Positions 1-43,147 of a DNA stretch of 43,147 nt are shown here, in pieces (positions within the stretch are counted from its first letter, which is position 1; the number at the start of each line of letters is the position of its first letter). A program made the position numbers and the translations under genes. The notes below the pieces were generated by a model. It had not been told where the DNA came from and did no database searches. It saw only the letters and a program-made list of their open reading frames with translations. Where the stretch lies: the NCBI GenBank assembly GCA_021323995.1, contig JAJPJY010000069.1, forward strand, positions 1 to 43,147. The letters run 5' to 3'. Source of the DNA: a bacterium (lineage in GTDB: Archaea > Thermoproteota > Bathyarchaeia > 40CM-2-53-6).

Positions 1-43
1 AGACCTGTAGAGGGGTCCTACCAGAAGAGAGGATTTGACGGAT

Positions 44-343
44 CTAAGATTTTGTCTTTGCGGCGTGTTTGTCTCTAGTATGCTGGTCTAGTGCAGTTTG
101 CGAGCCGAATACTGCTCCGCACTGTGCACACTTGAACTGGCCAGCCGTAGCGCCTGCTGCCGGCTTGCCCATCATTACTCCTCCGACTATGATGAGGGCT
201 CCAAGGACTGCGAGTCCCAAGCCTCCTAATGGGATGATATGGTGAGTTCTTCCTCCCAGAAGATCAGTGTAGGATGCGACTGCGTACGTGGCGATTCCCG
301 CAGCTAGTAGTACTACGCCGAGGACGAGGAAGCTCTTGTTCAC
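44..343 (-). CDS. Small two-TM membrane protein with C-terminal C2H2 zinc finger
   Basis: Two hydrophobic helices followed by FKCAQCGAVFGSQTALDQHTRDKH (F-x-C-x2-C-x12-H-x4-H). Confidence 0.8.
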   Translation of the reverse strand: MNKSFLVLGVVLLAAGIATYAVASYTDLLGGRTHHIIPLGGLGLAVLGALIIVGGVMMGKPAAGATAGQFKCAQCGAVFGSQTALDQHTRDKHAAKTKS

Positions 344-516
344 GATTGACCGGTATTCTGGTCGGAGAACACCGTTCTTAAGCTCTACGAAAGGAGCAGA
401 CCCTGGTCAAGACCAGGCGACAACCGATAAGGCTGGTTCATTCCGATCGCCTCTGCGTGTTGCATCTCATCAAGGCTTAACTATCGATTATGCAATGAGG
501 GTCGAGCGTCCAAAGA

Positions 517-810
517 TTGGCACAACCTGAAGAAGCACCCCGCAAACCCGCTCCTGAGAGGAAGAGGATCTCCAAACTGCAACTGGCAAAATACGACTCA
601 ACACCCCTCTACTACTATACCGAAAAAAATCTTCTCGACCGGGTTACTGTTCTGAAGGAACAGGGCAAGGAGATCTACCTGATCGCGGGACGATACACAA
701 GGTTTGAGAACGATTCACGAGTCTATAATCAGTTAACAGACGATGAGAAGGCTCAGATCGAGAAACAGCTCCGGATGGGCCGAAAAGATGCTTTGATCAG
801 TTTCCTCTAG
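517..810 (+). CDS. Hypothetical cytoplasmic protein
   Basis: 97-aa ORF with protein-like composition and a TATA-like CTTAACTAT about 35 nt upstream. Confidence 0.65.
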   Translation: MAQPEEAPRKPAPERKRISKLQLAKYDSTPLYYYTEKNLLDRVTVLKEQGKEIYLIAGRYTRFENDSRVYNQLTDDEKAQIEKQLRMGRKDALISFL

Positions 811-854
811 AAAACCGATAAGACTTTCTACCCCATGACAGGTGTGGCTGAAAC

Positions 855-1232
855 ATGACGCCCCTCGAAGAGCTCACAAGCCTCGTCGTTGAAAAGGGCC
901 GGAAGATACTCGTTGCGGAGAACCCGGTCGACCTTCAAAACCTCCAAGCCGAGAACTCGGTCTACATCCTTCAACTGCCTGAGGGCGGCTCTTCAGCGGG
1001 AGGCCGGACAGGAGGCTTTGGAGAACGACGATTGGAGAGACTGTACGCGTTCCACTACGAGAACGGGGCATGTTACAAACTGTTCGAGGTCGACAACCCG
1101 GAAAAACTGGAAAGGTTCGACCTGCCCTATCACGCTGCCGGGACCCCGATAATACTCCCTGACGGTTCTGAGCATGTGATTTCAGGGGTCATAGACCCGG
1201 AGTTCGTAGAGTCCTACAAGAGAATAGTCTGA
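855..1232 (+). CDS. Hypothetical cytoplasmic protein
   Basis: 125-aa ORF with ATG start, co-oriented with the previous gene; no recognised motif. Confidence 0.7.
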   Translation: MTPLEELTSLVVEKGRKILVAENPVDLQNLQAENSVYILQLPEGGSSAGGRTGGFGERRLERLYAFHYENGACYKLFEVDNPEKLERFDLPYHAAGTPIILPDGSEHVISGVIDPEFVESYKRIV

Positions 1233-1251
1233 GACAGCTTCTGCCCCACGA

Positions 1252-1809
1252 TCAGCTTACCGTGGCAGTTGCTTGCGGTGTCAGGTGACCGTTCATTGCC
1301 AGTATCTCCGCATCGTTGAATGAGACTGTTAGGAGGAGCCGGGTCTGCGTGCCGGGGCTGCTCTGGAATCCTCCTCCAACAATCGAGACCTTAAGCGAAC
1401 CGCTCGGGACAGTGTAAGTCACGTTTCCAACAGTGGAAAAGTCGACTACGGCTGTCGAGACGGTGAACCGGAGCTGATCATATGATCCAGTCGCAAGGTT
1501 CGTCGACGCCAATGTTCGAGAATTATTCAGGATAGTGAGCATGTCAACCATGGTCGGCGGTCCTACTATAGAATGCCAGCCCGTATCGTTAGTGCTTCCA
1601 ATTCCTGCTTGATGAATCTCGATGCCGACAAACGTGATGTAGATGTGCAGTATGGTCGAGTTGTAGTGTGGATTACCTCCGTTCCCGCCGGGCGGGTCAG
1701 TAATGCTGAGGGTTACACTTCCTTGGGCGTAGTCGTGGTAGAAGAAATAACCGGCTATTACACCGACAATAAGGATAACCAGGACAGTCGCAATCTTCCC
1801 CTTAGCCAA
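1252..1809 (-). CDS. DUF4382-like membrane-anchored extracellular protein
   Basis: N-terminal TM helix, then GSVTLSITDPP, IYITFVGIEIH and LATGSYDQLRF motifs typical of DUF4382. Confidence 0.7.
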   Translation of the reverse strand: MAKGKIATVLVILIVGVIAGYFFYHDYAQGSVTLSITDPPGGNGGNPHYNSTILHIYITFVGIEIHQAGIGSTNDTGWHSIVGPPTMVDMLTILNNSRTLASTNLATGSYDQLRFTVSTAVVDFSTVGNVTYTVPSGSLKVSIVGGGFQSSPGTQTRLLLTVSFNDAEILAMNGHLTPQATATVS

Positions 1810-1911
1810 CCCTCTTCAACCGGGACTACGCGCTTCTCAACTATCGGGAGTCGCGAACGGGCTTATCCCTAGCATAACCCTGTTAGGACTCGGACAGTTA
1901 CAAATCCGGAA

Positions 1912-2817
1912 TCAGCCCGCGGCCGGAAGCGGCTTCGGGACAGGCTCGCGAGAGAGAATGATGAAAATTGTATCCTTGCCAGATTCTCGCGTCAATCGCC
2001 GCTCTAAGGAAGCTTTCTCTGATGCTGAGAGATCTCTAGCAGCATAGATTTCCAAGTCCAGCCCATCCGCACTGGCACTAGTTCTCAAACCGTTTTCAAC
2101 ATAGGCTAGCGCAGGTCTGAACAGTTGACCATGGAGATTCTCTAGCTCGACGGTCGATAAGGTGTTGGGCGTGGCTTTTTCTTTGAGAATCCTGTACAAT
2201 TCGGGAATGTCTGGAATGTTGAGAGTCTGAGACTGGTGCTTGAACTCGTGGAGCTCGAATCGTAGCTCTCCAATCTTTCCCTTGCTCCATAGTCTCGAAT
2301 GATCTTCTGCAGCCAGCCCGGATCCGAAGTCAGCGTAGGCGAGCAGAACGTTAGCGTTACTCATGTATTCTGCCAGGATCATTTTTCCCTCAAACGGAAA
2401 CTTTGCCGTCCCAGATGTAGAAGATGGATTGTTTCGATCGTCGACAGGAAGGACTTCTTCCGTGCTCTGGAAGATGAGAGCAGACTTCTCTCTAGAGACT
2501 CCATTTTCTGTCAAGTATCGATTCGCGAGATAAATGGTGTCTTCGAACAGGGCCGGATCTGGAAAGAGACGAGGGAAGCGCAGCGACAACTGATAGACGT
2601 CTACTCGAACTGTCAAAGCCTCAGGTTTCCAGACATGTTCTCTCGCCCTAGATGATTCTAATCCAGTGGATGTCTCGCGAAGTAAAAGAATACTTCGAGC
2701 ATGCATCGTCCACGCGGGACACTTTAGGGAAGGGGAGGATTGGTATGGAATCCTGACCAGATCCTGACCAGTTCCTATTAGGAGGATTTGGCGAGAGTCT
2801 ACAAGTCTTAATGTCAT
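1912..2817 (-). CDS. Hypothetical protein (true start probably 100-170 nt downstream of 2817)
   Basis: Long ORF with globular composition; its 5' part overlaps the divergent promoter region of the wHTH gene. Confidence 0.6.
   Translation of the reverse strand: MTLRLVDSRQILLIGTGQDLVRIPYQSSPSLKCPAWTMHARSILLLRETSTGLESSRAREHVWKPEALTVRVDVYQLSLRFPRLFPDPALFEDTIYLANRYLTENGVSREKSALIFQSTEEVLPVDDRNNPSSTSGTAKFPFEGKMILAEYMSNANVLLAYADFGSGLAAEDHSRLWSKGKIGELRFELHEFKHQSQTLNIPDIPELYRILKEKATPNTLSTVELENLHGQLFRPALAYVENGLRTSASADGLDLEIYAARDLSASEKASLERRLTRESGKDTIFIILSREPVPKPLPAAG
2734..2788. promoter_or_regulatory. Repeat cluster in the divergent intergenic region, candidate operator
   Basis: Tandem ATCCTGACCAG x2 (2750-2771), palindrome TCCTA-T-TAGGA, GGAGGATT x2 and a GGATT..AATCC inverted pair. 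Confidence 0.4.
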
Positions 2818-2852
2818 TGACTACAAAGCGGACCCTTGACGCCCCCGGCGAA

Positions 2853-3191
2853 ATGGAATTGGCCAAGCTTCACTCTCCCTCCGAGACTTCTTGGAGACGA
2901 CTTTTGTGGTATATTCTGGCCGGGTCCCGCGGCGGCGTCAACCGGGGCAGAATAATCAACCTGTTACGCGTTGAGCCTCACAACATTAACCAGCTGGCTG
3001 ACGCCTTAGACGTTCACTATAGAGTGGCCGAGCATCATATCCGAGCATTAGAGAAGAACAATCTCATCACTCCCGCCGGAGAACACTATGGCAAGCTCTA
3101 CTTTCTCTCACAAGAGATGGAGGCGCATCTCGGTCTCTTCGACGAGGTCTGGAAGAAGATACAGCCCTCGAATCGGGAGGTGAAAAAGTAA
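2853..3191 (+). CDS. Winged-helix (ArsR-like) transcriptional regulator
   Basis: LLWYILAGSRGGVNRGRIINLL..PHNINQLA..LDVHYRVAEHHIRALE..YGKLYFLS, an archaeal wHTH signature; ORF is open from 2811. Confidence 0.85.
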   Translation: MELAKLHSPSETSWRRLLWYILAGSRGGVNRGRIINLLRVEPHNINQLADALDVHYRVAEHHIRALEKNNLITPAGEHYGKLYFLSQEMEAHLGLFDEVWKKIQPSNREVKK

Positions 3192-3475
3192 TGTCGTTGC
3201 TAATGGAAATAAGCATGTACTCCGCAGCCCTCAGCGCAATCCTCCTGCTCGGTCTAATCGCAACATATGGCCGGATCTATCGGGACACTCGCGCCCAGTT
3301 CAGCCTCGGACTCACAATCTTCGCACTCGTACTTTTCGCTCAGAACATTCTCGCAGTCTATTCGTTCATCACCATGTCCAACCTCATACCCGACCCGATG
3401 CCCGCATACCTGCTCGGGATCAACATCACAGAAGTGCTGGGGATTGCAGTGCTATTCAGGACTACGATCCGGTAA
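3191..3475 (+). CDS. Small 3-TM membrane protein coupled to the wHTH gene
   Basis: TAATG stop/start overlap; three hydrophobic segments; FSLGL..FA..LF.QN motif. Confidence 0.75.
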   Translation: MSLLMEISMYSAALSAILLLGLIATYGRIYRDTRAQFSLGLTIFALVLFAQNILAVYSFITMSNLIPDPMPAYLLGINITEVLGIAVLFRTTIR

Positions 3476-3567
3476 AAATAGGCCGGATCTAGACCGGAGA
3501 AAGACCACATCTCGCTCATTCCGTAAATAGAATCGGCACAGACTACCACGCATCGGCCATGAACACG

Positions 3568-3575
3568 GGAGGTGA
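3568..3575 (+). promoter_or_regulatory. Shine-Dalgarno GGAGGTGA
   Basis: 9 nt upstream of ATG 3585. Confidence 0.7.
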
Positions 3576-3584
3576 GTTTGTAGA

Positions 3585-4694
3585 ATGAAAAACCAGAAAC
3601 TCTCCATATTCGTCGCAGTTCTAGCATTACTAGTCGTCGTTGTTCCAAGTGTTGGAGCGGTTCCCCGTGCTCACGCGCAGGGATCAGCAGGGACAGTCTA
3701 CATCATGACAAACGATCCAACTGGCAACCAGATCGTAGTCTACAGTCGATCGGCTGACGGCAGTCTAACCTGGGTAGCAAATGTCGCTACTAATGGTCTT
3801 GGACTAAATGGTCTAGCGGGAAGCGTTCAGAGCGCCTTGGCTCTCAGCAGTGATGGCAAGTGGCTCTTCGCGGTGAATGCAGGAAGCAATAGTGTAAGCG
3901 TCTTCCAGGTCAGCAAGAGCGGACTCGTTCTAACTGATACAGCGTCCTCCGGCGGAGTTCGTCCTGTTAGCGTAACGGTCTTCGGCTCCTGGGTCTATGT
4001 CCTCAACAACAACACTGCAAACGCTGCTGGCAATATCGCCGGCTTCTCCCTAAGCGCAAATGGCAAACTATCACCTATTGCGGGATCGGTTCAGCCGCTG
4101 AGTGGAGTCGCTACCGTAGCCGAGATCGCGTTCAACCCAACCGGCACAATACTCGCAGTTACCGAGAAGTCAACCAACCTCATCGACACTTACACGGTCA
4201 ACAGTCAAGGAGTTGCTACCGGTCCAACCACTACTCCATCGAGCGGGGCTGAGCCTTTCGGCTTTGTCTTCGACTCCAAGGGTACACTCCTCGTCAGCGA
4301 GGCTCCGGGCAGCGCAGCATCCTCATACTCAGTATCATCCGCAGGCGCAGTAACCACCATCAGCGGATCCATCGCAAACGGCCAACTAGCAGCTTGCTGG
4401 CTGGTCGCCACTGGAAACAGCCGCTACGCATACACGGCAAACGCACACAACCACACCATATCCAGCTATACAATTAGCCCAGACGGTACTCTGACACTGC
4501 TCAAGCCAGTTGCCGCCGATACGGGCGCTACTGATCTTGACATGGCCTTCACCGGAAACAGCCACTTCCTCTACGTCTTCGTACACGGCTCTAACTCTAT
4601 CGAAGGATTCAGCGTCAACCACGACGGAAGCCTAGAACTCGTAACAACAGTCACTGGAGTCCCAGCAACCGCAGACGGACTAGCAGCCTTCTAA
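3585..4694 (+). CDS. Secreted 7-bladed beta-propeller, lactonase (Pgl-like) family
   Basis: Signal peptide; blade repeats such as LSSDGKWLFAVNAGSNSVSVF, PFGFVFD and AACW..RYAYTAN; T-tract at 4712-4717 after the stop. Confidence 0.8.
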   Translation: MKNQKLSIFVAVLALLVVVVPSVGAVPRAHAQGSAGTVYIMTNDPTGNQIVVYSRSADGSLTWVANVATNGLGLNGLAGSVQSALALSSDGKWLFAVNAGSNSVSVFQVSKSGLVLTDTASSGGVRPVSVTVFGSWVYVLNNNTANAAGNIAGFSLSANGKLSPIAGSVQPLSGVATVAEIAFNPTGTILAVTEKSTNLIDTYTVNSQGVATGPTTTPSSGAEPFGFVFDSKGTLLVSEAPGSAASSYSVSSAGAVTTISGSIANGQLAACWLVATGNSRYAYTANAHNHTISSYTISPDGTLTLLKPVAADTGATDLDMAFTGNSHFLYVFVHGSNSIEGFSVNHDGSLELVTTVTGVPATADGLAAF

Positions 4695-4758
4695 ACTCCC
4701 AAAACTGCCCCTTTTTTCTAGGGCTTACTCTTTCTTTGATTGTCCACAGCGACTGTCT

Positions 4759-5154
4759 TTAGCGGAAGATCGCTTGGTGCTTGACTGTCTGGACAAGGTG
4801 TCCTTTCGGCTTAAGCCTATTTTCCCTGTCGACAAGTACAACGTGAGGCTTCCAGTGCAGTGCTTGTTTCTCGCTCATCCAAGCGAAGGCTGTGATGATG
4901 ATCTCGTCTCCCTGCTGGACCTTTCGGGCGGCGGCGCCGTTGATCGCAGCGGTCCCGCTTCCTCTCGGGGCTGAGAGAGCGTAGGTGGAGAATCTTTCCC
5001 CATTGGTAATGTTCCAGATGTCGACTTGTTCGAAGGGAATGATGCCGGCAGCCTCCATCAGGGATGAGTCTATCTCGATGCTTCCCTCATAGTTGAGGTC
5101 GGCACCGGTCACTCTAGCACGGTGGATCTTGCCCTTGAGCATTCGAAGCTGCAA
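4759..5154 (-). CDS. panD: Aspartate 1-decarboxylase (pyruvoyl-dependent)
   Basis: MLKGKIHRARVTGADLNYEG/SIEID self-cleavage site, NGERFSTY, INGAAAR. Confidence 0.95.
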   Translation of the reverse strand: MQLRMLKGKIHRARVTGADLNYEGSIEIDSSLMEAAGIIPFEQVDIWNITNGERFSTYALSAPRGSGTAAINGAAARKVQQGDEIIITAFAWMSEKQALHWKPHVVLVDRENRLKPKGHLVQTVKHQAIFR

Positions 5155-5274
5155 TACCTGTTCGCCTTCTACAGTGATAATGGTGAGACTCGCTAGAATT
5201 GAATGAGAGCTACCTTCTCTCTAGAGAACATAGGAGCTTAGCTGGAACGTGTCAAACGATTCGTAGCTGATCGC

Positions 5275-6477
5275 TTATGCTTCCTCGGGCGGTGTTGCCT
5301 TGTGAAACATGCGATAAAGCATTGCGTCATAGCCGATTTTCAATACTCCTGCGAACACGAAGGGCGAGCCGATCCATAGAACGGTAATCAGGTACCCGGC
5401 CAGCGAGGGACTGACGGATTGAGCGCTGGTTCGTGAAACGTTGGTGAAACCGGCTGCGGGAGTCCTGTCTCGTTCCGAGACCATGCTCATCAAGAACGAT
5501 TGTCTAGTAGGGACATCCATCTGAGAAAGTGATTGTCTGCCAAGCAAGAGAATGATCGCGGGTCCTGCCGATGGGGCAAACGGGATCGCCGCGAGCAGGA
5601 CGTTGGATGGAATATGACTGAAGACCATCGTATTGACGAGGCCGAAACGATGCGCGAGCCGTGCGGCCAGCAGGAAAGAGACCGCGGTTACGACTTGGGC
5701 GGTTCCAAACAAGAGTCCGAGCGATGTTAGGTCTAACGAGTATCTCTCGAAGAAGTAGTACGATAAGATGCTCTGGCCGACGAATCCTCCCGCGAACGCG
5801 TCCACCGAGAACAAGGCGGACATCTTGTACACGATAGGCTTGGACTCTCTAGACAATACTTGACGAGATGAGGATACCGTTTGCTCTTGTTCAATTTTTT
5901 TGGAGAGACGGGAATAGAGAAGTGCGCCTAGGAGCCCGGAGACGAGATAGGCGGCGAAGAGTGGTCGATAGCCTGCGATGCCCGGACCCAGGTATCGAGG
6001 AAGTCCGGCCAGAAATGATCCGATAGATAGGGACGCGTAGCCGACTAGGTTGTAGAGGCTGAAGGTTAGTGTTCGCCGTTTCAGGTCAGAGGTTCTCGGC
6101 AGGATCGCCTGGTCGAGTGACAGGAAGGGTCCGGTCTCTCCCGATCCCACGGACATGTTCCCAACAATGCCCGCAGCGACCGGCGCCCACCAAGAGGCTG
6201 AGGCGAATAGCAAGGCTCCTGCGAGCGCGTCTGTCAAGGCAAAGAAACCGAGAGAACGTCTGCGTCCAATTCGGTCCGCTACGAGGCTAGCGATGAAAGT
6301 GTAGAATGCGCTGGTTGCGACCGTTAGTGTCAGGACAATACCGATCTGGACGGCATTGAATCCTAGCTGGCTTAGATAGACGGGGAATAGAACGCCGAGG
6401 AAACCGTACGGGATTGTCCGGACCATCTTCTCGGCGAGGACCAGTCTTCCATCGCGAGAGATCCAGCTGAGAAACAT
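5275..6477 (-). CDS. MFS transporter
   Basis: About 12 TM helices, motif A (ADRIGRR), DAFAGGF, SQMDVPTRQS; ATG 6477 preferred over 6525. Confidence 0.9.
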   Translation of the reverse strand: MFLSWISRDGRLVLAEKMVRTIPYGFLGVLFPVYLSQLGFNAVQIGIVLTLTVATSAFYTFIASLVADRIGRRRSLGFFALTDALAGALLFASASWWAPVAAGIVGNMSVGSGETGPFLSLDQAILPRTSDLKRRTLTFSLYNLVGYASLSIGSFLAGLPRYLGPGIAGYRPLFAAYLVSGLLGALLYSRLSKKIEQEQTVSSSRQVLSRESKPIVYKMSALFSVDAFAGGFVGQSILSYYFFERYSLDLTSLGLLFGTAQVVTAVSFLLAARLAHRFGLVNTMVFSHIPSNVLLAAIPFAPSAGPAIILLLGRQSLSQMDVPTRQSFLMSMVSERDRTPAAGFTNVSRTSAQSVSPSLAGYLITVLWIGSPFVFAGVLKIGYDAMLYRMFHKATPPEEA

Positions 6478-6536
6478 TGCCGATTCCTGCGTGTTGAGGG
6501 TGGTGTTTACATAGATAATCTGCACACTCGAGAGTT

Positions 6537-7016
6537 ATGAAATGGGTTACTCGAGAAAAGGCGAAGGTCGACCGGATCGCGTGCCCTTGGCTGATCAGAA
6601 AGTTCGTTGACAAGAACCCCGAATTCCTCTTCGTCCCACCCGAGACTATTCCACGAGTCGTCAAAGACACAGGCGCGATAGCATACGACGCCAAGGGTGT
6701 AGAACTGACACATTACAAGGAGAACGGTGAAGAGCGCGTCAGCTTCGACGCGATTATCAAGAAGTACAGTCTGACGGACCCAGCGCTACTCGAGCTCGCC
6801 AAGATAGTAAGAGGAGCAGACGCGAAAATCCCGAACCCTCCGCCGGAATCGGCTGGACTCGAAGCCGTAGCGCATGGTTTCCGGAATCTTTCCAAGGACG
6901 ACTTTGACAACATGCGACTACAATTCCCAACCTATGATGCTCTCTACAAGTTCTGCCAGCTGAAGGTCGAAGGAACTCAGAAGCTAGAGTACAACGTCGC
7001 TCAAGCCGCACGGTAA
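6537..7016 (+). CDS. Chromate-resistance ChrB C-terminal / ChrF-like protein
   Basis: MKWVTRE..KVDRIACPWLIRKFVD..F.FV, SFDAII, DPAL..LA.IVRGAD, PESAGL, YDALY. Confidence 0.85.
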   Translation: MKWVTREKAKVDRIACPWLIRKFVDKNPEFLFVPPETIPRVVKDTGAIAYDAKGVELTHYKENGEERVSFDAIIKKYSLTDPALLELAKIVRGADAKIPNPPPESAGLEAVAHGFRNLSKDDFDNMRLQFPTYDALYKFCQLKVEGTQKLEYNVAQAAR

Positions 7017-7031
7017 GTCTAGGGTCAAAGC

Positions 7032-7949
7032 CTGAAACTCCTCGGCCACATAGACCTGCCTACTCACCAGAACAAGGGCGGCTTCGACCACGCCGCCATC
7101 CACGACAAGTCAGGAACCCTATACGTCGCGCACACAGCTAATGACTCGGTCGATCTGATCGACATCCGGACCGACAAATATTTGCGCTCAATTCAAAATC
7201 TTCCCGGAGTCGCGGGCGTGCTTGTCTCGAACGAGAAAGATCTGGTCTTCACCTCCAACCGCGGCGAGAAGACCGTAAGCATATTTCACCACGGCAGAGA
7301 GAACAATCTGGACAAGATACGCGTAGGCGGCTTTCCGAACGGACTAGCCTATGATCCATCGCGAGACAATCTCATCGCCGCAAACGTTTCTCGTCCTGAT
7401 GATCCTAATCCGATCACGGTTTCCGTGGTAGATGCAAGAAAGAAGGTACTGGAAGCTGACATCATAGTTCCGGGACGGACTCGATGGACAATCTACGACG
7501 CGAAATCGGACCGTTTCTTTGTCAACATCTCAAAACCCTCACAGATTGTCGCGATCGAAAGTAAGGATCCAGACGGAATAGCAGCCAGCTATGATATCCC
7601 TGCGACAGGTCCCCACGGACTTGACATTGACTCTGAAGATAGGAAGCTCTTCTGCGCTTGTGATCAAGCAGCTCTATTCACGGTTGACCTAAGATCAGGA
7701 AAAGTTGCCAGAATGGGGCCACTCACCGGCCCGCCTGACGTCATATTCTACAACAAACGCTTGAACCATCTTTACTTGGCCATTGGAGATCCCGGAGTGA
7801 TCGACGTTTACGATACAAACAAGGGAAAGCTGGTCGAATCAGTGAAGACGGAGCGCGGAGCGCATACCATCGCCTATAGCCAGGCGGACAACAAGGTGTA
7901 TGCGTTCCTGCCGGAGACCCACAGAGCTTTGGTATACCTGGATGAATGA
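7032..7949 (+). CDS. YncE-family beta-propeller protein (probable CTG start)
   Basis: Frame is open from 7023 and encodes LKLLGHIDLP..GGFDHAAI..LYVAHTAND before the listed 7182 start; propeller repeats PNGLAYDP, GPHGLDID, GAHTIA. Confidence 0.8.
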   Translation: MKLLGHIDLPTHQNKGGFDHAAIHDKSGTLYVAHTANDSVDLIDIRTDKYLRSIQNLPGVAGVLVSNEKDLVFTSNRGEKTVSIFHHGRENNLDKIRVGGFPNGLAYDPSRDNLIAANVSRPDDPNPITVSVVDARKKVLEADIIVPGRTRWTIYDAKSDRFFVNISKPSQIVAIESKDPDGIAASYDIPATGPHGLDIDSEDRKLFCACDQAALFTVDLRSGKVARMGPLTGPPDVIFYNKRLNHLYLAIGDPGVIDVYDTNKGKLVESVKTERGAHTIAYSQADNKVYAFLPETHRALVYLDE

Positions 7950-8833
7950 AGGGACCGACAACACTTATCTCAAATGACCAATCTGATCCAGCGAACTTGA
8001 AGTCTCAGAAGGAGAAGGCTGAGGAGTTTCGCGCCCTTCACCGAAGGGGCCGCATACTGGTTCTTCCTAACGCTTGGGACGTTGCAAGCGCGCGGGCCTT
8101 CGAAAACGCTGGGTTCCCAGCCGTCGCCACCTCCAGTGCCGGCATGATGGTCTCACTAGGCTATCCTGACGGAGAGGTCATCGACAGGAACGAATTTGTC
8201 CAGGCGGTCAGAAGGATCGCAAAGATCCTAACAGTTCCTCTCAGCGTAGATGTGGTCGCAGGGTTTGGCGAAACACCCGATGAAGTTGTCTCAACCGTTA
8301 GAGAAGTGGTCAAGACTGGAGCTGTCGGGGTAAACATCGAAGATTTTCTCCATGCCGAGAAGAGATTGTTTGCTGTTGAGAAGCAGGTCGAGAAGCTCAA
8401 GGCTGTCAGGAAACTTTCGCAGTCGTTGAACATTCCATTCGTCATCAACGGACGGACAGACGCTTTCAGGTTTGGAGAAGGTGATGAGCCGGCTAGATTG
8501 AAAGAAGCAATTCGTCGGGCGACAGCGTACAAGGATGCTGGGGCTGACTGCGTTTATCCAATGGGCTTGGTGGATCCCGCTTCGATCTCCACCTTCGTAA
8601 AAGCTCTAAACTTTCCAACCAATGTCATGGTCAGAAAAGGACTCCCATCCGTCAAGGAATTGGAGAGGCTAGGAGTTGCACGCGTGAGCTTTGGACCCAG
8701 CGCCTCTTACGCTACAATGGGTCTCCTAAAACGGATCAGTAAGGAAGTCCTTGAGAAGGGCACGTTTGATAGTCTGATCGACGGCGCGGTAAGCTACGAC
8801 GAACTGAACAATCTAGCTTTGCCGCGAGCCTGA
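7946..8833 (+). CDS. Isocitrate lyase/PEP mutase family protein
   Basis: LPNAWDVASAR, ATSSAG, GVNIED, INGRTD, AGADCV. Confidence 0.9.
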   Translation: MKGPTTLISNDQSDPANLKSQKEKAEEFRALHRRGRILVLPNAWDVASARAFENAGFPAVATSSAGMMVSLGYPDGEVIDRNEFVQAVRRIAKILTVPLSVDVVAGFGETPDEVVSTVREVVKTGAVGVNIEDFLHAEKRLFAVEKQVEKLKAVRKLSQSLNIPFVINGRTDAFRFGEGDEPARLKEAIRRATAYKDAGADCVYPMGLVDPASISTFVKALNFPTNVMVRKGLPSVKELERLGVARVSFGPSASYATMGLLKRISKEVLEKGTFDSLIDGAVSYDELNNLALPRA

Positions 8834-8888
8834 TTTTTGGAAAGAGACTATCAACTACGACCTCCAATAGCGCGGCCGGTTTCAGTAG

Positions 8889-9671
8889 ATGGCAATGCGT
8901 GTCGATAATCACAGTCACATCATTCTCGCCAACATTAACGATATGGTTGCGGCGGCCAAGGCGAAAGGTGTTACAGAGTACTCCATTACTGAGCATGTCT
9001 CTCAGTTTAAGGAACTCCGAGAATCCATCAAGTTTGGCTCGACACATTCCTCTGGAAGACTCTTCGAAGACTTGAACCAATATGAAAGGGAGTTTCAGAA
9101 AATCGAACTACACGATCCGGGAATGAAGATCAACAGAGGTCTCGAGGTAGACTTTTCACCCCGGTTCGAGTCTCAAATTGCAGAATTCGTTGACAGGTCC
9201 AAGTGGGACGTTCTGCTCTGTTCAGTTCACGAGTTTGAAAACGCGAAGGATATCGAAAAGAATCCTGGAAGAGCGTTAGACCAGGACGAGGTAAACAGTC
9301 GCTGGCGAGAGTACATCAGGCTCCAGCAACTAGCGCTCGAGAGCGACTTCATTCCTTTCCAAGTGCTTGCTCATCCAGTTAGAATGTTCAGAGGTCTCCG
9401 AGCAGCTCCCTCGGAGATGGAGGAGCTGTTGCTCGGGTTAGCGGCGACCGCGGCGACAAGGGAGAAAGCTTTGGAGCTAAATGGAAACGATATCGATAAC
9501 GCTCCCAGACTGGTTCGTATGCTTGCTTCGGCTTGTTCAAAGACTGGTTGCAGAGTGAGCTTAGGCTCAGATGCGCATCATCCAAGAGGAGTGTTCCGTA
9601 ACATGGAAACTGCAATGCAACTCGTTGACGAGTTCAAGCTGAGACAATTCAGCATAGCTTCAACGCGTTAA
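8889..9671 (+). CDS. PHP-domain phosphoesterase (HisJ-like)
   Basis: DNHSH, ITEH, GLEVD, SVH, LAHP and GSDAH metal motifs. Confidence 0.88.
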   Translation: MAMRVDNHSHIILANINDMVAAAKAKGVTEYSITEHVSQFKELRESIKFGSTHSSGRLFEDLNQYEREFQKIELHDPGMKINRGLEVDFSPRFESQIAEFVDRSKWDVLLCSVHEFENAKDIEKNPGRALDQDEVNSRWREYIRLQQLALESDFIPFQVLAHPVRMFRGLRAAPSEMEELLLGLAATAATREKALELNGNDIDNAPRLVRMLASACSKTGCRVSLGSDAHHPRGVFRNMETAMQLVDEFKLRQFSIASTR

Positions 9672-9713
9672 GTCAACCCTCTTATGCCTGGACGAAAGCG
9701 CCTCGGAATCTGT

Positions 9714-10133
9714 ATGATCAAAGGTATTCACGGACTATTCTACACATCTCGACCAGAGGAAGCTCGGGCCTTCGTCCGAGACAAACTTCAGCTTCCGCAT
9801 ACTGATGTGGGTGACGGCTGGCTCATCTTCGATCTCCCGGAAGGAGATTTTGGGTTCCACCCTATTGACGAGTCTGGAAAACCGCCATCCGGTACCCACG
9901 ACATATCCTTCTACTGCAACGACATCGAGAGCACAGTTGCGTCGCTGAAGAAACGCGGAGTAGTTTTCGACCAGGACATATCCGATGCGGGCTTTGGCCG
10001 CATAACATACTTCACCATACCAGGCGACGTGAAAGTGATGCTCTACGAACCCAAATATTCAAAATCCAAACCGAAAAGGAAACCTAAACGATCCAGCACC
10101 TCTAGGGTTCAGAAGCGCCGGCGTCGCGGCTAA
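9714..10133 (+). CDS. VOC/glyoxalase family protein with basic C-terminal tail
   Basis: IKGIHGLFYT..DVGDGWLIF.LP..HP..ISFYCNDIE..GFG..F.IPG..LYEP. Confidence 0.8.
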   Translation: MIKGIHGLFYTSRPEEARAFVRDKLQLPHTDVGDGWLIFDLPEGDFGFHPIDESGKPPSGTHDISFYCNDIESTVASLKKRGVVFDQDISDAGFGRITYFTIPGDVKVMLYEPKYSKSKPKRKPKRSSTSRVQKRRRRG

Positions 10134-10252
10134 AGTATTGTCGGGCTCTTCTCACCTCTAATCTTAACATGATTACGCATCGAGAATGCTTGAGCTGGTA
10201 ACGTTTGGTCAAGTCATCAGAAAGAATGCGGGGCTCTTCAGCCAAGAGACTC

Positions 10253-10660
10253 ATGCTCAACGAAAAGAAACTGGTTACGAAACAACGATCGAAAGAGGTC
10301 GACGCATACATATCGGCCGCGCCAAAGGAAGCGCAGGCTAAACTCCGGCGGTTCCGAGCAATAATTAGCGAGGTGGCACCGACGGCCGTCGAACGCATAA
10401 GCTACCAGATGCCGTTCTACGACTACAAGGGACGCCTAGCTTGGTTCGGGCTGCACAAGACGTACATCGGACTGTATCTTCGACCTCCGGTTATCGAAGA
10501 GCACCAGAAAGAATTGGCCGGCTTCGGAACAACCAAATCTGCGGTGCACTTTCCCCTCGACGAAAAAATCCCTACCTCTATGGTCAAGAAACTAATCAGA
10601 GCTCGGTTGAAAAAGAACGAGGCAGAGACAAGCAATCGCGACTACGCGCGGACTCGATAG
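10253..10660 (+). CDS. DUF1801 (YdhG-like) protein
   Basis: VDAYI..E.ISYQMP.Y..K.YIGLY..KSAVHFPLDEKIP..KKLIRAR; start uncertain. Confidence 0.8.
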   Translation: MLNEKKLVTKQRSKEVDAYISAAPKEAQAKLRRFRAIISEVAPTAVERISYQMPFYDYKGRLAWFGLHKTYIGLYLRPPVIEEHQKELAGFGTTKSAVHFPLDEKIPTSMVKKLIRARLKKNEAETSNRDYARTR

Positions 10661-10731
10661 ACCCCAGTGGGTCAACGAGCTTCGAAGGCTTATCATCATC
10701 CGCCAAGGAAGAGTGGCCAGTTGATTATCTG

Positions 10732-11919
10732 ATGGACGTGTTGAAGGAGGCAACGGCGATCGAGCCTGAGATTATCAAGACTCGACGCGAGATTCATCAG
10801 CATCCTGAACTGGCCTATCATGAAGAAGCGACCGCTAAACTCGTCGCTGACAGACTCGAATCTCTGGGAATAGAGGTCCGGCGGAAGGTTGGCGGCACAG
10901 GGGTCCTGGGCACTCTCAAGGGGTCGAAGAATGGTCGGGTTGTGGCTCTGAGGGCCGACATGGACGCTCTACCTTTGGAGGAGAATGCTGATGTCGCCTT
11001 CAAGTCCAACGTCAAGGGGGTTATGCATGCTTGTGGTCACGACACTCACGTAGCTATTCTGCTCGGCGTTGCCAGGCTACTAGCCCATCACAGAGACGAG
11101 CTTCAGGGAACGGTCAAATTCCTCTTTCAACCCGCCGAGGAACACGGAGGGCGTGGTGGTGCGAAACCGATGATTGAGGACGGAGTGATGAAGGACCCGA
11201 AGGTGGACTTTGTCTTCGGTCTTCACATAAGCGGCGACCATCCATCCAAGGTCTTCGGTTTCAGAGGAGGGCCAATTATGGCAGCTCCGGACACGTTCAA
11301 GGTCCGCGTTATCGGGAAGGGAGGACACGGATCCGCCCCACATCAGACCATCGACCCGGTCTATGTAGCCGCTCAGATCATTACTTCGATGCAGGGAGTC
11401 TCTGGGAGAATGATCGATCCTATCCAGCCGTTTGTGGTCACGATAGGCTCAGTCCACAGCGGAACTAAAGAGAACATCATACCCGACGAAGCGGTTCTCG
11501 AAGGAACAATCAGAACACTAGACGAAGCCACTAGGAAGACAGCTAAGGCTAAGGTCCAGAAGGTAGCCGAGGGAGTTGCGAAGGCGTTCGGAGCGAAGGC
11601 AGTAGTCGATTTCGAGAAAGATGCCTATCCTGTGACAGTCAACGACCAGAAAGTAACGGAACAAGCGATGAAGATAACAAAGAAAATCCCCGGAACAAAA
11701 ACAATCACCATGAAACCATTACTCGGCGGAGAAGACTTCTCCAGATTCCTACTCGAAGCACCAGGCACATTCTACTTCCTCGGCACCATAAATCCGACGA
11801 AAGGATGTATCTACCCAAATCACAGTTCAAAATTCAAGGTCGACGAGGACGTTCTAAAGTATGGCGCGGCTTCGCTGGCTATGCTCGCTCTAGAATTCAC
11901 CAAATCAAACAACGTGTAG
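10732..11919 (+). CDS. M20D amidohydrolase / CpsA-like carboxypeptidase
   Basis: RREIHQHPELAY, LRADMDALP, MHACGHDTH, FQPAEE, GGHGS, GEDFS, HSSKF; ATG 10732 chosen to avoid overlap. Confidence 0.92.
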   Translation: MDVLKEATAIEPEIIKTRREIHQHPELAYHEEATAKLVADRLESLGIEVRRKVGGTGVLGTLKGSKNGRVVALRADMDALPLEENADVAFKSNVKGVMHACGHDTHVAILLGVARLLAHHRDELQGTVKFLFQPAEEHGGRGGAKPMIEDGVMKDPKVDFVFGLHISGDHPSKVFGFRGGPIMAAPDTFKVRVIGKGGHGSAPHQTIDPVYVAAQIITSMQGVSGRMIDPIQPFVVTIGSVHSGTKENIIPDEAVLEGTIRTLDEATRKTAKAKVQKVAEGVAKAFGAKAVVDFEKDAYPVTVNDQKVTEQAMKITKKIPGTKTITMKPLLGGEDFSRFLLEAPGTFYFLGTINPTKGCIYPNHSSKFKVDEDVLKYGAASLAMLALEFTKSNNV

Positions 11920-12131
11920 GACCAGAGTATTCGTTTCAAGAACCATTTGCCCGTTAGGAAAGGGGCAATGCTTGCATAGACCTCAAACGCGATCTCGTCG
12001 TAGGTGAGACTGTTACGGTTGACGAATATGTCTAGGTGCATACTCTTGGCCCCAGCAAGGGGTTACGCGAGTCTTTAGCGCTAGTAGTCAGTCTTCCCGA
12101 AGTCTGAGAACGGATTTCATAGCTTATTGGA

Positions 12132-14636
12132 ATGGGACGATTGCTCGCGACCCAGAAGAGATTACAGATTCTTATCTTGTTAGTAGCGGGCTCGCTGGTC
12201 GCTCTTGGAGCCACTCCGCAAGCTCACGCCATAGGCTATACTCTTACGACTAGTGTAGCCCGAACCCAGGAGTCAAACACGCCTGGAGTCGTCTTGACAC
12301 TCAATGTGACAGGGGCATCGGTCAGTACAACGTACAAGTTTACCTGGGTAGTTACCGATCCCACAAATCACAATGCGAACGCGGCGAACCAGACAACCAC
12401 TACGGCTACCCAGACGAGTTTCGTTTTGAGCGTCGACTATCCCTCTCAGTTCGGCGGAACAAACATCGACTACGTCGGTAATTACACGGTCAATGTTCAA
12501 GAAAACAATCCCGTCTCGATTCCAAGTGTTGCCACGGGACGTTTTCTTGTCGGACTAACCGATTCTATCTCATACGCGAGAACCTCTACGGCTTCGATCG
12601 TAGCGAGCGGCTACGCCAACAATTCGCCTGTGACTCTCAACATCTCCCACCAAGGATCACCCGCTCCTGGATATCCCAAAACGGTCACGGCAAGTCCTAC
12701 TGGAACCGTCTCAGCCGGTTGGGCCATACCTGCTAGCGTTCCTACGGGAATATGGTACGTGTCTCTCCTACCCGCGAAGAGCATTGCGGACAACCAGACC
12801 ATTACTATCCTCGCCGCAAACGTAACAATACCCAGGCTGAACATTGCGCAGGCAACACTACAGCGAATGCAGACCCAATCGTTTAGTTTTGACGCTAGTT
12901 ATCCAAACGGGTCATCTGTCCGTGTCGGTTCGGGCCAGATCACGATAACGGAATCAAATGGAACTACGTTGCCGCTTCAGGCAACTTACAATTCGACTCT
13001 CTCAGCCTTCAGCGTCCTGTACAGGGTCCCAATCAGTGCTCCGACAGGTGTTTGGACGGCCGCGATTCAATCGAATGCTTTCAACGACGGTTACGGAAAT
13101 CTGGGGCCGATAGCCATTCTGTCTGGTAGCTTTTCGATCGACGCGATTAACATCACGATCTCACAGCTGAACATTGGCCAAGTCTCTCTTGCTAGAACGC
13201 AGGCCCAAACGGTCAGTTTCAAGGCGACTTATCAAAATGGGATCCAGGTTCAGACGGGTTCAGCCCAAGTCACGATGACCGAGACTGATGGAACGACCTC
13301 CTTCTCAACCCAGGCTGTTTACAATTCCACTCTCGGGACATTCCATGCATCATACCGGATTCCTCCAGACAGTGAGACTGGAGCGTGGGTAGCTTCCATA
13401 GACGCGGATGCTTTCAATGATGGGTTCGGAAATCTTGGACCCTCAGCGAGCGTCGTGAGAGCCTTCACTGTTGTGGCTGCTAACCTGACCGTGTCCGCTT
13501 CTATTCCGGGCCAGACCTATACGCTGGGACAGGTCGTCCCGATTTACGCAATAATAGTATTCCCTGACGGCAGTCTATTCAGAAGCGGCAACGTCACCGC
13601 AGTCCTTTCATCCGCAACTGCGCAAATAGGAACAACAAGTCTAACGTTCGTGCCAGGTCAGTCGCAGTGGGTGGGCACTTACACTGTAAAGTCAGGCGAT
13701 CCTTCCGGGCTACTGCTCGTAACCCTGAAAGTTATCGATTCTTACGGCAACGGTGGCCAAGAAACTGTTTCCGCCATCATTAACGTTCCCCCTCCCGCGC
13801 CAGCTCAACAACCGCTAGATCTGTACTATTTCCTCTTGGCCGCTCTCGCAATAGGCTCCGGAGGATCAGGTCTCCTACTGGTCAGGAGGATCAATCCGAC
13901 CCATGGAGGCTTTGACGAATTCTTCAGACTGACCGGAGGAGAGATCCCAACGGGAACTACTCTCTTGATCCTAGGCGAGCCGGGTAGCGGCAGTAGCACT
14001 CTCACCCAAGAGCTGATTCATCACCAACTGGAGAAGGGAGGACGCTGCGGCCTGCTCACCTACGACGCGTTCCCATCAGAGGTCTCTCGCGCAATGAGAA
14101 GCTTCGGATGGGACCCGACTCTGAACCTGAGCGATGGGACATTCAAGATTCTAGACTGTTATTCGGCTCTGGCAGGGGCAGAAAACGCGCCCATCAGGGA
14201 TCCCGTTGATTTCACCGAAATAAGCATCCAGGTCAGCAGCATGATCGAAAAGGCCTCACCAAAGCCTCTGACTCTAGTAGTGGATTCGATCACTCCACTC
14301 TTCAACAGCGCACCATCCCGGACAGTCATTAACTTCCTCAGAGTAGTGAGTGCGAAGCTCAAAAGCAACAACGGCATCCTGATGCTTACCGCTGCCAAGG
14401 GCTCGATTCCGGAGGAAGTAAGATCAAACCTCGAGACCACTGTCGACGGTGTCGTGGACCTCAGTATAATTCACAGCGGGCAATCAGTGATCAGAAGATT
14501 GACCGTCAGTAGACTCGCAGGCAGGAAGATTTCTTCAGAGCCTACGGAATTCGACATTGTACCAGGCAAAGGCATACTGTTTAGAAAACTTCGGATTCCT
14601 CTAGGGATAATTTCGCCGAAGAGAAAGGCGGACTAG
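12132..14636 (+). CDS. Surface protein with Ig-like repeats, a TM helix and a degenerate KaiC/RAD55-like ATPase domain
   Basis: Signal peptide (..QAHA); Thr/Ser-rich beta domains with a tandem duplication of about 110 aa; TM YYFLLAALAIGSGGSGLLLV; then GGEIP.G..LLILGEPGSGSST, ILDCYS, VVDSI, DGVVDL. Confidence 0.85.
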   Translation: MGRLLATQKRLQILILLVAGSLVALGATPQAHAIGYTLTTSVARTQESNTPGVVLTLNVTGASVSTTYKFTWVVTDPTNHNANAANQTTTTATQTSFVLSVDYPSQFGGTNIDYVGNYTVNVQENNPVSIPSVATGRFLVGLTDSISYARTSTASIVASGYANNSPVTLNISHQGSPAPGYPKTVTASPTGTVSAGWAIPASVPTGIWYVSLLPAKSIADNQTITILAANVTIPRLNIAQATLQRMQTQSFSFDASYPNGSSVRVGSGQITITESNGTTLPLQATYNSTLSAFSVLYRVPISAPTGVWTAAIQSNAFNDGYGNLGPIAILSGSFSIDAINITISQLNIGQVSLARTQAQTVSFKATYQNGIQVQTGSAQVTMTETDGTTSFSTQAVYNSTLGTFHASYRIPPDSETGAWVASIDADAFNDGFGNLGPSASVVRAFTVVAANLTVSASIPGQTYTLGQVVPIYAIIVFPDGSLFRSGNVTAVLSSATAQIGTTSLTFVPGQSQWVGTYTVKSGDPSGLLLVTLKVIDSYGNGGQETVSAIINVPPPAPAQQPLDLYYFLLAALAIGSGGSGLLLVRRINPTHGGFDEFFRLTGGEIPTGTTLLILGEPGSGSSTLTQELIHHQLEKGGRCGLLTYDAFPSEVSRAMRSFGWDPTLNLSDGTFKILDCYSALAGAENAPIRDPVDFTEISIQVSSMIEKASPKPLTLVVDSITPLFNSAPSRTVINFLRVVSAKLKSNNGILMLTAAKGSIPEEVRSNLETTVDGVVDLSIIHSGQSVIRRLTVSRLAGRKISSEPTEFDIVPGKGILFRKLRIPLGIISPKRKAD

Positions 14637-14670
14637 TTTCTCCTTTCGCCTGTTTGAAGGGCGCTCGATT

Positions 14671-15390
14671 CTAGTTTGCGGTCTTGTCTTCTAGGACCCT
14701 ACTGTACACTAGTCCGGCCAAAATAGCGCCAATGAGCGGGCCCACCCAGTAGATGTACCAGTAGCTTGGAAATGAGACGCCTGTTACGAGGCCTGCTATC
14801 ATGGGGCCCATGGCTCTGGCGGGGTTCATGGCTGCGCCCGTGAACGGTCCCCCGACCAGGACGTCGGCGAGCACGATGAGGCCTACGCCGAAACCGGCGA
14901 TCTTTGGCGCGCGCTTGTCCACGATTGTCCCATAGACTGCTGTAACTAGGAGGAACGTCATGACGAGTTCGAATACTGTTCCTTGTGCGACTGAGATGGC
15001 GTTCGTGGCTAAAACAGGGGCTCCCCAGGATACGGCCTTTCCAATATCGGACGGTAGGACGCTGATCAGGAGGAGGCCCGCGATAATGGCGCCAACTAGC
15101 TGAGCGATCCAGTAGGGGATTACGTCTTTTGTTTTTGCCTTCTTTCCGACGAGAAGTCCGATGGTGACTGCAGGGTTGAGATGGCCTCCGGAGATTCCCA
15201 TAGTAACGGAGATTCCTATCGCGAGGCCTAGTCCATTTGCGAGAGCTGCAACGAGCAGTGAGCCGGCAGCGTCATAAAATGTGAATATGTATTGGCTGGC
15301 GACCGCCGAGCCCGCCCCGACAAAGACGAACAGGAATGTTCCGACAAGTTCAGCCGTGAATCTTCGAACAATGTCTGGCTCATTTGACAA
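14671..15390 (-). CDS. Aquaporin (MIP family)
   Basis: AELVGTF, SGGHLNPAVT, GAAMNPARAMGP, YWVGP; two NPA motifs. Confidence 0.95.
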   Translation of the reverse strand: MSNEPDIVRRFTAELVGTFLFVFVGAGSAVASQYIFTFYDAAGSLLVAALANGLGLAIGISVTMGISGGHLNPAVTIGLLVGKKAKTKDVIPYWIAQLVGAIIAGLLLISVLPSDIGKAVSWGAPVLATNAISVAQGTVFELVMTFLLVTAVYGTIVDKRAPKIAGFGVGLIVLADVLVGGPFTGAAMNPARAMGPMIAGLVTGVSFPSYWYIYWVGPLIGAILAGLVYSRVLEDKTAN

Positions 15391-15459
15391 TTGGGGATTA
15401 CACGCCTTAGAGACTTTGGAATTAGGTTGCTTTCTTAAGACTTGTTAAAGATGGATTTT

Positions 15460-15576
15460 TCAGATGCACACGACTGTGCAATCGGCCTCTAGTAGCAGTC
15501 CTAGAACTATGCCCACTGCTAATCCGATTGCCAATCCAATTGTCGTTCCCAGGAGAACTGTTTTCGAGATCAACAA
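15460..15576 (-). CDS. 38-aa glycine-zipper membrane peptide (absent from ORF track)
   Basis: TTG start; MLISKTVLLGTTIGLAIGLAVGIVLGLLLEADCTVVCI*. Confidence 0.5.
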   Translation of the reverse strand: MLISKTVLLGTTIGLAIGLAVGIVLGLLLEADCTVVCI

Positions 15577-15592
15577 ATCGCGTCCTTTCTAA

Positions 15593-15630
15593 TCAAAAAG
15601 GGAGATGGGTGTTCAGACTATTTCCCATCT
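15593..15630 (-). terminator. Hairpin plus T-tract terminator
   Basis: Minus strand AGATGGG..CCCATCT-CCC-TTTTT right after the stop of 15630..16181. Confidence 0.55.
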
Positions 15631-16181
15631 TACTTGGGTGTTACTGTCGCGCCTTGGATCTTCAGGAACCACAAGTGCGCTAGTTTGCTCTGTGGCATTC
15701 GGAAGTCTACGGTGAAAGCTGTGGTGGATGAGGCTTTGGCGTGGACACCGAAGAGTATCAGGTGGAATGTTTTGCCTGAGCTGTCCTTGACGACGAGGTG
15801 GAGTATCATCCTGTCGCTGTGGTAGGTGCTTATTCCATGCCCGCTGACAACAGTGTATGTGCTGCCGCCGCCTTCTACTGACCCAAGGGTCAATGTGCCG
15901 CCTGTGAAGTTGAGCATTCCCCGTCCTGGGGAGCTCTTGTCCACAGTGGCGGTGAGGCTGATAGTCGCGGATTCGGTCCTTGTCTTGTTTCCGATCTTGT
16001 AGGCCGTTCCTGACCCGCCTATCGTTAGAGTTGTGCCTTTGGCGATTGGTGGAACCTGATGATGGCCATGGTCTGAATGGTCCGCTGCGATTCCTGTCGG
16101 GAGTGCGCCGACGACTGGGACTACAATGCCGAGTGCTAGAGCTAGAGTCATTATTGTTCCGATCAGTGCCATTCTTCGCAT
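15630..16181 (-). CDS. Secreted hypothetical protein with His-rich N-terminus
   Basis: Signal peptide, DHSDHGHH, then a beta-rich domain. Confidence 0.7.
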   Translation of the reverse strand: MRRMALIGTIMTLALALGIVVPVVGALPTGIAADHSDHGHHQVPPIAKGTTLTIGGSGTAYKIGNKTRTESATISLTATVDKSSPGRGMLNFTGGTLTLGSVEGGGSTYTVVSGHGISTYHSDRMILHLVVKDSSGKTFHLILFGVHAKASSTTAFTVDFRMPQSKLAHLWFLKIQGATVTPK

Positions 16182-16315
16182 TTTTCTTCGCGGAGCTTAG
16201 CGTATGCCCGGAGGTATAACCCAACAGATTTGATCACTAGTTCAATTGATCAGAACATAGAGTGGAAAACTGGAATATGGAAAGAGGAGTCGCGTGCTCT
16301 TTCGCGTGGATTCGG

Positions 16316-18205
16316 CTACCGAATTAGCCGCGCCGAGTTCAGTATAAAGACCAGTTCGGAAGCTACATGGATTCCAGCCGCGAGTAGAGGATTGAGCAGT
16401 CCCTGAAACGCGAGAGTCAATCCGATCCCGTCCACGATCAAGGTCCCGTAGAAGTTCTGCATGATGGCGCCGTAGGCCTGCTTGCTTGCTCTAACGATAG
16501 CTGGGACCTTTCCCAGGTCGTTGGTCATGAGTACGATATCTGCTTCTTCGATGGCAACGTCAGTGCCGGTGCCCATTCCTATGCCAACGTTCGCTCTCGC
16601 CAGTGCAGGAGCATCGTTGATTCCATCTCCCACCATGGCAACTTTTCGTCCAGAGGACGATAGGTTGTCGATGATGGAGACCTTCTCTGGAGGAAGGAGT
16701 TCTGCATGGACCTCTCTGATTCCTACTTGGTCCCCGACGGTCCTTGCGGCGACTTTGTTGTCGCCAGTGAGCATAATGGTCCTCAGGCCCATGCTTTCCA
16801 AGTCTTGGATCGCTTGGCGGCTTTCGTTTCGTATTCGGTCTGCGATTCCGATGATTCCACAGATGTGACCGTCGTGAGCAACGAGAACTGTAGTCTTGCC
16901 TTCAGACTCCTTTGCAGAGAGGGTCGCGTCTACGTCGGTTGATAGTGGAACATGTTGTTCGGACATGAGCAGTGAGTTTCCTACTAGAATACTTTCATCA
17001 CCGAACCGTGAAACCATGCCTTTTCCTGCTTGGTAATCTGAAGCCGTGCTTGATTCTGGGTTGATTCCGAACTGCTTGGCCTTTGTTGTGATTGCACGTG
17101 CTAGGGGGTGGTTTGACATTTTTTCCGCGGCCGCGGCGAACGTCAACACTTGTCTTTCGGAGTGGCCGTTCAGCCCCACAATGTCCGTGACGACTGGGTC
17201 TCCGAGAGTCAGGGTCCCGGTCTTGTCGATTACGACCGTGTCGACCTTGCTCATCTCTTGGACGTACACTCCCCCTTTGACGATGACGCCTTTCTTCGCG
17301 AGTCCTCCCATGACGGCGACTATCGCGAGAGGCGTCCCGGCTGCGACTCCGCAGGCGCCCGCTACGACGATGACCGATATTGTCGATATGAGGTTCCTGG
17401 TTACAACGAAGGTGACTACTGCAAAGAGGATGGTGAATTCGACTAGCCATGTCGCCAGTTTGTCTGATAGTTTCTGTATCGGGGCCTTCCGACTCTCAGC
17501 TTCTTCCACCAGTCTGATAATCTGACCGAATACCGTCTCAATTCCGACCTTCTCGGTCTCTATCTCTAGTATGCCGGACTCGTTGATGCTCCCTGCGAAG
17601 ACTCGATTACCGATTGTTTTCTCAACTGCTAGGGCTTCTCCGGTGATTGCGGATTGGTTTACGAATCCGGAGCCTTTGACGAGGATCCCGTCGATAGGAA
17701 TGCGCTCGCCATCTCTGACAATTACGACTTCATGCGGTGAGATGGTTTCGATGTCCGCCTCGACCTCGTCGTTGTGCCGACGGACTAGGGCTCTTCTCGG
17801 GATCGACTCTTCCAGTTTCACAATTGTTGCTCTACCCTTGTCTACAGCATAGGATTCGATGAATTCCGATAACAGAACGAAGAAAGTGACCACGACTGCC
17901 GCAGTGAATTGGCCGACCAGGAGCGACGCGACTATGGCCACTGTCATGGATACTTCCATGTTTATCGCGCGATGGCGAAGCGAGCGGAACGTCTCCGCAA
18001 AAACCGGGAACCCTCCGACAAGCGTGGCGGCAATTGCTATGATGTCGAAGGAGACGAATGCCCGCCAGAGTCCAAAATAGCTGGAGAGGGCGGCCACGGC
18101 CATGAGAACGAGACGTATTCCGTCTCTCCCCTGATCTTCAGGAGTTTCTACCGTTCTGGCGATGACTCCCCCCGTCACGGGGAGTTCGCTGGGATGAGTG
18201 CTCAA
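16316..18205 (-). CDS. Heavy-metal P1B-type ATPase with atypical GACG motif
   Basis: TGE, DKTGTLT, HP, MLTGD and GDGINDAP motifs; VVAGACGVAAGTP replaces CPC; no N-terminal metal-binding domain. Confidence 0.92.
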   Translation of the reverse strand: MSTHPSELPVTGGVIARTVETPEDQGRDGIRLVLMAVAALSSYFGLWRAFVSFDIIAIAATLVGGFPVFAETFRSLRHRAINMEVSMTVAIVASLLVGQFTAAVVVTFFVLLSEFIESYAVDKGRATIVKLEESIPRRALVRRHNDEVEADIETISPHEVVIVRDGERIPIDGILVKGSGFVNQSAITGEALAVEKTIGNRVFAGSINESGILEIETEKVGIETVFGQIIRLVEEAESRKAPIQKLSDKLATWLVEFTILFAVVTFVVTRNLISTISVIVVAGACGVAAGTPLAIVAVMGGLAKKGVIVKGGVYVQEMSKVDTVVIDKTGTLTLGDPVVTDIVGLNGHSERQVLTFAAAAEKMSNHPLARAITTKAKQFGINPESSTASDYQAGKGMVSRFGDESILVGNSLLMSEQHVPLSTDVDATLSAKESEGKTTVLVAHDGHICGIIGIADRIRNESRQAIQDLESMGLRTIMLTGDNKVAARTVGDQVGIREVHAELLPPEKVSIIDNLSSSGRKVAMVGDGINDAPALARANVGIGMGTGTDVAIEEADIVLMTNDLGKVPAIVRASKQAYGAIMQNFYGTLIVDGIGLTLAFQGLLNPLLAAGIHVASELVFILNSARLIR

Positions 18206-18465
18206 CTTCTGTTGGCGACTACTTGTTTTAGTTCGAGAACGAGATCGTTTACTCGCTCTCCCTTTCTCGAAGTGGCGACACAGTCTTCGACAATGTCTTC
18301 GATGATGACTTCAACTACGCTGTCAAGCGAGGCCCTGACTGCAGAAACTTGGTGCACAATTTCCGGATATGCTCTTTCCTCAACGAGCATCTTGCGAATA
18401 GAGCGCACGTGTCCCTCAATCCGTGCTAGCCTCTGATCGACCTCTGGGCGCTTGTGTCTGGACAT
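18202..18465 (-). CDS. CsoR/RcnR-family metal-sensing repressor
   Basis: RLARIEGHVRSIRKML..EIVHQVSAVRASL; overlaps the ATPase start. Confidence 0.85.
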   Translation of the reverse strand: MSRHKRPEVDQRLARIEGHVRSIRKMLVEERAYPEIVHQVSAVRASLDSVVEVIIEDIVEDCVATSRKGERVNDLVLELKQVVANRS

Positions 18466-18496
18466 ACCCCATCCCCGGGAGGGGGTTAACCTATAA
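18466..18496 (-). promoter_or_regulatory. G/C-tract palindromic operator and TATA box of the csoR-ATPase operon
   Basis: ACCCC-A-TCCC-C-GGGA-G-GGGGT (18466-18486) abuts the ATG; minus-strand TTATAG at 18496-18491, consistent with a leaderless mRNA. Confidence 0.7.
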
Positions 18497-18498
18497 CC

Positions 18499-20095
18499 CT
18501 ATTTCTTCTCGTCCAGGTCCTTTCTGACCTGTTCTTTTATGGTCTGGAAAAATTCCTGGTTCTCTATCCTTCCAGCTTCCGAGTGTACAGCGTCAAGGTC
18601 GATCTTTAGGCTCGTATGACTTACGCGGCGTCTTCTGAATACTAGGAGAGTTGCCAAGAGTAGGCCTGCGATTATCGCAGCGAATATTCCGAAGTAGAAG
18701 AGGGGAAAACTGGCTGAAGGGCTTCCTGTCGTAGTGCTAGTGTTTTGAATCGTAATCGCCCTGGTTGCGGTGCCGGAGTGGAGGATTGGAAGAGTCGGAA
18801 GCTGAGACGATCAGCGACCAGAGGCCGCCGGTGTCGCCTGACTTTGCTATATAGGTACCGACCCAATGGCCGAAGCTCGAATCATAGACGAGCGGAATTG
18901 TGTCATTGATTGCCGGGGTCCCGCTATAGACAAGATACGCTCGAGTTATCGCGGAAGGAACCATGGTTCCATCAGGATAGAGCACCGTCACATTGAACCC
19001 GAGTTGCTGACCAATCGCAATCACGGTATTCGTGCTCACAGTGACAGACAGGGTAGCCGTCGTCAGCCTAGGAGAATTCGTCAGCGTGGTCACAGGTCCA
19101 CTATTGCCATAAGCGTCGCTGTACCCATGTGCACCCATACTAGCCGTCCAGATGCCCGTCCGGTTGCTAACTGTGGTCTGATAGGTCGCGTTGAACGTCT
19201 GAGACGTGTCGTCGTAGGTTGCAGTGAGAGTAACTTTCCCACTGACAGGGTTTGTCAGAGTCATGAGTCCCACGCCGGTCGTCGGAATAGTTCCATCCGG
19301 ATAGATTGGCTGGAAACTGAACTGCATCGTGTCGGTTCTCTGATAGGTCGATTTCGAAGACCATATGGATGAGATCGACATGATTGCAACTCGCACTGCG
19401 AACGTCTCATTGTCAGGAGGAGACTTGTGAGTCGTCGTCCCTGTCAGGGTCGCTAGGTAATTGTCAATTGTAGCGTTCGGAGGAATCCTCCAGCTAGCCG
19501 TGACAACTCCCGTAAGCGACGCTGTCGTGGATGACGAGAAGACGATCGTTGAAGTTGTCTCGGTCTGTATTGTTACGTCTACTGTTTCGGAAGCGTTGTA
19601 GCCGCTCGCTTGCACGTTGACGGTCTGAGTTCTCTCGTACGAATTATTGTCAGTGCTGCTCAGCGAGAACGAGGTGCTAGCAACGTTCGGCATTGCGCTC
19701 GGCGCGAGCTGGTTGACCATAGCCATGTAAGTGCCGACGAGCGAATTAATCCCCGGGAATTGGGGACTAGTGTAGTTCACTATTACGCTGAACTGGGTCT
19801 GAGTAGAAGTAGTGGTATAGTTCATAGGTTGTGATTGAAACGTTGCCCCGGCCGGGTCTTTGACTATGAACCTAAACGAGTAAGTGGTGGAGCCTATCAC
19901 GACAATACCGAGAGTAACCGTTAGTACGAGTGATACGGGCGTTCCTTCTTCTGCAGTTGCTGGCAGCGCGGTCAGATTGTATGTATTGCCGCCGCTGCTC
20001 GGCGCATAGACCTTCGGAAGGCCCCAAAAGGAGAGCATTGAAGCGGTTACCAATATCAGTAAGATGGCTCGACCAATGCCCCGAGAAGACCGCAT
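18499..20095 (-). pseudogene. Ig-like surface protein, paralog of the 12132 extracellular region, frameshifted at about 18778
   Basis: Shared motifs (SYERT..V.ASGY, W.IP, YPDG, TG.W, D.YGN.GP, W.GTY); alternative frame continues SGTATRAITIQ..PLFYFGIFAAIIAGLLLATLLVFRRRR..DEKK* to TAG at 18499. Confidence 0.8.
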
Positions 20096-20331
20096 TACAC
20101 ATTCCTGGTGACGAGTTATGAGTGTTGAGAGGGGACTGAGCGACTAAAGCGGCACGTAACTTCCAATACCTGTTTGGAGTATCGCTATGATGGCTTCCGA
20201 AAAAGCGGGGACTCACCGAAGAGGGGAACCGTAGCCACACATCCACTGGCTTGAAGCAGCGAACCGTTGTCGGGCGGTCGCCAAAAACTGCTTACGATCG
20301 GCTCAAATGCCCTCACCGATAACCGCTTCGC

Positions 20332-21723
20332 ATGGACGTTGCTCTCTTGCGTCAGAGCCTGCGTCGTCTCTTTGCACACCCTGTCGCCTTAGCCGTCATA
20401 GTAGGGGGCGTTTGCGGAGTCAGTGCCCTCGCACTCTTAGAGGCAATAAAGATCTTCAATGTACTCCTACTTGGGCTGATAGCGAGCTACACGCCACCGG
20501 GTCCGGGCGGAGAGGGAGGTCCAGCAGTCGCAACCTTCGGCTCAAGGTTCTTTCTCGTCCCAGCCGTAACGTTGATCGGAGGACTGGTTGCCGGACTACT
20601 GGTCTACCGGTTTGCTCCAGAAGCTGAAGGGGTAGGCACAGACCAGGCAATCAAAGCATTCCACGAAAAGGATGCGATCATAAGACCACGGGTCCCACTC
20701 GTCAAACTTCTCGCATCCGCGCTGACGATCGGTTCAGGCGGAACCTCGGGAAGGGAAGGCCCTATAGCACAGATCGGCGCGGGAACGGGAAGCGCGATCG
20801 CATCGTATCTCAAACTGGATCGTAAGACCCGTCAGATACTTCTGGCGTCCGGGCTAGGAGCGGGAATTGCCTCTATATTCAAAGCGCCACTCGCAGGCGC
20901 GATCATTGGCGCGGAGATATTCTACACACGCGACTTTGAAGTCGAGGCCTTGATTCCTGGATTCGTCGCATCAGTAGTCGGCTATTCAATCGTGGGATTC
21001 GCAACAGGCTGGCAGCCAATATTCTCGACTAATGTAAGCCCTACCGAATTCAGAAACCCGCTGTCTCTACCGCTCTTTTCGGTGCTCGGTCTCGTTTGTG
21101 CGCTCCTCGCTCTATTCCTGTTTCGAGTCTATTATCCGACAATCAACCTCTTCCGTCTCTGGAGGGCACCACTCTATGTCAAGACCGCGATTGGAGGATT
21201 GATGACTGGATTGTTGGCTCTTGCGTTCCCATCGGTTCTCGGTGTAGGCTATGGATGGGTCCAGATCGCCATCAACCAGCAATACGCCATTTTCTCTCCA
21301 ATGTCGATCCTTCTTGGAGTGTTTGCAGAGATGTTCGCGCTCTCGTTCACCCTAGGCTCAGGAGGTAGCGGTGGAATATTCGGACCCTCCGTCGTTATTG
21401 GAGGATTATTGGGCGCATCAGTCGGCTATCTCTTCTTCCAGCTCTTTCCAGGAATTGTTCCCAGCCCATCCGATTTTGCGGTGGTAGGTATGATGGCTTT
21501 CTTCGCTGCCGATGGCAAGGCACCTCTCTCGACAATAGTTCTCGTAGCTGAGATGACGGGAGGCTACGGATTGCTGGCGCCCTCAATGTTCGCGGTGACC
21601 CCCGCGTTCCTGTTATCCGGCAAGAGGAGCGTGTTCCCAAGCCAACTGCCCAGCAGACGAGACAGCCCCGCTCATGCCGAAGAATATGGTCTGGCTCGGA
21701 CCGCTGCTGAGGCGTCTGCCTAG
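20332..21723 (+). CDS. CLC chloride channel / H+:Cl- antiporter without CBS domains
   Basis: GREGP gating-Glu motif, FKAPLAGA, GGSGGIFGP, EMTG. Confidence 0.92.
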   Translation: MDVALLRQSLRRLFAHPVALAVIVGGVCGVSALALLEAIKIFNVLLLGLIASYTPPGPGGEGGPAVATFGSRFFLVPAVTLIGGLVAGLLVYRFAPEAEGVGTDQAIKAFHEKDAIIRPRVPLVKLLASALTIGSGGTSGREGPIAQIGAGTGSAIASYLKLDRKTRQILLASGLGAGIASIFKAPLAGAIIGAEIFYTRDFEVEALIPGFVASVVGYSIVGFATGWQPIFSTNVSPTEFRNPLSLPLFSVLGLVCALLALFLFRVYYPTINLFRLWRAPLYVKTAIGGLMTGLLALAFPSVLGVGYGWVQIAINQQYAIFSPMSILLGVFAEMFALSFTLGSGGSGGIFGPSVVIGGLLGASVGYLFFQLFPGIVPSPSDFAVVGMMAFFAADGKAPLSTIVLVAEMTGGYGLLAPSMFAVTPAFLLSGKRSVFPSQLPSRRDSPAHAEEYGLARTAAEASA

Positions 21724-22042
21724 CAGCTACAGTCGTATGTGGCAGCGCTCATCCAAGACTGCAGACTCAACCTAGGTTCAGGGATTTATTTCAGACAGGG
21801 AGGATAGTTTTTCTTCACTATCACGACGACTACAGGATTTCAGTTGGGCTTTCGCGTGTCTTCCGAAGAACCATCGTTTCGTTTTTGATTACGACCGGCA
21901 GCACTGAGATATGTCTGTCTGCGAGAGCAGTTGATCCTTTGTCTATCTGCGTCGAGCTTCGGCAAGTTGGCGAGTGAGAATCTCTTCCTTACACGTGGGG
22001 CATTGGCACCGAGGGTCCTCACAATTCTCGCAAGTTACTCGG

Positions 22043-23380
22043 TTATGTAGTTCGCGACTCTGACAAGTCAGCGATGTGCATCAACCCACTCTCCCGCTTC
22101 AGGGGGTCTTCGCGTATTGAACCTTGTTCTCTCTTGCGAGTTACTTTTCCTGCTAGAACTAGTGAGCCAGCCATTAGGAGGGCCGCGAGCAGGAAAGGGG
22201 CGCCTGGAAGACTGATTGGCGCTCCGCTACCGATGAAAAATGCGTATGTGAGCGTGAAAAGCGTGGGTCCGATAACACCCGTGAGACCCATGAGACTTCC
22301 GTTGATGCCCTGAAGCTGTCCTTGCTCTTCGGGACCTACTCGTCGGGTCATTAGCCCCTGTAATGCGGGCTGGACGAATCCTATAGGTGCATAGAAGATT
22401 ATCGCGAGCATGAACACGAGGGCGTTGGGTGCGAGACCCCAGATCACAAACCCTGCTGTGCCAGAGACGATGCCGATCAACAACGCTAGACGCTCGCCAA
22501 ACCTGGCGACAACTCTGCGGACTAGGAGTCCCTGGACTATGATGTTGCATGCGCCGACGAGGGCTAGTGCTGCTCCGACTGTGGCGTATCCCCAGCCATA
22601 CCGGTAAGCGGCATACAGGACGTACACACTGGGAAGGACTTGGAAGGCTAGAAAGTTGAGGAAGTTGACGGTTACAAAGCCTGCGAGTCCGGCGCGGGCT
22701 CGGATCATCGATAGTGAGCCGATTGGGTTAGCTTTGCGGAGTGAGACAGGGCTCCTATGTTCGGGAGGAAGTGATTCTGGTAGCACGACCAGCCCGTATG
22801 CGGCGCTTGCGAGCGAGAGTGTTGCGGCGCCCCAGAAGGGGAAGCGTGGGCCGATTCCTCCAAGCAGTCCGCCGACGAGGGGTCCAATGATGAATCCTAC
22901 ACCCCAGATCGAACCTATCATCCCGTAAGCACCGGTCCGCTTGTTGCCCGGGACAGTGTCGGCGACGTAGGCGAAGCTTACCGTGAAGCTGGCGGCTGTT
23001 ATGCCGCTGACTACACGGCCGATGAATAGCCACGTTAGGTTGGGGGCCAGGGCCATGATCATGTAGTCGGTGCCAAGCCCGAACGCGGAGAGAATGAGGA
23101 CGGGTCGTCGACCGTAGCGGTCGGATAGTGCTCCTATCAATGGTGCGAAGATGAACTGCATCAGCGCCCAGACTGTGCCGAAGAGGCCGAAGATTTCGGC
23201 GCCTCTTGCAGGGTCTCCTCCGACGAAGCTGACGACGAGACCGGGGAGGACAGGTATGATTATGCCAAATCCGAGAGTATCGAAGAGGACTGTGGCGTAG
23301 ATGAATGCGAGTGCCGCTCTGCTAGCTTGAGATCTGGTTGAGGTTTCCGTCGATGGAGGTGTTTGGGTGAGCTCAGTCAA
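22043..23380 (-). CDS. TCR/TetA-like MFS drug:H+ antiporter
   Basis: LGFGIIIPVLP, GALSDRYGRRPVL, AYVAD, GFIIGP..GG, LPESL, EQGQLQG. Confidence 0.9.
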   Translation of the reverse strand: MTELTQTPPSTETSTRSQASRAALAFIYATVLFDTLGFGIIIPVLPGLVVSFVGGDPARGAEIFGLFGTVWALMQFIFAPLIGALSDRYGRRPVLILSAFGLGTDYMIMALAPNLTWLFIGRVVSGITAASFTVSFAYVADTVPGNKRTGAYGMIGSIWGVGFIIGPLVGGLLGGIGPRFPFWGAATLSLASAAYGLVVLPESLPPEHRSPVSLRKANPIGSLSMIRARAGLAGFVTVNFLNFLAFQVLPSVYVLYAAYRYGWGYATVGAALALVGACNIIVQGLLVRRVVARFGERLALLIGIVSGTAGFVIWGLAPNALVFMLAIIFYAPIGFVQPALQGLMTRRVGPEEQGQLQGINGSLMGLTGVIGPTLFTLTYAFFIGSGAPISLPGAPFLLAALLMAGSLVLAGKVTRKREQGSIREDPLKRESGLMHIADLSESRTT

Positions 23381-23759
23381 GTCATGGACACTAGTGTGGC
23401 GGTTTGTTGTGGATGAAGAGTCAGTTTACCGTTAGCTGTTGGGCAGGGCAGGCTCCTACTTCAAGGTAGTGAGGGATAGGAAAGTGAATTCAGTCATGCG
23501 TTTCTACCACAGAGCGCAATTCTTCTCCTATGCAGCCGTAATCGCTCTGGAAGCGAACCCGGTCTTGGTTGTTAGAGCCCTACAAGAGGTCAGTCTCTTG
23601 GAATTGCTTTTCCACGAGAGAAACGCCCGTCGTTCGGCACTTTAACGCGGCATAGAGCGCCAATGAGAGAGTTGACTAAGCGCATTCCGTGCATGCTGTG
23701 GACCCTTTCTGGGATCGAGTTTCATCGACAGAAATAGTTAGAAATCGACTTGTGCTATT

Positions 23760-24533
23760 GTGCTCCGAGCGGGTATCCAATTGACAGACGATCTCTCGCA
23801 GCATCTTCTGGTCCTTGGGAGTGAGGATCGGCTGACTCTGCTCACTACGATTGATCGCGGGAAACAACGCCTCACTTCTCTTGCAAGCATCATTCATGCT
23901 TCGAACCAAGAATGTTCTCGTCACCTATCCCGGCTAGTCGAATCTGGCCTAATCAAGAGGGACTCAGCCGGATTCTACGAAACGACTCCGCTCGGAAGAG
24001 GAGTGCTCGGACTTCTGCCCAGCCTGCGATTCCTAGTAAAACACAGAAACTATCTTCAGTCCCACGACCTTTCGCCTCTTCCTAGACCTTTCACGGAGAG
24101 GATCGGCGAACTGATCGAAGGTAGACTAGTCGGACATTTCAACATCGTCCTAGAACAGATCAAGAAGACCATAGCCGAAGCCAGAGAACACCTATGGCTG
24201 ATCGCGGACCAGCCGATAATCCCCACCACCTCTGTCGGCGTGGGTTTTCCTTCTCGCAAGCTTCCTGTCAGATTGATCATTCAACCAGGCTATGACCTCA
24301 AGGCTTTCTCAGAAGCGAAATTGGCGCTTCCAAACAGATTCGAAATTGGTCTAGTACAGGAAGTGAAAGTGGCTATGGCGATAAACGAAAAAAGCGCAGG
24401 AGTGTGTTTTCCGGGTCTCGATGGGAAGATCGATTTTGGGATTGGCTTCACCGGGTCCGACTCCGAATTTCGAACCTGGTCAAGCGACCTTTTCGAGCAC
24501 TACTGGAAGTCTAGTGAACCAGTCAAATTCTAG
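23760..24533 (+). CDS. wHTH regulator with C-terminal effector domain (DUF1724/FilR1-like)
   Basis: N-terminal HTH (ECSRHLSRL..GLI..Y.TTPLG), SHDLS.LP..F..RIGEL, F..LDGKIDF, F..W..DLF..YW. Confidence 0.75.
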   Translation: MLRAGIQLTDDLSQHLLVLGSEDRLTLLTTIDRGKQRLTSLASIIHASNQECSRHLSRLVESGLIKRDSAGFYETTPLGRGVLGLLPSLRFLVKHRNYLQSHDLSPLPRPFTERIGELIEGRLVGHFNIVLEQIKKTIAEAREHLWLIADQPIIPTTSVGVGFPSRKLPVRLIIQPGYDLKAFSEAKLALPNRFEIGLVQEVKVAMAINEKSAGVCFPGLDGKIDFGIGFTGSDSEFRTWSSDLFEHYWKSSEPVKF

Positions 24534-24632
24534 GGCCGCACGTTCCACCTCGCCTCTACTCAACGCTATTGTTGAGAATTTCCTACTCTTGTTGAGGAGA
24601 ATTCAACACCAACCTAGTAGTAGTTATTAAAC

Positions 24633-25028
24633 ATGAGAGAAACGAAGTCTGCCACGGCCCAAGAGAGCGACTATGCTCAGCTGTTTGTCTTCCGGGTCCC
24701 AAAGAAGAATCGTGAAGCGATGCAGAAGCTTGAGGCTCGAATAGTCACGATGTTCAAGAAACATGGGGTAATGAAGTCAGAATTCTTCCAGCTCACCCCT
24801 CATGAAACCGTCAAGGGATTCACAAATCTCGCTGAGACTATTTCGGCTAGTCCTGAGGAGGAGGTCTGGGTCGAGATCGAGCATTACCTGGACAGGGAAC
24901 ATCGGGACCAGATTTTCGCAGCCATTCGAAAGGATATGCCCATGCTTGAACTGTTCGGGCAGTGGTATGGACTCGTAACCCCTGGCATAAACAGCGTCAT
25001 GGGAGATTTCAACAAACTGAAGATCTAA
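24633..25028 (+). CDS. DUF1428 (YbaA-like) dimeric alpha-beta barrel protein
   Basis: FVFRVPKKNREA, FKKHG, Y.DREHRD. Confidence 0.65.
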   Translation: MRETKSATAQESDYAQLFVFRVPKKNREAMQKLEARIVTMFKKHGVMKSEFFQLTPHETVKGFTNLAETISASPEEEVWVEIEHYLDREHRDQIFAAIRKDMPMLELFGQWYGLVTPGINSVMGDFNKLKI

Positions 25029-25054
25029 GCCACAGCTGCAATCGGTAAAGCTCT

Positions 25055-25390
25055 TTGACTCCAAGTCAAAGGTTCGCGGCAATTGTCGACAAGTTTCGAG
25101 GCAAAGCCGGCGTGACGCTCCCGTCCGACGAACCAAGTAAAAAGAGAAAGTTTGGGTCATCAGGATTGAGGATCAAAGGCAAGGTGTTTGCAATGATGTC
25201 GTCGAATGGCGAGTTCGTGGTCAAACTTTCTCGAGAGCGAGTTGATAGGATGGTCGCTTCCGGCGAGGCTGCGCGTTTCGATCCCCGTCGGAACGGTCAC
25301 GTGATGAAGGAATGGGCGGTCATCGCTCCAACATCCAAGACCAAGTGGTTGGAGGTTGCAAGAGAAGCGAAGAATTTCATCGGAAAGTGA
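25055..25390 (+). CDS. MmcQ/YjbR/TfoX-like small protein
   Basis: FGSSGLRIKGKVFAM..VVKL..RVD..FDP..MKEW..W..AREA..F. Confidence 0.7.
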   Translation: MTPSQRFAAIVDKFRGKAGVTLPSDEPSKKRKFGSSGLRIKGKVFAMMSSNGEFVVKLSRERVDRMVASGEAARFDPRRNGHVMKEWAVIAPTSKTKWLEVAREAKNFIGK

Positions 25391-25395
25391 AAGCG

Positions 25396-25791
25396 ATGGA
25401 GGACAAGAATTTTCTGACGGAGAACAAGTTGATGAATCTCGCAACCGCCGGAAACAGTGATCCCCATGTAGTGCCCGTGGCGTTCATGTTCGACGAAGGA
25501 CGCCTTTACATCTCCACCGCGGAGAAATCTCGAAAAGTGAACAACATTAGGGCAAACAGTCGTGTGGCGTTCGCTGTTGAAGACTCGACGCGACTCAAGG
25601 CGATTGTGGGGAAAGGGACTGCGAGAATACTTCCCTCGCATGGTATCCACGATGATCTGATGAAGAAGCTAGTAATCCACCTCGTGGGTAGCCTAGACCA
25701 CCCTTACGCTAAACTCATGATGGGGCCGAACAGGGTAATAATCGAAGTAACTCCAACGGCATTAAAGAAATGGGAAAGTCCCCCAACCTGA
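25396..25791 (+). CDS. Pyridoxamine 5'-phosphate oxidase-like split-barrel (FMN/F420) protein
   Basis: LAT..PHVVPV.F..LYIST..SRKVNNIRANSRVAF.V. Confidence 0.8.
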   Translation: MEDKNFLTENKLMNLATAGNSDPHVVPVAFMFDEGRLYISTAEKSRKVNNIRANSRVAFAVEDSTRLKAIVGKGTARILPSHGIHDDLMKKLVIHLVGSLDHPYAKLMMGPNRVIIEVTPTALKKWESPPT

Positions 25792-25968
25792 GGTTTCCCC
25801 CTGAGCTTCCTCGCCTTGGACAGGGAGCCGTGAAAATGACGCCGTTATTCGATGAATTGTTTGGAGGTGACTCATACGATAAACGACTGGAGCGGAATCC
25901 AAGAACCAGAATCTAAGCATTCATTCGGATCGTTTCCTCACAAAATCGCCGCGCTCGTGCTATTGCTG
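25791..25968 (+). repeat. 178-bp direct repeat, copy 1 (copy 2 at 28454-28631)
   Basis: Ungapped, roughly 85-90% identical by eye; covers the upstream gene end, the RBS and the 5' end of the SPFH gene. Confidence 0.9.
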
Positions 25969-26049
25969 GAACGAAAAGCGGTCCTAAAAATCTACGAGAT
26001 AGCAAAGTGCGGCATCCTAGCTCTGAGTCTGGACGATGCAGGACCCTAA
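25852..26049 (+). pseudogene. Internally deleted remnant of the SPFH gene
   Basis: About the first 35 aa match 28524..; ends with CAGGACCCTAAA, identical to the SPFH stop region (29509-29520). Confidence 0.7.
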
Positions 26050-26054
26050 ATTCG

Positions 26055-26558
26055 TTAGTGCTGATGTTCTTGTTTGTCGATTTCTCCAGCAACGCTTCCA
26101 AGCTCAGCGGTCACACTTGATTCAGTTTTAGCTGGCACCATGGGGTGCCCCTTGGGACAAACCCAACCCTTACTAGTCTTGGAGAACCAGTTCTTCTTGC
26201 CACACTCAGGACAATAACGCCAACGCATTTGAGTCGATACGACAATCCCGCCTTTGAGACCGATGCCGATGAACAATCCCAGGAAGCCCCACGCAAATAT
26301 GAGTGCGTCTGGATATTTGTCCGAGAGTCCTACTGCAGTTCCACCTGCGATCATGAAGACCAATCCGCCTATCCTGCCACCGCCTTTTAGTTTCGTATTC
26401 ATGATTAGAAACCAGGCAACAAAAAAGAAGAAAGTGAAACCTGCCCAGAAGAACGGACTGTAGAACCAACCGGCGGGTGTCTCCAGCGCGTAGCCCAAGA
26501 TGACCAGTGCCAGCACAGCGAAGATGCCAGGAACGGCCAAGAGTCTCATTTGGACCAA
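26055..26558 (-). CDS. 4-TM protein with zinc ribbon, putative RHS immunity protein
   Basis: Starts 21 nt after the RHS stop; hydrophobic helices plus CPECG..CPKGH. Confidence 0.6.
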   Translation of the reverse strand: MVQMRLLAVPGIFAVLALVILGYALETPAGWFYSPFFWAGFTFFFFVAWFLIMNTKLKGGGRIGGLVFMIAGGTAVGLSDKYPDALIFAWGFLGLFIGIGLKGGIVVSTQMRWRYCPECGKKNWFSKTSKGWVCPKGHPMVPAKTESSVTAELGSVAGEIDKQEHQH

Positions 26559-26579
26559 GCTAGGTTTACACCGCTAGAA

Positions 26580-27902
26580 TCATAGACCTAGCAAAGAGAC
26601 GAATTCAGCTAGGCCACTCACGGCTGAAGACGAGAGGTCTTCAAGAACACCATTTCTCCCGTATTGACTGGTTATCTGGGTAGCGGCGTCTCCAAACGAG
26701 GAAGGATTTTGTACAGTGTCGCCACCCGATGCGAAACCAGATCCCCCAGCAATTATTACATCCAACGTGGTTGACCTATTGTCCTTTCCTTCTGCCGTAT
26801 CCGTCAAATAAGCGGTTGCCGCAGATGCTCCGCCAGCTATCGTACGCGACAAAAGGGTCGCTGCTTCTCCTCCCCCGAGAACCGACCCTGTCGCGCCTGC
26901 TTCAGGTCCTACGAGTCCGCCTGCAGCTCCCAAAGCAGCTCCCGATAGGAAGCTCGCTCCGAAACCTTCGGCAGAGCATCCCTCCGTGCTGTGGCTGCAA
27001 CCGAGGAGATAGAAGTCTCCTGAAAATCCTCCTCCTGCAACTCCCCCGATGAGCACTGGTGCCACGAAAGCATCTCCCGCTCCTGCCGTAGCGACACCTA
27101 CGACCACTAGGACTATTACAGAGATGACTATTGTTCGGAATTTGGCGTCGGTGTTCCATTTGTAGATGAGACCTTGCAGGTGGAGTGGGTCGCTTGATGC
27201 GCCGCCGATTTCTTCGTAGATGTTATGGTATCTGCAGTAGTCAATGATGCACGTTCCAAGGCCACTACCTGTCGCGGACAGTCCGGAGGGGTCTGCAAGG
27301 TCAGCGGGTGAGTCTAGAACGTAGATGTACCTGTTTAGAGTTTCAGGACTAGACAATTGGCCGGGCTTCGAGTCGGGACTGATGAACCGGCCAATCGACG
27401 GGTCGTACCATCGCTGGTAGTAGTAGTACAGGCCTATGCTTGGGCTGTATGGTTTGCCTGTGAACTTGTAGGTCTGGGTTCCCGTGGAGCTATTGTCGTG
27501 CCCGTAGGGTCGATAGTTGTCTGAGAATATTATCGACCCGTTCGCCGATGATACTAGTCTGGTATTCCCGATAGCATCGGGATGATAGTAGATGATTGTT
27601 GGATTGTTCGAGCCTGCGTTGTTCACCATGGCTATACGGAGTCCGTCTGCGTAAACATAGTCGTTGTCTGGACCGAAGGTTCCAGTCTCGCCAAGAGTCT
27701 CGGTTCCCAGATATCCATAGAAGACGTAGTATGCCGTGTCTTTCGACTCGACTCTCCGGCCCATACCTTCAAACAGCCTCCTGTTTGTCGCATAAACGCT
27801 ACGGCATGGAAATGAAATTATCCGGCCTCTTATCGAAGGGCTTGACAAGCCGAAGAGGTAGGTCTCCGTATCCTGCCGCTGCACCATGGATGTTCCATCC
27901 AC
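26580..27902 (-). CDS. RHS repeat-associated core protein, N-terminally truncated (orphan toxin module)
   Basis: YYHPDAIGNTR, Y.PYG, YKFTGK..GLYYY..RWYDPSIGRFISPD..NRY.YV...P....DPSG; RHS similarity starts near 27770; hydrophobic Gly-rich C-terminus. Confidence 0.85.
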   Translation of the reverse strand: MDGTSMVQRQDTETYLFGLSSPSIRGRIISFPCRSVYATNRRLFEGMGRRVESKDTAYYVFYGYLGTETLGETGTFGPDNDYVYADGLRIAMVNNAGSNNPTIIYYHPDAIGNTRLVSSANGSIIFSDNYRPYGHDNSSTGTQTYKFTGKPYSPSIGLYYYYQRWYDPSIGRFISPDSKPGQLSSPETLNRYIYVLDSPADLADPSGLSATGSGLGTCIIDYCRYHNIYEEIGGASSDPLHLQGLIYKWNTDAKFRTIVISVIVLVVVGVATAGAGDAFVAPVLIGGVAGGGFSGDFYLLGCSHSTEGCSAEGFGASFLSGAALGAAGGLVGPEAGATGSVLGGGEAATLLSRTIAGGASAATAYLTDTAEGKDNRSTTLDVIIAGGSGFASGGDTVQNPSSFGDAATQITSQYGRNGVLEDLSSSAVSGLAEFVSLLGL

Positions 27903-28262
27903 TGCAAGTACGGTTGTCCAAACCTTTCTTTTAAGAGTAAAGAATGAGATCGCTTCTCTTCAGGTCGGCATGATATCTTGAGAGCCTGTCTCCCACGTCG
28001 TCGAAACTTGAAGGTCACCATTTCTCAATGATTCAATTGTTAATAGTCAATTCCCATCTTCCACGTCAAATCCCGCTCTACAAGATAGTGTAGTCGAAGG
28101 CTTTCACTCAGAGTTTCCTGACGGTCTATTGTACATAGTATATGCGGATATTGGCCTAGGGTGCTTAGTATATAGTGGGTGGAGGTTGGGTGTACGAAAC
28201 TTCTCCCAGACGAGGAGCGTCCGTTTCTCTCGACAGAGCATCCAGAAGACACCGTACCGACC

Positions 28263-28496
28263 ATGCTAGTGATACCGGTCGTCCTCTGTCTAATCTGCGG
28301 ACTGTTCACAGGGGCCTTCACTATCGCGCTGCTCTTTAGACGGATCGCGATTGCGCTAGCCGTAACCGGACCCCTAGTATTTTCAGCGATCTGGATCGGG
28401 TGGGACTGGAAGGCTTTCCGGAACAAGCACCTCGCGCTCGGCGCGTTTGCTGTAGGTTTCACTCTGACTTTCCTCGCCTTGGACAGGGAGCCGTGA
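28263..28496 (+). CDS. Small 3-TM membrane protein
   Basis: Hydrophobic ORF directly upstream of SPFH; open from 28179. Confidence 0.55.
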   Translation: MLVIPVVLCLICGLFTGAFTIALLFRRIAIALAVTGPLVFSAIWIGWDWKAFRNKHLALGAFAVGFTLTFLALDREP

Positions 28497-28631
28497 AAAT
28501 GACGTCGTTATTCAGAAAATTGTTTGGAGGTGACACATACGATAAACAACTGGAGCGGAGTACAAGAACCAGAATCTAAGCACTCATTCGGATCGTTTCC
28601 ACACAAAATCGCCGCGCTCGTCCTACTGCTG
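28454..28631 (+). repeat. 178-bp direct repeat, copy 2
   Basis: Matches 25791-25968. Confidence 0.9.
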
Positions 28632-29519
28632 ATCATCGCACTGACTTCGCTAGGCGTGATTGGATCAGACCTCTACACGGTCGGAGTCTCACAAGTCGGA
28701 ATACTAGTGAACCCCTACAATGGAGACTTTAGCGGACCAGTGGCGGGACCAACTCTCGCATGGAAAAGCGTCCCATGGATCAATGTGGTCATTGTTTCGA
28801 CCTCGGTTCAGACCATACAGATGGTCGGTCCCGGCAACAACATCAACGTGTTGACCAAAGACAATCTCAATGTCTCGCTAGACGTTACGGTGCGCTACGA
28901 AGTAATGGCGACCAACGTCATTGCGCTCTACAAACGCTATCCCGCGCTATCGTGGGAAGGCGATGCGCTCGTACCCTTGATCAGGTCTAGCGTTAGAGAC
29001 GTTGTCGCAAACTATACTGCTGACGAGCTTCAAGCGGTGAGAGCGCAGATACAGGCGGGCGTAGAAGTCAGGTTGACAACAAGTCTCGCGACTGAACCAT
29101 CGCTCGCGAATGACATTCAGCTAATCGAGATCAACGTTAGGGACATTGTGCTACCGAACAGTTTCCTCGCCGCTATCCAGGCCAAGCTCAACGCTCAACA
29201 ACAACTGCTCCAAGCACAGTTCCAAGCCCAACAATTGATCGTGACAGCTCTCGGCCAGCGCAATGCTACAATCATAGCGGCTCAGGCCTTGGCGAACGCG
29301 ACACTGATCCAGGCAGCAGCCAACGCGCAGTCCATCAGTAGCATCATCTCACAAGTCGAGGCTCAGACAAGAACAACCTGGAATTCGACCCAGGTCGCCG
29401 ATTTCACCAACATGTACACTGAGCTGCAACTACTGAGTAAGCTGACCGGCCAGAACCTGTACATCTTCGTTGGCAGCCCTAATGGCTCACTGATTATTCC
29501 CACCAAGTCAGGACCCTAA
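28524..29519 (+). CDS. SPFH/band-7/prohibitin family membrane protein
   Basis: TM helix, then LTKDNLNVSLDVTVRY, IRSSVRDVVANYTA, INVRDIVLP..AIQAK and a coiled coil; may start at ATA 28542. Confidence 0.88.
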   Translation: MEVTHTINNWSGVQEPESKHSFGSFPHKIAALVLLLIIALTSLGVIGSDLYTVGVSQVGILVNPYNGDFSGPVAGPTLAWKSVPWINVVIVSTSVQTIQMVGPGNNINVLTKDNLNVSLDVTVRYEVMATNVIALYKRYPALSWEGDALVPLIRSSVRDVVANYTADELQAVRAQIQAGVEVRLTTSLATEPSLANDIQLIEINVRDIVLPNSFLAAIQAKLNAQQQLLQAQFQAQQLIVTALGQRNATIIAAQALANATLIQAAANAQSISSIISQVEAQTRTTWNSTQVADFTNMYTELQLLSKLTGQNLYIFVGSPNGSLIIPTKSGP

Positions 29520-30097
29520 ACCTAATTTGCCTAGGTCTGAATTTCCCAACTTTTTCATAAAGGACCTACTTAGCTACCATACCGTCGAGAAACCTCGATT
29601 CGAAGCACCATCATCAACTCTTGTACTTTTGAAGGAACTGGATCCTTCCGGTCCCAGTGATCATACACTTCGAGAACTTCTCTAACAAATCCCGGTGCAA
29701 GTTCAACGTATTCATTCGTCTCCGGGACGTGTAGTGGATTGTGCGTATTGATTCTGTGGTGCCTCGTTCGAAGACCCAATTGTTTCTGACTCAAGAGAAT
29801 TAAGAAGACTCTTAGCCAATAGAGGGGTGCAAACCTGATTTCGGTCGAACATGATCCGTCGCTTTGAAAGGAGGCTCAAGTCGAGCAGAGCCATATCGTA
29901 GTCGAATCTTTTCACAAAGTGGAACAAACAAAAAAAAAACGCAGTCTTCAGAGGGTTTTTGCGGACAGTATCGCTTTTGTAATGACGGAGTATGAGTTTC
30001 TCAACTAGTTTCTAGAAGAGAGAGCGGAGAAGGCGAATGCTGAACGAAGCCAACTATATCTATTCGCAAAATCAGCCCTTGAAGCTGACTGTATGAA

Positions 30098-30229
30098 TTG
30101 ACGAGTCTCAACACGGTCATCTTGATCGTTGGAGTTACCATAGTCATAATTGCCGTGGTGATTACTGTTCGTGTCTTGACTGGGCGAGGCTGGAGCAATC
30201 TATCCAAGAAACCTGAAAAGGAATCTTAA
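30098..30229 (+). CDS. 43-aa single-pass membrane peptide (absent from ORF track)
   Basis: MTSLNTVILIVGVTIVIIAVVITVRVLTGRGWSNLSKKPEKES*, a TM helix with a basic tail. Confidence 0.45.
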   Translation: MTSLNTVILIVGVTIVIIAVVITVRVLTGRGWSNLSKKPEKES

Positions 30230-30309
30230 ACAGAACAAGTGCCGAACGTATTCACTAGAAATTTATGCTCCGAGAATTAGACGAAGCCTTAGGACCCGCA
30301 GCTATTCCG

Positions 30310-30711
30310 CTACTTGCTGGGTGAGGGCGTGTTCTTGCCGAAGAAGTTCTTTGGACCCGGTCTAGTAAGATAGACTGGGATGACTATTCCGGCGATGGTT
30401 CTGATGATGCCGCCGATGAATCCGATGTTGCCGCCGTAGAGGATCTCAGCTATCCCGAGCCCTATCGATATGATGTAGATTACGATGCCCGCCATCCACG
30501 CCCATTTTGCTCCAGTGTAGAATCCTGCGCCCAAGGTGAGGCCAAAAATTCCAAATATGACCACTATGATCGCCAGGACTATGGGTCCGGAGGCATTGCC
30601 TGCAAGAACTGAGGCTCCTCCAAAGAGCGAGAGCAAGCCGCCGGCGGCAGCAACTATTGCAATTATCGTGACACCGAGAGGCCTTTTGGGCTTCGGCCCA
30701 ACTGACGCCAT
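30310..30711 (-). CDS. 4-TM membrane protein
   Basis: KRPLGVTIIA..G.KWAW..YL.RP..K.FF pattern common in archaeal small membrane proteins. Confidence 0.75.
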   Translation of the reverse strand: MASVGPKPKRPLGVTIIAIVAAAGGLLSLFGGASVLAGNASGPIVLAIIVVIFGIFGLTLGAGFYTGAKWAWMAGIVIYIISIGLGIAEILYGGNIGFIGGIIRTIAGIVIPVYLTRPGPKNFFGKNTPSPSK

Positions 30712-30742
30712 GATTGTTGATTGAGAGGTCGAAAGATAAGAC

Positions 30743-31021
30743 TTAGCTTGATTCGATGGATGGCTTCGTCTGTTTGGAATTTCTTGAGAGTACTAAGAGT
30801 CCAGCTCCGTATCCGATTGCTAGCGTCTCAAGGACTTCAAGAGCATTGACGACGGGTCCAATGTAGATACTGGTCCCGGGAAAAGTATGATCACATGGTG
30901 GTGAGCCGTAAGGAAGAGCGGGGCAAGATCCGAAGTCTTCGTTCGCGAAAGCAACGGCCAGAAAGAATGATCCTGCTCCTATAGCAACTAGTGTCAACCC
31001 GACTGCCTTGACCCAGTTCAA
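30743..31021 (-). CDS. Two-TM protein with Cys-Cys loop
   Basis: TM, CPALPYGSPPC, TM. Confidence 0.55.
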   Translation of the reverse strand: MNWVKAVGLTLVAIGAGSFFLAVAFANEDFGSCPALPYGSPPCDHTFPGTSIYIGPVVNALEVLETLAIGYGAGLLVLSRNSKQTKPSIESS

Positions 31022-31195
31022 ACGACTCTACGCCTAGTTGGGTCCTAGGTGATTCGAAGAGGATTCTGTAACCATCCTATATTTCTCCGCGCCATTTCTT
31101 CAAAGGCCCTGCGAGGGATTGAGGATTATCTTCATCATGGCTTTTATATCCAAAACTAGGCGTTAGAGAGCAGACCCTTTCAGAGTTGATTTGAC

Positions 31196-31675
31196 ATGCA
31201 GCTATCAGGCTATTCGGCTTCAAAAGGGCTGAAGGCTGGGCTAGTCGGCGGACTTGTCGGAGGAGTCGTACTGGGCATATTCGCACTTGTGGGCTCAATG
31301 GCTCTGGGACAAGAAGTTCCCTACGTTACAATAGCCAGGAACATGGGTTTCGGCGACTTTGCCGTTGCAGGAGGCTGGATTCTCCACTTCATCGTGAGTC
31401 TGGTTGCTGGCGGAGTGTTCGTGGCCGTGACGGGTGTGGTCAAGCGCCTCACTCTCACAACAGCCCGGAAGAGCCTCTGGGTCGGCGCATTGGCAGGAGT
31501 GGCTGTGTGGATTGTTGTCGACGTCCCAGTGACAGGCCTTTGGGCTATTGCAGATCTCACAAATCCGAACTTTGCCGTAGGTACGTTCATCCTGCACATC
31601 GTATACGGCATAGTAACTGCACTGGTTGCAGTCGTAATCCTCCGACGCAATGTCTCAACCCTGACCAAAGCATAA
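31196..31675 (+). CDS. 4-TM membrane protein with two intramembrane His
   Basis: GWILHF and LHIVYG motifs. Confidence 0.75.
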   Translation: MQLSGYSASKGLKAGLVGGLVGGVVLGIFALVGSMALGQEVPYVTIARNMGFGDFAVAGGWILHFIVSLVAGGVFVAVTGVVKRLTLTTARKSLWVGALAGVAVWIVVDVPVTGLWAIADLTNPNFAVGTFILHIVYGIVTALVAVVILRRNVSTLTKA

Positions 31676-31713
31676 CAGCAATTATTTGCGACCGCTAGGA
31701 CCTGACAGCCGTA

Positions 31714-32103
31714 ATGGAACTACCTGTTCAGCCAGCCTCGCAAGGGTCCCATGGGAGAAACTATGAGCGAGCTCCCTGGTGCTACCTACTCTGGGGCGTC
31801 CCCGTTGTGCTCGCAATAGGGGCCAACGAAGCCCACGACTTCTCCGGACTATCCATAACCGCAACAGGAGCCCTCTGGGTCACGGCCGTCGCATGGGCCG
31901 GAATAGGCTGCTTGATAAACGGACGAACCTGCGGCAGGGTCCACTGCAGAATAGACGGAATCCTATTTCCAGCACTAGCCATCATCGGCGCGCTCAACTT
32001 GCTGATGGTAATCTCGTTCGGCTGGAACCTGTTCTGGCTCGCCTTCATAGTGATCTTGGTCGCGAGCTTCATTCCAGAATGGACATGGAAAAAATACTCC
32101 TGA
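31714..32103 (+). CDS. Membrane protein with conserved Cys/His cluster
   Basis: LLWGVP..GIGCLINGRTCGRVHCRIDG. Confidence 0.7.
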   Translation: MELPVQPASQGSHGRNYERAPWCYLLWGVPVVLAIGANEAHDFSGLSITATGALWVTAVAWAGIGCLINGRTCGRVHCRIDGILFPALAIIGALNLLMVISFGWNLFWLAFIVILVASFIPEWTWKKYS

Positions 32104-32359
32104 ACCATCCTTACCGCCGTGAAGCCCTATTTATCCAAATAAAACCGTAACGTGCTACCACATCTTGAGAAAGACCACAAGGAACAGTCGGGTACTTCGA
32201 ACCCATCGCCATGATCCTCGACCTTCTCGCACCTTCTCCGAAGCTGGCTGCGTAGGGAGGGCCATCAATGGCGTTATGAAGAGTTCGTTCGCCATTAAGG
32301 CCAGTGAGTTGATCTAGAAGACTGGAATGAGACAGGGATTTCTAACACCTTACGTTAGC

Positions 32360-32514
32360 GTTTCTGTGCAAAGACGGCATTTCATGCTCACTCCACTAAT
32401 GTCTTTGGAGAAGCAGTTATTACTCTAGTGGCAGTGATCCTCGACAGAGTCATGCATCTGGTCGTCCTGATCGAACTGGAGAGAGTAGCGGATTGTTTCT
32501 GTGCAAAAACGACA
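32360..32514 (+). repeat. Two 20-bp direct repeats upstream of the recombinase-HEPN gene
   Basis: GTTTCTGTGCAAAGACGGCA (32360-32379) and GTTTCTGTGCAAAAACGACA (32495-32514), 18/20 identical. Confidence 0.7.
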
Positions 32515-32571
32515 GGCCCGACACTCAAGCTGAAACTTTAAGCTGAATTCATCAGTATTCTGAACCTAGCG

Positions 32572-33492
32572 ATGGGCAAGCGACCGATTCCAGAACTTAC
32601 GAAAGACCAGATTCGTCATCTACTTGAAGTCATAAGAACATCAAAGACAGAGACCACCAAACGAGACTACCTCATCTTTAAACTGATCATCGAGCACAAC
32701 TTCAAACCTGGCTGGGTCGTGGGAGTAGACCAGCCGGTTAGAGACGTAGAAGATGGTATCCACATTGAAGACCTTGTCGGCGATTCCAAGGTACGAATAC
32801 GAGTGTGGAGCGGACAAACGAAGGAATCTGCTGAGATTGACATTACCAAAGAGACAATGAAAGAACTTCGTCGCTACGCTGGCGACAGGAAGGTGGGTAT
32901 GCTGTTCGACCTCACCGTGGGCCGTATCGAACAGTTGACAAAGAAGTATTGTGAAGAAGCCGGAATTCCTTCGAAGCATGTTCGCCCCGAGACACTTAGG
33001 AATCGATTGAACCCGAGCAGGCCCATTTCGTTTCAGGTAGAACTTTCGTGGGTGGAAGACGACATAATGAGACAAGCCCAACGTATGACGTACTATTATC
33101 TACTGAACTATTGCATCGAGAACAGCATACGCCGCTTGGTCTCGAAAACGCTAGCGAACAAACATGGCCCTGATTGGTGGACTAAATGCACGTCCCCCGA
33201 AATACAGAAACACGTTGACGACACACGAAGTGAGGAAAGGAATCTCCCGGGAGCCATTAGGTCGGAGAATCCTTTGGATTATCTGTTGCTTCGAGAGCTA
33301 TGGGACATTATGAAGGCCAATTGGGCCGACTTCTCGGATAGAGGATTGAATAGGCCCGCGATGAGCCACGCGTTTCTTACACTCAACCAGCTTAGAAGAG
33401 TGATCGCCCACAACGTCGAGCTGCCCGAGAGAGAGAAGAAGAGATTCGAGATCTTTGAAGCAGATTGGCGTGATCTATTAGTAGGCTATTAG
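32572..33492 (+). CDS. Fusion of a degenerate tyrosine-recombinase-like domain and a Swt1-like HEPN domain
   Basis: N-terminal LTKDQIRHLL..RDYLIFKLI..HVRPETLR; C-terminal Y.L.YCIENSIR..GPDWW..DYL...EL..I..NW..F..LRRVIAHN; TTTAAG box about 30 nt upstream. Confidence 0.75.
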   Translation: MGKRPIPELTKDQIRHLLEVIRTSKTETTKRDYLIFKLIIEHNFKPGWVVGVDQPVRDVEDGIHIEDLVGDSKVRIRVWSGQTKESAEIDITKETMKELRRYAGDRKVGMLFDLTVGRIEQLTKKYCEEAGIPSKHVRPETLRNRLNPSRPISFQVELSWVEDDIMRQAQRMTYYYLLNYCIENSIRRLVSKTLANKHGPDWWTKCTSPEIQKHVDDTRSEERNLPGAIRSENPLDYLLLRELWDIMKANWADFSDRGLNRPAMSHAFLTLNQLRRVIAHNVELPEREKKRFEIFEADWRDLLVGY

Positions 33493-33616
33493 CGATCAAG
33501 AACTAGACAATCTTGAATTAAGACCCTCTCAGGGATTTGGCCTGTAGAAGCGAGACCCGAGCAGTTTCGCCCTTGTGTCTGAGCAATAGCCGAAACATTG
33601 CTCAACTCTACAGACC

Positions 33617-33961
33617 TTGGGTCAGCGGAGCGGCTGGTGCGAGCGACTACGCGTCAACCCCTCACGAATGGAACAAGAACTCGCGATCAGGCTACAAGAA
33701 GATGGAATACGCTACCAGACACAGGTCGAGATATCAGTGACGACGGCCGACTTCTACTTCCCGCTGGAGTCTAGACCCTTGCTAGTGTTTGTCGATGGTC
33801 GGGTCCCTCTTGGAACCACGCAGATGATCAAGGACGAAGAGTTACGGTCACTGTTACGGAAGAGAGGATACAAAGTCCTCGAGCTACACTACAAGAACTA
33901 CTCGGATAATGCAAGGGACAATTTGTATGGCAAGCTAATGGAGTGCATAGGCGGGAGATAA
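33617..33961 (+). CDS. DUF559/Vsr-like PD-(D/E)xK endonuclease, possibly decayed
   Basis: PS.ME..L..Y.TQ..ADFY..VFVDG..KD..L..RGYKVL; Pro at the usual His position after DG. Confidence 0.65.
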   Translation: MGQRSGWCERLRVNPSRMEQELAIRLQEDGIRYQTQVEISVTTADFYFPLESRPLLVFVDGRVPLGTTQMIKDEELRSLLRKRGYKVLELHYKNYSDNARDNLYGKLMECIGGR

Positions 33962-34119
33962 TTCCTCTATTTAGATCTCACCGTTTCGCCCTATGGACCG
34001 ACTCATGCCATTCTCACGAACGGTCGATTCTGCTATCCCTTGGTATCCAAGGACTGAGTTGTAGGGACTATTCTTATTTACCCATATCTGCAGATTTTTG
34101 GTCGAGAACTTAGAATCCG

Positions 34120-34485
34120 ATGTCCCAGTCAGCAAGGTTCTGTCCGAACTGTGGCCGAGCTAGTAGCTCCAAATTCTGTCCTTACTGTGGCGCCAGCATG
34201 CAAACTCACTTGTCTCAAGTGCAGCCCCAACCTCAGATCGTCTATGCCAAGAAGGTCAGTCATCGTGGCGCGATTTTAGGTATTGTCTTCCTATTGCTGG
34301 TGGTAGGGTTCTTTGTACTGCCCATTGTCAACATTGAGTCAGTGAACATTGCAGTTGCAAATGTGTCAGTGACCGGTTCTGTATCGTATGCTCTGTTTCA
34401 ATGTGGAGAAGTGCACCTGACTGGGTCAACTGTCGGCGTCTCCGTAGATCGATACGAATGGGTTTGTGGGAGTCAAGCTCCCTAG
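34120..34485 (+). CDS. Zinc-ribbon membrane protein
   Basis: FCPNCG..KFCPYCG, TM helix, short Cys-containing outer domain. Confidence 0.75.
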   Translation: MSQSARFCPNCGRASSSKFCPYCGASMQTHLSQVQPQPQIVYAKKVSHRGAILGIVFLLLVVGFFVLPIVNIESVNIAVANVSVTGSVSYALFQCGEVHLTGSTVGVSVDRYEWVCGSQAP

Positions 34486-34500
34486 GACGGGCTGAAGGCC

Positions 34501-35595
34501 GTGGCAGAATTCGATAGGCGCTTTTGTCCTGATTGCGGTGCAGCGGTTCTGAAGGGTACCAGCTTTTGTGGTGATTGTGGGCATCGGATCTCGTTCTCCG
34601 ATTCGGCTTCTCCTGAGAAACCTAGTGATCAGTCTAGTTCAATCCGGAATGCTAGTACGAAGGAACCATCGCCAAACATTCAGGTGCAAAGACCCTATTG
34701 GACCGCCGCAAAGGTCGTCGGATTGGTTCTGGTCATGTTCATAGCCGTTTCTGCTGTGGGTGCCGGAGTATACTACACACTTTCCAAGGGCCAAACCGCG
34801 ACTGGAGGATCTGATCATTCATGCTCCTCAGGTCAAACTCTCGTAAATGGCTCGTGCTATGCCAACTGTAGCAATGGCGCGACGAATCCACCAACATGCG
34901 ATCAAAACTCGCAATGCAGCGATGGCGCCATCAATCCACCTCTATGCACAGTCTACTCCAGTTCAGTTTCGTTATCCTGCACACCAACTGACGGTTTTTA
35001 CAGCGGTAATGTCGGGACCGGTCAAGGCCCATTTGGCGCATATTGCACCGCGACCGTGACTGATAGGACGATACCTACAGGAACCGTCGGATGGTCTAGC
35101 TATCAGGCTTTGGGTGGAAGTAGCACGTGTACTCTTATCGGGACTTCCGGCTCAACTTCAGCATGTAGCGACACGCTTACTCCGGCACAGCCTACCAACG
35201 GATATCTTACGCACATGACAGTTCTTGCAAACTACCAAGGTGACAATAGTCACACTAGCAGCTCAGTATCCAGCACTCTTACGGCACCTTCAACGGTAAC
35301 CCTCAGCGGAACCGCAATGTACCAGCCTGGTTGCATTGGTTGCTCGGTGACGAGCGTAGTAATAGTCAACTCCGGAACTCACCAAACAACCACAATAACT
35401 TCAAGCACTTGTCCGGGGAACAGTAACTGGTGCTTCACAGTTTCATTGCCCAACCTTCAAAATTATACCGTGCATGTCTATTACAGTGGAACCTTTGGTT
35501 CCGGGGCCTGCAACTCAGTTGGATCCAATCCGAACTTCTACGTTGACATCTACCAATTCAGTAATACAGCCGGTGGAAACTTCGACTGTGCATGA
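34501..35595 (+). CDS. Zinc-ribbon, TM and Cys/Thr/Ser-rich extracellular domain protein
   Basis: FCPDCG..FCGDCG, TM, CSNGATNPPTC/CSDGAINPPLC repeats, Ig-like ANYQGD motif. Confidence 0.75.
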   Translation: MAEFDRRFCPDCGAAVLKGTSFCGDCGHRISFSDSASPEKPSDQSSSIRNASTKEPSPNIQVQRPYWTAAKVVGLVLVMFIAVSAVGAGVYYTLSKGQTATGGSDHSCSSGQTLVNGSCYANCSNGATNPPTCDQNSQCSDGAINPPLCTVYSSSVSLSCTPTDGFYSGNVGTGQGPFGAYCTATVTDRTIPTGTVGWSSYQALGGSSTCTLIGTSGSTSACSDTLTPAQPTNGYLTHMTVLANYQGDNSHTSSSVSSTLTAPSTVTLSGTAMYQPGCIGCSVTSVVIVNSGTHQTTTITSSTCPGNSNWCFTVSLPNLQNYTVHVYYSGTFGSGACNSVGSNPNFYVDIYQFSNTAGGNFDCA

Positions 35596-35737
35596 CAAGA
35601 ATGGTATCGAGGTTGGTCTGAATCTGTCCGACGAAGTCAACAACCACGAACATCCTACGATAACTTACAAAGCCGATCGGCGTCATCTGTATTAGGCCAA
35701 TAATCCTCTGTTGCAATTGGGTTTGGGAGGTCATAGC

Positions 35738-35896
35738 ATGGGGTTAAGCAATGAGGAGCTGGCAGGATATTGGTGTCCCCAATGCGAAAAGTCCGAATTT
35801 CTTGAGGGCTACCCTGAGCATGGACGGGCGTGGTGCGCGAACTGCGGCTTTGCTGCCAGTACTAGAGACTGGAAAGATTGCATTTCTCTTTTTTGA
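35738..35896 (+). CDS. Small zinc-ribbon protein
   Basis: GGAGGT RBS; CPQC..CANCG. Confidence 0.6.
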   Translation: MGLSNEELAGYWCPQCEKSEFLEGYPEHGRAWCANCGFAASTRDWKDCISLF

Positions 35897-36194
35897 CCTT
35901 GAAAGTTATCGAGGTTCTAGCGGACCGGAAACTCAGACCGTTCCATCCTTCGTTCTTGAATTAGTCGCTTGATTCGTTCTTGTTTGGGGGCTGAGTCCAG
36001 CACTATGTCCAGCCTTGATTTCCACGAACACCACTTCATGGCTACGTTGGTCTAGACATTGCTGATTGTTTTTCCGTGTCGCCTACATGCCGGGTCAACA
36101 GATATCGTGGGATAGAATTCGATTCAGGAAATCCTTTTATTCGTATAATGTTCGAACACGTTAATATTCCAAAATCGGGAACAGAGGTGATTAG

Positions 36195-36815
36195 TTGAAC
36201 GCGTTCACGATAATCGGGATTACTGCAATCACCCTGCTTTCAATCATGCCAATAGCCAAGACCGCACCGCCTACTCTTACGATTCAATCACTTTCAAATC
36301 AGATCACGCTTGTCCCATGGGAGCGGGTAATACAGAATCAAACTAACACCGGATCCGGGTTCATAGATTTCTGCGGTGTACCATCGAACCCAACCGCACC
36401 ACCTTGGTACGCTACGTACGCGGCTGGTTACAATTTCACGATCAGTCTGAATGGAAAGGATCCGGGATCTACTTTCATCAACTTCAAGTCCGGCATTGCC
36501 GTACCCGCCATTTCTAATGGAATGTTGTGGGTTCTCTACAACTCATCTGACATTTCAATGCCGTTGATTCGGGCCTATTGTGACTATCAATACTACGGTT
36601 TCCTTACTTCTAGCTCAGAAGTCGAGATCTACACTAAGGCAGTAACGGCCCTTTCGATAGCACCCTTCGTCGACACAAACTCGTGGCGAGTTCCTAACTC
36701 TGGCACGTATACATTCTTGCAGTTGTTCAGTTGCTCATGCCAATCAAATCAAGTGCTCACAAATTTCGCTAAGATCAACGCTACAGCCACTTGGACAGTG
36801 ACAACGTTGTCATAG
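36195..36815 (+). CDS. Secreted hypothetical protein
   Basis: GAGGTGA RBS, signal peptide, beta-rich domain; T-tract follows at 36852-36858. Confidence 0.7.
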   Translation: MNAFTIIGITAITLLSIMPIAKTAPPTLTIQSLSNQITLVPWERVIQNQTNTGSGFIDFCGVPSNPTAPPWYATYAAGYNFTISLNGKDPGSTFINFKSGIAVPAISNGMLWVLYNSSDISMPLIRAYCDYQYYGFLTSSSEVEIYTKAVTALSIAPFVDTNSWRVPNSGTYTFLQLFSCSCQSNQVLTNFAKINATATWTVTTLS

Positions 36816-37760
36816 AGTTGTCGAGCCTATTCACATTCTTCCTCTCAACCCTTTTTTTGACCTAGTTTCGGTAGCAAGACCACGCGACCTGTAAAATGCA
36901 GGTCTTTTTGTCGCCCATCATACCGGGTAGCTGCGAGTGCTCGCTTCGGGTTCTGTTGAATAAGCACGGCTTAGACCCTTGCCGCAATCAAGGCGTGGCA
37001 AAGGTTGAGAAACAGGTTACAGAACAGCTTTCCAAATCGATAATCGGAAATTACTATCCTGGACACGTTCTGAAACGGGTACCCAAAACAGCGCTTGGAA
37101 CTCGCGTCCGGAAACGTGTTCTGAAAACGACTATCGTTAACTATTCTAGACCCCCCCGGGGCCTATCCAGGTCTCGCGAGACGCTTCACAACCCGCGACA
37201 AGATCCACGTTCTACGATACTATGTTTCTGAGTAGAAACGGTAGAATCGGTCCTTGGACTCGCCCAGAACAAGCCGCGATCGCAATTCACGGCATAGTTT
37301 TTGACCTAGGCGTATTCTGCACGTTCACCGGGACGCTAACCGCTACGATCCTAGAAACACTCGACCAGCCAGATCTGCCGCCAGACTCGAAAAATTCGCC
37401 CAAAACAGTTTCAACCAGCAAGACCACTCTCTAAATTTCCCAATCCTCATTCACTCGCGACACAAAAGTGGTCTTTGGAGGAGAACATTGTCTATGATTC
37501 GCCAGGGAACAGATCCCGATTCGTGATCTGGAGGGTTGGGCCCGATACTGCCTTCGTTAGCCCGTTTCGTAAGCGTGAAAGGGCCCTACCGGCGATAGGA
37601 AACAAGCTTGGACTGATCGAAAGCAAAAATTCTCCCGCGAGACAAAACATTGTTTCCGGACCCTCGTAAGGGAAGGATCGTCCCCAAGGACCCATTGTCC
37701 CCTAAAGGCCCCTTCGCGGTTACCATAGATTCTTTCTTTCGTCTCGACCATCGAAACCCG

Positions 37761-38066
37761 GTGAACCTTCCGACGAAGCCACAAACCCTAATCGCACTCT
37801 TCACCGCAGTTGGCATCCTTTTGGTATCGTTGGCCTTCTTAATTCTCTCAAGTGATCAAGTCTCATCTTGCACCATTATCATTCCCGGACAGCCCTACAC
37901 GTGTGGCACGCCCACGATAATTGCCAATCCACCCACCACGCTCGCATTCGGAGTACTCACTGCGCTTGGCGCACTAGCCCTTGGGGCCGGGACCTTTATG
38001 CTTCTCACATTTCTTCGAAATAACCGAACAACCTCCCCGACTGACAAAAAGCCCCTAACCGAATGA
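37761..38066 (+). CDS. Two-TM protein with Cys-Cys loop
   Basis: GTG start; TM, CTIIIPGQPYTC, TM, basic tail; converges on the tRNA. Confidence 0.55.
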   Translation: MNLPTKPQTLIALFTAVGILLVSLAFLILSSDQVSSCTIIIPGQPYTCGTPTIIANPPTTLAFGVLTALGALALGAGTFMLLTFLRNNRTTSPTDKKPLTE

Positions 38067-38074
38067 GAGGACAA

Positions 38075-38201
38075 TGGCGCCGGGAGTGGGATTTGAACCC
38101 ACGCGTCCGTGAGGACACAGGCTGACAGGAGAGCCATTTTCCAGACATGGGCCCGCACTGTTCTGAGCGGACTGCCCGGTACCAGGCTCCGGAATCCCGG
38201 C
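38075..38201 (-). tRNA. tRNA-Ser(GGA) with two introns (29/30 at 38147-38171; 37/38 at 38124-38138) and encoded CCA
   Basis: Acceptor GCCGGGA/TCCCGGC, G73, D-stem CCGG/CCGG, long variable arm GTCC/GGAC, T-arm GTGGG-TTCAAAT-CCCAC; spliced anticodon arm CAGGT-CTGGAAA-GCCTG; 87 nt mature. Confidence 0.88.
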
Positions 38202-38277
38202 CCGACAAGCCACAATGTCCATGGACTATTTTTCCCCTTTGGACACTGAAAACAACCCGCGAATCATCCGGAATGAG

Positions 38278-38457
38278 ATGATGAGAAGTAGAGTGGCGAT
38301 GGGAGCGAGCCAGCCAGCAACCCTTAACGGGCGTATTGGCAGTGCTCGCGCCCGGGGGACGCCACCCTTGTATTGGGTTTACCGGTGAAAACGGTCCTAA
38401 GCTATGTGTTACCCGTGACCATGAGGACCCGTAACCGTGGGAACCTAGCCCGGTAGG
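38278..38457. ncRNA. Candidate structured RNA of unknown class
   Basis: GC-rich intergenic stretch with a 77-nt nested hairpin (38291-38367) and three smaller hairpins. Confidence 0.45.
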
Positions 38458-38500
38458 CACGATTTTAAGAGACCAAGCCGCCCATTGGAGCAGGGTAGTT

Positions 38501-39349
38501 TTGGACCACTGCGCAGTATGCGGGGCAGAGGAGTTCATTCCCTACAACTGTCGATACTGTGGCGGCGTCCACTGCGTCTACCATCGACTACCCGAGAACC
38601 ATGAATGCCCAAACATAGCCCAGGCACGCGCGCCCCGGCAGAACGTTCAGCTAGAACGTCGACGAACCGGGACCACTCTACGACTAGTCCGGTCTCCCCG
38701 AATCGCCATGATGCCCGGCCGAGAAATTCTCGCACTCTCCGTCGCTTGGATCGTCCTTGGAATCAGCTTCTCCACCCGGTGGATGTACCTAGGCTGGCTC
38801 TCGCAGCCCGTAGCTTTCCTCGAAATCTTCCTCCTAACATTGCTGATCATTGGCACCGGCTTTCTCGGACACGAACTAGCCCACAAGCTTGTAGCCCAGC
38901 GTTACGGTGCATGGGCAGAGTTCAGACTCTGGACTATCGGCGCCATAATGGCGTTAGCCTTCGCGGCCATACCCCCAGGAAATGTTGTCTTCGCCGCGCC
39001 AGGAGCAGTCTACATCGCGTCACGCTCTAGATACCTTGCTGATGTTATGGACCGGAAAACTAACGGAATAGTCTCCCTCGTCGGACCCCTCGTCAACGTT
39101 GCAGCAGCAGGAGTCGCCGGATTACTCTACGCCGGCCTCTCAGCTGCTCGTATAGGGATGACGATCAGCGGCTTCAACCCGCTCCTCTGGGCTATCCAGA
39201 TCAACCTCTGGCTGGGAGCGTTCAACATGATACCGCTCTTCATTCTCGACGGTCAGAAAGTGCTCAGCTGGAACAAGACGATCTGGGCATTGATAACAAT
39301 CCCGCTATGGACAGCAACAGCCCTCAGCATCCTACTACTATTCCCGTGA
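38501..39349 (+). CDS. AN1-type zinc finger fused to a site-2 (M50) intramembrane metalloprotease
   Basis: C..CG..PY.CRYCGG.HC..HRLPENHEC; HELAH; GPLVN; FNMIP...LDG. Confidence 0.9.
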   Translation: MDHCAVCGAEEFIPYNCRYCGGVHCVYHRLPENHECPNIAQARAPRQNVQLERRRTGTTLRLVRSPRIAMMPGREILALSVAWIVLGISFSTRWMYLGWLSQPVAFLEIFLLTLLIIGTGFLGHELAHKLVAQRYGAWAEFRLWTIGAIMALAFAAIPPGNVVFAAPGAVYIASRSRYLADVMDRKTNGIVSLVGPLVNVAAAGVAGLLYAGLSAARIGMTISGFNPLLWAIQINLWLGAFNMIPLFILDGQKVLSWNKTIWALITIPLWTATALSILLLFP

Positions 39350-39499
39350 GTCTGAGCCCCATCTCAGCACACTACCGCCGGTAAAGCGATACTCTTGTCC
39401 ACACTTGGCGCAGACAACTGTATACTCTTCATCAGCAGCGACTTGGACCTTGATCTCTTCGCCACAGTTGCAGACGAAAGAGACCTCGCTGGTTGACAT
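39338..39499 (-). CDS. 53-aa zinc-ribbon protein coupled to cbf5 (absent from ORF track)
   Basis: ATG 1 nt after the cbf5 stop; MSTSEVSFVCNCGEEIKVQVAADEEYTVVCAKCGQEYRFTGGSVLRWGSDSRE*. Confidence 0.7.
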   Translation of the reverse strand: MSTSEVSFVCNCGEEIKVQVAADEEYTVVCAKCGQEYRFTGGSVLRWGSDSRE

Positions 39500-39500
39500 T

Positions 39501-40545
39501 CTAGGATGAGGTTGCAACCTGGACAGTCTGGCTCGGCCGCGACTTCCACAATCGGGGATAAGTGTCGACCGGCATGATCACCCGGACCGTCTTGGCAGCA
39601 ATCCCTCGTTCTTCTTTCATTATCTGCTCGCTCGACATCAATGCTCTAGACAATGCGACCAGCTCCTCCTTCAACGTGAACAATGCGATCGGCGTACGGG
39701 GATAGATCTTGTCGCTAAGCCGGACAATTCCCGGAACCGCCAGCTCCGCACCGTGACAGATAGAACTGACCGCAGAGTCACGCAAGTACACGCGCGGAAT
39801 GTAGTCGAACGCTGATTCCATCGGCTTGACAATTTTTCGAAACAATTCCTCTCTCTTTTCGCCGGTAGACTGTGACAGCTCTAGCACGTCGTAGAGCGAT
39901 TGAATGTCGGATTCGCTGAAGCTGCCCGCACGAGTCCTCCTCAGCTCTCGCATGTGAGCACCCACCTGGAGCACTTCGCCTAGGTCATAGACGAGTTTTC
40001 GGATGTAGGTTCCGGCTTGGCATCCGACCCTGAACAGGACCTGTCGACCATCAATCTCTACATCTCTGATGTAGTAGATCCGTCTTTTTCGAAGATCCCT
40101 TCTCACCGCCGCCCTTACCGGCGGCCTCTGAAGAATATCGCCAACAAACTCGTTGAGTGCGGCTTCTATCTTAGGTTGGTCTATGTCTCCGTGTAGTGCC
40201 ATGAGACAGACGTATTCTTTGCCGGTGAGGAGAAACGCCTGGATCGTCTTGGTAGCGTCTTCGAGTGCTAGCGGCAAGACACCGGTGACCATCGGATTGC
40301 TCCGACCCTTGTCGGGTCTCTAGAGTTCCGCCGTGGCCAGCGTGTTTCAATCCTAGCATTCTTTTCACCCACGCCACAACCTCGTGGCTTGACGGTCCAG
40401 ACGGCTTATCCAGGTTGATCAGTCCAAACCGGATGTGCTGGTCTAACGGTCTCTTCAGAGGAGGACAACCGTACGATGGGTCGGTCTCTTCTTCGAGCTT
40501 GACCAGCAGTTTTCTCTCAGTTTCCCATGGCGCGATCTGAGACAC
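39501..40545 (-). CDS. cbf5: H/ACA pseudouridine synthase Cbf5; exons 40545-40320 and 40297-39501
   Basis: [13 protein letters not shown], spliced [41 protein letters not shown] domain. Confidence 0.95.
40298..40319 (-). other. 22-nt BHB intron in cbf5 mRNA
   Basis: Central helix CTCT/GGAG, bulges AG^A and CA^A, intron stem GACCC-GACAA-GGGTC; removal restores the frame and the catalytic Asp. Confidence 0.92.
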
Positions 40546-40642
40546 TCAAATCTCCAACGAAAACCGTTGAGCGTCGAGTCTCTTAAAGAATCCCGAATAT
40601 CGGGAACGGTCGAAGACTGAAAAGAATCGTACAGCGATTCGT

Positions 40643-40939
40643 CTATGCGGTCGTCATTATCTCGGTCGGGAGAACCTTCTCTTTGAGCGACTCTGCCTTC
40701 TTGCCCCGCCCAAATGCTTTCGATACATCCTCGTCAGAGGCGCCTTTCTTGACCTCCACCGTGTCCTCAGTAGGCTCGAGATGTTTCACATTGGTCCGTC
40801 GTCGTCTGACCCCCGTGACCTTTAGCGGCCCAGTTACTAGGACGAAGTTCTTGTCAATCACATCGACAATAACGCACTTGTGTCCCGCTTCGCGGCCGTT
40901 GAGCTTGACGCAGATTCGCCCGACTTCTATGCTTGGCAT
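40643..40939 (-). CDS. rpl14e: 50S ribosomal protein L14e
   Basis: IEVGRICVKL.GREAG.KCVIVDVIDKNFVLVTGP..GVRRRR.NVKHLEPT. Confidence 0.96.
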   Translation of the reverse strand: MPSIEVGRICVKLNGREAGHKCVIVDVIDKNFVLVTGPLKVTGVRRRRTNVKHLEPTEDTVEVKKGASDEDVSKAFGRGKKAESLKEKVLPTEIMTTA

Positions 40940-40981
40940 GTTCTTCTAGTCCTAGGATGGTTTTGCGTGGAAAATTCTCAT

Positions 40982-41542
40982 TTAAGGCTTCGTCGCCTTA
41001 TGCCGCTCCTTCTTAGCCCTCTTCACCATCAACGCCGCGTCAAGAAGAACCCTCGCCGTGTCGTCAATAGATCCTAAGCTCGTATCAAGGATCAGATGGT
41101 AGATGGATCGGTCTTCGACACGAAATCCGTAGTGGCGGAGATATCTCTCGCTCTGTACCGACTCTCTCTTCTCAGTCTGAACCCGGGCCTCATCGATACT
41201 CAGCTTGTCTCGCTTGGCGATTCGTTCTAGCCGGATGTTTTCGGGTGCCGTTAGATAGATTCGAAGATCTGCCTTGTCCATTATGACCCAGCCTACAAGT
41301 TGGCCATCGATGACGGCGTCACCTTCGTCGGCTTCTTTTACTGTTCTCTCGTCTACGAGCTTGTCGATCGAGAAATCCTCTAGCGCTTTTCGGCCCATGT
41401 CTAGGATCGAGAGATTGTTTTCTCGCGCAATCTTCCGAAACAGAACGCCCGCGGAAACATGCCGTAGTCGCAGGTCTTTTGCGAGTCGTGCTGCGTAGGT
41501 AGACTTGCCGGTTCCGTGGGGCCCGCTTACTGAAATAATCAT
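40982..41542 (-). CDS. cmk: Cytidylate kinase (archaeal type)
   Basis: MIISVSGPHGTGKST P-loop, SAG.LFR; ATGA overlap with the rpl34e stop. Confidence 0.9.
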   Translation of the reverse strand: MIISVSGPHGTGKSTYAARLAKDLRLRHVSAGVLFRKIARENNLSILDMGRKALEDFSIDKLVDERTVKEADEGDAVIDGQLVGWVIMDKADLRIYLTAPENIRLERIAKRDKLSIDEARVQTEKRESVQSERYLRHYGFRVEDRSIYHLILDTSLGSIDDTARVLLDAALMVKRAKKERHKATKP

Positions 41543-41811
41543 GTATCGGTATTGGAAGCCCGGACCAACGCGCGGATCTGGGTTGAGAGACAGTTCGCGC
41601 ATAATACTCCGCCGAAAGCTCGTCCCGGCCTACGAGCGCTTCTGGCCAGGCTCTGCGGTTTTCTCGTCTGGACCCCATGCAACTCTCGTCCACAGCGCGC
41701 GCACTCCGCCTTCGCCGGAGCTCTAGCCTCAAAGTGGAAAGTTCTTCTGCCAGACGGCAGCCGTACGGCTAGCCTTCTTCGTCCATGTGTTCTCTGAGAC
41801 GGTTTGGTCAT
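41539..41811 (-). CDS. rpl34e: 50S ribosomal protein L34e
   Basis: R.PSGR..CARCG..L.GV..RP.R.FGGVLC..CL. Confidence 0.92.
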   Translation of the reverse strand: MTKPSQRTHGRRRLAVRLPSGRRTFHFEARAPAKAECARCGRELHGVQTRKPQSLARSARRPGRAFGGVLCANCLSTQIRALVRASNTDT

Positions 41812-42404
41812 TTCGTATCACCAGTAGGCGAGGCCATTGAGAACGCGGAGGCCACTCCGAATATTCTTGTAAGTGGGATGCTGATGGAGAATGAGCAGAT
41901 CAGGTACCAGAAGAACAGCGACAAGACTGCCACGCTTCCCGGGTTGGCGGGGTTGCCAAGTATCGCCGCGAATGGAATCGCAAATGGGACGTAGGCGATA
42001 GCGTGGGTTGAGGTTAGAGCGAATCCTAGGACTGCATAGATCAGGTAGAACGGAACAATCGTTATCGGGTATGTCTTCATCTGCTCGAGCGTAGCTCTGA
42101 ACTGCATCTTCTGCATCGATGGACTCCTCTTCATCAGCTTGTCCAACTGTTTCTCGTCCCCATCCTTCCGCGCCTTGTTCATAGCCTTCATGAAAGCCAT
42201 GTATTCTTGTCTTACCCTCGCAATCATCTTGTAATCCACGAGGAACCGGTTAGCGCTCATCGCGACAAGAGAGAGAAGCAGCGCCGCGCCAAACACCGAG
42301 AATGTGGACAAGGGCACACAAGTCTGGTTAGGCATATTGTACGAGGCGCAGGCCGAATGCAAGCCTCCTCCGAGGAAGCTGATAATGTCGCCTATTGATA
42401 CCAA
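41808..42404 (-). CDS. DUF106 / EMC3-TMCO1 (Oxa1-superfamily) membrane insertase
   Basis: TM, coiled coil, 2 TM with WYLICSF; canonical position between adk and rpl34e. Confidence 0.85.
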   Translation of the reverse strand: MVSIGDIISFLGGGLHSACASYNMPNQTCVPLSTFSVFGAALLLSLVAMSANRFLVDYKMIARVRQEYMAFMKAMNKARKDGDEKQLDKLMKRSPSMQKMQFRATLEQMKTYPITIVPFYLIYAVLGFALTSTHAIAYVPFAIPFAAILGNPANPGSVAVLSLFFWYLICSFSISIPLTRIFGVASAFSMASPTGDTK

Positions 42405-42405
42405 T

Positions 42406-42990
42406 CTAGGTCCGCTTCTGAATCATATCCAAGAGATCAATAGCCGTCTTTGCCTGCTGCCCGTCCCGGTTGTGAACAATCTGTATCGGAACCCCCGCCA
42501 GGACCGCGTTGCAGCTTGCCATATACCGTGACCATTGCAGATCCTCCTTAGCGTCTTCAACGTTTCCCCCGTCCCGGTACCTGGTAGCGTCTGTCGCTCG
42601 TCTCTGGGCTATCTCTTCCGCGTCCGCTTCGATCAGAATGATCATGTTCGGATCCAATGCTTCGAGAACCTTTTGAGGAGTGCCAGGCCAGACCCCGTCA
42701 GCGGTTTTAACAAACATATGCGTGTCCACGACAACAGCCGCCTTTCCGGGCGTCCTCGAGATGATGCGGGCTGCTTGTTGCTGAATTCTTGACTGTAGTG
42801 TAATGTCTTGGCGACGCATGTGATCTCTATGGATCGTCTTGCCACTCTTCTTGAACAGCTCACTCATAACATTCCCAAAGTTCACAATCTTCAGCGGGAC
42901 ATTTTTTTCCTTAGCGAGCCTGTCAAGCTCTAAGAGCACCGTGGTCTTGCCGACCCCGGGTATGCCCGCTACTATGATCGTTCCCTGCAT
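42406..42990 (-). CDS. adkA: Adenylate kinase (archaeal type)
   Basis: GIPGVGKTT, VNFG..M, RD.MR, VDTH, RR..D.TR.RD. Confidence 0.93.
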   Translation of the reverse strand: MQGTIIVAGIPGVGKTTVLLELDRLAKEKNVPLKIVNFGNVMSELFKKSGKTIHRDHMRRQDITLQSRIQQQAARIISRTPGKAAVVVDTHMFVKTADGVWPGTPQKVLEALDPNMIILIEADAEEIAQRRATDATRYRDGGNVEDAKEDLQWSRYMASCNAVLAGVPIQIVHNRDGQQAKTAIDLLDMIQKRT

Positions 42991-43000
42991 GTCCAGTCCT

Positions 43001-43147
43001 CTATCCTAAGAGTCCCTTGGTGCCTGGGTATATCTCGGTGATTCTCTCCTTTACTAGAATCTCGTAGTATTGCTGGATAATGCCGACAGTCAGTAGTATC
43101 CCTGTTCCTGTTCCGAATGCTCCGAGGAAGTCAGCTCCCGCTGCAAT
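43001..43147 (-). CDS. secY: Preprotein translocase SecY, C-terminal part (truncated by window edge)
   Basis: [35 protein letters not shown]. Confidence 0.92.

Follow-up and report, generated by a model that had tools for sequence, protein, structure and literature searches.

Two-component systems and receptor kinases are scarce in archaea, where the role of main signalling hub has been proposed for the KaiC-like ATPases. To our knowledge, the route by which outside signals reach KaiC-type hubs in archaea is not known. Inactivated KaiC domains ("iKaiC"), described by Makarova, Galperin and Koonin in 2017, occur fused into archaeal signalling proteins according to Galperin et al. 2018, where that survey is cited (PMC5847659). 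A further system is ArlH, which PMC8978795 presents as a non-hydrolysing KaiC-like protein acting through regulated oligomerisation and binding.

The window (the whole stretch of DNA that was analysed, 43,147 nucleotides) comes from an uncultured soil archaeon of the Bathyarchaeia, and one of its genes encodes a type I single-pass surface protein with a dead KaiC-fold domain inside. The open reading frame at 12132..14636 on the forward strand runs unbroken in the ORF list and translation, and its features are as follows.

12132..14636 (+): whole gene, 834 amino acids plus stop, type I single-pass membrane protein (ORF translation; same-architecture homologues).
12132..12230 (+): signal peptide, aa 1-33, with a cleavage-type site between AHA and IG (hydropathy, basic n-region; helix 4-26 in the model).
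12231..12554 (+): MG-like beta-sandwich domain a, aa 34-141 (AF2 pLDDT 80-90; Foldseek to C3/C5 MG arrays).
12570..12812 (+): MG-like domain b, aa 147-227 (AF2 model; Foldseek).
12837..13142 (+): MG-like domain c, aa 236-337, tandem duplicate of d (50% identity to d, E 6e-39).
13152..13475 (+): MG-like domain d, aa 341-448, with the best Pfam MG2 stretch at 359-424 (Pfam, AF2, comparison with c).
13488..13784 (+): MG-like domain e, aa 453-551 (AF2 model; Foldseek).
13815..13883 (+): transmembrane helix, aa 562-584, LDLYYFLLAALAIGSGGSGLLLV, then RR (Kyte-Doolittle 1.85 at 566-584; kept in 16/16 homologues).
13908..14579 (+): cytoplasmic KaiC/RecA-like domain, aa 593-816, also DUF7504 above threshold (Pfam, model, Foldseek).
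13974..14000 (+): degenerate P-loop GEPGSGSST, aa 615-623, with Ser in place of the Lys and with the Gly-rich loop and S/T retained (KaiC alignment).
14061..14075 (+): YDAFP against KaiC FEESP, aa 644-648, with D/E retained at the first acidic position and no second Glu (KaiC alignment).
14271..14294 (+): Walker B strand TLVVDSIT, aa 714-721, Asp718 invariant (KaiC and homologue alignment).
14511..14522 (+): RLAG against KaiC K-x-R-G, aa 794-797, Arg finger replaced by A/S/T/G (KaiC and homologue alignment).

Hydropathy, the positive-inside rule and sequon bias were the basis of the topology assignment, rather than a dedicated predictor of signal peptides or topology, and the cleavage site was likewise read directly from the sequence. 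The N-terminal hydrophobic core (residues 11-29) had a Kyte-Doolittle value of 2.01, and the sole other strongly hydrophobic stretch was residues 566-584, followed by RR. The ectodomain contained 14 N-glycosylation sequons (2.65 per 100 aa) against 1 (0.4 per 100 aa) in the cytoplasmic part, and this bias was repeated in 16/16 homologues; the surface protein is probably N-glycosylated. No cysteine was present in the ectodomain, and 2 were present in the cytoplasmic domain. On this topology basis, the layout is that of a single-pass receptor with a signal peptide, an ectodomain, one transmembrane helix and a cytoplasmic domain. The sequence-only reading had described a signal peptide, about 530 aa of beta-sandwich-like domains, one transmembrane helix and a KaiC-like domain, all of which were recovered, with the sandwiches amounting to 528 aa and being MG-like. 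It had also set the KaiC-like domain on the cytoplasmic side, and the same three lines of evidence place the domain inside and not outside.

The ectodomain (residues 34-561) modelled as five beta-sandwich domains with a pLDDT of about 90 (AF2). A Pfam MG2 match was obtained (E 6.7e-11, 42.9 bits, cut-off 32.8), and Foldseek matched the ectodomain to the macroglobulin arrays of complement C3/C5/A2M (E 1.7e-20 over about 600 columns), the best structural matches being the MG arrays of complement C3/C5, CD109, A2ML1 and TEP1. The TM-scores to these arrays were low (0.13-0.18) because the repeat fold alone is common to both. The Pfam scan (E up to 1) showed no thioester domain, bait region, CUB or receptor-binding families in the protein. 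The repeat number varied through the c/d duplication, and domain c was missing in the P0015-17 branch, where the alignment had a gap.

The cytoplasmic domain matched Pfam KaiC (PF06745) at residues 593-816 (E 4e-24, 85.7 bits, cut-off 26.6) and DUF7504 (PF24336; E 4.1e-12, 47.4 bits, gathering threshold 27), and its model was confident (pLDDT 93.5, pTM 0.89). The KaiC structure 8zn5_B was matched with E 1.2e-21, and Foldseek with the domain model gave a TM-score of 0.84 for PH0284, 0.80-0.83 for KaiC-CI and a value within 0.80-0.84 for SSO2452. The family profile matched KaiC with E 5.5e-74, ArlH with 5.6e-20 and RadA with 8.6e-11. The protein is not a circadian KaiC, as it has a single KaiC domain and scored 31.7 bits on NCBIfam TIGR02655 (circ_KaiC) against a cut-off of 546.

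The HMMER alignment to KaiC paired GEPGSGSST with GTPGTGKTV, TYDAFP with TFEESP, LVVDSIT with VVIDSIT and RLAG with KFRG. The earlier readings of the motifs as GEPGSGSST, YDA and RLAG were all three correct, and the protein retains the Walker B Asp. The GxxxxGK[ST] pattern of the PF06745 superfamily is absent from the protein. At the catalytic Glu pair (EE in KaiC), the target has D-A and the family D/E then A/S; the canonical paralogues K01-K08 of the genome have Glu at the second position, except for K07 (EQ). The hhhhD pattern of Walker B is present as LVVDS, and the K-x-R-G of the Arg finger is lost, with A/S/T/G at the Arg position in 16/16 homologues. Judged from these motifs, the KaiC-like domain is incapable of ATP hydrolysis, since none of the Walker A Lys, the second catalytic Glu and the Arg finger remains; productive ATP binding has probably been lost too.

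The Walker A Lys was absent in 16/16 fused homologues and in 12/12 genome relatives. The sequence-only reading had named GK[ST] in orthologues as a sign of local decay; the motif was found in 0/16 and 0/12 of these sets. The Lys position held S/T/I/M/A in the 16 fused homologues, and S/T/I/M/A/V/N across 37 parsed family members, with K or R in 0/37. A tree of 133 domains placed the Lys-less proteins in one clade of 15 representative clusters. The comparison of homologues thus gives good support to a fixed pseudo-ATPase and not decay, because the domain is conserved more strongly than the ectodomain: mean pairwise identity was 0.67 for the KaiC-like domain with the juxtamembrane segment and 0.51-0.60 for the MG domains.

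The 2-Mb genome contained about 27 ORFs with a KaiC domain, including four membrane-anchored ones. DUF7504 matched 11 of its proteins, 8 of them over the cut-off, while Haloferax volcanii gave the sole match among 14 control genomes. The anchored paralogues K10 (contig C173) and K11 (C162) both retain GSGKT, and K10 was found in every examined genome of the genus. In the K10-like proteins the second Glu and Arg finger are missing (YDAFP, KMERR), so that these may not be active enzymes either. Among the 16 strongest parsed matches in sister genomes, 10 were K10-like with GSGKT (from 10 genomes) and 4 were Lys-less. Wherever a Lys-less copy was recovered from a genome, whether intact or not, a K10-like copy was there as well, an association within a single genus that does not amount to independent evidence. 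Adjacent pairs of dead and active KaiC genes were present in the genome as K01/K21 on C88 and K03/K12 on C128, where K21 and K12 are without the Lys. K11 lies tail-to-tail with the canonical soluble KaiC K06, on opposite strands with 6 bp between them. K11 and the target, both from Bathyarchaeia, are alike in overall architecture and KaiC subfamily (DUF7504-positive), but K11 keeps GSGKT and K-x-R, whereas the target has lost the Lys and Arg and has no soluble KaiC neighbour.

The target is flanked by an M20 peptidase gene upstream and a convergent aquaporin gene downstream, and no partner gene adjoins it among the neighbours in the window. No KaiC gene was adjacent to or syntenic with it, the active KaiC paralogues lying elsewhere in the genome, and no neighbours were in common with the locus of its 63%-identical orthologue (L030). 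The neighbourhoods of K09, K10 and K13 consisted of housekeeping genes. A search of sequencing runs for expression of the target listed none of RNA; the one run with the sequence was DNA of a soil metagenome, which may be the source. Synteny at the K13-like loci (L033-L040) covered FEN1, DNA ligase, diphthamide synthase-family and amidohydrolase genes; it was rejected as a functional linkage, as this set reflects relatedness.

Beyond this genome, 74 of 133 related domains were anchored, each following a hydrophobic helix and >100 aa of N-terminal sequence, which gives a class with a beta-sandwich ectodomain, a transmembrane helix and a C-terminal KaiC-like domain. Lys was retained by 62 of the 74 and the Arg finger by 50, and the Lys-less clade sits inside this larger class, most of which keeps GK[ST] and the Arg finger. 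Among the 43 anchored relatives scanned, the recognisable ectodomains were all MG2, PKD, CARDB, CarboxypepD_reg or Ig-type beta-sandwiches, with no classical sensor domain; by their domain type, such ectodomains fit adhesins or proteins of the envelope no less than receptors. ESM Atlas matches of the wider class were generic archaeal KaiC clusters only, and the nearest named clusters for a PKD-type representative were Bathyarchaeota KaiC/DUF7504/MG2 proteins, at scores <0.9 that serve as leads only. The literature searched, the coverage of which was incomplete, contained nothing on DUF7504 and, with the key 2017 KaiC survey outside its scope, no account of an ectodomain-TM-KaiC protein. A bolder generalisation, which we regard as doubtful, is that Bathyarchaeia, and probably other archaea too, have a large undescribed class of single-pass "receptor KaiC" proteins, which would correspond to the receptor kinases of eukaryotes and supply the proposed KaiC hubs with their missing transmembrane input; one clade of the class, including the target, would be obligate pseudo-enzymes that heteromerise with Lys-bearing anchored or soluble paralogues.

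The proposal that we favour, and to which we give an even chance, is that the dead domain is a docking or oligomerisation module that would couple surface events to cytoplasmic KaiC-type proteins, in a probably glycosylated type I surface protein. The five MG-like domains project outward, and one transmembrane helix connects them to the cytoplasmic dead KaiC/RecA fold. The event at the ectodomain may be the binding of a macromolecule, a surface or a neighbouring cell, or clustering. The dead domain would then act non-enzymatically, by docking or oligomerisation, and might pass the event on to cytoplasmic KaiC-type proteins, whether soluble or membrane-anchored; the candidate partners are the anchored Lys-bearing K10 and the soluble K09 (C111) of the same subfamily. 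The likening of the protein to a receptor pseudokinase, made from the sequence alone, is plausible but supported no more than in part. It is strengthened by other proteins of this receptor-like architecture that are probably active, some of them in this genome, but it lacks an adjacent or syntenic partner and a classical sensor ectodomain.

Two other readings concern the dead domain itself. Local decay, by which a KaiC ATPase gene would be degenerating in this genome alone, could draw on the three catalytic motifs lost in the target and on a frameshift in a neighbouring ectodomain paralogue, but it is already refuted and retains hardly any likelihood: the identical losses occur across all homologues, to as low as 43% identity, the reading frame of the target is intact, and no other part of the protein is as well conserved as the KaiC-like domain. 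A nucleotide-binding, non-hydrolysing switch is improbable rather than refuted. Here ATP or another phosphate ligand would still be held by the Gly-rich loop, the S/T and the Walker B Asp, and its occupancy would gate oligomerisation as in ArlH. This accords with the conservation of GxxGxG, of the [ST][TM] that follows and of Asp718, with drift at the Lys position alone, and with ArlH, which according to PMC8978795 binds ATP unhydrolysed and so controls assembly. However, the Lys position is unconstrained (S/T/I/M/A/V/N) and therefore offers no side chain to bind phosphate in place of the Lys; the Arg finger and the catalytic Glu were lost along with it, and some clade members are without the glycines too (EDPSTGANT, SDSGAGSTT, ARKDEDATA). 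ArlH itself, moreover, is a protein that we take to retain its Walker A Lys.

The main rival to the docking proposal, which we consider somewhat unlikely, is a surface adhesin or envelope protein without signalling, whose MG array works outside (attachment to particles, polymers or cells, or as part of the envelope) and whose dead KaiC-like domain is a cytoplasmic anchor or an oligomerisation plug that sets copy number, spacing or location. Ectodomain matches form a multigene family of 1-9 members per genome in 22/22 genomes of the genus, and many of these paralogues have the transmembrane helix and only a short conserved cytoplasmic helix, without a KaiC domain; the ectodomain therefore has a function independent of any KaiC domain, and the short helix may play the same anchoring part. 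The variable repeat number, the beta-sandwich arrays without sensor domains in the 43 relatives and the lack of a signalling gene adjoining the target are also consistent with an adhesin. Against this, a complete 225-aa RecA fold, better conserved than the ectodomain, is more than a mere anchor needs, the anchored K11 is paired with a canonical soluble KaiC, and the wider class mostly keeps the Walker A Lys and Arg finger, which implies a nucleotide-dependent activity coupled to the surface part. The structural matches to C3/C5, CD109, A2ML1 and TEP1, together with the Pfam MG2 hit, could also suggest a membrane-tethered alpha-2-macroglobulin-like protease trap or defence protein. This is very unlikely and was already disfavoured: the MG array stands alone, with nothing but five beta-sandwiches outside in the model, the TM-scores are low, and an A2M-type function was rejected because the thioester and bait modules are missing.

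The anchored KaiC class may be how such archaea link their surface to KaiC-type signalling. The surface repeat array joined to a KaiC fold, with active-looking and dead members in one genome, supplies concrete, expressible candidates for the signal-input question, and the cytoplasmic domains are small and confidently folded, so that their binding of nucleotides, oligomeric state and choice of partner are open to study in vitro although no culture of the organisms exists. In addition, the dead clade offers nature's own clean example of a P-loop domain retained for a non-catalytic role.

Compared with KaiC-CI, PH0284 (2dr3) and SSO2452 (2w0m), the target has the same RecA-like fold over the whole domain (TM 0.80-0.84; rmsd 2.6-3.1 to KaiC-CI and SSO2452) and the same Walker B Asp. 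It differs from them in that its one KaiC-like domain follows a 528-aa ectodomain and a membrane tether, in having no Walker A Lys, second catalytic Glu or Arg finger, and in carrying the subfamily signatures YD.FP and DCYS with DUF7504 above threshold. The complement proteins C3/C5 and the alpha-2-macroglobulins likewise have a serial string of MG-type beta-sandwiches, but the target is without their thioester, bait, CUB and anaphylatoxin modules (Pfam), and is membrane-anchored and joined to a KaiC-like domain.

ArlH/FlaH of the archaellum motor also has a single KaiC-like domain and works without ATP hydrolysis, by oligomerising and binding partners at the membrane (PMC8978795). In contrast to soluble ArlH, the target is membrane-anchored and lies outside any arl, pilus or type IV filament operon (its neighbours being the peptidase and aquaporin genes). 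Its NCBIfam ArlH score was 59.9 bits against a cut-off of 215, and the family profile matched ArlH structures far more weakly than KaiC (5.6e-20 and 5.5e-74, respectively).

Like the iKaiC domains (PMC5847659), the target is a KaiC fold with disrupted catalytic motifs, conserved in that state and fused to other modules, in a genome with an expanded KaiC family and with active and dead tandem pairs. The iKaiC fusions compared are cytoplasmic (REC, HalOD1), although the 2017 survey may include anchored forms, whereas the target is joined through a transmembrane helix to an extracellular beta-sandwich array and shows no genomic linkage, adjacent or syntenic, to an active KaiC.

The remaining comparison, with the receptor pseudokinases, is one of analogy only. 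The target differs in that its fold is RecA-like and not that of a protein kinase. Eukaryotic receptor pseudokinases work beside active receptor kinases, and active-looking paralogues of the same architecture coexist with the target clade in the same genomes. Both have a signal peptide, an Ig-like repeat ectodomain, one transmembrane helix and a dead enzyme domain inside.

The gene under study (the target) and the features of its product were as follows:

12132..14636, + strand: target ORF, uninterrupted, 834 aa (ORF list and translation)
aa 34-141, 147-227, 236-337, 341-448 and 453-551: five beta-sandwich domains, MG-a to MG-e, pLDDT ~90 (AlphaFold2 model)
aa 593-816: KaiC domain PF06745, E 4e-24, 85.7 bits against a cut-off of 26.6 (Pfam scan)
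aa 608-777: DUF7504, 47.4 bits against a cut-off of 27 (Pfam scan)
three stretches: MG2 macroglobulin domains, 42.9 bits against a cut-off of 32.8 (Pfam scan)

Scores for the NCBIfam models thermo_KaiC_1, ArlH, FlaH and circadian KaiC were all far under their cut-offs, which places the target in the KaiC superfamily but outside every named equivalog. The only strongly hydrophobic stretches were aa 11-29 (Kyte-Doolittle 2.01), with basic residues on the N-terminal side and an AHA|IG site on the C-terminal side, and aa 566-584 (1.85), followed by RR. There were 14 N-glycosylation sequons in aa 34-561 against 1 in aa 585-834, with a five- to six-fold bias toward the ectodomain in 16/16 homologues, and the ectodomain had no cysteines. 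Hydropathy, flanking basic residues and sequon bias were concordant and predict type I topology, which puts the KaiC-like domain in the cytoplasm, the orientation proposed by the sequence-only reading, and not outside.

The cytoplasmic domain modelled alone (28-sequence alignment) gave a pLDDT of 93.5 and a pTM of 0.89, and superposed on PH0284 (TM 0.84), SSO2452 (TM 0.84, rmsd 2.6) and KaiC-CI (TM 0.80-0.83, rmsd 2.6-3.1). The subfamily profile matched the structures of KaiC (E 5.5e-74), PH0284 (1.4e-48), ArlH/FlaH (5.6e-20) and RadA (8.6e-11). The HMMER alignment to KaiC paired the target/KaiC motifs GEPGSGSST/GTPGTGKTV, TYDAFP/TFEESP, LVVDSIT/VVIDSIT and RLAG/KFRG. The target had substitutions at the Walker A Lys, at the second Glu and at the Arg finger. 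A search of 5.8 billion proteins gave 16 fused homologues with 43-100% identity to the target; the Lys position was S, T, I, M or A and the Arg position A, S, T or G in all of them (16/16 each). Lys was absent in 12/12 loci examined, of 13 in species-representative genomes, the locus left out (L042) being a fragment without a P-loop. Neither K nor R stood at this position in any of 37 P-loops parsed from 40 family members pooled with some redundancy; outside these 37, P0014 and L038 were Lys-less in other alignments and P0050 was truncated. Mean pairwise identity was 0.67 for the KaiC-like domain and juxtamembrane segment against 0.51-0.60 for the five MG domains. On these sequence comparisons, the cytoplasmic part is the best-conserved region of the protein, and the loss of the Walker A Lys is fixed and under selection.

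When 1.84 billion representatives were searched exhaustively by phmmer with the cytoplasmic domain as query, 1491 hits had E <= 0.001 and 51 had E <= 1e-30; 133 domains from the best 150 proteins of these were aligned over at least 200 columns. The anchored domains, defined by an N-terminal extension longer than 100 aa with a hydrophobic helix (KD >= 1.8) within 70 residues upstream, numbered 74 of 133; 37 had short N-termini (some probably fragments) and 22 fell in neither class, 12 of them with a weaker hydrophobic segment. Among the 74 anchored domains, Lys was kept in 62 and the Arg finger in 50. In the FastTree phylogeny of the 133 domains, the Lys-less relatives of the target formed one clade of 15 leaves, and its sister was a K10/K09-like group with GK[ST] present and the Arg absent; parsimony gave 6 Lys-state changes over the whole midpoint-rooted tree. 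Anchored KaiC-like proteins form a large class, and the target lies in a derived clade within it. Such proteins carried only automatic names in databases, such as 'KaiC/GvpD/RAD55 family RecA-like ATPase', 'archaeal flagellar protein FlaH' and 'KaiC/DUF7125/DUF7504/MG2 domain-containing protein'. Pfam scans of 43 anchored representatives detected KaiC in 43/43, no PAS, Cache, CHASE or similar sensor domain (E <= 1e-4), and the following ectodomain families:

PKD, usually with CARDB: 20
CarboxypepD_reg: 9
MG2: 6 (five under the Pfam cut-off)
CARDB alone: 2
nothing recognisable: 6

The window's assembly (2.0 Mb, 86% complete) contained 29 KaiC-model matches, 27 over the cut-off, which resolved into about 27 ORFs. 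Those named K01-K08 looked canonical, with GK[ST], K-M/A-R at the Arg-finger site and Glu at the second catalytic position except in K07 (EQ). The signature YD.FP marked a divergent subfamily that included the soluble K09 (253 aa, GSGKT) besides three anchored proteins whose ectodomains are related, namely K10 (669 aa, GSGKT, KMERR), K13 (658 aa, P-loop SDSGAGSTT) and the target. K11 was a further anchored KaiC (589 aa, GSGKT, K-L-R). Paired KaiC genes were located as follows:

C162:16779-17516 (+) / 17523-19292 (-): tail-to-tail pair with a 6-bp gap, soluble canonical K06 (245 aa) / anchored K11 (locus L046)
C88:37892-39470, + strand: tandem pair, K01 with GAGKT and K21 without a P-loop (Lys-less)
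C128:76-1687, - strand: tandem pair, K03 with GCGKT and K12 with GEADTGMTT and KMPG (Lys-less)

Both tandem pairs consisted of one intact and one Lys-less KaiC.

Relatives with named records were from soil Bathyarchaeia/Bathyarchaeota MAGs. A cytoplasmic-domain match (E <= 1e-20) was present in 47 of 201 genomes sampled across the class; these took in 10/10 genomes of the genus and extended to most families of its order, but outside that order to just 3 genomes of the class. The 20 strongest matches in sister genomes were fetched and 16 were parsed, of which 10 (in ten genomes) were K10-like with GSGKT, 4 were Lys-less, one was interrupted by stops at the P-loop region and another was ended by a contig edge. 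A K10-like copy was likewise present in each genome from which a Lys-less copy, intact or otherwise, was recovered; the genomes concerned are closely related, and their support is not independent. At L053 (sister genome, G099:C8:18659-19700), a close relative of the target with 60% identity in the cytoplasmic part and 47% in the ectodomain, the KaiC-like frame had stop codons at the P-loop region and the ectodomain and cytoplasmic parts were separate frames of 653 and 207 aa; this gene may be broken there.

The full-length AlphaFold2 model (alignment of 16 homologues) had a mean pLDDT of 79.3, with a helix and then a RecA-like alpha/beta domain C-terminal to the beta-sandwiches. Foldseek matched the ectodomain to the serial MG domains of complement C3/C5, CD109, A2ML1 and TEP1 (E to 1.7e-20, ~600 columns); the TM-scores were low because the repeat fold is common to both and the arrangement is not. 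MG-c and MG-d were 50% identical (E 6e-39), and this tandem duplication was absent in the P0015-17 branch of homologues. The loop motif FNDG[YF]GN.GP, also found in paralogues, lay at the equivalent position of both domains (aa 316-326 and 426-436; window about 13077-13109 and 13407-13439). It holds D430, G431, G436 and P437, invariant across homologues, and is a putative ligand- or metal-binding loop.

The ectodomain formed a multigene family with 1-9 matches in each of 22/22 genomes of the genus. Many members (homologues P0018-P0036 and two genes of the window's genome) combined the MG array with a TM helix and a short conserved charged inner helix (..K[IL]D[LV]..FFQS[IV]..QLKK), with no KaiC:

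C155:33423-35042, + strand: KaiC-less ectodomain paralogue
C171:7-2172, + strand: KaiC-less ectodomain paralogue, with two additional repeat domains, PKD-like by sequence reading

A longer tail pattern in these paralogues was ..[RK]..VTH..[LV]K[IL]D[LV]..FF/FLQS[IV]..QLKK, and the short helix may be a docking motif for a cytoplasmic partner. Within the window, a 452-aa ectodomain paralogue (18737..20095, - strand; 34% identity, E 7e-38, no Pfam match) stopped just past its last MG domain. In a different frame (about 18300..18740, - strand), the sequence downstream encodes a TM helix and the conserved short cytoplasmic tail (..LKIDLDAVHSEAGRIENQEFFQTIKEQV..), so this gene is frameshifted, through pseudogenisation or through an assembly error.

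The target was preceded by an M20 peptidase gene (212-bp gap) and followed by a convergent MIP aquaporin and then P-type ATPase and CLC channel genes. It shared no neighbours with its 63%-identical orthologue at L030; K09, K10 and K13 lay among housekeeping genes, and the conserved neighbours of K13-like loci were also housekeeping genes. A 183-aa ORF between the aquaporin and P-type ATPase genes (15630..16181, - strand) had a hydrophobic N-terminus, was Gly/Thr/His-rich and contained no Pfam family.

As a conserved surface protein of type I topology, the target displays an MG array on the outside and carries in the cytoplasm a KaiC fold that is complete but disabled for catalysis. By analogy, we put at roughly even odds that the dead domain is retained for binding or assembly; it would serve these rather than catalysis, and would connect the surface protein with KaiC-type partners. 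The main rival, doubtful in our judgement, casts the target as a surface adhesin or envelope protein that uses its KaiC-like domain only as an anchor, and it is favoured by recognisable ectodomains that are beta-sandwich only, by paralogues without KaiC and by the lack of linked signalling genes. Retained in the target were the Gly-rich loop with the Ser/Thr after it, the Walker B Asp and the first acidic residue. A nucleotide-binding switch is improbable. An alpha-2-macroglobulin-like trap is very improbable, with thioester, bait and CUB modules absent from both the Pfam scan and the structural model. Least credible is local decay, the alternative that the sequence-only reading had set against its receptor: GK[ST] was found in 0/16 fused homologues and 0/12 loci, and the replacement is fixed.

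For retention in binding or assembly, one parallel is ArlH, which according to PMC8978795 functions via regulated oligomerisation with no hydrolysis, and another is the inactivated KaiC domains reported by PMC5847659 from archaeal signalling fusions. A full-text literature search of incomplete coverage found no published account of the ectodomain-TM-KaiC architecture or of DUF7504. The present finding extends the known KaiC-like/iKaiC signalling proteins rather than being categorically new.

Follow-up and report, generated by a model that had tools for sequence, protein, structure and literature searches.

A dead, truncated tyrosine-recombinase domain fused to a Swt1-type HEPN domain in a small archaeal protein family: a candidate two-module RNase of conflict type

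Toxin and defence systems often use HEPN RNases as their effectors; the way the firing of these enzymes is controlled varies between systems and is mostly unknown. A gene on a Bathyarchaeia contig (GenBank assembly GCA_021323995.1, contig JAJPJY010000069.1; the whole stretch analysed, 43,147 nucleotides, is called the window below) raises this question in an unusual form. The part of its product that could serve as the control is what remains of a site-specific recombinase, whose fold is suited to recognising specific DNA sites and junctions. What could such a remnant do when it is joined to a HEPN domain? A first-pass annotation had read the gene as a dead, truncated tyrosine-recombinase fold followed by an intact HEPN RNase with an Rx4H motif, and had proposed that the recombinase part acts as a sensor controlling a toxin or defence effector. 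The open reading frame was found as described, as was every motif quoted for it (RDYLIFKLIIEHNFK, PETLRN, CIENSIRR, GPDWW and RRVIAH; Table 1), and profile matches, fold matches and residue conservation all uphold the two-part architecture. The gene is present as a single copy in the 2.0-Mb, 85.7%-complete source genome. The fusion is real and conserved across a small, diverged family, and its architecture is solid.

Table 1 Features of the fusion gene and its surroundings, in window coordinates.
Feature	Position	Strand	Basis
Whole gene, recombinase-remnant/HEPN fusion	32572..33492	+	ORF list; 306 aa plus stop, ATG start
Truncated, degenerate XerA-like tyrosine-recombinase catalytic domain, aa 1-150	32572..33021	+	Fold and profile matches
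K45 codon, at the catalytic Arg-I position (TGxR of recombinases)	32704..32706	+	HMM alignments to XerA
P139-E-T-L-R-N144, remnant of the HxxR(H) box	32986..33003	+	Alignment to XerA PHxLRH
Low-confidence interdomain linker, aa 149-161	33016..33054	+	AF2 model, pLDDT <50
Swt1/Abi2-type HEPN domain (PDC-M34B-like), aa 162-306	33055..33489	+	Pfam PF18731, PADLOC, structural matches
E183-N-S-I-R187, first conserved HEPN motif	33118..33132	+	Family conservation
R275-R-V-I-A-H280, Rx4H catalytic motif of HEPN RNases	33394..33411	+	Family conservation
TATA-like AAACTTTAAGC, ~30 nt before the ATG	32534..32544	+	Sequence
Variable islet of 5,971 bp, fusion gene at its left edge	32104..38074		Comparison with congener G403
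Intron-containing tRNA gene bounding the islet; 42-nt intron, long variable arm	38075..38201	-	Rfam, ARAGORN with introns

We compared the N-terminal module (aa 1-150) with recombinase families by sequence and by structure. Taken as a single sequence, it scored below the cut-off of Pfam Phage_integrase (PF00589; E 0.18, 12 bits, cut-off 27.1) and below that of the NCBIfam model XerA_Arch (NF040815; E 2.9e-6, 27.1 bits, cut-off 220), in the latter case with aa 9-144 aligned to model positions 97-220 of 263. A profile of 15 family members matched XerA of P. abyssi (4a8e) at E 7.3e-6, and when an HMM built from seven real XerA ORFs was run against 155 proteins the fusion protein ranked first (42 bits). 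The sole row returned by phmmer for the single protein against the PDB, DUF4201 at E 0.027, is spurious. An AF2 model built on 15 sequences (pTM 0.49) has pLDDT values of 85-94 over most blocks of the N half. Among 48,161 chains compared with VIA-align, the 17 best structural matches to this half (Z 9.5-13.8) are without exception tyrosine recombinases or type IB topoisomerases, including XerH (5jjv; Z 13.8, rmsd 2.8 over 133 aa), XerA (4a8e; Z 12.5) and XerD (1a0p; Z 12.4). Foldseek against the PDB gave no match at E ≤ 1e-3; its best E was 1.4e-3, and the 48 rows that it listed are tyrosine recombinases, related integrases or type IB topoisomerases. The match covers model residues ~3-150, which correspond to the catalytic domain only up to the HxxR box, and over this stretch the tyrosine-recombinase fold assigned in the first-pass annotation is borne out.

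The residues that carry out recombination are largely gone. The Arg-I column holds Lys in 9 of the 11 full-length family members and Thr or Ser in the others, the His-I column holds Glu in 9 of 11 (E140 here), and the Lys-beta column is not conserved; the Arg-II column is Arg in 9 members and Lys in 2 (R143 here). Furthermore, the fusion protein lacks the segment with His-II and the Tyr nucleophile as well as the C-terminal helices. The alignments end at XerA residue 242 and the XerA Tyr is residue 261, so that the Tyr-bearing part is missing, and at the other end the core-binding (SAM-like) domain is absent, with the protein beginning at XerA model position 97 of 263. With Lys in place of Arg-I, Glu in place of His-I, and both His-II and Tyr deleted, the N-module is unable to cut or join DNA and cannot be a recombinase. 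Relative to XerA, XerC, XerD and XerH, the fusion thus keeps the fold over the first two thirds of the catalytic domain (Z 12-14) and a detectable sequence similarity, but lacks the core-binding domain, Arg-I, His-I, His-II, Tyr and the C-terminal helices and falls far below the family cut-offs.

Such losses could mean that the N part is a functionless evolutionary leftover, the decayed integrase of a lost element joined by accident to a HEPN gene. The loss or deletion of the recombinase catalytic residues, Arg-II (R143) being kept, would agree with this, as would the position of the gene in a variable islet beside a tRNA. However, an uninterrupted, full-length reading frame for the two-domain protein persists in at least 11 representatives with identities as low as 28%, and residues of structural importance in the N half (L38, G47, F112, A130 and I132) are conserved among them. 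The N half is also predicted to fold, with the high pLDDT values given above, and a comparable truncation is seen again in a bacterial family described below, which an AU test on the HEPN tree rejects as forming a single clade with the archaeal one (p 0.01). We regard an accidental, functionless N part as very improbable. Divergence is faster in the N half than in the HEPN half in 43 of 55 pairs of members.

The N-module is basic in all 11 members (pI 9.4-11.3, net charge +5 to +15; pI 9.38 here), and the HEPN half has a pI of 4.8-6.5 in 9 of the 11 and of 8.1 and 8.7 in the other two. The consistently basic charge would fit nucleic-acid binding. It is unlikely that the old active-site pocket holds DNA in the manner of a recombinase, because the conserved Glu at His-I would repel phosphate. 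Two proteins among the structural matches, SroF (9rd5, Z 8.6) and MrpR (8a0a, Z 8.1), offer precedents for a tyrosine-recombinase fold retained for DNA binding after catalysis was lost. SroF, from phi3T, is reportedly an integrase-fold repressor without recombinase activity. Unlike the fusion, both are full-length, two-domain phage transcription repressors, with no nuclease effector and no truncation after HxxR. MrpR, from SPbeta, has been described as a dead integrase fold that binds DNA (PMC10516654).

The C-terminal half belongs to the Swt1-type HEPN family. Pfam HEPN_Swt1 (PF18731) matches aa 181-291 above its cut-off (E 2.6e-7, 31.4 bits against 27.5), as it does 146 of 150 relatives, and the PADLOC model PDC-M34B matches aa 149-300 at E 1.6e-30. 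E183, R187, R275 and H280 are invariant in all 11 full-length members and at least 90% conserved among the 150 relatives; W202 and W203 of the G.DWW segment are likewise invariant in the 11. The E..R pair together with G.DWW defines the Swt1 family, as a motif of the family alignment rather than a curated rule. In the AF2 model the C half is all helical and resembles AbiF, Roquin HEPN, a HEPN-MNT toxin, AF_0298 and Csm6 at Z 6.2-8.9 (PbAbiF, 8vz6, is best at 8.9, followed by Roquin HEPN at 8.2, with the HEPN-MNT toxin 7ae2 at 7.0), a range in which, as below about 13 generally, a match can reflect a generic helical bundle. Because the E..R and Rx4H residues are kept, the domain is most likely an active RNase. 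HEPN RNases are active as dimers that pair two Rx4H motifs, and by analogy with HEPN families in general this one would be active only in that form.

We put the probability at roughly 0.5 that the protein is a stand-alone, two-module RNase of conflict type, either a toxin or an abortive defence protein, which the N-module targets or regulates. The Swt1/Abi2-type HEPN domain would be the effector and, from its conserved residues, most likely a metal-independent endoribonuclease. The N-module, which corresponds to two thirds of a XerA-type catalytic domain of archaea, counted from its start, is dead but has been kept strongly basic; it may bind nucleic acid, either DNA or structured RNA, or may otherwise tether the protein. 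Two N-modules placed side by side on a ligand could join two HEPN domains and so switch on RNA cleavage, which would in turn lead to growth arrest. If the remnant does sense nucleic acid, the protein would be a compact single-gene sensor-effector from the poorly studied Bathyarchaeia, with a bacterial counterpart and a possible TIR sibling, and would represent a second use of "dead" integrase folds beyond phage repressors such as MrpR.

We next consider how widely the fusion occurs, since the first-pass annotation had allowed for a one-off fusion or for a family without a conserved RxxxxH motif. Neither is the case. Of 1.84 billion representatives searched, 582 are relatives at E ≤ 1e-3, of which 10 reach E ≤ 1e-30, and about 11 representatives are full-length fusions (28-79% identity), all of them with R275 and H280; most are metagenomic, and the one named record is a Bathyarchaeota MAG. 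A word-index search retrieved 6 proteins with the whole protein and 2 with aa 1-150. Within the genus, 3 of 22 genomes carry full-length copies, at three different loci and with mutual identities of 28-35%, and the gene is missing from 5 of 6 congeners of at least 90% completeness. A sample of 400 further genomes from across the phylum yielded no full-length fusion, and one search pattern run on viral contigs found no relative. The distribution of the gene is patchy and mobile-like.

This distribution bears on the proposal that the protein processes RNA in some Bathyarchaeia, as part of housekeeping or of a stress response, with the basic N-module as an RNA-binding handle and no role in conflict. 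The neighbours at related loci are mostly metabolic or informational and include no defence genes, which would suit such an enzyme, and so would the basic N-module itself; eukaryotic Swt1 and other HEPN families are described as acting in RNA surveillance and processing in the main text of a 2013 HEPN survey (PMC3710099). A housekeeping role nevertheless fits poorly, because the distribution is patchy (full-length gene in 3 of 22 congeners and 0 of 400 other genomes of the phylum), the loci differ, and the copies, at 28-35% identity, are far more diverged than the flanking core DNA at ~70%. We think this explanation distinctly unlikely, and continue to prefer an RNase of conflict type.

The surroundings of the gene are those of a variable region. 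In the congener G403, sequences matching window positions 30310-30696, 31711-32103 and 38075-40995 at 70-78% DNA identity flank 2,325 unrelated bp, which delimits the islet in the window. The conserved block begins at 38075 or further right in 18 of the 18 congeners searched, and at 38075 in most. A focused Rfam scan detected the tRNA gene that starts there (30.8 bits against a cut-off of 29, E 1.5e-4), and ARAGORN agrees when introns are allowed; a default ARAGORN run and two other Rfam scans detected no tRNA. ARAGORN types it as Asp(GTC), an assignment that is doubtful because the G403 orthologue is typed Ser(GCT). The gene had been placed in an island beside a tRNA, and indeed the 6-kb islet abuts this intron-containing tRNA, although the tRNA itself lies 4.6 kb downstream of the fusion gene. 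As for the promoter that had been claimed for the gene, AAACTTTAAGC may be an archaeal promoter giving an mRNA almost without a leader; inspection by eye shows comparable A/T-rich boxes 25-40 nt upstream at 5 of the 9 family loci.

A defence context was not found. No defence gene was detected among the 15 window neighbours or around 8 related loci (7 of them covered by Pfam and BLASTP; PADLOC for 31 neighbours; contig comparison), and no conserved neighbour or antitoxin ORF was found across 9 loci (the window with 7 loci; the window against two congener contigs). Many of the neighbours are housekeeping genes, such as those for aldehyde dehydrogenase, pyrophosphatase, RNase HII and deoxyhypusine synthase.

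We also considered a toxin-antitoxin module or an addiction module of a mobile element, in which the protein would be the toxin and the antidote, either a small protein or an AbiF-type, type III-like RNA, would have gone unrecognised; the recombinase remnant would then indicate that the protein descends from an integrative element or cooperates with one. PbAbiF, the best match of the HEPN half, is bound to a ncRNA in 8vz6, and AbiF-family HEPN toxins are described as neutralised by an adjacent ncRNA in a preprint (bioRxiv 10.1101/2025.04.15.648962). The ~470 nt upstream of the fusion gene contain no convincing gene and hold a 20-nt direct repeat (at 32360 and 32495), and the islet adjoins the 3' end of the tRNA. 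On Sphingomonadales plasmids, moreover, a gene for a 482-484-aa Swt1-HEPN protein overlaps the start of an intact tyrosine-recombinase gene (5 records in two lineages; between the two loci read, the encoded proteins share 51% and 65% identity). Several results speak against such a module: the 9 loci share no conserved neighbouring ORF, 7 of 8 related loci have no upstream direct repeats, and the repeat in the window, read on the minus strand, corresponds to two CxxC-coding stretches of a broken zinc-ribbon ORF. An Rfam scan of the window gave no match to an upstream ncRNA, the islet has no integrase, and no att-like tRNA repeat occurs within 26000-38400. Pfam Abi_2, finally, does not match the protein. 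An addiction-module toxin is in our estimation unlikely, and a stand-alone conflict RNase remains the reading that we carry forward.

Among known systems, the closest to the HEPN half is PDC-M34, a PADLOC phage-defence candidate that consists of a DUF5343 protein (PDC-M34A) and a Swt1-type HEPN protein (PDC-M34B), whose models the HEPN half matches. Among HEPN-only relatives in the phylum scan, the nearest is a PDC-M34B protein of 194 aa, encoded in an operon with DUF5343 (PDC-M34A) in genome G196. The two differ in their N-terminal parts: PDC-M34B has a leader of ~50 aa, and in its place the fusion carries the 150-aa recombinase remnant. No DUF5343 or PDC-M34A protein was found among the 15 neighbours or in the 85.7%-complete genome; control genomes in the genome-wide search were equally without signal. 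PDC-M34 is itself only a defence candidate, and our literature search found no paper that names it. The AbiF/AbiD (Abi_2) abortive-infection toxins are single-protein toxic RNases, with AbiF as the top structural match of the C half, and share with the fusion the Abi2/Swt1 branch of HEPN domains as set out in the 2013 survey (PMC3710099). AbiF differs in that it is ncRNA-controlled and has no recombinase-like domain, whereas the fusion loci show no conserved upstream repeat or RNA. In the literature searched we found no description of a Swt1-type HEPN domain fused to a tyrosine-recombinase domain; the word "recombinase" appears nowhere in the main text of the 2013 survey, whose supplements list architectures and could mention the fusion. 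The remark in the first-pass annotation that the architecture could not be recognised from a named system agrees with the libraries and literature searched, which gave no named match.

A similar arrangement occurs in bacteria. This long form (~400-415 aa) begins with a core-binding domain, continues with a catalytic domain that breaks off directly after the HxxR box and ends in a HEPN_Swt1 domain with Rx4H; it matches both PF00589 (E 1.8e-14) and PF18731. Its logic is like that of the archaeal fusion, with a degenerate recombinase part, the same truncation point and a Swt1 HEPN domain, but it has the additional N-terminal core-binding domain that the archaeal fusion lacks. The long form probably had a separate origin, because the HMM of the short-form N-module does not detect it, the HEPN domains of the two forms fall in different tree clusters, and a single clade is rejected in an AU test with 62 of the 171 rows (p 0.01).

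The N-module of the long form may not be tied to one effector. A further bacterial protein, P0177, shares it (50% identity over 236 aa) and has a C-terminus matched by the PADLOC "Effector TIR" model at E 3.8e-7, with an Atlas lead of 0.89 to nucleoside 2-deoxyribosyltransferase-like clusters; this swap is seen in one protein on one 3.2-kb contig and concerns the bacterial long form rather than the archaeal family. A long-form N-module joined to either a HEPN or a TIR-like domain is what one would expect of a sensor whose effectors can be exchanged. A broader and more speculative idea, which we hold to be improbable as it stands but worth stating, is that dead, truncated recombinase domains form an unrecognised class of nucleic-acid sensors in single-protein immune effectors. 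They would have arisen at least twice, as the archaeal XerA short form and the bacterial integrase long form, with the same cut after HxxR and interchangeable killing domains (Swt1 HEPN RNase or TIR-like), and would sense att-like sites or branched intermediates of invading elements and answer by RNA cleavage. In the databases, members of the long form are labelled "integrase", "XerD" or "Swt1 family HEPN domain-containing protein", and those bacterial relatives that are named "integrase" or "XerD" are almost certainly not recombinases.

The window protein has two domains, an architecture that we regard as established. Its translation carries every motif quoted in the first-pass annotation (RDYLIFKLIIEHNFK, PETLRN, CIENSIRR, GPDWW and RRVIAH). 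The gene is single-copy in the host genome (2.0 Mb, 180 contigs, 85.7% complete), where the window protein is also the only HEPN_Swt1 match. By its gene content, including Cbf5 (TruB plus PUA), cytidylate kinase, adenylate kinase and an EMC3/DUF106 protein, the window is archaeal chromosome. It also holds a gene for an 834-aa protein with an unusual pairing of domains and a 178-bp duplication, both listed below.

Coordinates of the fusion gene, the tRNA and other features of the window
Feature	Position	Strand	Evidence or remark
Fusion ORF, ATG start, 306 aa	32572..33492	+	ORF list
Intron-containing tRNA, 42-nt intron, long variable arm	38075..38201	-	Focused Rfam 30.8 bits (cut-off 29); ARAGORN with introns
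20-nt direct repeat	32360-32379 and 32495-32514		Upstream of the fusion gene
114-aa downstream gene	33617-33961	+	Weak DUF559 / Vsr-type endonuclease (E 4.7e-4) and MTES_1575 REase (E 0.0029)
First zinc-ribbon-motif gene	34120-34485	+	Inside the islet
Second zinc-ribbon-motif gene	34501-35595	+	Inside the islet
Repeated segment	37217-37683		Inside the islet; 75-82% DNA identity to host contigs C83, C162, C111, C36 and C69
834-aa protein	12132-14636	+	MG2 (alpha-2-macroglobulin-type) domain and C-terminal KaiC-like ATPase
178-bp duplication	25791-25968 and 28454-28631		90% identity

The tyrosine-recombinase fold proposed for the N-terminus from the sequence alone is borne out by profile and structural comparisons. 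Single-sequence matches of this half are weak for Pfam Phage_integrase (E 0.18) and far under the 220-bit cut-off for the NCBIfam archaeal XerA model (E 2.9e-6, 27.1 bits); a 15-member family profile reaches P. abyssi XerA (4a8e) with E 7.3e-6. The AF2 model of the window protein (mean pLDDT 79.6, pTM 0.49, low confidence in the linker at residues 149-161) was compared with 48,161 PDB chains, the first 17 rows being taken up entirely by tyrosine recombinases and type IB topoisomerases, with Z running from 13.8 for XerH (rmsd 2.8, 133 aa) through 12.5 for XerA and 12.4 for XerD to 9.5 for Cre. These rows span model residues ~3-150. In Foldseek these families also head the list, although no match is better than E 1.4e-3. 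Across 401 genomes of the phylum, the family profile matched 43 places: the window at full length, 16 with the HEPN half only and 26 with the N-terminal half only. These last lie in ORFs of ~280-350 aa, and the two examined are ordinary XerA proteins with RVGE, HKLRH, GH and Y (Pfam Phage_integrase 3.2e-29 for one). An HMM of seven such XerA ORFs from the phylum, with L019 left out because no ORF was found in it, placed the window protein at the top of 155 proteins with 42 bits.

The XerA alignments and structural rows confirm the substitutions and missing tyrosine helices reported earlier. Arg-I of the TGxR box is replaced by K45, in a column with K in nine of 11 full-length members and T or S in the others, and His-I of HxxR by E140, in a column with E in nine of 11. 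Arg-II is kept as R143 (R in nine members, K in two), and the Lys-beta column is without conservation among the 11. The last XerA residue covered by the structural alignments is 242 and the XerA tyrosine is residue 261, therefore His-II, the tyrosine and the last-helix segment are absent; comparison with the NCBIfam XerA model found no core-binding domain in the window protein. Judging from the alignments and the model, this protein cannot act as a recombinase. Its N-module is basic in all 11 members (pI 9.4-11.3, net charge +5 to +15), unlike the HEPN half, which is mostly acidic or neutral, and is less conserved than that half in 43 of 55 pairs. By sequence, the N-module is still kept, though its chemistry is lost.

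Assignment of the C-terminal half to the HEPN fold is carried by sequence evidence, in agreement with the Swt1-type domain first described there. Pfam HEPN_Swt1 matches aa 181-291 above its cut-off (31.4 against 27.5 bits) and the PADLOC PDC-M34B models match aa 149-300 with E 1.6e-30. Seven residues (E183, R187, W202, W203, R230, R275 and H280) are invariant in all 11 members, and across 150 relatives conservation is 90% or higher for E183, R187, R275 and H280; this retention of the E..R and Rx4H residues argues for an active HEPN endoribonuclease. The modelled half is helical throughout. In the structural comparison it comes closest to PbAbiF (8vz6, Z 8.9), followed by the Roquin HEPN domain (Z 8.2) and a HEPN-MNT toxin (7ae2, Z 7.0), values that at this size are not decisive for helical bundles, as the tool warns.

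Rather than being a one-off, the fusion defines a family of 11 full-length members with the Rx4H residues invariant. HMMER over 1.84 billion representatives returned 582 hits at E<=1e-3, ten of them at E<=1e-30, and besides fragments yielded the full-length fusions P0003, P0009-P0014, P0016 and P0031; with P0002, from a word-index search, these are 28-79% identical to the window protein. That the product is a functionless evolutionary leftover is contradicted by the confidently modelled N-terminal fold and by a fusion that stays open and full-length among members as little as 28% identical. Scans of contig collections recovered the same architecture at one genome locus, a Candidatus Bathyarchaeota MAG and the only one among species-representative genomes, and at six metagenome loci; a single-pattern search of viral contigs found no relative. 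HEPN_Swt1 exceeds the Pfam cut-off at five of these seven loci, and at L026 and L027 both HEPN_Swt1 (22 bits, cut-off 27.5) and Phage_integrase (~1e-5, 25 bits, cut-off 27.1) fall below. HEPN effectors with diverse N-terminal modules are a familiar theme, and among the 150 relatives such modules include HARE-HTH, Mrr_N, HNH repeats and AAA ATPases. The HEPN domain of P0030, a 358-aa metagenome protein, clusters with the short forms; its remnant is ~36 residues longer, extending beyond the HxxR box as far as the 'LLGH' region, and it may be an intermediate form.

Pfam Phage_integrase matches ten of the 150 relatives (best E 1.8e-14), most strongly in proteins of ~400-415 aa (P0056, P0103, P0154, P0152, P0089, P0082 and P0101). 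In this bacterial long form, a core-binding domain and a catalytic domain ending directly after the HxxR box precede the Swt1 HEPN; Arg-I is retained in P0056 alone among the seven aligned. A search with P0056 returned 30 proteins, some labelled 'integrase' or 'XerD' by JGI and one labelled 'Swt1 family HEPN domain-containing protein [Gammaproteobacteria]' by NCBI. The Phage_integrase and HEPN_Swt1 pair is already visible in automatic annotation of the long form. Our literature search found neither fusion form described, consistent with the first-pass remark that the architecture was not recognised from a named system, and 'recombinase' is absent from the main text, at least, of the 2013 HEPN survey (PMC3710099). 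The short-form N-module HMM did not detect the long forms, the HEPN-domain tree (FastTree, 171 rows) separates the two in different clusters, and a single clade of both was rejected by an AU test that used 62 of these rows (p 0.01; only 146 columns, groups tested after the first tree was seen). The two forms probably represent separate origins of the same design. P0177, a 400-aa metagenome protein, is 50% identical to the long-form N-module over 236 aa; its C-terminus, unlike those of the long forms, matches the PADLOC 'Effector TIR' model (E 3.8e-7), has no Pfam match, and has an Atlas lead of 0.89 to nucleoside 2-deoxyribosyltransferase-like clusters. We rate this possible effector swap as a lead because P0177 is one protein on one short contig.

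The neighbourhoods of the window gene and eight loci contained no defence system by PADLOC: 15 neighbouring window ORFs gave only a Cas11 row (E 0.041), and for 31 neighbours of the eight loci the only matches were weak ones of wHTH or AAA type. Among 32 ORFs from seven related loci, Pfam identified mainly ordinary genes (aldehyde dehydrogenase, MFS transporter, HAD hydrolase, pyrophosphatase, acyl-CoA dehydrogenase, RNase HII, deoxyhypusine synthase). Such neighbours agree with a housekeeping RNA-processing enzyme, a role with which the patchy distribution disagrees: full-length copies occur in three of 22 genomes of the genus, in different neighbourhoods and with 28-35% mutual identity. BLASTP among 23 small neighbours found none common to different loci. 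The 114-aa gene directly downstream belongs to a multi-copy family, with four further copies at 69-74% aa identity in the host genome and several in each congener; at other loci it shows no linkage to the fusion gene. Of the HEPN-only relatives from the phylum scan, the nearest (genome G196) shares its operon with a gene for a DUF5343 protein, the arrangement of the phage-defence candidate PDC-M34 (PDC-M34A E 9.7e-55, PDC-M34B E 6.9e-48). A search for DUF5343 in the genome of the window (85.7% complete) found none, and control genomes were equally without signal. With neither a shared neighbour nor a DUF5343 partner found, the fusion therefore stands alone; PDC-M34B-type HEPN proteins have a short leader and a separate partner, whereas the window protein has a recombinase remnant in that place.

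The gene could instead belong to a toxin-antitoxin or addiction module whose antidote is unseen. AbiF, the best structural match of the HEPN half, is described as under RNA control (bioRxiv 10.1101/2025.04.15.648962), the gene is preceded by a 20-nt direct repeat, and on Sphingomonadales plasmids a Swt1-HEPN gene overlaps an intact tyrosine-recombinase gene. In that conserved two-gene unit (L041 3939-6517, Qipengyuania; L042 3945-6523, Sphingobium), the stop of the gene for a 482-484-aa 'Swt1 family HEPN domain-containing protein' overlaps the start of that for a 374-375-aa recombinase, the proteins being 51% and 65% identical between genera; here the two domain families of the fusion are linked as separate genes. 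However, no neighbour conserved across loci was found, upstream repeats are absent at seven of eight loci, and the window's repeat can be read as CxxC codons in a broken ORF on the minus strand, apparently a small zinc-ribbon ORF with two C-R-x-C-T-E-T stretches and an interrupting TAG stop.

We put at about one half the probability that the fusion gene product is a stand-alone conflict-type RNase, acting as a toxin or abortive-defence effector. HEPN RNases are dimers with a composite active site. The HEPN half would be the effector, a predicted endoribonuclease, and the fast-evolving, always basic N-module the likely targeting or regulatory part; in the simplest model, two N-modules side by side on nucleic acid would bring the HEPN domains together. 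MrpR is a dead integrase fold reported to bind DNA (PMC10516654), and SroF is described as another. The DNA-sensor detail of the first-pass annotation is weakened because a conserved Glu sits where recombinases hold the scissile phosphate and because a defence-island context is absent at the loci examined.

The proposed island beside a tRNA was recovered as a variable islet. Neither ARAGORN with default settings nor two Rfam scans of the whole window detected a tRNA. In a DNA comparison with 30 relatives, the conserved block begins at or beyond 38075 in 18 of 18 congeners, exactly there in most, and a short piece at this position is conserved across orders. The tRNA that lies here is of uncertain identity, Asp(GTC) by ARAGORN with introns and Ser(GCT) in the orthologue of the congener genome G403. 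The flanks in G403 match window 30310-30696, 31711-32103 and 38075-40995 at 70-78% identity, and between the shared flanks are unrelated stretches of 5,971 bp in the window and 2,325 bp in G403; the fusion gene therefore lies at the left edge of a variable islet abutting the tRNA 3' end. The islet yielded neither an integrase nor an att-like repeat; all four Phage_integrase matches of the genome are on other contigs. The segment repeated on five other host contigs may be a repeated gene or mobile sequence. Two adjacent islet genes have zinc-ribbon motifs at their starts and share 24% identity over 76 aa, and the Ser/Thr/Cys-rich product of the second is probably secreted or surface-bound.
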